64,000 bases of DNA, taken from the IMG/VR virus record IMGVR_UViG_3300045988_123629. One strand, given 5' to 3'. Below are positions 1 through 64,000 of the stretch, in pieces. Position 1 is the stretch's first letter, and the number at the start of each line of letters is the position of its first letter. The DNA comes from a virus. The notes under the pieces were generated by a model. The model searched no databases, was not told the origin of the DNA, and was given only the letters and a program-made list of their open reading frames with translations. Made by a program: the position numbers and the translations under genes.

Positions 1-1221
1 CCAAAATAAATTAATATAATGTTGGAAAGTATTAAAATAAGCAAAAAGACAGTCATCTAATTTTTCGCCAATATCTTTTATGATATCAGCTTCAATTTCA
101 AGTCGTTCCAAATAATTTTTATTATTATAAAGTTGCTTTTCTTGTAAAGCTTTAATACATTCATTTACCCAATATCGTTCTTGAATATTGTCGCTATTAA
201 TTAAAGAACAGATAATTGGATATTTATCGAACCAATTTGAAGGAATAAATCCTTTCTTATAATCCTTTACTTCAACTTTTGGAATAATTTGTTTTCTTTC
301 TAATGAATAAAAAGAAATTTTATTTTGGATCTCTTGAGTGTTATCAAGAATCCAATTTATCAATTCTTTTCCTGTTTTATTACCTTTATCCCAATCATTA
401 GCATAAGGTTCCATTAATTCAAAAATTTCATCACTCGTCATTAAGTAAGTAAATTTATAAAAATCGTCAACTTCTCTTTCTCCTGGCTTAGAAGTAAGAT
501 ATGCTTTATGAATGGATCTATCGTCTTTAGTTAAATAATGCGCATCTGTTCCAACTACCATTTTTAAATCAAATGCCTTGGCGATTTGATAAATTTTATG
601 ATTTACAATTATTTGCTCAGCATCAGTAGATGGCGCACATTCAAGATAAAAATCATCTTTTCCAAATACTTTAATACAAAAATTGATATAATCAATTATT
701 TGATTATAATATTTAGTTTGAGTTTCAATATCTTTGTTTAATTCAGCTTGGAACATTGGTAAAATACAACTCCCAAGTTCTCCACCAATACAAGCAGTTG
801 TTGCTATAACATGCCCTTTATATTGTTCCATTACCATTTCAAGTTCACTTTTTAAAGTAGGAACTCGTTCCATACGTCTATCAACATAACTATGAATCCA
901 AGCAATAGAACTTAATTCTCTTAACGCTTTATGTCCAATGGCATCTTTAGCAATAAGAATAAAGTGGTAATATTTTTGTCCGTTATCTCTTGTATCAGTG
1001 AGATAAATTTCATTACCAAGAGCAATAGTAAAATCAGGATTTTCTTCTCTTATTTTTTTTGCATATTGATTTACTTCCATATGCGCAGAAAGGCATTCAT
1101 GGTCTGTAATAGTTATTCCTGATAGGCCTAATTCTATCGCTTTGTCAATAAGAGCTTGTGGTCTATTAATACAGTCAAAGTAAGCGGAGATTCGAATACA
1201 TAGTATGATTATGGATACCAA
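1..1221 (-). CDS. dnaE: DNA polymerase III alpha (DnaE-type) N-terminal PHP domain, 5'-partial in window (gene runs off the window start)
   Basis: The minus-strand frame with codons on plus positions 1-3, 4-6 and so on is open from 1221 to 1 with no stop. The translation (...ISAYFDCINRPQALIDKAIELGLSGITITDHECLSAH...HFILIAKDAIGHKALRELSSIAW...TACIGGELGSCIL) matches the DnaE PHP-domain N-terminus. There is no ATG; the likely start is TTG at 1221..1219. The frame continues from the upstream HNH ORF across a single TGA. Confidence 0.6.
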   Translation of the reverse strand, partial: MVSIIILCIRISAYFDCINRPQALIDKAIELGLSGITITDHECLSAHMEVNQYAKKIREENPDFTIALGNEIYLTDTRDNGQKYYHFILIAKDAIGHKALRELSSIAWIHSYVDRRMERVPTLKSELEMVMEQYKGHVIATTACIGGELGSCILPMFQAELNKDIETQTKYYNQIIDYINFCIKVFGKDDFYLECAPSTDAEQIIVNHKIYQIAKAFDLKMVVGTDAHYLTKDDRSIHKAYLTSKPGEREVDDFYKFTYLMTSDEIFELMEPYANDWDKGNKTGKELINWILDNTQEIQNKISFYSLERKQIIPKVEVKDYKKGFIPSNWFDKYPIICSLINSDNIQERYWVNECIKALQEKQLYNNKNYLERLEIEADIIKDIGEKLDDCLFAYFNTFQHYINLFW

Positions 1222-1230
1222 AATATGATC

Positions 1231-1896
1231 TCATTCTAACTCCAGCCCTCCTTCCAAATTCATTATTTTATCAATAAAATAATCTGAAGTAGTATTTGTT
1301 TTTATTTTAAAAGCATTCCATTCTTCCATTGTCATATCTCTTTTTGAAAAATTTTCATAAACTGTTAAAAATTGATAATTTTCTAATTTTTCTTCTCCAC
1401 CTTTGGAGATTGGAATTATATGATCTAAGCTAGGTTTGGCCCAATCATAAAATGTTTTATTTTTATTCTTATTATTATTCCAAAATTGGTATACTTTATT
1501 AAATTGTTTATCTTGCCAAAAATATCTTATAATAGTTTTATATTCTTCAATATGATTATTATAATAAAGCAAATCTCTATGAGTAATTCTTAATGCTTTA
1601 TGTAAAAATAAATATTTTTCAAAATCTTCTTTAAATTCATTAAGAAAATCTTCTTCAACTTCTATATAAGTTGTTGCTTGGAAAGCTTTTTTCTTTCTAT
1701 CACAACCACAACTAGTTTGGGTATAATTCCCATTCCCTGTTAAATATGAAGTAGGCACTTTACAATAATTGCCGCATTCACATTTACACAGCCAATAATT
1801 TCCATGGGTTTGTGTCGGACGTTCTTCTATTGAGCAAAGACGTATAACTTTTAATTTTCCAATTTGTTTATCAGTTAAGTCATATTTTGTAGCCAT
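1231..1896 (-). CDS. HNH homing endonuclease (N-terminal Cys-repeat Zn ribbon plus HNH core)
   Basis: Track ORF of 221 aa. The motif HIIPISKGG...ENYQ is an HNH core. The N-terminus (LTDKQIGKLKVI...YWLCKCECGN...SCGC) matches the Cys-repeat module of three other paralogues in the window. It ends with TGA. Confidence 0.65.
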   Translation of the reverse strand: MATKYDLTDKQIGKLKVIRLCSIEERPTQTHGNYWLCKCECGNYCKVPTSYLTGNGNYTQTSCGCDRKKKAFQATTYIEVEEDFLNEFKEDFEKYLFLHKALRITHRDLLYYNNHIEEYKTIIRYFWQDKQFNKVYQFWNNNKNKNKTFYDWAKPSLDHIIPISKGGEEKLENYQFLTVYENFSKRDMTMEEWNAFKIKTNTTSDYFIDKIMNLEGGLELE

Positions 1897-1997
1897 AAAA
1901 AATCTCCTTTAATTTTGTTATATTATTTGAAAATCTAACAATAGAAATTTTTTAAGGTTGCCCGATTTTCATTTATATTTATATAATATCATATTAT

Positions 1998-2261
1998 TTA
2001 ATAATAATCAAATCGAGAGATATAATTATCGCATATACTACGAATATCTTTTAAAAAATCAGCAAATTCCCTTGACCGAGATGATATCTTATGCATATTA
2101 TCACAAACCATAGAATTTAATGTATCTAATTCTACATTTAAGTCATGGGTAAAAAGTTCTAAATTAGAATTTAAATCCTAAGCTAAATCCGCGTCTTTAA
2201 GAAACATATTATTTTCAAGTATAGCATTAATACTTGAATTTAAATTAGATGTATTTAACAT
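1998..2261 (-). CDS. hypothetical protein (87 aa) with one in-frame TAG
   Basis: ATG at 2261..2259 preceded by GGAAG. The frame stays open through a TAG (..KDADLA-TAG-DLNSNLE..) to a TAA at 2000..1998. Confidence 0.45.
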
Positions 2262-2262
2262 A

Positions 2263-3462
2263 TTACTTCCTTATAATTACTAATTTATCACTGGCTCTAG
2301 TAGCCATAGTATATAAATATTTTTTATGTTCTTCTCGATCAAAAGGATGATTTTCTTCAAATCCTAATACTTTTCCATACTCACTACCTTGTGCTTTCCA
2401 ACAGGTAATAGCGTAAGCATAGGAGAAATCAAGTGGAGGATCGAGGCATTGTTTATTATTTCTTAATTGATAGCATTGGCTACCTGTAAGAGTCCCTTCA
2501 CCGGTGATAAGTTGTTTATAATCAATTGGAGTCCCACAAAATTTATCTCCATCGCTTAAAACAATTTGAGTAAACATATAAGTAATAGGAACTTCTGAAA
2601 TATAATAAGGGACTCGAATGTCTTCAGTATAAAAATCTTCAATAGTTCCAACAGTGCCATTAGTTAAGGCCCATACTCGATTCTCAGACATAAAATCCCA
2701 GTTATTATGTAACCCAATAATTTTATCTCCAATTTGAGGGACATTAGGATCAAACCCTTTTCTTAATCGGACTACATTATTAATTTTAGTTCTCGTAGCA
2801 TTTTTAGCACAAATAATCTAATCTGCCCAATCGTACATTTCAGGTATAACTTGACTTTTATCATATACTCTTACTTGTTTTCCTTCTGGACGATAAGAAA
2901 TTAAAGATTTGCCTTCTCTAATCCACATTGAAAAACGAATAATTTCACTATCTTGCGCTTGACGCATAATTTCATCGAGAAAAATATGTGGTTTATCTAA
3001 TACACGATTATTTTCATTAGGATCTACAGGAGGTAATTGACCTGGATCGCCGGCCGCAATAATATAAATACCATGGGTTAGCATTAAGTCCCATAACTTT
3101 TTAGGAAGCATTGATACTTCATCGACAACAATTACTTTATATTGGGCTAATTCACTGTTATCTTTTGGAAAAAATTTAAAAGTTCCATTAGCCATCATTT
3201 TAGCTTTATATAAAAGTTTATGCGCGGTTGTCGCATTCGGGCAACCCTTTTGTTGAAGCACAGTCGCAGCTTTACCTGTAAATGCTACATAACAAACTTC
3301 TTCTTCTGGATCAACATCAAGAGCAGAAATAATAAATTTAATCAAAGTGCTCTTTCCGCTTCCCGCGTATCCCGCTATACAAGTCCAACGCTCATGGGCG
3401 TAATAGCGCTCAACCGCAATTTTCAATCCTTCTTCTTGTTTACGAGTTAATTCCATTTTCAC
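2263..3462 (-). CDS. dda: Dda/RecD-like SF1 DNA helicase (399 aa) with one in-frame TAG at 2818-2820
   Basis: Track ORFs 2818..3462 (Walker A GYAGSGKST, VVDEVSM, GDPGQLPP) and 2263..2691 (C-terminal motif WKAQGSEY..LYTMATRA) are in the same frame. They are joined by 43 sense codons and one TAG. Confidence 0.75.
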
Positions 3463-3661
3463 ACTCTCCAGGGTTTAATCTATAATATTTATTTTCATCA
3501 GCTATAAAATAATCACAAGCCCATTTTAATGTTCCATAAACACCTGTCGTATGTCTATCTATATTATCTAATTTAGAAATTAATTCTTGAGCTTTATTAT
3601 AATAAGAACAATTTTCATAATTAGAACAATAATTACATTGTTCTTTCCAGTAAATCCACAT
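3440..3661 (-). CDS. small Cys-rich protein (73 aa)
   Basis: Track ORF, ends in TAA. Contains several CxxC pairs. Confidence 0.4.
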   Translation of the reverse strand: MWIYWKEQCNYCSNYENCSYYNKAQELISKLDNIDRHTTGVYGTLKWACDYFIADENKYYRLNPGECENGINS

Positions 3662-3939
3662 TAATCATGTTCTCCAATTGCTTCATTAAGAATTTGGTAA
3701 AAACGTATACAATCTCTTTCATAAAGGTCTCTAGCCGCGTTTTCAGCTTCTCTTTTAGAATATCCTTTACTATTAATATACATTTCAATATCTTCCTTCA
3801 TAGCTTTATAGCGGGCTAATTGATATCTATAACAAAGACTATCATATATATAACCTTTAGTATGTTTTTCTCTTTCTTCAAAAAATTCTAAATTATTATC
3901 GTATTTATGAGCTTTATCAACCATTTCTTTTAAATCCAT
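3661..3939 (-). CDS. hypothetical protein (92 aa)
   Basis: Track ORF whose start overlaps the upstream stop as ATGA. Confidence 0.4.
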   Translation of the reverse strand: MDLKEMVDKAHKYDNNLEFFEEREKHTKGYIYDSLCYRYQLARYKAMKEDIEMYINSKGYSKREAENAARDLYERDCIRFYQILNEAIGEHD

Positions 3940-3942
3940 ATT

Positions 3943-4257
3943 TTATACCTCTTTAAAATCAACATCTTCGGGTTCATCTATATCAAATAATTCAAATAGC
4001 ATTGGGATAGTTGCAACACAAGCATTAACTTCATCATTACAACAATTATTTAAAAAATTCGAGGTAACAATACCTGCTACAAAACAAGCAAAATCTTTAT
4101 GATTCTAATTAAATTTTTTTACAAGAGATTCTAACTCTTCTTCGTTTAAAGAAAGTAAATAATCCTTTGAAAATTGTTTCTAATATTTAGTTAAATAACT
4201 ATTCCATTCTATATAAGACCTTAAAATCTTTTTATAACATAAAGATGGACTACCCAT
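3943..4257 (-). CDS. hypothetical protein (104 aa) with two in-frame TAGs
   Basis: ATG at 4257..4255. The frame is open to a TAA at 3945..3943 and fills the gap exactly. TAGs sit at 4180-4182 and 4105-4107. Confidence 0.4.
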
Positions 4258-4320
4258 AATATTTTTCTTCTTTCTTCATTTATATTTATATAATACCATA
4301 TTTTAATTATTTAGTCAAAT

Positions 4321-4767
4321 TTAGAATATAATAAAGTCATTATCTGTATTGTCAGCTTTAATTATCATAGGTGGTCCAAAAGAAATAGTTTTTGTGCGTG
4401 GCTGGTTAGATTCAGAAAAAATTTCAGATTTAAGTTTTTCCCCAAAAATTTCTAAATCACTTTTTTCATTTGACTTGTCGGTTTCTTCGTCTGTTCCCGG
4501 CCCGAGCAACCACCCTTTTTCTTTATAACCAGGGGTAGAAGCTTTAATCCATAAGTCTGCGATTTCATCTAATACCTTGAACAAATCGTCTTTAGAAGAA
4601 ATTCCCAGTTCATTTAATTGTTTATTTATTCTATTATTCACTTCATTATATGTATACCCATATGACCCTAAAGATTCTAAAATCTCGTGCAGGGCTTCAC
4701 CACTTTTTTGTGGGGTTGCCTAATATATCATATTAATGTCATCAGCATAATAATTAAATTTTCCCAT
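4321..4767 (-). CDS. hypothetical protein (148 aa) with one in-frame TAG
   Basis: Track ORF 4321..4641 extends upstream in frame through a TAG (4720-4722) to ATG 4767..4765, which has a GGAG RBS 7 nt upstream. Confidence 0.45.
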
Positions 4768-4830
4768 AATCTACTCCATAAATGAAAATAATGGCTATAT
4801 GAAGAAATAAATCTTCATATAGCCGTAAAA

Positions 4831-5670
4831 TTAATTAGTAAAATAATTATAAGCAGTGGTCGCATTCTTTTGTCTTTGATTTAAAGAACTTGATCCACAA
4901 CGCTCATAACATTTTGCAAAAGCTTTAGCAACTTCTTTTTCATCATTTAAATTTAAAAAAGAATTAAAATTAAATCCTCTTTTATATGAAGAACCAAAAG
5001 TATTAAATTCATATCCAATAGTATTTATTAAGAATTCGCATTGTGTATCTAAATCAGAATACCAAACACTTGAATATCCTTTACTCCATTGACAAATTCC
5101 ATAATAATATTTATTAGAAGCAGTTGGCTGTAAAGATAAAGTATTACCGCCACATTCTGCCATCATATTACCCAAAATACCGGCGCAAACCGCGTCATTC
5201 CATCCTTGGTCTTTCATATAAAGCCAAATTTCTGTCGCTACTGGATAAGTAGATGATTTATCATTCCATTGAGAATTAATTTTATCTAAACGATTCTGAT
5301 AAATTTCCAAATATCCATTAGCGGTTTCATATTCTTTTTTAGCAAATTCAATAATAGGATGATTTTCATCATATCCTAATGCTCTCGTTGCTTCGGCTAA
5401 GTCATGAGCACTATTTACAATCTCTTGATACTCTTGGATTAGAGATTTGAGCTCTTTACGGTTAACTGTATTATTAATTTCTCTATCCATAGGCTCCATA
5501 TCAATAGTTTCTTCTGGTAAAAAATTATATACAGTTGATGATTCAGAAGGGATGTAAGCTTCCGAAAAAGTAGTGATTTCGCTATAATTTAGAGCAAGAG
5601 CTGATGTTTGTAAAATAAAAATTAATACAAAACAAATAATGCTTCCTGCTAAAATCTTATATCTTTTCAT
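4831..5670 (-). CDS. secreted peptidoglycan hydrolase-like protein (279 aa)
   Basis: N-terminal signal peptide (MKRYKILAGSIICFVLIFILQTSALA). The motif GILGNMMAECGGNTLSLQ resembles the lysozyme-like motif found in the endolysin N-terminal domain at 25483..26784. Confidence 0.5.
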   Translation of the reverse strand: MKRYKILAGSIICFVLIFILQTSALALNYSEITTFSEAYIPSESSTVYNFLPEETIDMEPMDREINNTVNRKELKSLIQEYQEIVNSAHDLAEATRALGYDENHPIIEFAKKEYETANGYLEIYQNRLDKINSQWNDKSSTYPVATEIWLYMKDQGWNDAVCAGILGNMMAECGGNTLSLQPTASNKYYYGICQWSKGYSSVWYSDLDTQCEFLINTIGYEFNTFGSSYKRGFNFNSFLNLNDEKEVAKAFAKCYERCGSSSLNQRQKNATTAYNYFTN

Positions 5671-5843
5671 AAATGATTTCCTCCTAATAGGTTTTTTAAG
5701 TCTATTAGTCGTAGTGTCAATTATTAAAAATAATAAGCAGCCCTATCTACAATTTCGTAATCTTCTATAATAATCTAAGGACTAATGTTATTATTCCATA
5801 TATTTCGTTCGCATTTACCAACGATATTAATTGTCACATAACC

Positions 5844-7472
5844 CTATTCAGAATACAATTTCTCGTATTCCTCCTCGGACGACTTAAACTTGATTAAACT
5901 GATGCCATCTGGCATAGTTATCTTCAAGGTAGGATTTTTATCTTTTGACATTAAAGTTAAGTTATTTGATGCAACTTTTATTCCTTCAACGGCAATAGAT
6001 GCTTCTTCTACCCCTTGGCCCCAAAGTGATTTAAGTTGAGCGATATCAATAATATCTTTTCCAACTAAATCATTAGTGTGATAAATAAAATCAACACTAT
6101 AAATTGGGGTGAAATCAAAATCTTGTAAAGCAGAATTCGCATATTCAATAAATTTATCAAAATTATCATCAATAATACCAAATCCAAAAGCATTAGGATG
6201 TCCTTCCGCATACATAATTAGATTTGATTTTTGACAAAATTCTCTAAAGTCTTTAAGCGCGGATTTGTCGTATCCTCTGCCGGAGCCTTCCCAACAAATT
6301 TGTTGAGTTTCTTCATCTATTGTTTTATTAAGAATTAAAACAGGACGTTGATATTTGCTCATTAATTGATTGGCCATTAATCCAGTCAAATTTTTGTCAG
6401 CAGCAAATCCATCTAACTTAATTCCTAAGATTTTATTACTTAAAAGATTTTGATTTGCGATTATCTATTCAATTTTTTCCAAGCTAGTGTCTCTGATTTT
6501 AGTTTGCCTATTCTTGATATTAGTACAATTACGACAAGCTTGTTCTACTCTTGTCTCTGCTTGACCTTTACATCCACGTTTTGTTGAAGGGACAAGTTCG
6601 TATCCCTTAAAATCAAGCATTGACTCGAATAGCATGAGCTTTTCTTCTTGCGTCCCAACACGAGTAGTTGCATTAACTAAAGGAGCAATATAGAAAGCTA
6701 CTCCAATAGGCGTAATCTCATTATTAAAATGAAACTAATCTCTATTGATTATGCCTCTGAAGCAAGGATTGGTGATTTGTTGTAAGCCTTTATTAATTAA
6801 ATGTTTTGTTTCAAAATCACGCATATCCATCATGTCGGCCACCATTCCAAGAGCAACTAAATCCAATATATGATCCGCGTATTGAACGTTCATAAGTTCA
6901 TCAATATAACAACAAAACTTATAAACCATTCCTACGCCAGATAAAGATTTTGTCGGATAATCACATAATTGATTGTTAATAATACAAGCATACTATGATA
7001 TTTTATCAGCTTCATGGTGGTCTATTACCAACACGTCAATACCATTTTTATATAAATATTCGTGTTCTAAATAATCATTTGATGAAGAATCTGGAGCAAT
7101 TACTAATTTAATATCTTTATCAATACTATCTGGTATAATTCCGTGTTGTTTTCCTGCATGGACACGATAAAAAATATTGTTTTGCACAAACGCAGGAAAA
7201 AGACAGTATAAGTAATTCATGAGTGCGGCCGCCGAAGTATAGCCATCACAATCACTATCTACCTATATAAGAACTTTGTCATTTTGTGCAATATGTTTGA
7301 CGAGCATTTTTGCACCATTTTCTATTCTATCAATAGTTGCTGGTTCTATAATGTCATCATCAGTGGTATTAAGATAATGAGGAATATCTTGTAATTTAAT
7401 TCCTCTATTGGTTAGCACCTGTTCGACCGCTGAATACTGCGGGATGCGAGGGGCTTTTAGTTGATAGTCCAT
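5844..7472 (-). CDS. recJ: RecJ-like DHH/DHHA1 single-strand exonuclease (about 542 aa) with four in-frame TAGs
   Basis: Four track ORFs (7263..7472, 6993..7220, 6735..6929, 5844..6389) share one frame. The joining segments read DSDCDGYTSAAAL (DHH motif I), VIDHHE and SGVGMVY..LGMVADMMDM. A DHHA1-like stretch (AEGHPNAFGFG) follows. An AAGGAGG RBS precedes ATG 7472. TAGs are at 7263, 6993, 6735 and 6465. Confidence 0.75.
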
Positions 7473-7541
7473 AGGCTATTCAACCTCCTTTCATAATACC
7501 ACCACTATTATTTAAGAATTTCTATAATTTACTTATTCATA

Positions 7542-7859
7542 TCAGTCCTCTCCTACTGGATCACCATAGTAATGATAAGCAGTATAAGGAAGGGCTCTTG
7601 TGCATGGAAAAATAATAGTTTCAATAACTGAAAGAGGGGTTTGACAAGAAATATAAGAAATATTACACTTATATCCTCTGGCATTTCCAGTAGAAATAAC
7701 TACTTTCCAATAATCTTCATTTTCAAAAACTATAGAATAACGATTGATAGATTTAATTTTTTCTATTGGTTTTATATCCATTGCTTTGTATTGTTCTTCA
7801 ATTCTTTCCAATTGTTCAATTCCTTCAATGAAAGTATTACACCAAACAATGCCTGTCAT
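7542..7859 (-). CDS. hypothetical protein (105 aa)
   Basis: Track ORF. Confidence 0.3.
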   Translation of the reverse strand: MTGIVWCNTFIEGIEQLERIEEQYKAMDIKPIEKIKSINRYSIVFENEDYWKVVISTGNARGYKCNISYISCQTPLSVIETIIFPCTRALPYTAYHYYGDPVGED

Positions 7860-8146
7860 AAACCGCTCTCTCCCATCTTATGCCCTAATGGACAAATATG
7901 AAAAAGAACAGGAATTTCCATTTCCGTATATCCTTTTTCTAAATCTCCATTATATCTAATTACTTTTCGAGTTTCAATTCCACTTGATATACACTTACTG
8001 GTTTTATCATAATATTTATTACATTTATCGCAATAAATACAACTTCGGAGCAAACTATCTCTTTGTTTTTTTAATCCTTCGATTTGCGCGCTCAGTGAAA
8101 TAATTGTATCATTTACAGAGATAGGAATATCATAATCATCATTCAT
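7856..8146 (-). CDS. hypothetical Cys-containing protein (96 aa)
   Basis: Track ORF with CxxC motifs. Its start overlaps the primase stop (ATGA). Confidence 0.35.
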   Translation of the reverse strand: MNDDYDIPISVNDTIISLSAQIEGLKKQRDSLLRSCIYCDKCNKYYDKTSKCISSGIETRKVIRYNGDLEKGYTEMEIPVLFHICPLGHKMGESGL

Positions 8147-9246
8147 ATAAATATCCTTTCCTTATATAATTGTAAAAATTTTTCTTTACCATCATCAATT
8201 GGTGAATCTTTGTATTTTGTAATCATATTTTTATCAAAAATAAAAGATATAAGCACATCATTTTTAAATTTAGTTCTAATTTTTAAAAGATTTAACTTTA
8301 AGTGTTGAAATTCTGCGTCTCCAATTTCTTGGAATTGTCTATCAAAAGCAATTATAATTTCTTGCGCACCACTATCTAATAATAATTGAATTTGATGCGA
8401 AGAAACATTACTTCCGCAACAAGCTACTGATATATTGTTATTCCAACCGAAATCAGTAGCATATTTCAATACTGATTTTTCACTTTCAAAAATGATTGCT
8501 TTTTTCATTATGCCAATGGCCTTTTTAGACCAATTTAATCCATATAAGTTCATTCCAAGAGGATGATTATATAATTGATTATTTATTTTCATTGGTCTAT
8601 ATTTCCCATATAGCTCCGCCTCGTCTTTGCACATGGTGCGTCCGCGCAAGCCTACAAATCTTCCGCTAATATCATAATGAGGAATTGTAATTTGATCGGC
8701 TCCTGGATAAAAACCAATACGTGCTTTATTAATTACTTCTTGAGAAATTCCTTCATCAAGCCAAGGAATTATTTTAATATTATAATTTAATCTATTTAAA
8801 ATAGAATCATCATAATCTTTTAAAATAATTTTATTATTTTTTAATTCAATCTCTTGGATACGAGAATAATTTGATAAAATTTTCCAATCATCTAAAGTTT
8901 TACCCATATCGTCATCTTTTATCATGCCTGACAAACCAAAACGACGAGCAACCCATAACACTGAATCATTTAAATCAAATTCTTCATCATATTGAATTTT
9001 CATTACTTTAGAACATAATTCAAAAATATCAAAAGTTGAATCGCATCCCGTGTAGCATTTAAATAATCCTGTATTTTCATAAAAATAAAGTTTTCTGCTA
9101 CCTTCTCCAGGAGGATTATGACAAATGGTGGAAGAGAGAATCCCGAATTCTGTATATTCAGGATCTCCGCCCCATTCAATTAATAAATCATAAATATTTT
9201 CAAGCCCAAGAGCTTGACGAATTTCTGATTTATCAAATACTATCAT
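8143..9246 (-). CDS. DNA primase (T4 gp61/DnaG-like: zinc finger plus toprim)
   Basis: Track ORF of 367 aa with an N-terminal CHNPP..C..GC zinc-binding motif and a toprim-like ESEKSVL/DRQ region. It ends with TGA. Confidence 0.6.
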   Translation of the reverse strand: MIVFDKSEIRQALGLENIYDLLIEWGGDPEYTEFGILSSTICHNPPGEGSRKLYFYENTGLFKCYTGCDSTFDIFELCSKVMKIQYDEEFDLNDSVLWVARRFGLSGMIKDDDMGKTLDDWKILSNYSRIQEIELKNNKIILKDYDDSILNRLNYNIKIIPWLDEGISQEVINKARIGFYPGADQITIPHYDISGRFVGLRGRTMCKDEAELYGKYRPMKINNQLYNHPLGMNLYGLNWSKKAIGIMKKAIIFESEKSVLKYATDFGWNNNISVACCGSNVSSHQIQLLLDSGAQEIIIAFDRQFQEIGDAEFQHLKLNLLKIRTKFKNDVLISFIFDKNMITKYKDSPIDDGKEKFLQLYKERIFI

Positions 9247-9415
9247 AAGTAATTACTTTAGAACAATTTCTCATAAGTCCACACTGTTCATTAACATAAT
9301 GGACAAGCATTTCCTGCGGACGAAGCTTAGCAAGACTAGGAACGGCTTTATAAGAACGAATAATCTCCTTAGCCATTCTATTGCTCATCTTGTATTCAAC
9401 ATTACCACTCTTCAT
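9233..9415 (-). CDS. small ORF (60 aa), uncertain
   Basis: Track ORF lying between the helicase and the primase. Coding status is unclear. Confidence 0.2.
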   Translation of the reverse strand: MKSGNVEYKMSNRMAKEIIRSYKAVPSLAKLRPQEMLVHYVNEQCGLMRNCSKVITYDSI

Positions 9416-9432
9416 AATTTTTCTCCTTAATT

Positions 9433-10965
9433 TTAAAAAGCTGACTCTTCTTCAAGAGTAATTTTTATATCATCAATAGGAACAAGTTCATAAGCGTATG
9501 TAGTACAAAACATAGGAATAATTCTACAAGTTCCTAAATCTGCTTTACACCATAAAATAACTCCTTTATACCTACCACGTCTATTTTTATAAACAGACAT
9601 TTTAATAGTTGGAGTATCAAATAATTTTGTGTTTAGTATTTTTTCCAATGAAATTAAATCATCATCTTGGACATTTAAAAGAATTGATCCATAATCTACT
9701 TTATCTGCGATAGATTTTGCTCCACGCAAAAGATTCTGGTCAGGAGTTTTAGAATCAACATAATCACCATTTAACTGTGTTGCTGACATAATAAAAACAC
9801 CGTATTGATTACAAATATCTTTTAATTTGTTAGATAACATAAAAAGTATATTATCTTCACGAAGTTTTACTCCACCACTACGACGAGTAATTTCTTCAAG
9901 AATTTTCATACTTGTATGAATATAGTCATGAAATATATATTTTACATCGTGATCTCTGATGCCTTTTTTGATTTCATTTTCGACATCCTGTAATGAAAAA
10001 TCAGGTAATTCACGAATATACAATGGACTATCTTTAAGAATTTTCGCGGCTTCTATTACTCGTTCTTTTTCATTTCCTTGATATTCATTATAAATAATAT
10101 GTTCTTCATTCACATTAGAAAGAAAAGCAAGCATCATTGTTTGAATTTCATTTTTATCTTGCTCTGTAGTTATATATAATACTGGTTCTTGAATTCCGTT
10201 TTTAATCCAACTTCCAAAAGTATCATCATATATTTTATTACAAGCAATATAGCACGAATCCGCAATCATAGAACGAGTTTTACCTACACCGGTGGCTGCG
10301 GAGCGCAAGTAAAACTTTTTAAGTCTCGCTCCACGAGTAACTGTATTAATTAATGGCCCATATAGAGGACTTCCTGCTATTGGATGTTGCTCTAAATCAT
10401 CAAGCAATTCAAAAATTCCATCACCTGCTTGAACTGCAACTCCTTCAACATCATTTACATATTCATATTTAATTTGTTCTATGCGGTCATCAATTAATTG
10501 TGCGATATGCTCTAATGAAGAATTATCAAGATTATCTTCTTGTAATTGTTTTTTTTCAGTATCTAAAATATTATCAGGGTCATAAATAAAAGAAACATCA
10601 ATGCCATATCTATCATAGGCGCGAAGTAGAGACATTTTTTTTAAACGACCATAATAATAATCAAATGATAAAGGTTTCGCATTTTCAGAAACTTTTAATA
10701 ACCATTCTTCGCCTTTATTAACTTTAAATGTAGCTTCATATTTAGGGCGAGAAGAAAGAAAATCACTAATATTTTCTAAAGTAATTTTCTAAGCTCCTAA
10801 TTCATGAATTTTATATATTGCTCCAAAAACAATTCTATGAAATTCATCAGCAAAGTCTTCATCAGTTATTGTATATCTATCAGTAAAATCCAAAAGCTAA
10901 GGAGTATTATATACGCACCCTATAACTTGTGTAATCGCTGTTGGGTCTACATATTTACTCGGCAT
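9433..10965 (-). CDS. dnaB: replicative DNA helicase (DnaB/T4 gp41-like, about 510 aa) with two in-frame TAGs
   Basis: Track ORF 9433..10635 has the Walker A motif SAATGVGKT. It extends upstream in frame through TAGs at 10789 and 10897 to ATG 10965..10963 with an AGGAGG RBS. The added N-terminal 110 aa align with the DnaB N-terminal domain (AITQVIGCV..FHRIVFGAIYKIHELG). Confidence 0.75.
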
Positions 10966-10975
10966 TTAAGTCCTC

Positions 10976-11536
10976 CTATTCATCTAAAAATGTAAAAACT
11001 GATCTTTTTCGAGGTTCTTTTTTAGGAATAGGAATTTTTATTTCCTTTAATTTAGGAACGTAATCAATAACATTTTTATCTTTATTGGATTGTTGAATCA
11101 TCCAAAGATTATAATAATAATTGTAAGCGTCTTTATAAATAAAAGGTATAATACCAATTCCACCATTAGCTTTATTTTTATTATTTCCTTTAACTTCATA
11201 AAAATAAACTAAGGCTTTTAACATTCCAGAATATGTATATTGGTATTCTCTGATATAATCATTCATTTGCTTGCGGACGCGAGCATTAATATATGATTCT
11301 CCCAATAAGTTTTTTACATATTCTTCAAATTTTTCTTTATCTAAATCTTCTTTTGTTTTTACTTTTTCGGGCGGATTATGAACTTGTAAAGGAGTGTCTT
11401 CATTTTCAGCCTATTTAGCACATTCAGGGTGCGCGTATCTTCGAGATTTTATTTGAACATAAGGAAACTTATCTCTATCAAAAGTTTGCTGACAATAAAT
11501 ACATTTAACTTTATGTATATAAATTACTCCTTTCCA
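10976..11536 (-). CDS. hypothetical protein with N-terminal C2HC-type zinc finger; no canonical start codon
   Basis: Track ORF 10976..11305 extends upstream through a TAG into a zinc-finger-like segment (KVKCIYCQQTF..RRYAHPEC), up to an in-frame TAA at 11537-11539. No ATG, GTG or TTG lies in frame. ATA or ATT codons sit 2-8 nt after an AAGGAG. Promoter P1 is immediately upstream. Confidence 0.3.
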
Positions 11537-11552
11537 TTACTTTATATAAATA

Positions 11553-11580
11553 TTATACAATATTTTTAAATAAAAGTCAA
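11553..11580 (-). promoter_or_regulatory. sigma70-like promoter P1 (TTGACT-17-TATAAT), minus-oriented
   Basis: One of 19 minus-oriented copies in the window of an AT-rich motif: TTGA(C/T)(A/T)(T), a 17-nt A/T spacer, then TATAAT(A)TATT. Confidence 0.5.
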
Positions 11581-11607
11581 ACCGGAGCGACTTTTATCAC
11601 TCCGGTT
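11581..11607 (-). terminator. hairpin terminator-like (ccggag...ctccgg)
   Basis: Inverted repeat followed by a T-rich run on the minus strand. Sits downstream of 11624..12619. Confidence 0.35.
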
Positions 11608-11623
11608 ATAAATTATATTTTAT

Positions 11624-12619
11624 TTACTTATTTTCCATTTGAGGAAGAAGATCATCTTTAATTTCGCCAACAATTAAAGATACAAATTCTGCCTGTTCAG
11701 GAGTGGCGTCAGAAATTTTCTTGCCTTTACCCAAATATTTATCAATAATTTGAGTGATACGAGGACCAAAGAATCCAGGATTCTTATTCATCATATCTCC
11801 AGCAAGATTTTGGAATTCAGCCATAAGTGCTTCATAATCATAAGTAGGAGCTTCAGGGGCAACGACCATCTTTTCATCAGTGACAAATTTACCACCATTG
11901 TCAGCTGCTTCCTTATCAATAGCCTCATGGATAGCATTAATAAGACTATCATAATTCATAGGAATTTCACTCTCGATATACTTAAAACGACCACCACAGT
12001 CAATAAGGTCATTACCAGAACGAAGAGTTAGGACAGACATTTGACCTGCCGCCTTTTGATGAGCATATCCATAAACATCAGCCATACCAGTGATAATAGT
12101 GCGAGTGGATTGAGAAAGATTTGGTCTTACTGCCACAACCTCAGTACCATCAGGGCGAGTCACAGTTTGTTCTTTTTCATGTCCGATAAAGAAAACAGCA
12201 TATCCAAGACGAGTTAAACCTCTAAAGACTTCATTAAATTCATCTTTGAACTTAGACCAGCCCTTACCATAACCAAGGTCTCCAAGAGATTCAATCTGAT
12301 TTTGATTACAGATATATTTCTCACAATATTTAGCAGCTTCATCAATAGTATCTACAATAATAGCATTATACATTGCCTTTACTTCTGGACGCTTCAAATC
12401 ACGATAGACTTGCTTCATTTCTGCCCAAGAAGTAATGTCGGCGGCCATAACACCAGGAAGGCAGTTATAGCCCTGCTCGAAAGCTAAAAGCAAAGAATTC
12501 GGCATCTGAGTTGCCAAAGTAGTCTTGCCGGTCTTGGGCTTGCCATAAATAAAAGTAATATAACCAGAAAGATCTTTACTTACCTTATGAGGTTGAATTT
12601 TAGTTAAATCAATAGCCAT
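11624..12619 (-). CDS. AAA-family ATPase (Sak4/AAA_24-like recombination-associated ATPase)
   Basis: Track ORF of 331 aa with a GKPKTGKTTLA P-loop. An IVDTIDE stretch (Walker B-like) is followed by a RecA-like core. Confidence 0.5.
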   Translation of the reverse strand: MAIDLTKIQPHKVSKDLSGYITFIYGKPKTGKTTLATQMPNSLLLAFEQGYNCLPGVMAADITSWAEMKQVYRDLKRPEVKAMYNAIIVDTIDEAAKYCEKYICNQNQIESLGDLGYGKGWSKFKDEFNEVFRGLTRLGYAVFFIGHEKEQTVTRPDGTEVVAVRPNLSQSTRTIITGMADVYGYAHQKAAGQMSVLTLRSGNDLIDCGGRFKYIESEIPMNYDSLINAIHEAIDKEAADNGGKFVTDEKMVVAPEAPTYDYEALMAEFQNLAGDMMNKNPGFFGPRITQIIDKYLGKGKKISDATPEQAEFVSLIVGEIKDDLLPQMENK

Positions 12620-12715
12620 TATGTTATTTCTCCTTATTTGTTTTAATTATTATCTCTTTAAGTATTTCTTCTAAATTTAGTATATTACAAAAATCATCAT
12701 ATAAATTAACTTTAG

Positions 12716-12744
12716 CGCGATGACCTCTTATTGGGAGGTCATCG
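12716..12744 (-). terminator. rho-independent terminator hairpin
   Basis: Reads gcgatgacctc-ttattg-ggaggtcatcgc, an 11-bp stem. Confidence 0.5.
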
Positions 12745-12766
12745 CTATTTAATGGCTAATTCATGA

Positions 12767-13714
12767 TTAGAATTTAAAACCTTCTGTAGCAGTGGATGCA
12801 ACAGTAGTAGCAGTAGTGGCATTCTGCTTAGAAGCTTTATATTCATCTTGGCGCTGCTTCAAAGTAGCAAGATAAGTCTCACGTGCGGCCATAGCTTCAG
12901 TAAGTTCTTTCGCAGTGATAGAACTTTCATCATCCCAAACATAAGGCTCCTTAGCGCCACCGGTAATAACAAAATCCTTACGAGTGCTCTAAACTTCACG
13001 AACATTATCGTCGCCAAATGCAGACTCTTCACGAATCTCACGCTTAATTACTTCAGATACCTGACGACCCCAAAGCTTTGTGAATACAGGCTCAGAAGGA
13101 GAAGCTCCAAGACCCTCATAATAAGCCATGGCTCCAGGATTAGTAGCTGTAAATTCAACAGGAAGCAAAGACTTACGAAAATCAAAAATTGCTCCCTTAA
13201 CAATTACTTTTTCAGGGATATTGTGCTCTTCATCAGCATCAACATGAGTTACATTGGTGATAATCATGTCGCACTTAAAAGTATTGCGCTGCTTTTCATC
13301 ATCAATAAGAGTAGTAGTAGTATGAACAAATCCACCCTCATTGCGCTTAGTGCTTACAAGCTCTTCCTTACCATTACGGTCAGAATAAAATTCATTAAGA
13401 CCAATCGCGGAATCAACACGAAGCTTAGCAGCTTTATCTTCTCCATCAGCCATATAATTACCGATTGTACCATCAATAATATTCTGAAGAATACTATATG
13501 TAGCATTAGGAGTGCCCTTAGTAGTAGTTTGAGTTACATAAGTAAAGTGAACCTGGACGATATTAGTAAGAGCATTATCAGTAGCAATACTAATAGTACC
13601 AGAAATAAAAGGAGTGCCGGGGTTTTTAGAATTTGGTCCGGTTACCTTATTTTCCAAAGCATGTTCGTACAAGATACCTTCAATATGAGTAGCATTTTCC
13701 ATTACTTTCTTCAT
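12767..13714 (-). CDS. hypothetical protein (about 315 aa; candidate structural or scaffold) with one in-frame TAG
   Basis: Track ORF 12989..13714 continues through a TAG at 12989 for 73 more codons (..AKELTEAMAARETYLATLKQRQDEYK..) to a TAA at 12769..12767. A hairpin terminator lies downstream. Confidence 0.4.
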
Positions 13715-13728
13715 AAATAAATTTCTCC

Positions 13729-14106
13729 TTAATTAAATAAATTCAATAAATTAATATTTTTTCCTTTTTCTGTTAAAGTATAAATAATTGGATCTTGACT
13801 AACTTTTTCTACGAAACCATCAGATACTAATTTGCGCATGGAACCCGCAACTCCACGGCTAGACACACCGAGATATTCGGCAATTTCTCTTGATTTAACA
13901 AGAGGAATATCTTTATTATTATCTTGCATCCATTTAATAATGGCCTTTCCGCCCTCAGTAAATAGAGGCTTTTCAGTTTCTTCTTTAGCTTTTAACGCTT
14001 CCCAATAGATACGAGCGTCTTCACTCATTACTACTGGATAGCGGTTTTCATTAGTGGCAACAATTAATTCTTCAACATAATCAATAAATGCTTGTTTCTT
14101 ACTCAT
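13729..14106 (-). CDS. winged-helix/HTH DNA-binding protein (125 aa)
   Basis: Track ORF containing REIAEYLGVSSRGVAGSMRKL, which resembles an HTH. Confidence 0.4.
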   Translation of the reverse strand: MSKKQAFIDYVEELIVATNENRYPVVMSEDARIYWEALKAKEETEKPLFTEGGKAIIKWMQDNNKDIPLVKSREIAEYLGVSSRGVAGSMRKLVSDGFVEKVSQDPIIYTLTEKGKNINLLNLFN

Positions 14107-14144
14107 TTTAAAAAGTTTATAACCTTTCTTTATCTTATATAAAT

Positions 14145-14173
14145 ATTATATAATATTTATTTAGAAAAATCAA
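14145..14173 (-). promoter_or_regulatory. promoter P2 (TTGATT-17-TATAAT)
   Basis: Conserved motif copy upstream of 13729..14106. Confidence 0.5.
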
Positions 14174-14267
14174 GTTGTGATTAATTTACCAATAGTTCTT
14201 CCGCATAAGGAAGAGTTTCAATCCATTTACAGAACTCTCTCCATTCGGGAAGACGATGGTTTTTTCT

Positions 14268-14843
14268 CTAAATATATATGTTTCTTAAACATCTATAATT
14301 AGTAGTTAATCTTGCGGTAAGCAAAAATCCAGCAGGATTAGAGTATAGAATTTCAAGATATTTTTCTTTTCTAATCTCTTCTAACTGCTCAAGCATTTTA
14401 ATTTTCTCATTTTTATTTTCAGTTTCACAATGCTTAATTCTATCAATAATACTTAAAAGTTTATTATAAATATCAACTTTTTCACGCATTATCTCAATGA
14501 TTCTTGAATCAACATATTCATTATATTGTTCATTTAAATCAAATTTAGTAATGCAATGCATTGTGGATTGTGAAGATACAAATTCAAGGAATCTATATCT
14601 TTCTGCTTCGACCCAAGCCTTATTGGAAAAAGTTAAATCAAAATTAACTCTAATACCAGTTAAAAATTGGGCATGAGCCATATTGCCACTTTTTGTGGCA
14701 GACACAAGACTCTAACATCTTGTCATATCTTTATCATTAATTGGATGTTGCTCGGTATCCGTTCTCATTGGATATCCAGAAGCAACCATACTTTCTGGTA
14801 AGTCATAGACTCTTACGTTACTAACGATTTTATTATTTTTCAT
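14268..14843 (-). CDS. hypothetical protein (191 aa) with one in-frame TAG
   Basis: Track ORF 14268..14705 extends through a TAG to ATG 14843..14841, which has a GAGGA RBS. Confidence 0.45.
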
Positions 14844-14845
14844 AA

Positions 14846-15121
14846 TCAATCCTCATTACTTAAAGTATATCCGCTTAGATTATGCCCAAGAGAACGAACA
14901 AAACAATCAAGTTCATCAATAAATACCATACTGCCTTTTGGATAATTCCCATTTATATAATCATAATATGAAATAAAATCAATTCCAATAATTCCATATC
15001 CTTCTGACTTAATTCTCATAGCATCAGGATTAGAACAAGCAATAATAGCATTTTTCTCTTTGGCTAACAGTATTAATCTACTCGTTTTTCCTGTTCCACG
15101 TTTATCAATTATTCTATACAT
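14846..15121 (-). CDS. small P-loop protein (91 aa)
   Basis: Track ORF containing GTGKTS. Ends with TGA. Confidence 0.3.
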   Translation of the reverse strand: MYRIIDKRGTGKTSRLILLAKEKNAIIACSNPDAMRIKSEGYGIIGIDFISYYDYINGNYPKGSMVFIDELDCFVRSLGHNLSGYTLSNED

Positions 15122-15546
15122 TATTTTATACTATACCCAAATTCCTTAGCTTTAAAATAGTCTTGCCAGTAATCTTCTCGCACATCTAACTCTTCACGAG
15201 AACATTCTTCTATTACTTCAAAACTAAAATTTTCTACTCCAATAGCCAACATAGCAGGATAAAGTTTATTGCGTGTGGCGGGTTCCGCCCCAATTCCGCG
15301 TTTAATATGCTGTTTCCAACGTGCGGAAAGATCGACTGCTTGACCCACATAACACATTTGATTTTCTAAATTAGTAATTTTATAAATTCCTGTGTGGATT
15401 CCAGAGCCAATTACTCGACCAATTAAATCTGTGGTTGGTTTTTCATAATAGCTTTTCCAAATTACTTTATTTAAAATATCTTTATCACGAAGTTTCGGCT
15501 CAATAGAACGAAGAAGACTGATTTCATCAATATCTATTTGAGGCAA
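15121..15546 (-). CDS. GIY-YIG endonuclease domain protein
   Basis: Contains GIYKITN...YVGQA..RW.QH...KLY.AM..GVENFSFEVIEECSREEL..RE.YW. The frame is continuous with the upstream TM/coiled-coil ORF through a TAG at 15547-15549. Confidence 0.65.
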   Translation of the reverse strand: MPQIDIDEISLLRSIEPKLRDKDILNKVIWKSYYEKPTTDLIGRVIGSGIHTGIYKITNLENQMCYVGQAVDLSARWKQHIKRGIGAEPATRNKLYPAMLAIGVENFSFEVIEECSREELDVREDYWQDYFKAKEFGYSIK

Positions 15547-16124
15547 CTATAATTTATAGAAATCAGCTTGGTTTTTAATTTCTTCGGCACGTTTCGCAGC
15601 ATCAACTGCGGCCGCGACTTCTCTACTATGTAATTGAATTTCTTCATCTAATTTATTTAATTCTTCTTTTTTAGAATCAATTAAATTAGATAATTCTAAA
15701 GAACAATCAACAAGAGTTGATTGATATTCATTTTCATATTCTTCTTTAGCTTTCGTATATTTAAATTCTTGTTTATTTAAATCATATTCAAGGCGAACAC
15801 GAGCATTTTCCATTGATTGCTGATAGAAAATATCCGCTGATTGCTTTGCTTGGTTCTATAAAGAATTTAAACTATTTTCAACTTCGTCTCTTTTGGACTA
15901 AAGAATATTTAAATTATTTTCTACTTCTTCTTTTCTGGAAGTAATACCTTTTACTGCCGTTGATAATATTGTATACTAATCATCTAAATCTGAATTTTTA
16001 TATTCAAGCTCTTTATTTTGTTTTATTATTTCTTCATTAAGCTTTTGAATATTATTTAGTCGTGGACGTAAAATAAAATATATTAAAAATCCACCAATAA
16101 TAAACGCCAGTATAGCAATTATTA
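15547..16124 (-). CDS. membrane-anchored coiled-coil protein (N-terminal TM helix) in frame with the GIY-YIG ORF
   Basis: ATG at 16124..16122. It begins with a hydrophobic helix (MLTLIIAILAFIIGGFLIYFIL) and then a long coiled coil. It holds three internal TAGs and the terminal TAG that joins it in frame to 15121..15546. Confidence 0.4.
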
Positions 16125-16148
16125 AAGTAAGCATAAATATTTAAAAAA

Positions 16149-16178
16149 GAAGGGGCAGATATTAAATATCTACCCCTT
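16149..16178 (-). terminator. terminator hairpin
   Basis: Reads aaggggcagatat-taa-atatctacccctt. Confidence 0.45.
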
Positions 16179-16193
16179 AATAATTTATATTAA

Positions 16194-16463
16194 TTACTCC
16201 GCGTCAGGAGCGTCGGGATCAAAGCTCATGCCAGCGGGAGTGAGAGAGAGGAACTTGACCTGCTTATGAGTGCCATCCTCAAGCTCAACCTCAGCGGGAG
16301 TGCGAAGACCGAGACCCTTGCGCTGAATAGCACTGGTAAAGATACCATCAACAGAACGCTTCTCGAGACCGAGAGCCTCAGCAACATCAGCAGCGGTAAC
16401 TTCCTGACCGTTAACTTCCTTCAAATAATTAAGAACCTTCTTAGAATTTTCCTTCATAGCCAT
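16194..16463 (-). CDS. small acidic DNA-binding-like protein (89 aa)
   Basis: Track ORF. A terminator hairpin lies downstream and promoter P3 upstream. Confidence 0.35.
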   Translation of the reverse strand: MAMKENSKKVLNYLKEVNGQEVTAADVAEALGLEKRSVDGIFTSAIQRKGLGLRTPAEVELEDGTHKQVKFLSLTPAGMSFDPDAPDAE

Positions 16464-16537
16464 AATAATAATAATCTCCTTTAAATAATTAAATATTTTT
16501 TTTTATTTTTTTCTTTTAACCTTTAGGTTATGTAAAT

Positions 16538-16566
16538 ATTATAGTAAAAAATTTTTTATTTGTCAA
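16538..16566 (-). promoter_or_regulatory. promoter P3 (TTGACA-17-TATAAT)
   Basis: Conserved motif copy upstream of 16194..16463. It shares a 25-nt block (aaaaaattttttatttgtcaa) with P4. Confidence 0.5.
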
Positions 16567-16756
16567 GAATTTTTCCAAGAATTTCTTGAACCATTTCATC
16601 AATGGTTGTAATATCATCAAGACTGTGAACGTGGCTCGAAAGTTCCATAATTTGATTCTGGGCTTTACGAACAGCTTGCGGGTCTTCACTTGTCTGAACG
16701 ACTAATTCTGCATTAGCAATTTTTTTTGCGAGATTCTTGAGTTCTTTTGTTTTCAT
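16556..16756 (-). CDS. hypothetical protein (66 aa)
   Basis: Track ORF with promoter-like P4 upstream. Confidence 0.3.
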   Translation of the reverse strand: MKTKELKNLAKKIANAELVVQTSEDPQAVRKAQNQIMELSSHVHSLDDITTIDEMVQEILGKILDK

Positions 16757-16780
16757 TTAAAAATTTTCTTCCTTAATTTT

Positions 16781-16809
16781 TACAAGTTTATTTTACAAAA
16801 AATTTTTTT
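16781..16809 (-). promoter_or_regulatory. promoter-like P4 (TTGACA-17-TAAAAT)
   Basis: Same -35 block as P3, with a weaker -10. Confidence 0.35.
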
Positions 16810-18025
16810 ATTTGTCAAAACATTCCGCCAAAGTGCAGTCGGTAATGTTCTTATCATCGCGGAATCCTTTAAAAAATCCATGTCTTAAAGTGTGGTCTTT
16901 GCTATTTTTTTCCATACACTGTATGGCAACTACTCGATTAAGGTATTTTTCAGGTTCCTTAGCAAAAGCTTCTTTAAGTTCATCGGTTAATCCAGAAGAT
17001 ACCGTTCCGATTTCAATAAGATTTCCTTTATCATCATAGGCGCCTAACTTCATAGATGTCTTCCATCCATAATAATAGCCTTTGGTAACTGGCATATAGT
17101 ATCTTTCATCATCGTTTATTAGTTGAGACCTACAATTTGTATTATTACAATTTTGAGTATACTTATAATAATAATTACCACTTAATAATTGAGGATTAAT
17201 CCAACCAGCAAAACAATGGTCTTCTTCAAAGCAATCATAAAAACTTGGTTCTTTTACTTCCCAATACTGCCAGCTTTGAATTTCTTTACCATCATAATAT
17301 TTAGTTGCATCTTCAAATCCAATACAAATACAATCAACATAGTCCATTTTTTTAATTTTAATAGAAGACCATGCCGGTCGCTTATCTGGAACATATGGAG
17401 CATCTTTTTTCTTCAAAACTGCGCCTTCTTCACCCGCAGTAAGAGCGGCCGCAGTAAATTCTTGAATATTGTCAAGAACTGCATCTGCAAGTTCCATATA
17501 AGAATATTGACTTAAATTAAATTTATCCCAAATAGCTTTTAATACCTGATAACGTGTCCAAGCACCCTCATTTTGAATATTAATTCCATTATATTTAATA
17601 ACATCATGTAAATAATAATGAATTAATCCACTGGACTGCTGACGTTTAATCGCTTCAGGTGCTAAACATCCCATAATTTTAGTCACATCTTTAGAAGTTT
17701 TACCTGGATAATAAATTTCACCTATTAAAATAGTGCCGGAAGGTAAATCTTTGAGTGCTTCATGAATATGAGGGACATTTGCCAACTTTTCAGTTAAAAT
17801 ACCAGTATTTGCACTTATATTACGACTAAATAAATAATCATAATGTTCTGTCTTTTCATACTGATACCAATATCCATCTTTCTTTAATTCAGCAAAATAT
17901 TCACCGCCATTACAAACAACGGGGAAAAGACTCTCTTTACCATCGGGCAATTTCCAAATTTTCATTGCTTGAATACAATCTGCTTCTGGAGCATACTTAT
18001 CAAGCAATTCTTTAGAGAAACTCAT
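16808..18025 (-). CDS. ATP-dependent DNA ligase
   Basis: Track ORF of 405 aa. Motif I reads ELKKDG (KxDG) and the nucleotidyltransferase and OB regions are present. Confidence 0.65.
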   Translation of the reverse strand: MSFSKELLDKYAPEADCIQAMKIWKLPDGKESLFPVVCNGGEYFAELKKDGYWYQYEKTEHYDYLFSRNISANTGILTEKLANVPHIHEALKDLPSGTILIGEIYYPGKTSKDVTKIMGCLAPEAIKRQQSSGLIHYYLHDVIKYNGINIQNEGAWTRYQVLKAIWDKFNLSQYSYMELADAVLDNIQEFTAAALTAGEEGAVLKKKDAPYVPDKRPAWSSIKIKKMDYVDCICIGFEDATKYYDGKEIQSWQYWEVKEPSFYDCFEEDHCFAGWINPQLLSGNYYYKYTQNCNNTNCRSQLINDDERYYMPVTKGYYYGWKTSMKLGAYDDKGNLIEIGTVSSGLTDELKEAFAKEPEKYLNRVVAIQCMEKNSKDHTLRHGFFKGFRDDKNITDCTLAECFDK

Positions 18026-18054
18026 TGATTTATTTCCGTCCTATCTTTAAATAT

Positions 18055-18083
18055 ATTATAGAAAAATTTTTTAAAAAAATCAA
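18055..18083 (-). promoter_or_regulatory. promoter P5 (TTGATT-17-TATAAT)
   Basis: Upstream of the DNA ligase gene. Confidence 0.5.
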
Positions 18084-18084
18084 G

Positions 18085-18109
18085 TAAAGGAGGATACAAT
18101 CCTCCTTTA
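18085..18109 (-). terminator. terminator hairpin downstream of gyrA-like gene
   Basis: Reads aaaggaggat-acaa-tcctccttt. Confidence 0.45.
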
Positions 18110-18116
18110 TGAGATT

Positions 18117-20534
18117 TTATACCTTAGTTGCTGACTTAATCTTGCTAGACTTAATAATCTGATTACCAACAGAAATACGTCCAAGAGCAGGAATGTCTTT
18201 TGCGGAAACGCAAATAGATGCTTTATCCCCTGTAATAAGTAGGTTATCTTCATCAGCAATTAGCGCGGTTGTGGTCAATGGACCGGTAGACCCACTCGTT
18301 TTATATATATTAAGACCTTTACCGCCACGTTTTTGTAAAGTCAATTCATTTAAAGATAATTTCTTTCCTAAGCCATTTTCACTAAATACTGCGATAGAAT
18401 CAGTATCATGTCGAATTGGCATAGTAGAAATTACTTCATCACCTTCGTTAAGATTAATACCTTTAACTCCAGCAGTAGCACGAGAGGTCGCAGTAATGTC
18501 TGTGGAATTAAATTTAATTCCCATACCATTTTTAGTTGTTAATACAATAGGCTCATCTTTAATTAAACATACAGATGCTAAGCTATCACCTTCGCGCAAA
18601 CTAATTGCGACAATACCGGTCTTTTTCTTTGTATTAATATACTCTTCCAAAGCAGTCTTCTTTACAAGTCCATTCTTAGTAGTAAATAATACATATTTGG
18701 CATCAGTGTCTCTATAAATTGAATACATTGTCTCAGGATTTTCGTCAGGAGCCATATTTACAAGACTTTTAATAGATTGGCCTTGTGAACTATTTGTTCC
18801 TACTGGAATATTGTCAACTAAAAGGCGATACATTACACCTTTATTTGAGAAAATCATTAGAGAATCAATGGTATTAGTTCTTAAAACACAAGAGGTAATA
18901 TCTTCTTGAGATTTAATACCTTTACCATTTTTCTTTTGCGTGCGATAAGAAGCTGTCGGAATACGCTTAATTGTTCCGCCCTCAGTCATTACAACAACAC
19001 ACTTCTCAGGTTCAACATACTCAATTTCTTTATCTTCTTTCTCTACTGGAGCTTGAATGATTTTAGTAATACGCGCATCACCATAAGTATTTTTAATAGT
19101 AATGAAAATCTTTTCAAGTTCATCAGTAGGGTCTTTAAGAATTAAAGCTAAACGCTCGCTCTCCTTAATTAAATTATCTCTTTCCTCTTGGATCTCAACT
19201 TTTTCTAAACGAGCCAGTCTACTTAATTTAATGTCAAGAATTGCCTTAGCCTGGTCTTCATCCAGGTTATATTGAGTCATTAAAGCTTGACGAGCAACAA
19301 TAGCGCTTTCGCTCTTTTTAATAAGAGCAATTACGTTATCAATATCTTCAAGTGCTTTAAGGATACCATTTAAAATATGAATACGAGCTTGTGCTTTATC
19401 ATATTCATATTTTGTTTTTCTTAATATTACATCTTTTTGATGACTAATATAAATTTCAATAAGTTGTTTAAGATTTAAAAGTTTTGGTTTCTTATTAACA
19501 AGAGCAACCTGATTAAAACTATATGTTTCTTCAAGACGAGATAACTTATAAAGCTTAGAAATGATAGGTTGAGCACTAACGCCCTTATCAAGTTCAATTA
19601 CAAAACGCACTCCATCTTTAGTGCTTTCATCTCTAATGGCAACAATACCATTTAATTTACCCTCTTCACAAAGTTTATCAATATCTTCACAAAGGGTATC
19701 TTTTGAAACTTTATAAGGAATTGTAGTAAATACAATTAAATCATGTGTTTTTTCATGCTCAATTACATAATCAGCCCTCATACGAGCTCGACCTTTACCA
19801 GTTAAATAAGCAGTCTTTAATTCATCTTTATTGATAACAGTTCCACCAGTAGGAAAATCAGGGCCTTGAACAAATTGAAGCAAATCTTCAACTTTACACT
19901 CGCTATTGCGCAAAGTGTAAATAATTGCATCCATAATTTCAGTTAAATTATGTGGAGCAAAAGAACAAGCCATAGCGACTGCAATACCAGTAGTGCCATT
20001 TACAAGAAGATGCGGAATTCGACCCGGTAAATATACTGGTTCATTTTCAACATCAGTATAAGCTAATTGCCAATCACAAGTATTCTTTTTAATATCAGCC
20101 AGCATTTCTTCGCCAACTTTAGATAATTTACATTCAGTATAACGATATGCTGCTGGTTCTCCACCATCACGACTACCATTATTACCATGGAATGAAATTA
20201 ATGGATAACGCATCGTCCAAGGTTGGCTTAAAATACATAAAGCTCCATAAATAGAGCTATCGCCGTGGGGATGAAAACGACCCATTGCATCACCGACGGG
20301 CTGAGCGCACTTAACAAACTTTTTATTATTAAAGTATCCTTTATCGAACATATCATAAAGAATACGTCTTGCAACTGGTTTTAATCCATCTTCTGCTGAT
20401 GGAATTGCTCTATCAGTTATTACACTTAAAGAGTAATCCAGGAAGGATTGCTCCACTTCATTAACTATTGGAGTTTTTAGAATCTCTCCCATATTTTTTA
20501 AGGACCTCCTCAGCTGTAATTTTTCCAGTAGCAA
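18117..20534 (-). CDS. type II DNA topoisomerase subunit A (GyrA/T4 gp52-like)
   Basis: Track ORF of 805 aa with no TAG. The N-terminus (LDYSLSVITDRAIPSAEDGLKPVARRILY) and the active-site Tyr region are GyrA-like. The true start may be the internal Met near 20492. Confidence 0.8.
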   Translation of the reverse strand: MLLEKLQLRRSLKNMGEILKTPIVNEVEQSFLDYSLSVITDRAIPSAEDGLKPVARRILYDMFDKGYFNNKKFVKCAQPVGDAMGRFHPHGDSSIYGALCILSQPWTMRYPLISFHGNNGSRDGGEPAAYRYTECKLSKVGEEMLADIKKNTCDWQLAYTDVENEPVYLPGRIPHLLVNGTTGIAVAMACSFAPHNLTEIMDAIIYTLRNSECKVEDLLQFVQGPDFPTGGTVINKDELKTAYLTGKGRARMRADYVIEHEKTHDLIVFTTIPYKVSKDTLCEDIDKLCEEGKLNGIVAIRDESTKDGVRFVIELDKGVSAQPIISKLYKLSRLEETYSFNQVALVNKKPKLLNLKQLIEIYISHQKDVILRKTKYEYDKAQARIHILNGILKALEDIDNVIALIKKSESAIVARQALMTQYNLDEDQAKAILDIKLSRLARLEKVEIQEERDNLIKESERLALILKDPTDELEKIFITIKNTYGDARITKIIQAPVEKEDKEIEYVEPEKCVVVMTEGGTIKRIPTASYRTQKKNGKGIKSQEDITSCVLRTNTIDSLMIFSNKGVMYRLLVDNIPVGTNSSQGQSIKSLVNMAPDENPETMYSIYRDTDAKYVLFTTKNGLVKKTALEEYINTKKKTGIVAISLREGDSLASVCLIKDEPIVLTTKNGMGIKFNSTDITATSRATAGVKGINLNEGDEVISTMPIRHDTDSIAVFSENGLGKKLSLNELTLQKRGGKGLNIYKTSGSTGPLTTTALIADEDNLLITGDKASICVSAKDIPALGRISVGNQIIKSSKIKSATKV

Positions 20535-20985
20535 GACCGTCTGCTAACTCGTTCCACAAATGGCCATCATGCCCGGAAATTTTTCTTAAATCAATTTTAA
20601 CTTCTTTTTCTGTTTCATAATAATCTTTAATTAAATCAAGATTTTCTGGAACTTTTTTATTGGATTTAATCCAATTATTACGCTCCCATCCATACATCCA
20701 GTTGGTAAAAGTATTTACGCAATAGGCTGAATCACTATATACAGTAGGGATATCATTAGTCCATTCTCCATTATCATGTTTGCCATATTTTTTCAATACA
20801 TGAAGAATAGCTTTAATTTCTTCTCTGTTATTTGTAGTATCTTCAAAAGCGTTTATTTGACAAGCATCAATTACAACACCATTCTCAGGATTGCTATCAT
20901 ATTCAACAACAACAAACCCATAACCACCGCTATTATTTTTTTGTCCGTTTTTGCGACAAGATCCATCAGTATAAATCGCAATCAT
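20461..20985 (-). CDS. rnhA: ribonuclease H (RNase HI-like)
   Basis: Contains YTDGSC..GGYG..TNNREEI.A...L.....YSDS.Y......W...GW.....H.G...NELAD.LA. Confidence 0.7.
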   Translation of the reverse strand: MIAIYTDGSCRKNGQKNNSGGYGFVVVEYDSNPENGVVIDACQINAFEDTTNNREEIKAILHVLKKYGKHDNGEWTNDIPTVYSDSAYCVNTFTNWMYGWERNNWIKSNKKVPENLDLIKDYYETEKEVKIDLRKISGHDGHLWNELADGLATGKITAEEVLKKYGRDSKNSNS

Positions 20986-21259
20986 GTGATGGCCTCCCTA
21001 AAAATTCATTTTCTCCACAATCAATATGAAAAGAAGTATTAGTAAAAATAGTAATTTTATCAATAAAATAATCGTTAATAATATTTACTTTATTATCTGG
21101 AAATAACTTTTGTAATTGCTCGTGGAGGTCTCTACAAGTAATTACATCAATATCTTTATTAACATGAGCTAAAATAACGTCATCTTTACGAATAGGAATT
21201 ATTTCAATAGGTGTTCCTTTATAATTACTTACATATCCCTTATCAGTTTTATACATCAA
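20966..21259 (-). CDS. hypothetical protein (97 aa)
   Basis: Track ORF. Confidence 0.3.
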   Translation of the reverse strand: MMYKTDKGYVSNYKGTPIEIIPIRKDDVILAHVNKDIDVITCRDLHEQLQKLFPDNKVNIINDYFIDKITIFTNTSFHIDCGENEFLGRPSHDCDLY

Positions 21260-21503
21260 TATTGGCCCTTTCTGCGTTTAACTCAATGAAAGATTTACGA
21301 GGGCCAACTGATTCACCCATCAAATCCATAAATGTTTTATTTACAAGATTCATATCATCCATTGTAATCTGTTTTAAGGTGCGAGTTTCTGGATTCATAA
21401 CCAATTCCATTTCATGGGTGTCCATTTCTCCTACGTGTTTATCCAATATCACTATTGGCACTGACTATTTCTTCGCTCCGGCTAACGTATTAACTGCCAT
21501 CAT
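21249..21503 (-). CDS. hypothetical protein (84 aa) with one in-frame TAG
   Basis: Track ORF 21249..21461 (GTG start) extends through a TAG to tandem ATGs at 21503 with a GGTAGG RBS. Confidence 0.3.
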
Positions 21504-21576
21504 CACGCCTACCTTTTTGAAAGTATGTATCAATAATACTTTCTACTCCCCGACAAAGGGGATAGTCGATACAGGA

Positions 21577-22266
21577 TTAAACTACGATATTTTTCCAATT
21601 CTAATAACTCCATATATTTGTGAAAGAACCATATGTAAGTTTATTAGAATAATCTTTATAAACTTCTCTTATATTTTCTCCATTTTTACGACGTAATCTT
21701 ATTTGATAAACGTCTTGTTCAGTCATTTTAGAGCGTCCATTTTTACTTCCCTAATTAGAAGTATTATGTTTATGAAAATTTTTATTTTCAATAGTGTATA
21801 CTTCTGGCATAATATTTTTCCAAGTATCACCATTCCAAATTTTATGAAAACCAGATTCACCAATTAAATTTTTGTAATCTTCATAAACTTCATTTTTTCT
21901 TTCTTGATTATTATAACGAATTCTAATATCAATAATGTCTTGTTTAGTTAATTTATGACTTGGATGACTTTCTTCAGCATTAAATTGGCCTCCAGGGGTC
22001 ATATTATACTAATCAGGATAAGTATTATAATATTTTATATAATACTATTCTCTATCATTAAGTTTTTCCATAGAACATTCTTCTAATATTTCAAAAGAAA
22101 AATTATTTATTCCATATTCTATTATATCTTTATATAATTTTTTATTTTTTTCTCTATACCAATTATATGATTTTTTATGTTCTCTAAAACGCTATTCTAT
22201 TTGTGTACTTTGTCCTATATAAGATAAGTTATTTATTTTATTGGTTATTTTATAAATACCAATCAT
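21577..22266 (-). CDS. GIY-YIG homing endonuclease (229 aa) with five in-frame TAGs and a duplicated C-terminal module
   Basis: It starts MIGIYKITNKINNLSYIGQSTQIE-TAG-RFREH..INNFSFEILEECSMEKLNDRE-TAG-YYIKYYNTYPD-TAG-YNMTPGG... Track ORF 21751..22002 is an internal piece. The frame continues through TAG 21751 to a TAA at 21577. The tail repeats the module LTKQDIIDIRIRY..EVYEDYKN..IWNGDTWKNI as MTEQDVYQIRLRR..EVYKDYSN..IWSY-TAG-NWKNI. It sits directly downstream of the GyrB-like gene. Confidence 0.7.
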
Positions 22267-22417
22267 TTTAATTACCTCACTGATTATTAGTAAGATAATA
22301 TCGTAGTTTTTCCCACGAGATTATCTCCGCTAATATTTAACGCTTATTCATTTCAGTTTTTCCTGAAATGTCCTAAATATTAGCGAGACTACCTCGTTAG
22401 CTGCCAACTGGGAAATT

Positions 22418-24202
22418 TTACCAATTCGCAACCCCGCCGATTAGCGGAAAAGTAGGTAAGGGCCAGACTTCCTCGTACCCTTTCATACGTCCCAATTCGA
22501 AAGATCGATTCATAGTTTTTCTGAATGTTTCAAGAGCCGCATCATCTTTGAGATATTTAATATTTGTACCCCAAGTTGCTTTGTAAAGAGGAGGAACCGC
22601 TGCATAAATATAACCTTTTTCAATTAATTCAGGCGCAAACTTCCAAATAAATGTAAGAAACAAAATACGAATATGGCTACCATCAACATCGGCATCCGCT
22701 GTAATAATAATCTTACCATAACGTAATTTGGATTCATCCACAATTACTTTACCATCTTTAACTTCAAGGCCAAAAGCATCAATCATCGCACTAATTTCTT
22801 TATTTCCTAACGCTTTGTGCAAATCTGTCTTTAAAGTATTAAGAATTTTACCTCTTACGGGTAAAACTGCTTGCGTATTGCGGTTGCGAGCTTCTTTAGT
22901 GGGGCCTTCCGCGGAACGACCTTCAACAATAAAAATTTCACATTCACTTCTATTTTTACTATTGGCGTCGCTTAATGTGCCAGGTAAAATAGTTCTTTTT
23001 TTCGTATCAACTTTACGAACGGTTTCTTTAGCCTTTTTCGCTTTTTCGCGTGCCGCACGTGCCAACATTGCCTTATCTACAATAGCTTTAGCATCTTTTG
23101 GATTATTGTCAAGCCAAACTTTTAAATCTTTTGAGACAAGGCGTTGAACAATAGTTCTTGCTTCACTACTGGATAAAACATCTTTGGTTTGACCAGAAAA
23201 AACCGGGTCAGGCATAATAAATGAAAGAACAAGACTTAATCCTTCTTTAAGTTCTTCGCCAGTGATATTAGCATCTTTTTCTTTTAAAAGACCTTTATCA
23301 CGAGCGTATTCATTAATAGAAGTAGTAAGTGCTGTTCTAAAACCGGTTAGATGTGTTCCACCACTATTAGGAATTGAATTAGTATAAAGTTTATAAGTAT
23401 CGCTATAGGTATCATTATACTCCATAGCAATTTTTACACCAATTCTATCTTCAATATTTTCAGTATAAAAAATTGAAGTAAGAGAAGTTTTATTGCTATT
23501 TAAATCTTTAATATAATCAAGAATACCATTTTTTGAAGTAATCTCTTCTTCTGGCTTATCAAGATAAGTAAAATGAAATACCATACCAGGAGAAAGATAA
23601 GCTAATTCTTGAATTTGTTTTCTTAAAGCATCATAATCAAGAAGAATACCTTCTTTAAAAATGCTTTCATCTGGCAAAAATTTAACCCAGGTTCCGGTCT
23701 CTGTACCAGCCCATTTTTCTTCTTGATAATCTTTTAATTTTCCTTTTTCAAAAGACGCAACAGCATGTTTACCATCGCGAAAAGATGCAACTTGAAAATA
23801 ACGAGAAAGAGCGTTAGTGGCTTTAGCGCCAACGCCGTTCATACCGCCAGATGTATTATATCCAGTTTTTCCATTACTGTCAAATTTTGCACCGGTATGA
23901 AGTTTAGTATAAATATTTACCAATGTTTCACTACCGTCTTTAGCTTTTCCAAAAGGAACACCACGTCCATTGTCGCGGATTTCAACATAACCATCTTTAG
24001 ATACTGAAATATCGCAACGAGTACAATGACCATTTAAATATTCATCAACCGCGTTTGAAATAATTTCAAGAGTAATATGTTTAACTCCATCAGGTCCAGT
24101 AGAACCAATATACATACCTGGTCTAAGACGAATTGCTTCTATACCTTCAAGAGTTTTAATATCTTTTACTCCATAAGAATCTAAATTAATTGTCGTTGCC
24201 AT
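22418..24202 (-). CDS. type II DNA topoisomerase subunit B (GyrB/T4 gp39-like ATPase plus toprim)
   Basis: Track ORF of 594 aa with no TAG. It has the GHKL ATPase N-terminus, a toprim segment (EIFIVEGRSAEG) and ADADVDGSHI..PPLYK. Confidence 0.8.
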   Translation of the reverse strand: MATTINLDSYGVKDIKTLEGIEAIRLRPGMYIGSTGPDGVKHITLEIISNAVDEYLNGHCTRCDISVSKDGYVEIRDNGRGVPFGKAKDGSETLVNIYTKLHTGAKFDSNGKTGYNTSGGMNGVGAKATNALSRYFQVASFRDGKHAVASFEKGKLKDYQEEKWAGTETGTWVKFLPDESIFKEGILLDYDALRKQIQELAYLSPGMVFHFTYLDKPEEEITSKNGILDYIKDLNSNKTSLTSIFYTENIEDRIGVKIAMEYNDTYSDTYKLYTNSIPNSGGTHLTGFRTALTTSINEYARDKGLLKEKDANITGEELKEGLSLVLSFIMPDPVFSGQTKDVLSSSEARTIVQRLVSKDLKVWLDNNPKDAKAIVDKAMLARAAREKAKKAKETVRKVDTKKRTILPGTLSDANSKNRSECEIFIVEGRSAEGPTKEARNRNTQAVLPVRGKILNTLKTDLHKALGNKEISAMIDAFGLEVKDGKVIVDESKLRYGKIIITADADVDGSHIRILFLTFIWKFAPELIEKGYIYAAVPPLYKATWGTNIKYLKDDAALETFRKTMNRSFELGRMKGYEEVWPLPTFPLIGGVANW

Positions 24203-24896
24203 CAGATTCCTCCTTAACTTTAGGAATAATTTGATTCAATTTATGACCATAAATTGAATTATTAGCTAATTCTTCTAAATATTGTTTATTATTAACTAAT
24301 TCTTCAATTTGATTTAATTTATAATCATAAACTAAATCATCATATAATTTCTTTAAATATTTTTTATTAAGTAATTCTTCAATAGGAGTTCCATTTTTCC
24401 ATCTAAGAAAAATTACATTAACAAAAGACTTAACAACTGGATGCATTAAGACTTCTTCACGCTTTTTAAGCCACCAATTTAATTCACTTTCTGCATTGAA
24501 TTTGTCTTTCATATAGGCGGCTCCCGCGCCCAAATAATCACAAAGAAGCTCAACGGTATCTTTGTAGGGCATTAATAGTGCTTTTGGATGGCCTACTCCG
24601 CCATCTTTAATATCATCAATCCAATACTCCCAATGATGAGTATTGTGGCCTTTATGATGTTGCCATGCTTTACTAAATCCATTAGCATCTTTACAATTAT
24701 CAATTGGAGAACGATTACCGGTCCAATAGTGAGCGGATTCAATGAATTCAATAGGAGTAAACTTGGATAAATCATGCTTAATACCGCGCCAAGGGATACC
24801 AGCCATTTTACAATATTTAAATACATACTTTTTATGTGTTAAAACAGTATTTAAATGATTAATATAATTACTCATATTTTTTTTCTCCAATAACAT
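24186..24896 (-). CDS. hypothetical protein (236 aa)
   Basis: Track ORF containing a His-rich HNTHHWEYW motif. Function unknown. Confidence 0.3.
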   Translation of the reverse strand: MLLEKKNMSNYINHLNTVLTHKKYVFKYCKMAGIPWRGIKHDLSKFTPIEFIESAHYWTGNRSPIDNCKDANGFSKAWQHHKGHNTHHWEYWIDDIKDGGVGHPKALLMPYKDTVELLCDYLGAGAAYMKDKFNAESELNWWLKKREEVLMHPVVKSFVNVIFLRWKNGTPIEELLNKKYLKKLYDDLVYDYKLNQIEELVNNKQYLEELANNSIYGHKLNQIIPKVKEESDGNDN

Positions 24897-24917
24897 ATTT
24901 CTTTATTTTATAAATAT

Positions 24918-24946
24918 ATTATAACAAAAATATTTTGGAAAGTCAA
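24918..24946 (-). promoter_or_regulatory. promoter P6 (TTGACT-17-TATAAT)
   Basis: Upstream of 24186..24896 and the gyrB-like gene. Confidence 0.5.
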
Positions 24947-25085
24947 AAAATCGTGGCTTAAAATGCCGATTTAAATAAAACTTGACAGAGATAAAAAATT
25001 TTTTGTATAATATATTTAAGAGAAGCGCCCAGAGGTATAAATAAAAAAATTGGATAGTATATAAAATATACTATCCAATTTTATA

Positions 25086-25481
25086 TTAAATACCATAATC
25101 AGTATTTATAGGATCACTATTGTCGCTATAATCGTCTTCGGTATAATAACTCATAGAAGTAGTTTCAGTATTATCTACTGTTGGTGTATTATTTAATTCT
25201 TCTTTATAATTATTGTAAGCTTCATCAAGCTCTTTCATAACTGAAGCATACTTAACGCCATCTTTAGTATTTTCAGCCATTGATTTTTTATAATAGTATA
25301 CTTGGCTCACGCCATATGCCGCCCAAGGAAGACTTGCGCTTGCGGTAAGCCAAGGCAAAGAACCCATATATCCATTATAAATACAATAAAATGCTAAAAC
25401 AATATATGCTAATGTTGAAATCCAAATTAAGGCAGATTCTTGAATTAATAGAGTTTTAGAAAATTCTCTTTTTTGTTTCAT
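25086..25481 (-). CDS. holin-like membrane protein (131 aa)
   Basis: Track ORF with two hydrophobic helices (ALIWISTLAYIVLAFYCIY and SLPWLTASASLPWAAYGV). It lies immediately downstream of the endolysin. Confidence 0.4.
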   Translation of the reverse strand: MKQKREFSKTLLIQESALIWISTLAYIVLAFYCIYNGYMGSLPWLTASASLPWAAYGVSQVYYYKKSMAENTKDGVKYASVMKELDEAYNNYKEELNNTPTVDNTETTSMSYYTEDDYSDNSDPINTDYGI

Positions 25482-25482
25482 A

Positions 25483-26784
25483 TTACACCAATCCTTTATC
25501 TTTCATAATTCTATAAAGAACTACAATCATTTCTTCACGAGTCATAAATTTTTTATACATCTTACGATTTAAATTATCGCCTTTAATATATCCTTTACTT
25601 TCAGCCCAAGTTCTTTCCGTATCAGACCAAGAACTTGCATTTTTTTCGGCTTGTTGATTTAAATAAACTTCCATCATTTCATTAAATTTATCTTGAGTCA
25701 TATCTTCATCCTCCTCATTAATATTTATATTATCACCAATTTTTTGTTTAAATAACTACCATTGGTAATCGCCACTTGTTCTATAATAACTATTCATATC
25801 AGTTCCGCATAATGGACGAGGACATAATTTACCAGTCACATCATAGTGGCGAATAACGTGGTCCGCAGGTATATTGTATTTCTACATTAATTGTTTTACT
25901 AATTGTATTGTATTTTCTAATGCTCTTGGATCAAAATACCAATCAGTATCACTAGCTACAATATTAGATTTGTTTATTTTACAAGGTCTTACTTCAATTC
26001 CAATAGAATTAGCATTTCTACATTCAGGATGTTTATACCCTTTTCTTGTGCCACAGTGCCAAGCAATATCTTCATCTTTAACACTACGATAAATAATATC
26101 TTTTTCATCAACGCAATAATGAGCTGATGATTTAGCAACAGGATTTTTAAAATAATTACTAATATTTTTTGCCGTCCCCAAAGAACCAAAATAATGTATT
26201 ACAATATATTTTATTTTTCTATTATTACCTTTTTGATAATTAGATGTTGTTAAATTATCTACAATTTTCATATCTTCACCTTTTCCTATAAATTGATCGT
26301 ATATTTCAACTCCATAATACAATCTCTACTATTGGATTTTTAAATTCTAATCTTTTGGTCGCTCAAACTATGTTAAGACTATATTTGAAGCAGTCTATAT
26401 ATCTTTACAATTTATTAAAGTATTCCAAACGGTAGGATAATATGTAGAAAGTTGATAAATTAAAAATTCAAGTTGTGTATTTAAGTTTCCTATTGAAGTA
26501 TTCTTCTTTTTTGTAAAATCATATAACTGTTTTTTAAGGCTCCAATAGGTCCATTGAGCTAAACCATACCCAGCTTTATCATAAATAAAATTAGTATATT
26601 TACCATTATCTACTTGTTTTGTATACTATTCATCATTTAATCCAAGTGTCTTTTCAAAACTATTTTGAAGATTTCTTGAATTAAAATTTGATTCAGCTTT
26701 TAAGTTTCCCATTAGTCCGGCCGTTCCATAAGGGTTTTTTATTTGTTTATACAAATAATTCCAAACTATTTCAATGTTAGTCAT
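25483..26784 (-). CDS. endolysin with a lysozyme-like N-terminal domain and an amidase_2/PGRP C-terminal domain (433 aa); eight in-frame TAGs including a tandem TAG-TAG
   Basis: ATG at 26784 with an AAAGGAGG RBS. The N-terminal domain (GLMGNLKAESNFNSRNLQ..GYGLAQWTYW) leads on into track ORFs 25882..26322 (amidase_2: AWHCG..SIGIE) and 25483..25701, all in one frame. The segment DHVIRHYDVTGKLCPRP completes the amidase motif. Confidence 0.65.
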
Positions 26785-26803
26785 ATTATCCTCCTTTCTA
26801 TAA

Positions 26804-26834
26804 AATAAAAAAAGAAAGAGAAGAAGTAAATCTT
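26804..26834 (-). terminator. terminator hairpin downstream of phoH
   Basis: Reads agaaagagaag-aagtaaat-cttctctttct. Confidence 0.45.
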
Positions 26835-26847
26835 CTCTTTCTTATAA

Positions 26848-28110
26848 TTACATATGTTCAGCTAATGCCGCAATTTTAGAACGATGAATTTGTTTTAATT
26901 CAATTTCACCATATACATCTGATCCTCTAAATACTTTAGAAGCACGACGCATACCATTATTGGCTCCAGCAAAAGCAATATCATCAACTTGGGTTTTATC
27001 ATCGCCATCAATGATACAAATACCATCTTCACCAATACGCTGCAAGGTCAATTTCATAAGCGAAATATCCATATTTTGTGCTTCAGAAATATAAATACCT
27101 GCTTTCATTCCAGTAGTATCATAACCACGGATATCGCTTAATGGTAAAAGAACTAATTGTTCATTTTCAATCATGCGTTCAACAGCTAAGCGACCACCAA
27201 ATTTACTAATTAAAAGATTGCCAATTTGGCTATCAAGTAATTTTTCATCTCGAGTGCCAGGATAAAAACCTAATTTTGCAGAATTTTTAGTGGCAATCGT
27301 ATTACAAAATACAATGATTTTATCAATACGTCCACGTTCAAATTGATTCATTAAGAAGGCTAAACTTAAATAAGTTTTACCTGAACCCGCAGGACCACGA
27401 ACCATAGTAATAGTATTATTAATAAGACTATCTGCGAATAAAGCTTGATAAGGGTCATCTTTCATAGGTTTTACTTTTCCAAATTGAGTAGAATCAAAAT
27501 TACCAAATGAAATAGGACGATAACCATCACCAGTATAACATACTTTATCAACGATATTATTATCTTTATCTTTTATAATTAAATATTCATTAATATGTAA
27601 ATTATAAACATTTTCGTATTGGTTAGAATAGAAATCAGCCATTTCCGCGTTTGACATTGTAATTTCTACATATCCCTTATACTCATCAATTAATTCTTCA
27701 TCTATGCTTTGAATATGATCTTTGTCAAAGAAAAGATTTGCCATTGCTTTTAATGATAAATCATTAGTGATAAATATAGTATTTGGATGGGCTAATTTAA
27801 ATTCAATTGCGGTAGATAAAATTTTACTATCATCAGTAATTGGAAGGTTAGAATCTTCAATTATTTTTAATCCATCTAATTTAAATAGTTGGATAATATA
27901 ATTATCAGGGTTTTCATTCAATTTATGTAATACTTTACGAGCTGAATATTTAACATCAGCATCTTTATTTGATGATGTTTTTATATTTTCTAATTCTTTT
28001 AAGGTAATAGAAGATATAATAGGTGTATATTCTTCCTCTTGGAGAAATGTATCAACCGCCATCAGCAAACTACAAGTATCATAAAATTTATACATCTTCG
28101 TACTCATCAT
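26848..28110 (-). CDS. phoH: PhoH-like ATPase with N-terminal PIN-like domain
   Basis: Track ORF of 420 aa containing MVRGPAGSGKTYLSLA (Walker A) and a PhoH core. No TAG. Confidence 0.7.
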   Translation of the reverse strand: MMSTKMYKFYDTCSLLMAVDTFLQEEEYTPIISSITLKELENIKTSSNKDADVKYSARKVLHKLNENPDNYIIQLFKLDGLKIIEDSNLPITDDSKILSTAIEFKLAHPNTIFITNDLSLKAMANLFFDKDHIQSIDEELIDEYKGYVEITMSNAEMADFYSNQYENVYNLHINEYLIIKDKDNNIVDKVCYTGDGYRPISFGNFDSTQFGKVKPMKDDPYQALFADSLINNTITMVRGPAGSGKTYLSLAFLMNQFERGRIDKIIVFCNTIATKNSAKLGFYPGTRDEKLLDSQIGNLLISKFGGRLAVERMIENEQLVLLPLSDIRGYDTTGMKAGIYISEAQNMDISLMKLTLQRIGEDGICIIDGDDKTQVDDIAFAGANNGMRRASKVFRGSDVYGEIELKQIHRSKIAALAEHM

Positions 28111-28333
28111 CTTCTTCCTCTTCTATGTTTGGTATAGCAAATCCGACTGTATGAACTGAAGTTTTTGTATCGGTTGCTAATTTTTCGATTTGGGAATTAT
28201 ACTCTGCTATTTTTAGAGTTAATTTTCCCTTTACCAATTCGAGAAAAGTTGTCAATAAACTAACTAAACTATCTCCTATTGGGTATAAAAATGCGATAAA
28301 TATTATTCCGAATATAAATGTTAAAATAAATAT
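28088..28333 (-). CDS. small membrane protein (81 aa) with no canonical start codon
   Basis: The frame is open from the TGA at 28336-28334 to a TAA at 28090-28088. The hydrophobic N-terminus reads IFILTFIFGIIFIAFLYPIG. Just upstream, in frame, is ATG-AAA-GGG-TGA. Confidence 0.3.
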   Translation of the reverse strand: MFILTFIFGIIFIAFLYPIGDSLVSLLTTFLELVKGKLTLKIAEYNSQIEKLATDTKTSVHTVGFAIPNIEEEEDDEYEDV

Positions 28334-28401
28334 TCACCCTTTCATTAGGGATTTGAAGATTTTACCTCTTAACATTTATAAAAATTTATATATTTTTATT
28401 T

Positions 28402-28839
28402 TTAATTCTTGGCCTCATTACGATGTTTACGAATACTTTGGTAAAATTTATCTTTTTCTTTTATGATATAATTTAATTCTTCTTTAGCATTTTTAATAGA
28501 GTCATTTACATATTCAATGTCTTCTTGTTTTTGGCGGATTTGTCGTTGAAGCATTTTATTTTCATAAGATCTAGGATTAAAATATTTGCTTCTATTCATT
28601 GAATAATATAATTGATTTAAAGCTCCAAGTTGAATTTTTAATTCTTTTTTGTATGCTTGTAAAACTTTGATATAAGCTCTTCTATAAGCAAAATTACATC
28701 CAGTTTTCTCATTTGCCATATCCATATCATCAGGATGACATTTAGCGATACCATAAATAATATTACCATCTTTGTCTTCAATTAAACAAGAAGCTTCGCC
28801 TGATTCAGGATTATAACTAAATAAAGGTTCTTTTTTCAA
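28402..28839 (-). CDS. hypothetical protein (145 aa)
   Basis: Track ORF with a hairpin terminator downstream. Confidence 0.35.
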   Translation of the reverse strand: MKKEPLFSYNPESGEASCLIEDKDGNIIYGIAKCHPDDMDMANEKTGCNFAYRRAYIKVLQAYKKELKIQLGALNQLYYSMNRSKYFNPRSYENKMLQRQIRQKQEDIEYVNDSIKNAKEELNYIIKEKDKFYQSIRKHRNEAKN

Positions 28840-28918
28840 AGTAGTAGAACTCCTTTCTATCTATTTCTATAAATATATTAACATAAAAATTATTAAAAAG
28901 CAAAAAAATAAAGGCGAA

Positions 28919-28947
28919 AGTGTAATACTTTCGCCTTTATTTTAATT
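28919..28947 (-). terminator. terminator hairpin at the end of the rSAM/Cys-rich operon
   Basis: Reads aaaggcgaaagt-gtaat-actttcgccttt, flanked by A/T runs on both sides (bidirectional). Confidence 0.5.
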
Positions 28948-30234
28948 CAATAATTCATCTATCCACTCTTGTTTCATATTATTCGGAAATTCTTCGTCTA
29001 TATTATGTTTTTTATAATATTTATTCCAAAATTCAATGTTGGCAAGAGCGCGAGCTTTATGCATAGGACAAATATAAGTAACTCTTTTATTAAGAATTCC
29101 AGTATCTTGATAATTATATGCTTGACACCAAGCGCAACCAGTAGCGATAGGACATTCACGACATTCATCAGAAGATTGAGTATAAGAATTAATTGCTTTT
29201 AATTCTTTTGTTAATTGTTTTTGTTTTTCTGTTGTTGCTATTTCATTTTTATTTACATTTCCTATAATAAGAGGTGGGACGGAATCGCCCAGAGCATCTT
29301 CCATATATCGTAAGCAGGGGTATAAATTACCAGTATAATTCATAGCAATCATACTTCCATTTCCGCCGCACCAATTCTATAGATCATCTTTATTAGTCCA
29401 ATCTTTTGGTCTAAATAATTTCAAATCTGGATATTCAAAAAATGAAATATATACATCTTCTTCTAAATTATTATCAAGGAGATATTGTCCTAATTCTTGT
29501 AATTGTTTATAGTAAATTTTGGCGTGTTCTAAAGTCCAACCTTTTTCAAAAATTACATTCCCTAATATAGAAGTAAATCCTATATCTAAAAGAGCTTTTA
29601 CGGCATCATTTAAATACATAACATTATCAGGAGATAAAGTAATTTTTGAGCAGGGATATTCTCCAGTTTTTTCTCGCCAGTCTTTTATCGCTTTTACTAC
29701 AATATCATAACTACCAGAGCCATCAGGAAATTTTCTACAAGCATCATGCAATTCTTTATTACCATCAATACTAATAGAAACAGATAGCCATTGCTTATAT
29801 TTATCTAAAAATTTTTGTACTTTTGGATCAAAATATAATGTTCCATTAGTACAAATTAAAAATCTTGTAAAATAAATTAATGGACTGTTCATTTCAATTA
29901 ATTTAGAAATTGTATAATCCATTACTTTATCTATTAAATCTAAATTTAAAAAAGGTTCTCCACCAATAAAATCAAAGACTAAACCTATAATATTATCTGG
30001 GTCAAAGTAATCATTTTTCTAAGGATTTACTATTAACATATCAATATATTTTTTAGCTGTTTCAAAATCCATTAAATGATTTTTTTTACAAGTTTGATAA
30101 CAATAACTACATCTTAAATTACAAGCGTCAGTGACCTGTAAAGTTATATCAAAAACTTTATCGCTTTCATTTTTCCATAGTTCTGGATATAATCTTTGAA
30201 TTGTATCACTATACTATTCGAATTTACGTCTCAT
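28942..30234 (-). CDS. radical SAM enzyme with C-terminal SPASM domain (430 aa) with three in-frame TAGs
   Basis: ATG at 30234 overlaps the upstream stop (ATGA). The N-terminus holds the CxxxCxxC motif (TDACNLRCSYCY). The C-terminus has a Cys-rich SPASM-like region (NWCGGNG...CRECPIATGCAWCQ...YICPMH). Track ORFs 29377..29922 and 28942..29352 are in frame and joined through TAGs. Confidence 0.7.
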
Positions 30235-30539
30235 TCAGCATTATCATTAATTGTTATTGTAATAATTTTTGCTTGGAAGTCAATACTCCAATAGGCATTA
30301 TTACCATATTTTTCTAAATCATAATATTTTCCAACTTTATTTCTAATTTTATCATATTCAATAAATTTTTCAACGTATTCTTGATGATATCTTTTATAAT
30401 TATCAGTATCCATATTATTAAATGAAGTGCTATTCATCATATAAGTAATAATACTTTGACGAGCAAGAAGATCTTGATAAGCTCGTTCTAATTTATCATT
30501 TAATTCTACATTATTAGCATTTACTGTAATTGTTTTCAT
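30231..30539 (-). CDS. hypothetical protein (102 aa) between the Cys-rich protein and the rSAM enzyme
   Basis: Track ORF. A possible accessory or recognition protein. Confidence 0.4.
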   Translation of the reverse strand: MKTITVNANNVELNDKLERAYQDLLARQSIITYMMNSTSFNNMDTDNYKRYHQEYVEKFIEYDKIRNKVGKYYDLEKYGNNAYWSIDFQAKIITITINDNAE

Positions 30540-30565
30540 TATTTTTCTCCTTTTTATCTTATAAA

Positions 30566-31270
30566 TTAACTTTTTAAAATTTTAGAATATAAAGACTTTA
30601 AAGCAGTAATTGCTTTCTGCATTTCAGATTTAGTACAGACATTTCCATTATAAGAAGTGTTCTACATTTTAGAAATATTTGTGAATATTTCATTTTTTAA
30701 GTTTGTATTAACTTTACTGTTAGAAGAAACTTTTGTAGGTAAAGTACTATATCCACGTCTAGATAATTCTTTATTTAACATAGTATAAATATTTGCAATA
30801 TCAGCAGCATATAAAACGATTCTTAAATTAATAGAATTATAAAGATTTACATTAGCTGAAGTGGTACATCCATTATCGCAGCCTCCCGTACAATTGCCAG
30901 TACAAGCAGAACAGTCATGCCTACAACTAGCACTGCATCCAACACATCCGCCAGAACAGCTTCCACTACAATCGGTGCGACAACTAGCACTGCATCCAAC
31001 ACATCCGCCAGAACAGCTTCCACTACAATCGGTACTGCAAGAACTGCCACATCCAGAGCAACCTCCATCACATCCGCCTGAACAACTATTACTACAAACT
31101 CCTCCGCATCCGGAGCAACTTCCATCACAGTCTCCTCTACAACTTCCTTGGCATTGGCTAGTGCCGCAAGTTTCACACATAGAACAATTACCGCCACAAC
31201 CATGGTCACATCCATTACTACAGCTTACAAAGCAAGTTCCGACACAACCCTATGTAGTACAATTAGCCAT
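30566..31270 (-). CDS. Cys-rich tandem-repeat protein (234 aa) with two in-frame TAGs
   Basis: ATG at 31270 with an AAGGAGG RBS. The N-terminal 150 aa are dominated by C-x2-3-C spacing, including two near-identical 19-aa repeats (DCSGSCSGGCVGCSASCR[T/H]). The C-terminal roughly 85 aa contain no Cys. Track ORF 30662..31180 is the core and ends at a TAG. Confidence 0.6.
30924..31037 (-). repeat. tandem direct repeat, 57 nt x 2, inside the Cys-rich gene
   Basis: The 57-nt unit caactagcactgcatccaacacatccgccagaacagcttccactacaatcggt(gcga) appears twice in tandem. Confidence 0.6.
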
Positions 31271-31284
31271 ATGTTATGTCCTCC

Positions 31285-31737
31285 TTACATTAAATTTTTT
31301 ACAATATTTTCTAATTCATCTAATTTGTTAAATAATTGATATTTAATAAATATGCTACTTAATAAAGAATAATATCTTAAAGAATTATTTTCTTTTATTT
31401 TATAATTCTTAAAGAATTCTATATTATTTTCTTTTGTGTCTGAATCTAACTTTACTTCTAAAAATAGATAATCAATAGCAGTTAAAACTTGAGTATTATT
31501 TTTTAGATAACTAATTTTATTAATGAAATCTTGTAATTTGTCAATCTATTCTAAATTTCTAAGATTTTCAAAATTTTGAATATTATAAAAAATTATTGCA
31601 ATAGTTTCTTGATATTCGATATCAGAAATTTCATTTAACTATAAAATCAATTCATTGTCATCAAATAAAATACCATTTTCTAACTCTTTAGAAACTTTAA
31701 TTTTTAAAAGTAAAACATCTTTTTCGGATAGAGACAT
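31285..31737 (-). CDS. hypothetical protein (150 aa) with two in-frame TAGs; first gene of the operon
   Basis: ATG at 31737 with an AAGGA RBS. Promoter P7 is upstream. Its TAA stop overlaps the RBS of the Cys-rich gene. Confidence 0.45.
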
Positions 31738-31762
31738 TTTATTCATCCTTTCTTTAATATAA

Positions 31763-31790
31763 ATTATAGCAAAATTTTTTTGATTTTGCA
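31763..31790 (-). promoter_or_regulatory. promoter P7 (TTGCAA-16-TATAAT) for the rSAM/Cys-rich operon
   Basis: Sits immediately upstream of 31737 and downstream of the flotillin terminator. Confidence 0.45.
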
Positions 31791-31931
31791 AATTTTTTAT
31801 TTACCTAATTTATTTATAAATATTGGGTTTATTTTTAATGAGAAATGGCCTTTTAGGTTTTTGCTAAAAAAATTTCTATGGGTGTGAACAATTGGAATTA
31901 CGGCCGATCGCGTTGATCAGGGATAAAAAAA

Positions 31932-31960
31932 ATAGACACTATGAAATAATCATAGTGTCT
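31932..31960 (-). terminator. terminator hairpin downstream of the flotillin gene
   Basis: Reads tagacactatg-aaataat-catagtgtcta. Confidence 0.5.
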
Positions 31961-31967
31961 ACTTAAA

Positions 31968-33353
31968 TTACTTATTCAATGCCTTTGTAAGCATCTCTTT
32001 GATGTCGATGCCATTTTCAGACATTGCTTCAATGACCTGGTTTGCGGAACCCATAACATCCTTTACAAGACGAGCAGAGTTTCCATCGCCATACTGGACG
32101 ATCTTATCCACATTGGTAAGAGGGGCTGCCGCATTTGCCACGATTTGAGGCATTGCATTGAAATACATTTCAATGATAGAAGCTTCACCCATCTTCTTTT
32201 GTGCTTCTGCTTTCTTGTCGATTGCTGTAGCTTCGGCTTCACCAACAGCCGCAATACCAGCAGCTTTCTGTTCGGCTGCGAACTTTTCTGCTTCAGCGCG
32301 AGCACGCATAGCTTTTGCTTCCTGCTCGATCTCATAAGCCTTAGCTTCAGCATCCTTCTGACGACGAATCAGGTCTGCTTCAGCCGCCTTTTCCGCAGCA
32401 TACTTATCAGCATCAGCCTGCTTACGAACCAATGCAGTCAGTTCGTATTCCTTAAGCTCGATTTCTTTCTGCTTCAGTTCAGCTTCACGCTCAGCCTTTG
32501 CGATATTCGCGTTAGTTGCCGCAACATCCTTGAGCTTACGCTGATTTTCAGACTCAATGCCAGCAGCCGCTTCTGCCTGAGCTTTCTTGGTATCAGCTTC
32601 CTGCTTCAACTGAGCCTGCTTAATAGCAAGATCGTTATTGCGGATTGCGATTTCCTCAGCGGCCTTAACCTTAGCGTCATTAGACTGCTTAGCATTTTCC
32701 GCACGAGCGACCTCAATCTCACGTTCCGCATTGGACTTAGCAATTGCCGCGTTCTTGCTAATCTGAGCGACATTATCAATACCGAGGTTAGTGATAACAT
32801 CATTATCATCAGAGAAGTTCTGAACGTTAAAGGTAATCAGCTCAAGACCATAACGTGCCAGATCAGGAACTGCATTCTCCTGGACTTTCTCACTAAACAA
32901 CTTACGATCGCTAACCATATCAGTCAACTTCATCTGACCGACGATCTCACGAATATTACCTTCAAGAAGGTCGTTAATCTTACGAGAAATTTCATCACGG
33001 CCTACGTTAAGGAAGTTCTGAGCGGCGAGCGCAATCATTTCAGGATCTCTACCCACACGAACAGAAACCGTAGAATCAACACGAACGTTAATGTATTCGG
33101 CAGTAGGGACCGCAGATCCAGTCTTTACATCAATTTGAATAGCTCCGAGAGCAAGCTTATCCAAACGTTCGAAGAAAGGAATCTTCAAGCCAGCTTTACC
33201 AACAAGAATTCGAGGTTTCTTATGGACACCACTAATGATATAAGCCATATCAGGCGGAGCCTTTACATAACCATTGAGAAAAATGAAAATTACCAGTAGC
33301 GCAATAAGAACTACAGGAATTGCCGGAAGGATAAATGAAATAATAGCGGGCAT
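31968..33353 (-). CDS. SPFH/band-7 flotillin-like protein (YqiK/FloT family)
   Basis: Track ORF of 461 aa. It has an N-terminal TM helix and an SPFH core, followed by a long Ala/Glu/Lys-rich coiled coil of the flotillin type. Confidence 0.7.
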   Translation of the reverse strand: MPAIISFILPAIPVVLIALLVIFIFLNGYVKAPPDMAYIISGVHKKPRILVGKAGLKIPFFERLDKLALGAIQIDVKTGSAVPTAEYINVRVDSTVSVRVGRDPEMIALAAQNFLNVGRDEISRKINDLLEGNIREIVGQMKLTDMVSDRKLFSEKVQENAVPDLARYGLELITFNVQNFSDDNDVITNLGIDNVAQISKNAAIAKSNAEREIEVARAENAKQSNDAKVKAAEEIAIRNNDLAIKQAQLKQEADTKKAQAEAAAGIESENQRKLKDVAATNANIAKAEREAELKQKEIELKEYELTALVRKQADADKYAAEKAAEADLIRRQKDAEAKAYEIEQEAKAMRARAEAEKFAAEQKAAGIAAVGEAEATAIDKKAEAQKKMGEASIIEMYFNAMPQIVANAAAPLTNVDKIVQYGDGNSARLVKDVMGSANQVIEAMSENGIDIKEMLTKALNK

Positions 33354-33379
33354 AAATAATTCTCCTTATTTATTTAATT

Positions 33380-33643
33380 TTAAATTTTATACTTATATTT
33401 GAATAATGCTTCAATAGCATCATCAATCGAATTATAATATCCATTATGTTCAAATTCTCCATCTTCATCCCATAAGAAAGAGATTTCTACACCTAATGGA
33501 CCTTGTTCCAATTTTTCTTTTACTTCTTTGTAAATTGCTTCTTCCATTTGTCTTGTTATTAATTTTTCCCAATCTTCATAGGACATTTTTCCAGTAATGA
33601 GTTTTTTTGTTAAATCATTACCTTTATAATCATAAAGTGCCAT
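33380..33643 (-). CDS. hypothetical protein (87 aa)
   Basis: Track ORF. Confidence 0.3.
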   Translation of the reverse strand: MALYDYKGNDLTKKLITGKMSYEDWEKLITRQMEEAIYKEVKEKLEQGPLGVEISFLWDEDGEFEHNGYYNSIDDAIEALFKYKYKI

Positions 33644-33653
33644 TTAGTTTTCC

Positions 33654-34214
33654 TCATTCATCAAGAAATGATTTACATTCCTCAACTTTGGCTTTCATAG
33701 CATCAATGATTATATCAAGATTAATTGGATAGCCATGATGAGAGTCAACACCTACATGATACATATAAGGTCGATCTTCAAAGAAGTTAGTGGTTTGATG
33801 AGTATGACCGTAAAGATTCAAAGTCATTTGATGAAGATTTTCTCTTTCAAGATTACCAGTCATACAAGGAAAATGGGTCATAAAGAAATGGTATTTACGA
33901 TAATTTAGCATAATCGCCCAATCCATTTCAACAACATTAGGCAAATCAGCATAAAGTTTCTGTCGAGTTGCCGTATCATGGTTGCCAAATACAATATGGA
34001 ATTTACCCTTGAGACGTTTAATATATTCAATATTAGAAGGGTCTCCAAGCATTAAATCACCAAGAATATAAACATCATCTTCATCAGAAACGATGCTATT
34101 CCATTTCTCAACATAATCTTCATTCATTCCTTCAATTGAAGAATAACCACGAGCTTTCCAAATAAATTCTCGATCATGTCCAAAGTGCATATCACTGGTT
34201 AAAAAGATTGCCAT
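33654..34214 (-). CDS. calcineurin-like metallophosphoesterase
   Basis: Contains DMHFGHD..GDL..GNHD..H. Confidence 0.6.
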   Translation of the reverse strand: MAIFLTSDMHFGHDREFIWKARGYSSIEGMNEDYVEKWNSIVSDEDDVYILGDLMLGDPSNIEYIKRLKGKFHIVFGNHDTATRQKLYADLPNVVEMDWAIMLNYRKYHFFMTHFPCMTGNLERENLHQMTLNLYGHTHQTTNFFEDRPYMYHVGVDSHHGYPINLDIIIDAMKAKVEECKSFLDE

Positions 34215-34714
34215 GTATGAATCACTTCTCCTTTTTCGTTAACCTCTTGGATAAGGTTATATTTAACATATTCTTTAAAAGTGGGAGGAGTAAAAGAATT
34301 TGCCATACTCCGAATCACTTCTTCTGGAACCTGCGCTCGACCATCACGCTGTTTATTGCGCTCAACACAAACTTCAACAGGAACATTAAAATAAATAACA
34401 TTCACATTAAGATTTGCATATCCTTTTGCGTTAATTGCTTTAAGAAGCTTCTTGCGAGAGCCGGGTCCAAGATGCGTGGCATCCACATATACATTATCAT
34501 AATCTCTTAAAGAAAGAGTAATTGCTTCAACAAAAGCATGCCATACACTTTCCTCTTTGGCAAAATAGCTTTCATCATCATTTAACATTTGAAAACGGAG
34601 AGCATCACGAGAAACAACACAACCGCATTGAGGCCAACGATTTTTAAGCCAAGTGGATTTACCCGAGCCGAGACTAAGGAATACCAGACATAATCCAAAG
34701 ATTCTTTCTAGTAT
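34199..34714 (-). CDS. polynucleotide kinase-like P-loop kinase (T4 Pnk kinase-domain-like); no canonical start codon
   Basis: Track ORF 34199..34588 lacks a P-loop. The same frame upstream encodes LSLGSGKSTW (Pnk Walker A) up to an in-frame TGA at 34717-34715, which is preceded by ATG-ATT-AAA. The C-terminus (NKQRDGRAQVPEEVIRSM) is Pnk-like. Confidence 0.5.
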   Translation of the reverse strand: MLERIFGLCLVFLSLGSGKSTWLKNRWPQCGCVVSRDALRFQMLNDDESYFAKEESVWHAFVEAITLSLRDYDNVYVDATHLGPGSRKKLLKAINAKGYANLNVNVIYFNVPVEVCVERNKQRDGRAQVPEEVIRSMANSFTPPTFKEYVKYNLIQEVNEKGEVIHTWQSF

Positions 34715-34718
34715 TCAT

Positions 34719-35105
34719 TTAATCATCCCCTTTCTTTTCTTTGCTATGAATTTCTCTATGACAATTAGCACATACTAATTGACATTTATCTAATTCTTTT
34801 TTAATAACTTGCCAATCTAAAATTAAATTTCTATCACTTAAATTAAAATCTTTTTCTTGAGGATCTAAGTGATGAAAATCAAGTGCTTCAGAACATTTAT
34901 TATATCCGCAAATCTCACATTTATTTCCTTTATATTCTAAGGCCCATTTTTTTATTAATGCTCTTTGTCCTGCTCCAGATTTCGGCACTAATGGAACACA
35001 TTCATAACAATATCTTCTATTATAAGCATTTTCTTTTACTATAAATTTTTTTCCACATTTAGCACAAATTTTTTCAGAAATATTTATGCCTTGACTTCGA
35101 CGCAA
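34719..35105 (-). CDS. HNH endonuclease (128 aa)
   Basis: Contains CxxC pairs and an HNH core (ALDFHHLDP...CANCHREIH). Confidence 0.6.
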   Translation of the reverse strand: MRRSQGINISEKICAKCGKKFIVKENAYNRRYCYECVPLVPKSGAGQRALIKKWALEYKGNKCEICGYNKCSEALDFHHLDPQEKDFNLSDRNLILDWQVIKKELDKCQLVCANCHREIHSKEKKGDD

Positions 35106-35257
35106 TCTTGAAGCTTTCGCCTAACAAGATTGAGAACAATATTTAGTGTCTCTACGGGATCCCTCAAATTCTTTACCACAATGCTAACAAACTAATTTCA
35201 TATAATAATCTCCTTTATATTGAATTATTATATTTAAAATTTATTTAATAATGATTG

Positions 35258-35533
35258 TTAGGTTTTGCCAAAAGAGGTATTCCGGACATAATCCAAAGAT
35301 TCTTTTGCTTCATCTTTATACACCCCATTCTCAAAATTTTCTTTAAACTCTTCTACTTCTTCTGGAGTTCTACATTCGATATGATTTACTTCTTCTTTGC
35401 AATAAATACAATACAGCTTTTTACGATGAAATTTACCATGTTGAAGACTTACTCGACGAGACAAAGGGATTCCTTTTCGTCCACAATTCATACAGTAAAA
35501 ATCATGATTTTCATAAGATGCCATTTGTATCAC
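35258..35533 (-). CDS. zinc-ribbon protein (91 aa)
   Basis: Contains CMNCG...CIYCK. Confidence 0.35.
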   Translation of the reverse strand: MIQMASYENHDFYCMNCGRKGIPLSRRVSLQHGKFHRKKLYCIYCKEEVNHIECRTPEEVEEFKENFENGVYKDEAKESLDYVRNTSFGKT

Positions 35534-35736
35534 TCCTTTGATTTTGAATGAGAAGGAATTGCAATATTAATAAAAATCTTAATGACAAACATCTGCCAAT
35601 AAGTAATGCTTGGAAAGCAAAACCAAGGAATAAGAGCGGTATTCCAAATAAATAGCATAATAGCTACTTCAATGAACATAAAAGCTACACTTGCAACTGC
35701 CCAAGAAATATCATCATAATCGTTCATTTTTATCAA
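35530..35736 (-). CDS. small membrane protein (68 aa)
   Basis: Track ORF with two hydrophobic segments. Confidence 0.3.
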   Translation of the reverse strand: MIKMNDYDDISWAVASVAFMFIEVAIMLFIWNTALIPWFCFPSITYWQMFVIKIFINIAIPSHSKSKE

Positions 35737-35760
35737 TTCCTTTCTTAATCTTATATATAT

Positions 35761-35789
35761 ATTATATATTATTTTTTTATAAAAATCAA
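35761..35789 (-). promoter_or_regulatory. promoter P8 (TTGATT-17-TATAAT)
   Basis: Conserved motif copy. Confidence 0.5.
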
Positions 35790-35798
35790 TAAAGATCT

Positions 35799-36077
35799 TT
35801 ATACTTCCTTTAAATGATTTTCACATTCTTCAGCATCATATTCAACAGTTAAATTTGTAGCATCAAGATAACCACCATCATAGTAAAGTATATCGTGTTT
35901 AACAGTAGCATTTTTATAAATTTCTTCCTCGTTAGTATCTTTTACAATTTTAAAAAGATCACATAAAAATCTACAAGCAGATTCAATAGTGTCAAATTCA
36001 AGAGCTTTATCATCCCAACAGAGTGGATTAACACCCTCTTTTATTTCATAAATATGATATTTCATACCTCTAACCAT
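35799..36077 (-). CDS. hypothetical protein (92 aa)
   Basis: Track ORF. Confidence 0.3.
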   Translation of the reverse strand: MVRGMKYHIYEIKEGVNPLCWDDKALEFDTIESACRFLCDLFKIVKDTNEEEIYKNATVKHDILYYDGGYLDATNLTVEYDAEECENHLKEV

Positions 36078-36088
36078 TATTTTTCTCC

Positions 36089-36808
36089 TTACATAGTAAA
36101 TTCAATAGTCTCGAATGTATCAAGGTCAATAAGACAAGTTTTTCCAGTAGCAAAGGAACCATTATCAATATCGCACTTATGTCCATCGCAATACCAAAAA
36201 TGATTCATATTTTCCAAATCAAAATCTTTATAGCTTTTACCTACTGCAATATAAGGATCATAATTAGGCATCAGCAGAAAAGGTGTATGGCCATGAATAC
36301 AGAAAGTGCGGTCCGCGGGTGAACCTTCGGGCCACGGATCATAGAAATGGTCTCGGCTCCAAATTAAATTATAAGAATTAGGGCTATCGCCAAGAGTATA
36401 ACCGGCATGAGAAAGAAGAATAATTTGATTATTCTTATTCACATAGGTTTCTTGCAGAGGAAGTTTAGCAAGTTCACGATACCAACCAGGATTGGCACGT
36501 TCTCTAATTTGCCAATCTTCAAATGTTTTTGCTCCATTGTTATTACAAAGAAGAGCATATGCTTGACTAAAATTTTCATCTTTAAGATAATCTTTCATAG
36601 CTTCAAATAACATATCTTCATGATTACCTTTAAGATAAATAACTCTTTTATCAGCAATGGCATCTTTAATAATTTCCCAACCGTCATTTCCGCGGTCCGC
36701 GCAATCACCCAGACAATAAAGAATGTCGTTAGAATCAAGGTATTTCATAATTTGATCCCAAAGAGGCTTCATGCCATGAATATCACTAACCGCATAGGTT
36801 TTATTCAT
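36089..36808 (-). CDS. Ser/Thr protein phosphatase (PPP-family metallophosphatase)
   Basis: Contains DIHG..GDCADRG..GNHE and downstream His motifs. Confidence 0.6.
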   Translation of the reverse strand: MNKTYAVSDIHGMKPLWDQIMKYLDSNDILYCLGDCADRGNDGWEIIKDAIADKRVIYLKGNHEDMLFEAMKDYLKDENFSQAYALLCNNNGAKTFEDWQIRERANPGWYRELAKLPLQETYVNKNNQIILLSHAGYTLGDSPNSYNLIWSRDHFYDPWPEGSPADRTFCIHGHTPFLLMPNYDPYIAVGKSYKDFDLENMNHFWYCDGHKCDIDNGSFATGKTCLIDLDTFETIEFTM

Positions 36809-36840
36809 AAAATATCAATCCTTTCTTAATTTATATATAT

Positions 36841-36869
36841 ATTATAATATATTTTTATAAAAAAATCAA
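36841..36869 (-). promoter_or_regulatory. promoter P9 (TTGATT-17-TATAAT)
   Basis: Upstream of the PPP phosphatase gene. Confidence 0.5.
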
Positions 36870-36893
36870 GAGTGAGAAATTATCCCACTCTTG
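36867..36893 (-). terminator. hairpin
   Basis: Reads caagagtg-agaaattatc-ccactcttg. Confidence 0.35.
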
Positions 36894-37077
36894 TAAGTTT
36901 CATAAATAGATTGCAAATATTTAGTCCTAAGCAACTTGCTAAAATCCAAATATTCCAATATAACATTTTGTCAGTGTCTTTATACTTTTTGATAAAAGTG
37001 CATTGAATCCACTGGATAAGGCAAAAACACCAAATGGCAAAACAAGCCCAAAACAAAGCTAAAAACAAATAATACAT
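36880..37077 (-). CDS. small membrane protein (65 aa)
   Basis: Track ORF. Hydrophobic. Confidence 0.3.
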   Translation of the reverse strand: MYYLFLALFWACFAIWCFCLIQWIQCTFIKKYKDTDKMLYWNIWILASCLGLNICNLFMKLTRVG

Positions 37078-37167
37078 TTAATTTCCCTCTCTTTAAATAA
37101 AAATGATAATTATTGGGCTAACTGAGAAAATCAATACTAAATAATTTTAAAATAATATTGGAAGGAT

Positions 37168-37908
37168 GTGGTTTATTTGAAAATTGATTTAACAAATAAA
37201 CAATGTGAAAATTTTAAAGTTATAAATCGAAATATTGAAAAAAAAGGTAAAAATGTTTGGTGGAATTGTCAATGTAAATGTGGTAAAATGTTTACAGCGA
37301 CAACTACTGATATTAATAGAGGTATTATTAAATCTTGTGGTTGTATGAAATCTGAATTATTAAGCAAAGCTCATTTACAAGATTTAACAGGAAAAACATT
37401 TGGAGAGTTATACGTAATTCGTAGAAACAAAGAAGCTCAAGTTAATGGGCATAAAACTACAACTATGTATGATTGTCAATGTTCTTGTGGTAATATTATT
37501 ACCGTAGAAAGAAGTAAATTAATATCAAGAGGTCAAAAATCTTGTGGATGTAAAAATTCTATTGGGGAGTTAAATATTAACAAATTATTAACTGATAATA
37601 ACATAAATTATATTTCTCAATATACAAATTAGAGCTTAAAAACTCAAAACAATGGTTTTTTAAGATTTGATTTTGCTATACTTGATAAAGAAAACAATGT
37701 TATTCGTTTAATTGAATTTGATGGCCCACAACACACTAAAACAGTTGAGTATTTTAATAAAACAGATTTATTAAAAGAAGTCCAAGCAAGAGATGAATTA
37801 AAAAATAATTATGCGAAAAATAATAGTATCCCTTTAGTAAGAATTCCTTATTATAAAAGAGATACTATTAAAATTGAAGAATTATTAGGGGATCAGTTTT
37901 TAATCTGA
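37168..37908 (+). CDS. putative endonuclease, paralogue A (Cys-repeat zinc-ribbon N-terminus plus DUF559/Vsr-like C-terminal domain) with one in-frame TAG; only plus-strand gene in the window
   Basis: Track ORF 37168..37632 ends in a TAG. The frame continues to a TGA at 37906-37908. The C-terminus (RFDFAILDKENNVIRLIEFDGPQH...NNYAKNNSIPLVRIPYY) is homologous to the C-termini of 41611.. and 43918.. The N-terminus carries WWNCQCKCGK and CQCSCGN repeats. Confidence 0.5.
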
Positions 37909-38343
37909 TTCCCTTAATTCTTTTCTTACTCGCATTAAAATTTTCCCTAATTTGTTATATGCCATTTTGTCTTGACACTTAATACAACGACAGACTCCCC
38001 AAGTATTATCGCACCAAGTATTTCCTTCTTCAAGCCAAGCTTCTCCGGTTTTTTCAAGGGCAGTCCGCAAGGTTGGGTTTTGTGTAAATTTAGCTTTTAC
38101 GCCTTTATACATAACATCTTCTTTAATGTCTTCCCAATCTTTACGAATTACACAATGTCTTCCTAATCTCTTGGATTTGCCAGGAGTAGGAGCCAATCTA
38201 ATTTCTTCTGCATCCCCGGGGTTCGCTGCTTTCATTGCCTGAAAATAGTTTTCTACCGTAAGATATCTTTTTCCTTCTATTGTAATTGGAGAGTAAAAAA
38301 AGTTGCTTAAAAAAGCAAAATCTCCTTCAAATTTATTAATCAT
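37900..38343 (-). CDS. NADAR/YbiA-like domain protein
   Basis: Contains FAFLSNFFYSPI..YLTVENYFQAMKA, the DUF1768/NADAR signature. Confidence 0.55.
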   Translation of the reverse strand: MINKFEGDFAFLSNFFYSPITIEGKRYLTVENYFQAMKAANPGDAEEIRLAPTPGKSKRLGRHCVIRKDWEDIKEDVMYKGVKAKFTQNPTLRTALEKTGEAWLEEGNTWCDNTWGVCRCIKCQDKMAYNKLGKILMRVRKELRESD

Positions 38344-38571
38344 TTAAATTTCCTCAAAGTTTTGAAGATCTAATTCAGCTAAATCTTCAAAATCAAAATC
38401 TTCATTGTCATCAATATTGACACCATACATTTCAGCGCCTTCTTTAAGATACTGTCTTCGGCCTTCCATATACCATGTCCAGTTATCAACACCATCCCTT
38501 TCAAGAACATTAAGCTCATTTTCAGCTTTAAGAAGCTCAAGAAGTCTTTCTTTAGAAACAATATAATTCAT
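38344..38571 (-). CDS. small acidic protein (75 aa)
   Basis: Track ORF. Confidence 0.3.
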   Translation of the reverse strand: MNYIVSKERLLELLKAENELNVLERDGVDNWTWYMEGRRQYLKEGAEMYGVNIDDNEDFDFEDLAELDLQNFEEI

Positions 38572-38600
38572 AATAATATCACCTTTCTTTTTATATAAAT

Positions 38601-38629
38601 ATTATATAATAATTTTTTAAAAAAATCAA
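38601..38629 (-). promoter_or_regulatory. promoter P10 (TTGATT-17-TATAAT)
   Basis: Conserved motif copy. Confidence 0.5.
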
Positions 38630-38630
38630 A

Positions 38631-38660
38631 AAGGAGATAAGAATTACTCCTTATCTCCTT
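38631..38660 (-). terminator. terminator hairpin
   Basis: Reads aaggagataag-aatta-ctccttatctcctt. Confidence 0.45.
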
Positions 38661-39180
38661 TTTCTTGAATAAAAGTTTTAATTGGCTCGCTTACAAAACA
38701 ACAAATATCGCATGCAACCTTTACTGACTCTTCTGGATCATGCTTCAAGTATAACGCGGTTGTTGCATAAGGAGCGCCCGCTCCAATAGCAAAATAATCT
38801 TTAATCTCTCTTACCATAAACTTACAAATATGGAAAAGATGTCCTTTATAGGCAATAAGAAATTCATTTCTTAGAAATCCATCACCAATAAGAGTATTTT
38901 TCCATTTTGAAAATTCAATAATGTAATTAAGAATTTCTCGTTCATTAGCTTCAACTGGCTGATGATTCTCCATATAAAGCCACATTAAGCTTTGTTCATC
39001 ACCATAACCAACTCCGCCAAGAATTATGTCGTTAATCTTAGCAATCTTAGCAAAATTAACATTAGGTTCCTTTTCATAGCCATTAGTAAGAATACTATCA
39101 GCACTCATTACAATTCTATCATCATAAACTTTAGCAGCGACAACGCTCATTTTAATCCTCCAACTGACAGATATAAACAT
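38644..39180 (-). CDS. HslV/proteasome beta-like Ntn-hydrolase peptidase
   Basis: Contains AAKVYDDRIVMSADS...AIGAGAPYATTAL, which matches the HslV signature AIGSGGPYA. Confidence 0.5.
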   Translation of the reverse strand: MFISVSWRIKMSVVAAKVYDDRIVMSADSILTNGYEKEPNVNFAKIAKINDIILGGVGYGDEQSLMWLYMENHQPVEANEREILNYIIEFSKWKNTLIGDGFLRNEFLIAYKGHLFHICKFMVREIKDYFAIGAGAPYATTALYLKHDPEESVKVACDICCFVSEPIKTFIQEKGDKE

Positions 39181-39751
39181 CTTCGTGATGGAGAATTTTT
39201 CTAATCATTAATTGAATAATATCCCAGTCTCCTCCACCAAGACCACACCCAATTTTATAAGGAAAAGCAATCGGAACATAGCCCGGAACTAATTTATTTA
39301 AATTTTCTAAACAACTAGCAAATGCTTCATAATTAGTATATCTGCGCGGGCCATACCCGTAATCATATTGGGCGAATAAACTTGCTACTCTATGACCATC
39401 TACGGTAGTAGTGCAAGCAACCGCACCAAGTAAAATGTCATCAGGTGGATTTTCTAATCCTGCGACTTGCGTTTCCGCGTTTTCAATAGTTTTTTTATAA
39501 TCTATATAGACTTCAGGCCAACGAATACGAATTTGTTTGGCAAGGCCCGCGCCCATAACGCCTTGACAATTCACTTGATGACAAATTACAATATTAGGAG
39601 GTAGGTCTAATAGGCTTTTATTTTTATAATAAGTAATCTGTTTAACCACTAATTCTATCTCCGGTATGATAAAAATTACAAAATCTTGAATCGCCACCAC
39701 AGGAACAGATTTCGCGTTCCTTAGTGCCCCAACATTCTGCGGTTTTATCAT
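39152..39751 (-). CDS. macro domain protein (ADP-ribose binding/processing)
   Basis: Contains NIVICHQVNCQGVMGAGLAKQI. The real start is probably an internal GTG near 39663, because the listed ORF overlaps the upstream gene. Confidence 0.6.
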   Translation of the reverse strand: MIKPQNVGALRNAKSVPVVAIQDFVIFIIPEIELVVKQITYYKNKSLLDLPPNIVICHQVNCQGVMGAGLAKQIRIRWPEVYIDYKKTIENAETQVAGLENPPDDILLGAVACTTTVDGHRVASLFAQYDYGYGPRRYTNYEAFASCLENLNKLVPGYVPIAFPYKIGCGLGGGDWDIIQLMIRKILHHEDVYICQLED

Positions 39752-40043
39752 CTCTTAAATGATAACACTCACATTTTTTAACTACTTCAGTAATTGGAAC
39801 ATTTTCGCTCTTGGATTCTTCTTTCTTTTCATAATGGCCCGGAACCCAAATAAGATTTTCACCATTAACTTCTTCCCAAGCGTCAGCCATCTGTTGGACA
39901 CATTCAAGGCAATATTGCCAATAAGAATAGCATTGATCTCGTGTTAGATCTTCACTTACTTTGTCCCAAAGAGCGATAGGAATTCGTTCTCTAATTTCAT
40001 ATGTATCAGTTTTAGCTTGACTTACAGCTTCATTATCAATCAT
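39642..40043 (-). CDS. hypothetical Cys/Trp-rich protein (133 aa)
   Basis: Track ORF. Confidence 0.3.
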   Translation of the reverse strand: MIDNEAVSQAKTDTYEIRERIPIALWDKVSEDLTRDQCYSYWQYCLECVQQMADAWEEVNGENLIWVPGHYEKKEESKSENVPITEVVKKCECYHLRDDKTAECWGTKEREICSCGGDSRFCNFYHTGDRISG

Positions 40044-40231
40044 AGATAATCCTCCAAGACATATCCAATTTGGTCTAATGTTCCGATTCTTTTAAGAATT
40101 GCTATAACTCTTAAAATAGTAAGAGCATCAAGAATATCGTCATAAAGGCAGATAGGGGCTTCCCACTCATTAGCGGAAGCCCACTCTGCATCTAACGATA
40201 AATGTTCCATCAATTCATCAAGTTTCGTCAT
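40040..40231 (-). CDS. hypothetical protein (63 aa)
   Basis: Track ORF. Confidence 0.25.
   Translation of the reverse strand: MTKLDELMEHLSLDAEWASANEWEAPICLYDDILDALTILRVIAILKRIGTLDQIGYVLEDYL

Positions 40232-64000: not shown

What the first reader, a model, noticed from the sequence alone, without database searches (positions are those of the whole stretch)
28088..34717. Conserved ORFs with no canonical start codon, each sitting in frame directly after a TGA
Three conserved ORFs begin immediately after an in-frame TGA and have no in-frame ATG, GTG or TTG before conserved sequence starts. (a) The small membrane protein at 28088..28333 has ATG-AAA-GGG-TGA-ATA-TTT-ATT.. upstream, all in one frame. 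(b) The Pnk-like kinase has ATG-ATT-AAA-TGA-ATA-CTA-GAA-AGA-ATC-TTT-GGA upstream, with the Walker A motif LSLGSGKSTW 12 codons after the TGA. (c) The DnaE PHP ORF (1..1221) is in frame with the whole upstream HNH ORF, separated only by TGA plus two codons; a TTG 12 nt downstream could serve as its start. Cases (a) and (b) share the pattern ATG, two codons, then TGA-ATA. A fourth gene (10976..11536) also has a conserved zinc-finger N-terminus with only ATT or ATA codons after an AAGGAG. Possible explanations are initiation at AUA or AUU, termination-reinitiation after a 3-codon uORF, or context-dependent TGA read-through.
Basis: seen in the sequence. Interest (0 to 1): 0.55.

Follow-up and report, generated by a model that had tools for sequence, protein, structure and literature searches.

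The report
Endonuclease-linked frameshift sites, plus rare start codons
The "genes without a start codon" are two unrelated things: genes next to selfish endonuclease genes that start at a normal ATG or GTG in another frame and need the ribosome to slip one base forward at a stop codon, and two genes that most likely start at the rare codons ATA and ATT.

Summary
That pattern occurs twice in the window against 2.1 expected by chance.

Kinase (b) and dnaE (c) each have a ribosome-binding site and an ATG in the -1 frame, directly after an HNH endonuclease gene. That short leader encodes the missing conserved N-terminus (MNTRKNLWIMSGIP; MRSYFGIHNHTMYSNLRLL). It ends at a stop codon (CCT-TAG-T; CTT-TGA-C, the prfB heptamer) created by a 7-nt or 1-nt insertion that endonuclease-free relatives lack. 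I found a third case outside the finding's coordinates, a phosphoesterase at 43921..43141 (GGT-TAG-C, 4-nt insertion).

The dnaE site occurs in 19 IMG/VR contigs with at least 11 distinct leaders. It is linked to the HNH family (9 of 19 shifted contigs against 0 of 44 unshifted). The gene body is under strong purifying selection.

The best reading is programmed +1 ribosomal frameshifting within endonuclease cassettes, analogous to T4 mobA/gene 60. This is inferred, not shown experimentally.

Cases (d) and (a) are ordinary rare initiators, ATA and ATT, at correct spacing from a ribosome-binding site. The phage also reads TAG as glutamine.

The parts
1231..1896 (-). HNH-type homing endonuclease gene (HNH_c, 221 aa). 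Its TGA stop (1233..1231) overlaps the dnaE start as ATGA.
   Evidence: ORF. The Pfam HNH match is weak, 18.5 bits, below the cut-off. It is absent from 37 of 46 related dnaE loci. Homologues at 50-100% identity lie directly upstream of the shifted dnaE in 9 of 19 contigs and in 0 of 44 unshifted ones.
1178..1234 (-). dnaE leader ORF: ATG(1234..1232) through CTT(1180..1178), 19 codons, MRSYFGIHNHTMYSNLRLL. It carries the PHP domain's His-x-His motif.
   Evidence: Sequence. It matches the uninterrupted N-terminus of endonuclease-free relatives and of cultured-phage YorL-type polymerases from residue 1-5. Substitutions AAT>AAC and CGC>CGT in L041 and L038 are synonymous in this frame.
1174..1180 (-). 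+1 shift site CTT TGA C in dnaE. One extra T relative to unshifted alleles (CTT/TTA GAY).
   Evidence: The heptamer is the same as in E. coli prfB (my own knowledge; prfB autoregulation is the subject of PMC13245932). Every shifted allele uses CTT as the last leader codon.
1..1176 (-). dnaE (YorL-type DNA polymerase III alpha) body in the +1 frame, starting at GAC(1176..1174). It runs off the window.
   Evidence: Translation. Pfam PHP 92 bits when joined to the leader. dN/dS is 0.05 between shifted alleles.
34719..35201 (-). HNH homing endonuclease gene (HNH_b, 160 aa). Its TAA stop is immediately followed by the kinase ATG.
   Evidence: The Pfam HNH match is weak, 19.9 bits. It is present in the window, L001, L002 and L014 and absent from the 10 other related loci.
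35276..35313 (-). Relic of the ancestral kinase 5' end (ATG AAG CAA ... GGA ATA CC). It is kept upstream of the endonuclease because it doubles as the 3' end of the overlapping zinc-ribbon gene. It marks the upstream edge of the inserted cassette.
   Evidence: comparison of the window with the endonuclease-free locus L003.
34677..34718 (-). Kinase leader ORF: ATG(34718..34716) through CCT(34679..34677), 14 codons, MNTRKNLWIMSGIP. The ribosome-binding site AAAGGGGA lies 7 nt upstream.
   Evidence: TCC GGA ATA CCA has become TCT GGT ATT CCT, which is synonymous in this frame only. The leader folds into a 10-bp hairpin (-19.2 kcal/mol, z -3.3).
34670..34676 (-). 7-nt insertion TAGTCTC. It makes the shift site CCT TAG T and puts GSGKSTW... 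into the +1 frame.
   Evidence: present in all 4 endonuclease-carrying alleles and absent from the 10 endonuclease-free ones. L002 has CTC>CTT, which is synonymous in the +1 frame.
34199..34675 (-). Pnk-like P-loop kinase body in the +1 frame, starting at AGT(34675..34673).
43918..44709 (-). Third endonuclease-like gene (HEG_e, 263 aa; zinc-finger repeats plus a weak DUF2726 nuclease-like C-terminus). Its TGA stop overlaps the next start as GTGA. Outside the finding's coordinates.
   Evidence: A 56%-identical orthologue occupies the same position in L111.
43891..43921 (-). Phosphoesterase leader, GTG(43921..43919) through GGT(43897..43895), MIKHYFITG, plus the 4-nt insertion TAGC (43894..43891). 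Shift site GGT TAG C.
   Evidence: Endonuclease-free relatives read TTG ATT AAA AAG TTC TTT TTG ACT GGC GAT (MIKKFFLTGD). Distant loci L110 and L111 keep CGT GGT TAG C GAT.
43141..43893 (-). Calcineurin-like metallophosphoesterase body in the +1 frame, starting AGC GAT ACT CAT GGA (S-DTHG).
   Evidence: Pfam Metallophos 38.7 bits on the joined protein. The ORF is intact in L110 and L111.
10955..11518 (-). YorH-like zinc-finger protein. Probable ATA start (11518..11516); in-frame TAG (Gln) codons at 11413 and 10978.
   Evidence: The ribosome-binding site GGAAAGGAG (11535..11527) lies 8 nt before the ATA. Homologues have ATG-GCN-CAT or TTG-CAT at the same spacing. A promoter-like TTGACT-N17-TGTATAAT lies upstream.
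28088..28327 (-). Small membrane protein. Probable ATT start (28327..28325).
   Evidence: The ribosome-binding-site-like AAAGGGTGA (28342..28334) lies 6 nt before the ATT (5 nt in relatives). The first 19 codons differ from L076 by 4 synonymous and 0 non-synonymous changes. The TTG at 28255 is ATA in L083.

Best explanation
The finding merges two unrelated phenomena in a TAG=Gln recoded, Shine-Dalgarno-using phage of about 195 kb.

**1. Endonuclease-linked frameshift sites: kinase (b), dnaE (c) and a third gene, the phosphoesterase at 43921..43141.**
Each gene sits directly downstream of a free-standing homing-endonuclease gene. Each begins at a normal start codon (ATG, ATG, GTG) that is adjacent to or overlaps the endonuclease stop (TAA-ATG, ATGA, GTGA). 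A short leader of 9-19 codons encodes the true conserved N-terminus. The leader ends at a 0-frame stop codon, created by an insertion of 3n+1 nucleotides (7, 1 and 4 nt) exactly where the endonuclease-free allele continues in frame. The rest of the protein is in the +1 frame.

The inferred expression mechanism is programmed +1 ribosomal frameshifting at 'shifty stops' of the form NNU-UAG or NNU-UGA (CCU UAG U, CUU UGA C, GGU UAG C). The peptidyl-tRNA re-pairs one base forward while the stop codon in the A site is read slowly. This is how prfB works.

The inferred reason for the insertions, by analogy with T4 mobA and the gene 60 bypass insert, is that they break the endonuclease's target sequence, which the leader-body junction would otherwise regenerate. 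Endonuclease, replacement leader and insertion would then travel together as one mobile cassette.

**2. Rare start codons: (d) and (a).**
These are ordinary genes initiated at rare non-AUG codons, ATA at 11518 and ATT at 28327, each behind a good ribosome-binding site at normal spacing.

**What is shown.** Split N-termini; presence or absence of the insertions tracking the endonucleases; conservation of the sites; purifying selection on the gene bodies.

**What is inferred.** The ribosomal slip itself; its efficiency; the immunity function; the exact junction residues in (b) and the phosphoesterase.
For: **Genome background**
- Genes in the window use AAAGGAGG-type ribosome-binding sites at 6-9 nt spacing.
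- TAG aligns to CAG or CAA in relatives: 17 of the 20 non-TAG correspondences.

**Case (b), kinase**
- Ten endonuclease-free loci read ATG AAG CAA AAG AAT CTT TGG ATT ATG TCC GGA ATA CCA GGC TCG GGT AAA.
- The window, L001, L002 and L014 read ATG ... TCT GGT ATT CCT [TAGTCT(C/T)] GG(C/T) TCG GG(T/C) AAA.

**Case (c), dnaE**
- 37 of 46 loci are uninterrupted. Nine loci and the window carry one extra T, giving CTT T GA(C/T).
- The exact-pattern scan found 19 shifted and 44 unshifted contigs.
- The shifted contigs have at least 11 different leaders. All keep H-x-H-T-x-Y-S-N-(I/L)-R-L-L and CTT.
- The HNH_c family lies directly upstream in 9 of 19 shifted contigs and 0 of 44 unshifted ones.
- The shift is retained in loci where the endonuclease is reduced to a ~20-nt footprint (L038, L039, L041, L056).
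- dN/dS is 0.05 at dS about 0.55-0.58 between shifted alleles.
- The joined N-terminus aligns from residue 1-5 with cultured-phage polymerases and completes the Pfam PHP profile.

**Third case, phosphoesterase**
- Endonuclease-free alleles encode MIKKFFLTGDTHG. Endonuclease-carrying alleles read GTG ATA AAA CAT TAT TTT ATC ACA GGT TAGC GAT.
- L110 and L111 keep GGT TAG C GAT even though the body is 49% and the endonuclease 56% identical to the window's. Their leader keeps the amino-acid sequence IKNWLVRG through synonymous changes such as CGT for AGA.

**Pattern across the three sites**
- All three insertions are 3n+1 nt long and all begin with a 0-frame stop codon.

**Precedent**
- The T4 gene 60 insert protects against cleavage by the nuclease of the 5' homing endonuclease (PMC5009743 section 9). 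[quoted passage not shown]

**Case (d)**
- The ATA lies 8 nt after GGAG in 15 relatives.
- Homologues start MAHKVKC or MHKVKC, with ATG or TTG at the same spacing.

**Case (a)**
- A 1-nt indel in the spacer between the window clade and ~80%-identical relatives leaves only ATA and ATT in a consistent frame.
Against: - There is no experimental evidence of frameshifting.
- No SD-like stimulator lies a few bases 5' of any site, as it does in prfB.
- No conserved RNA structure was found for the dnaE leaders.
- Re-pairing after a +1 slip is only moderate for GGU to GUU.
- A +1 slip would add Ser-Leu inside the kinase P-loop (GIP-SL-GSGKST). Pfam AAA_33 scores 73.2 bits for this product against 82.6 bits for the insert-free sequence. 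This raises the possibility that the kinase is impaired or that a 7-nt hop is used.
- For (b) and the phosphoesterase, homing can move the cassette into intact genes recently, so conservation of the gene bodies does not by itself prove expression.
- In this phage TAG is also a Gln codon. Decoding by a suppressor tRNA would compete with the shift.
- For (a), ATT versus ATA, or reinitiation after the mini-ORF, cannot be separated by sequence alone.
Confidence: 0.7

Rival explanations
1. A common ATG-N6-TGA-ATA cassette drives expression by TGA read-through, by termination-reinitiation after a 3-codon uORF, or by initiation at the ATA that follows the TGA.
For: The literal pattern is present at 28345..28331 and 34726..34712. 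For (a), an ATG...GGG-TGA mini-ORF upstream of the gene is also present in relatives L076 and L083, so reinitiation cannot be fully excluded for that one gene.
Against: - The pattern is at chance frequency: 2 observed against 2.13 expected.
- In (b) the ATG and TGA belong to the endonuclease stop region and the true ATG lies in another frame. Endonuclease-free relatives have no such TGA.
- In relatives of (a) the mini-ORF is in a different frame from the gene, so read-through is impossible there.
- The ATG of (a) lies 20-21 nt from the nearest upstream SD-like motif, and an A-run indel sits between them.
- TGA ends many genes in the window, often in ATGA overlaps.
Confidence: 0.05
2. The insertions are damage caused by endonuclease invasion. 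The kinase, the phosphoesterase and possibly dnaE would then be frameshifted pseudogenes or N-terminally truncated products, tolerated by the phage and carried along by homing.
For: - The kinase and the phosphoesterase are plausibly dispensable.
- L002 and L014 show co-conversion tracts that end at the insertion, so cassettes enter previously intact genes and body conservation could be recent.
- A +1 product of the kinase has an atypical P-loop.
Against: - All three insertions are 3n+1 nt long and start with a stop codon directly after an NNT codon.
- The dnaE site is maintained in at least 11 leader lineages and in genomes that lost the endonuclease. Full-length bodies (about 1300 codons) are intact in loci such as L033, L041 and L067 (in L038 the body is additionally interrupted by a GIY-YIG-containing insert). 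dN/dS is 0.05 at dS about 0.55 between alleles that both carry the shift.
- Leaders stay conserved at the protein level in their own frame.
- The phosphoesterase site and its body persist at about 50% protein divergence.
Confidence: 0.15
3. Short translational bypassing (hopping over 4 or 7 nt, as a miniature of T4 gene 60), rather than a +1 slip, at the kinase and phosphoesterase sites. This would restore exactly the ancestral proteins, ...SGIPGSGKST... and ...ITGDTHG...
For: - A take-off codon followed by UAG (GGU UAG; CCU UAG) resembles gene 60's GGA UAG.
- The hop product of the kinase scores higher against AAA_33: 82.6 against 73.2 bits.
- The endonuclease-carrying leaders fold into hairpins that end at the shift codon. 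mRNA pairing 5' of the ribosome is reported to drive forward bypassing in gene 60 (bioRxiv 10.1101/2024.12.09.627546, title and abstract seen).
Against: - There is no matching landing codon. CUC or CUU would have to serve for tRNA-Pro and AGC for tRNA-Gly.
- CTC>CTT in L002 is synonymous as a Leu codon in the +1 frame.
- The dnaE site needs only a 1-nt shift and is a textbook +1 heptamer.
Confidence: 0.08
4. Assembly or sequencing indel errors, or self-splicing introns that remove the endonuclease cassette at the RNA level.
For: For (b) only, an upstream copy of the kinase 5' end exists (35313..35276). A hypothetical splice from ...ATACC to C/T-GGC would restore the frame.
Against: - The same indels appear in many independent assemblies and samples.
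- None of them lies in a long homopolymer.
- No group I or group II intron model matches anywhere in the window at gathering thresholds.
- dnaE has no upstream exon copy at all, and the phosphoesterase relic lacks 5 codons.
- The boundaries lack the group I U/G signatures.
Confidence: 0.02

Closest known systems
T4 mobA homing endonuclease plus the gene 60 50-nt translational bypass insert (Bonocora et al. 2011 as cited in PMC5009743; Manning & Atkins, bioRxiv 10.1101/2022.08.31.505936)
   Same: - An endonuclease gene lies directly 5' of a recoded essential-type gene.
- A non-triplet insert begins with a 0-frame stop codon right after the last 'normal' codon.
- The insert is present in every endonuclease-carrying genome, absent from endonuclease-free ones, and retained in some genomes that lost the endonuclease.
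- The target is a highly conserved motif-coding sequence.
- Translational recoding restores a single polypeptide.
   Different: - The inserts are 1, 4 and 7 nt rather than 50 nt.
- There are no matched take-off and landing codons and no internal SD in the gap, and no nascent-peptide signal has been identified.
- The likely mechanism is a +1 slip, not a hop.
- The cassette supplies a replacement 5' leader with its own start instead of splitting the gene into two proteins with added tails.
- The endonuclease families and target genes are different (dnaE, a Pnk-like kinase, a metallophosphoesterase).
- Three cassettes occur in one genome.
- Protection from cleavage was not tested here.
prfB (release factor 2) programmed +1 frameshift, CUU UGA C
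   Same: - The dnaE site has the identical heptamer.
- A short ORF1 is followed by a long +1 ORF2 encoding one protein.
- A 0-frame stop codon sits in the A site.
- Expression would be inversely coupled to release-factor activity.
   Different: - There is no AGGGGG-type stimulator 3 nt upstream.
- The genes are unrelated to release factors, so there is no obvious autoregulatory logic.
- Two of the sites use UAG with CCU or GGU as the P-site codon.
- UAG is also a sense codon in this phage.
Non-AUG initiation in bacteria (AUU of infC; ATA, ATT and ATC are listed as rare initiators in NCBI translation table 11). This is my own knowledge.
   Same: (d) and (a) have a strong ribosome-binding site at normal spacing, followed by ATA or ATT and then conserved coding sequence.
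   Different: There is no evidence for IF3-type autoregulation. ATA is among the rarest initiators, and it is fixed in all the related contigs examined.
Free-standing homing endonucleases that split genes (MobE in the Aeh1 nrdA 'genes in pieces', described in bioRxiv 10.1101/2022.08.31.505936 section 12)
   Same: The endonuclease inserts within or at the 5' end of a conserved gene, and function is preserved by an add-on carried with the element.
   Different: Here the N-terminal piece is only 9-19 residues long and overlaps the body ORF out of frame, and the body has no start of its own. Assembly from two separate polypeptides is therefore implausible.

Membership tests
Programmed +1 ribosomal frameshift at a shifty stop (prfB type) | Two overlapping ORFs, the second in the +1 frame, together encode one conserved protein that is uninterrupted in homologues | tested here: met
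   the leader plus the body reproduce the contiguous N-termini of relatives and complete the Pfam profiles.
Programmed +1 ribosomal frameshift at a shifty stop (prfB type) | A P-site codon able to re-pair in +1, immediately followed by a 0-frame stop codon | tested here: met
   CTT TGA C is identical to the prfB heptamer. CCT TAG T and GGT TAG C have the form NNU-UAG and re-pair at 3 (one a G-U wobble) and 2 of 3 positions respectively. All shifted dnaE alleles use CTT, and both phosphoesterase lineages use GGT.
Programmed +1 ribosomal frameshift at a shifty stop (prfB type) | An SD-like stimulator about 3 nt 5' of the slippery codon | tested here: not met
   No GGAGG-like element lies within 15 nt upstream of any of the three sites (sequences).
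Programmed +1 ribosomal frameshift at a shifty stop (prfB type) | Phylogenetic conservation of the shift site while the flanks diverge | tested here: met
   dnaE: 19 contigs with at least 11 distinct leaders. Phosphoesterase: the site is kept at 49% body identity. Kinase: only one lineage, 4 contigs.
Programmed +1 ribosomal frameshift at a shifty stop (prfB type) | A demonstrated trans-frame protein product | not testable with these tools
   Needs reporters, proteomics or ribosome profiling.
Homing-endonuclease plus recoding-insert mobile cassette (T4 mobA/gene 60 type) | The insert is present whenever the endonuclease is present and absent from endonuclease-free alleles | tested here: met
   Kinase: insertion in 4 of 4 endonuclease-carrying and 0 of 10 endonuclease-free alleles. 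Phosphoesterase: 6 of 6 against 0 of 7 close relatives. dnaE: the HNH_c family is upstream in 9 of 19 shifted and 0 of 44 unshifted contigs.
Homing-endonuclease plus recoding-insert mobile cassette (T4 mobA/gene 60 type) | The insert is retained in some genomes that lost the endonuclease | tested here: met
   L038, L039, L041 and L056 keep only the last ~20 nt of the HNH ORF plus the shifted dnaE. L066 and L072 have no endonuclease.
Homing-endonuclease plus recoding-insert mobile cassette (T4 mobA/gene 60 type) | The insert protects the carrier genome from cleavage by its own endonuclease | not testable with these tools
   Inferred from the position of the insertion at the junction and from the T4 precedent only.
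Homing-endonuclease plus recoding-insert mobile cassette (T4 mobA/gene 60 type) | A ~50-nt coding gap with matched take-off and landing codons, decoded by bypassing | tested here: not met
   The inserts are 1, 4 and 7 nt long with no matching landing codon. So this works like the T4 cassette but is not a member of that homologous family.
Non-AUG (AUA/AUU) translation initiation | A ribosome-binding site at functional spacing, with no canonical in-frame start before conserved residues | tested here: met
   (d) GGAAAGGAG, 8 nt, ATA. (a) AAAGGGTGA, 6 nt (5 nt in relatives), ATT.
Non-AUG (AUA/AUU) translation initiation | Homologues start with a canonical codon at the equivalent position | tested here: met
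   (d): ATG GCN CAT AAA in L086, L089 and L090, and TTG CAT AAA in L088, at the same spacing from the ribosome-binding site. (a): inconclusive, because relatives have GTG two codons upstream of the ATT, abutting the ribosome-binding site.
Non-AUG (AUA/AUU) translation initiation | The N-terminal residue is determined experimentally | not testable with these tools
   Needs N-terminal proteomics.
TGA read-through or reassignment (selenocysteine, or code 4/25) | An in-frame TGA is conserved in frame with the ORF in relatives, and TGA is not a general stop | tested here: not met
   The frame relation is broken in relatives of (a). There is no TGA in endonuclease-free alleles of (b) and (c). TGA terminates many ORFs in the window. 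The recoded codon is TAG, read as Gln.
Self-splicing intron carrying a homing endonuclease | An intron RNA fold and two exons that flank the element | tested here: not met
   No intron family matched in the Rfam gathering scan. dnaE has no upstream exon copy.

The most novel reading that the evidence does not exclude
Homing-endonuclease cassettes in these gut phages routinely carry a replacement 5' leader plus a minimal 3n+1 'shifty-stop' insertion. The insertion would make their own insertion site immune to cleavage, and the ribosome would correct it by +1 frameshifting. This would be a compact, recurrent counterpart of the so far unique T4 gene 60 bypass cassette. Because two of the sites use UAG in a phage that switches UAG from stop to Gln, and the third uses UGA, expression of the polymerase, kinase and phosphoesterase would also depend on release-factor and suppressor-tRNA status during infection.
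Probability: 0.4. Interest if true: 0.85.

Novelty: new variant of a known kind. Interest (0 to 1): 0.7.

Why it matters
- **Annotation.** Standard gene callers truncate or mis-start these genes. Database entries for this phage group show 103-109 aa fragments of the YorH-like protein and code-4 'MKGW...' calls for the membrane protein.
- **Biology.** If confirmed, an essential replication gene would depend on a +1 frameshift that arrived with a selfish endonuclease. This would extend the single T4 mobA/gene 60 precedent to a family of much simpler cassettes hitting three different genes in one genome.
- **Testability.** The dnaE site, CUU UGA C without the prfB stimulator, and two UAG sites in a UAG-recoded phage provide natural, short constructs. 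They can be used to ask what a shifty stop minimally needs, and how stop-codon recoding interacts with frameshifting.
- **Start codons.** The ATA start is a clean comparative example of one of the rarest bacterial initiators.

Tried and rejected
- **DNA searches.** A megablast search of 8 kb against cultured phages gave no match. A more sensitive blastn search found only short HNH-like patches. tblastn with HNH_c found no close homologue in cultured phages, so no isolate is available as a model.
- **Literature.** Searches for phage dnaE or homing-endonuclease-linked +1 frameshifts returned nothing specific. Only the T4 gene 60 literature was relevant.
- **RNA structure.** RNAalifold on 12 dnaE leaders gave no consensus structure. 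Single-sequence folds downstream of the three sites are not more stable than shuffles.
- **Introns.** The Rfam scan found no intron.
- **Alternative starts for (a).** A GTG start fits relatives but is out of frame in the window clade. The TTG at 28255 is not conserved (ATA in L083) and would delete the conserved transmembrane helix. ATG plus TGA read-through fails in relatives. These were all rejected.
- **Upstream ATG for (d).** ATG 11537 followed by a +1 shift at ACA-TAA-A was rejected: it has no ribosome-binding site and no re-pairing is possible.
- **Window scan for more +1 candidates.** It gave only the kinase and phosphoesterase sites plus incidental overlaps. dnaE runs off the window, so the scan could not list it.
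- **ORF 25085..24903.** It has no canonical start, but it looks like low-complexity non-coding sequence.
- **Second endonuclease paralogue (42339..41596).** It precedes an RNA-ligase-like gene with an ordinary ATG, so not every endonuclease here carries a shift site.
- **Cluster look-up.** It gave no organism names.

Full report
**Context**

The window is about 30% GC. Almost all genes lie on the minus strand. It has no close DNA relative among cultured phages, but it has many close and distant relatives in IMG/VR, on contigs of about 110-196 kb.

Runs of same-frame ORFs are separated only by TAG. In relatives, the window's in-frame TAGs align to TAG 271 times, CAG 13 times, CAA 4 times and GAA twice. 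TAG is therefore a glutamine codon. TGA and TAA terminate genes, often in ATGA overlaps.

Genes use strong AAAGGAGG-type ribosome-binding sites at 6-9 nt spacing. The replication module is SPbeta-like: YorH- and YorL-type proteins, about 41% identical to polymerases of Bacillus, Enterococcus and Staphylococcus phages. This points to a Gram-positive host.

**Checking the observation**

The four sequence descriptions are correct. The supposed common cassette ATG-N6-TGA-ATA occurs twice in the window, against 2.13 expected by chance.

**Case (b), the kinase**

Ten related loci lack the HNH gene at 35201..34719. They start the kinase ATG AAG CAA AAG AAT CTT TGG ATT ATG TCC GGA ATA CCA GGC TCG GGT AAA, which encodes MKQKNLWIMSGIPGSGKSTW. 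This start overlaps the 3' end of the upstream zinc-ribbon gene.

The window and the three other HNH-carrying loci (L001, L002, L014) read differently. AAAGGGGA is followed after 7 nt by ATG(34718) AAT ACT AGA AAG AAT CTT TGG ATT ATG TCT GGT ATT CCT, then seven extra bases TAGTCT(C/T), then GGC TCG GGT AAA.

- The ATG frame keeps the ancestral peptide. Four consecutive third-position changes are synonymous only in that frame.
- The P-loop and the rest of the protein are in the +1 frame.
- In L002 the changes after the insertion are synonymous in the +1 frame, and the leader-frame stop is lost.
- Joining the leader to the body extends the Pfam AAA_33 match to profile position 1.
- The ancestral kinase 5' end survives upstream of the HNH gene, at 35313..35276. 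So the element was inserted exactly at the CCA|GGC junction and carries its own replacement leader.

**Case (c), dnaE**

An ATG at 1234..1232 overlaps the HNH stop as ATGA. It encodes MRSYFGIHNHTMYSNLRLL, which contains the PHP domain's His-x-His motif, and ends CTT TGA C. The long ORF continues in the +1 frame with GAC TGT ATT..., encoding DCINRPQ.

- 37 of 46 related loci are uninterrupted, reading ...CTA TTA GAT TGT... Nine loci and the window have one extra T.
- The exact-pattern scan found 19 shifted and 44 unshifted IMG/VR contigs.
- The shifted contigs have at least 11 different leaders. All have a ribosome-binding site and a start codon, H-x-H-T-x-Y-S-N-(I/L)-R-L-L, and invariably CTT before the TGA.
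- Homologues of the window's HNH (50-100% identical) lie immediately upstream in 9 of 19 shifted contigs and in none of the 44 unshifted ones.
- In L038, L039, L041 and L056 only the last ~20 nt of the HNH ORF remain, yet the shift is kept.
- The polymerase body is under strong purifying selection between alleles that both carry the shift: dN/dS 0.05 at dS 0.55-0.58.
- The joined N-terminus aligns from residue 1-5 with cultured-phage polymerases.
This is arithmetic: an overlapping stop/start (ATGA or TAATG) is -1, and the shift is +1.

**A third case, outside the finding's coordinates**

The endonuclease-like ORF 44709..43918 is followed, through a GTGA overlap, by GTG ATA AAA CAT TAT TTT ATC ACA GGT TAG C GAT ACT CAT GGA.

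- Endonuclease-free relatives read TTG ATT AAA AAG TTC TTT TTG ACT GGC GAT ACT CAT GGA, encoding MIKKFFLTGDTHG. The extra bases are the 4-nt insertion TAGC.
- Distant phages L110 and L111 keep CGT GGT TAG C GAT behind an orthologous endonuclease. Their phosphoesterase is 49% and their endonuclease 56% identical to the window's.
- Their leader keeps the sequence IKNWLVRG of endonuclease-free cousins through synonymous changes.

**Interpretation of the three sites**

- The insertions are 1, 4 and 7 nt long, all 3n+1.
- Each begins with a 0-frame stop directly after an NNT codon (CTT|TGA, CCT|TAG, GGT|TAG).
- Each lies at the junction between a cassette-borne leader and the resident gene.
- Each leader start is adjacent to or overlaps the endonuclease stop.

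This is the signature of +1 frameshifting at shifty stops. The dnaE heptamer equals that of prfB. The genetic arrangement parallels the T4 mobA/gene 60 cassette. In T4, the insert protects against cleavage by the endonuclease, and it persists in phages that lost the endonuclease (PMC5009743 section 9; bioRxiv 10.1101/2022.08.31.505936 section 12).

The frameshift itself and the immunity role are inferences.

- No prfB-like internal SD is present, and no conserved structure was found for the dnaE leaders.
- The kinase leader in endonuclease-carrying alleles forms a hairpin from the start codon to the shift codon (-19.2 kcal/mol, z -3.3). The two phosphoesterase leaders form weaker ones. Endonuclease-free leaders mostly do not. 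This is suggestive only.
- A +1 slip adds Ser-Leu to the kinase P-loop and Ser before DTHG. A hop of 7 or 4 nt would restore the ancestral sequence but lacks landing codons.

Pseudogenisation, splicing and assembly error were considered. They are unlikely for dnaE and cannot be fully excluded for the kinase (see the rival explanations).

**Case (d)**

All 15 relatives keep GGAAAGGAG, 8 nt, then ATA CAT AAA GTT AAA TGT, behind a promoter-like TTGACT-N17-TGTATAAT.

- More distant homologues begin MAHKVKC or MHKVKC.
- Their DNA has ATG GCN CAT, or TTG CAT, at the same distance from the ribosome-binding site.
- ATA 11518 is therefore the start.

**Case (a)**

The window clade reads AAAGGGTGA-ATATTT-ATT. 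Relatives at about 80% identity read AAAGGGTGA-TATTT-ATT, one A fewer.

- The 1-nt difference puts ATG-AAA-GGG-TGA out of frame with the ORF in the relatives, and the GTG out of frame in the window.
- Only ATA and ATT are in a consistent frame in both. ATT has proper spacing from the ribosome-binding site.
- The first 19 codons differ from L076 by 4 synonymous and 0 non-synonymous changes.
- The TTG at 28255 is not conserved.
- 'ATGAAAGG...' recurs as an extended ribosome-binding site upstream of several genes in this phage group.

**Novelty**

Each ingredient is known: +1 shifty stops, endonuclease plus recoding cassettes, and non-AUG starts. The combination was not found in the searchable literature. 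That combination is minimal 3n+1 inserts, cassette-borne replacement leaders, three target genes in one TAG-recoded genome, and a widespread dnaE site.

I rate it a new variant of a known kind.

Noticed in passing
whole window, e.g. 62323..61019, 60910..59399, 30234..28942, 7490..5724 (minus strand): TAG is a sense codon. Chains of same-frame ORFs are separated only by TAG. The window's in-frame TAGs align to CAG or CAA (Gln) in relatives in 17 of the 20 non-TAG cases. No tRNA with a CUA anticodon was found in this window.
   Followed up: partly
window 55070..55209 (-): A tRNA-like gene with an insertion of about 68-71 nt in the anticodon loop. Rfam found it (59.9 bits) but ARAGORN missed it. 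The anticodon and the nature of the insertion are unresolved. It could be relevant to TAG decoding.
   Followed up: partly
window 56285..56413 (-): A match to the RAGATH-33 RNA family above its gathering score (124.5 bits), near the tRNA cluster.
   Followed up: no
window 42339..41596 (-) and 41594..40218 (-): A fourth endonuclease-like ORF, a paralogue of the one at 44709..43918. It directly precedes an RNA-ligase-like gene that has an ordinary ATG and no shift site. Together with the kinase and two phosphoesterases this looks like an RNA-repair module riddled with endonuclease genes.
   Followed up: partly
L038 and L049, about codon 457 of dnaE (beyond the window's end): In some relatives dnaE is also interrupted inside the ELP|DIDID active-site motif by an insertion that carries a GIY-YIG endonuclease ORF. 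It resembles an intron and is a further mobile element in the same gene.
   Followed up: no
window 34726..34670 (-) and 43925..43891 (-): In endonuclease-carrying alleles the leaders fold into hairpins that pair the start-codon region with the codons just 5' of the shift site. In the kinase, the 7-nt insertion itself pairs with GATTAA upstream of the ATG. The extra N-terminal codons in these leaders supply the 5' arm of the hairpin.
   Followed up: partly
window 31270..30566 (-): A protein made largely of Cys/Gly/Ser repeats (CSGGCDGGCSGCGSSC...), with a mirror ORF on the other strand. Function unknown.
   Followed up: no
window 35313..35258 (-): In endonuclease-free relatives the zinc-ribbon gene and the kinase overlap by about 55 nt in different frames. 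The endonuclease insertion gave the zinc-ribbon protein a new C-terminus (...NTSFGKT instead of ...NTRLG).
   Followed up: partly
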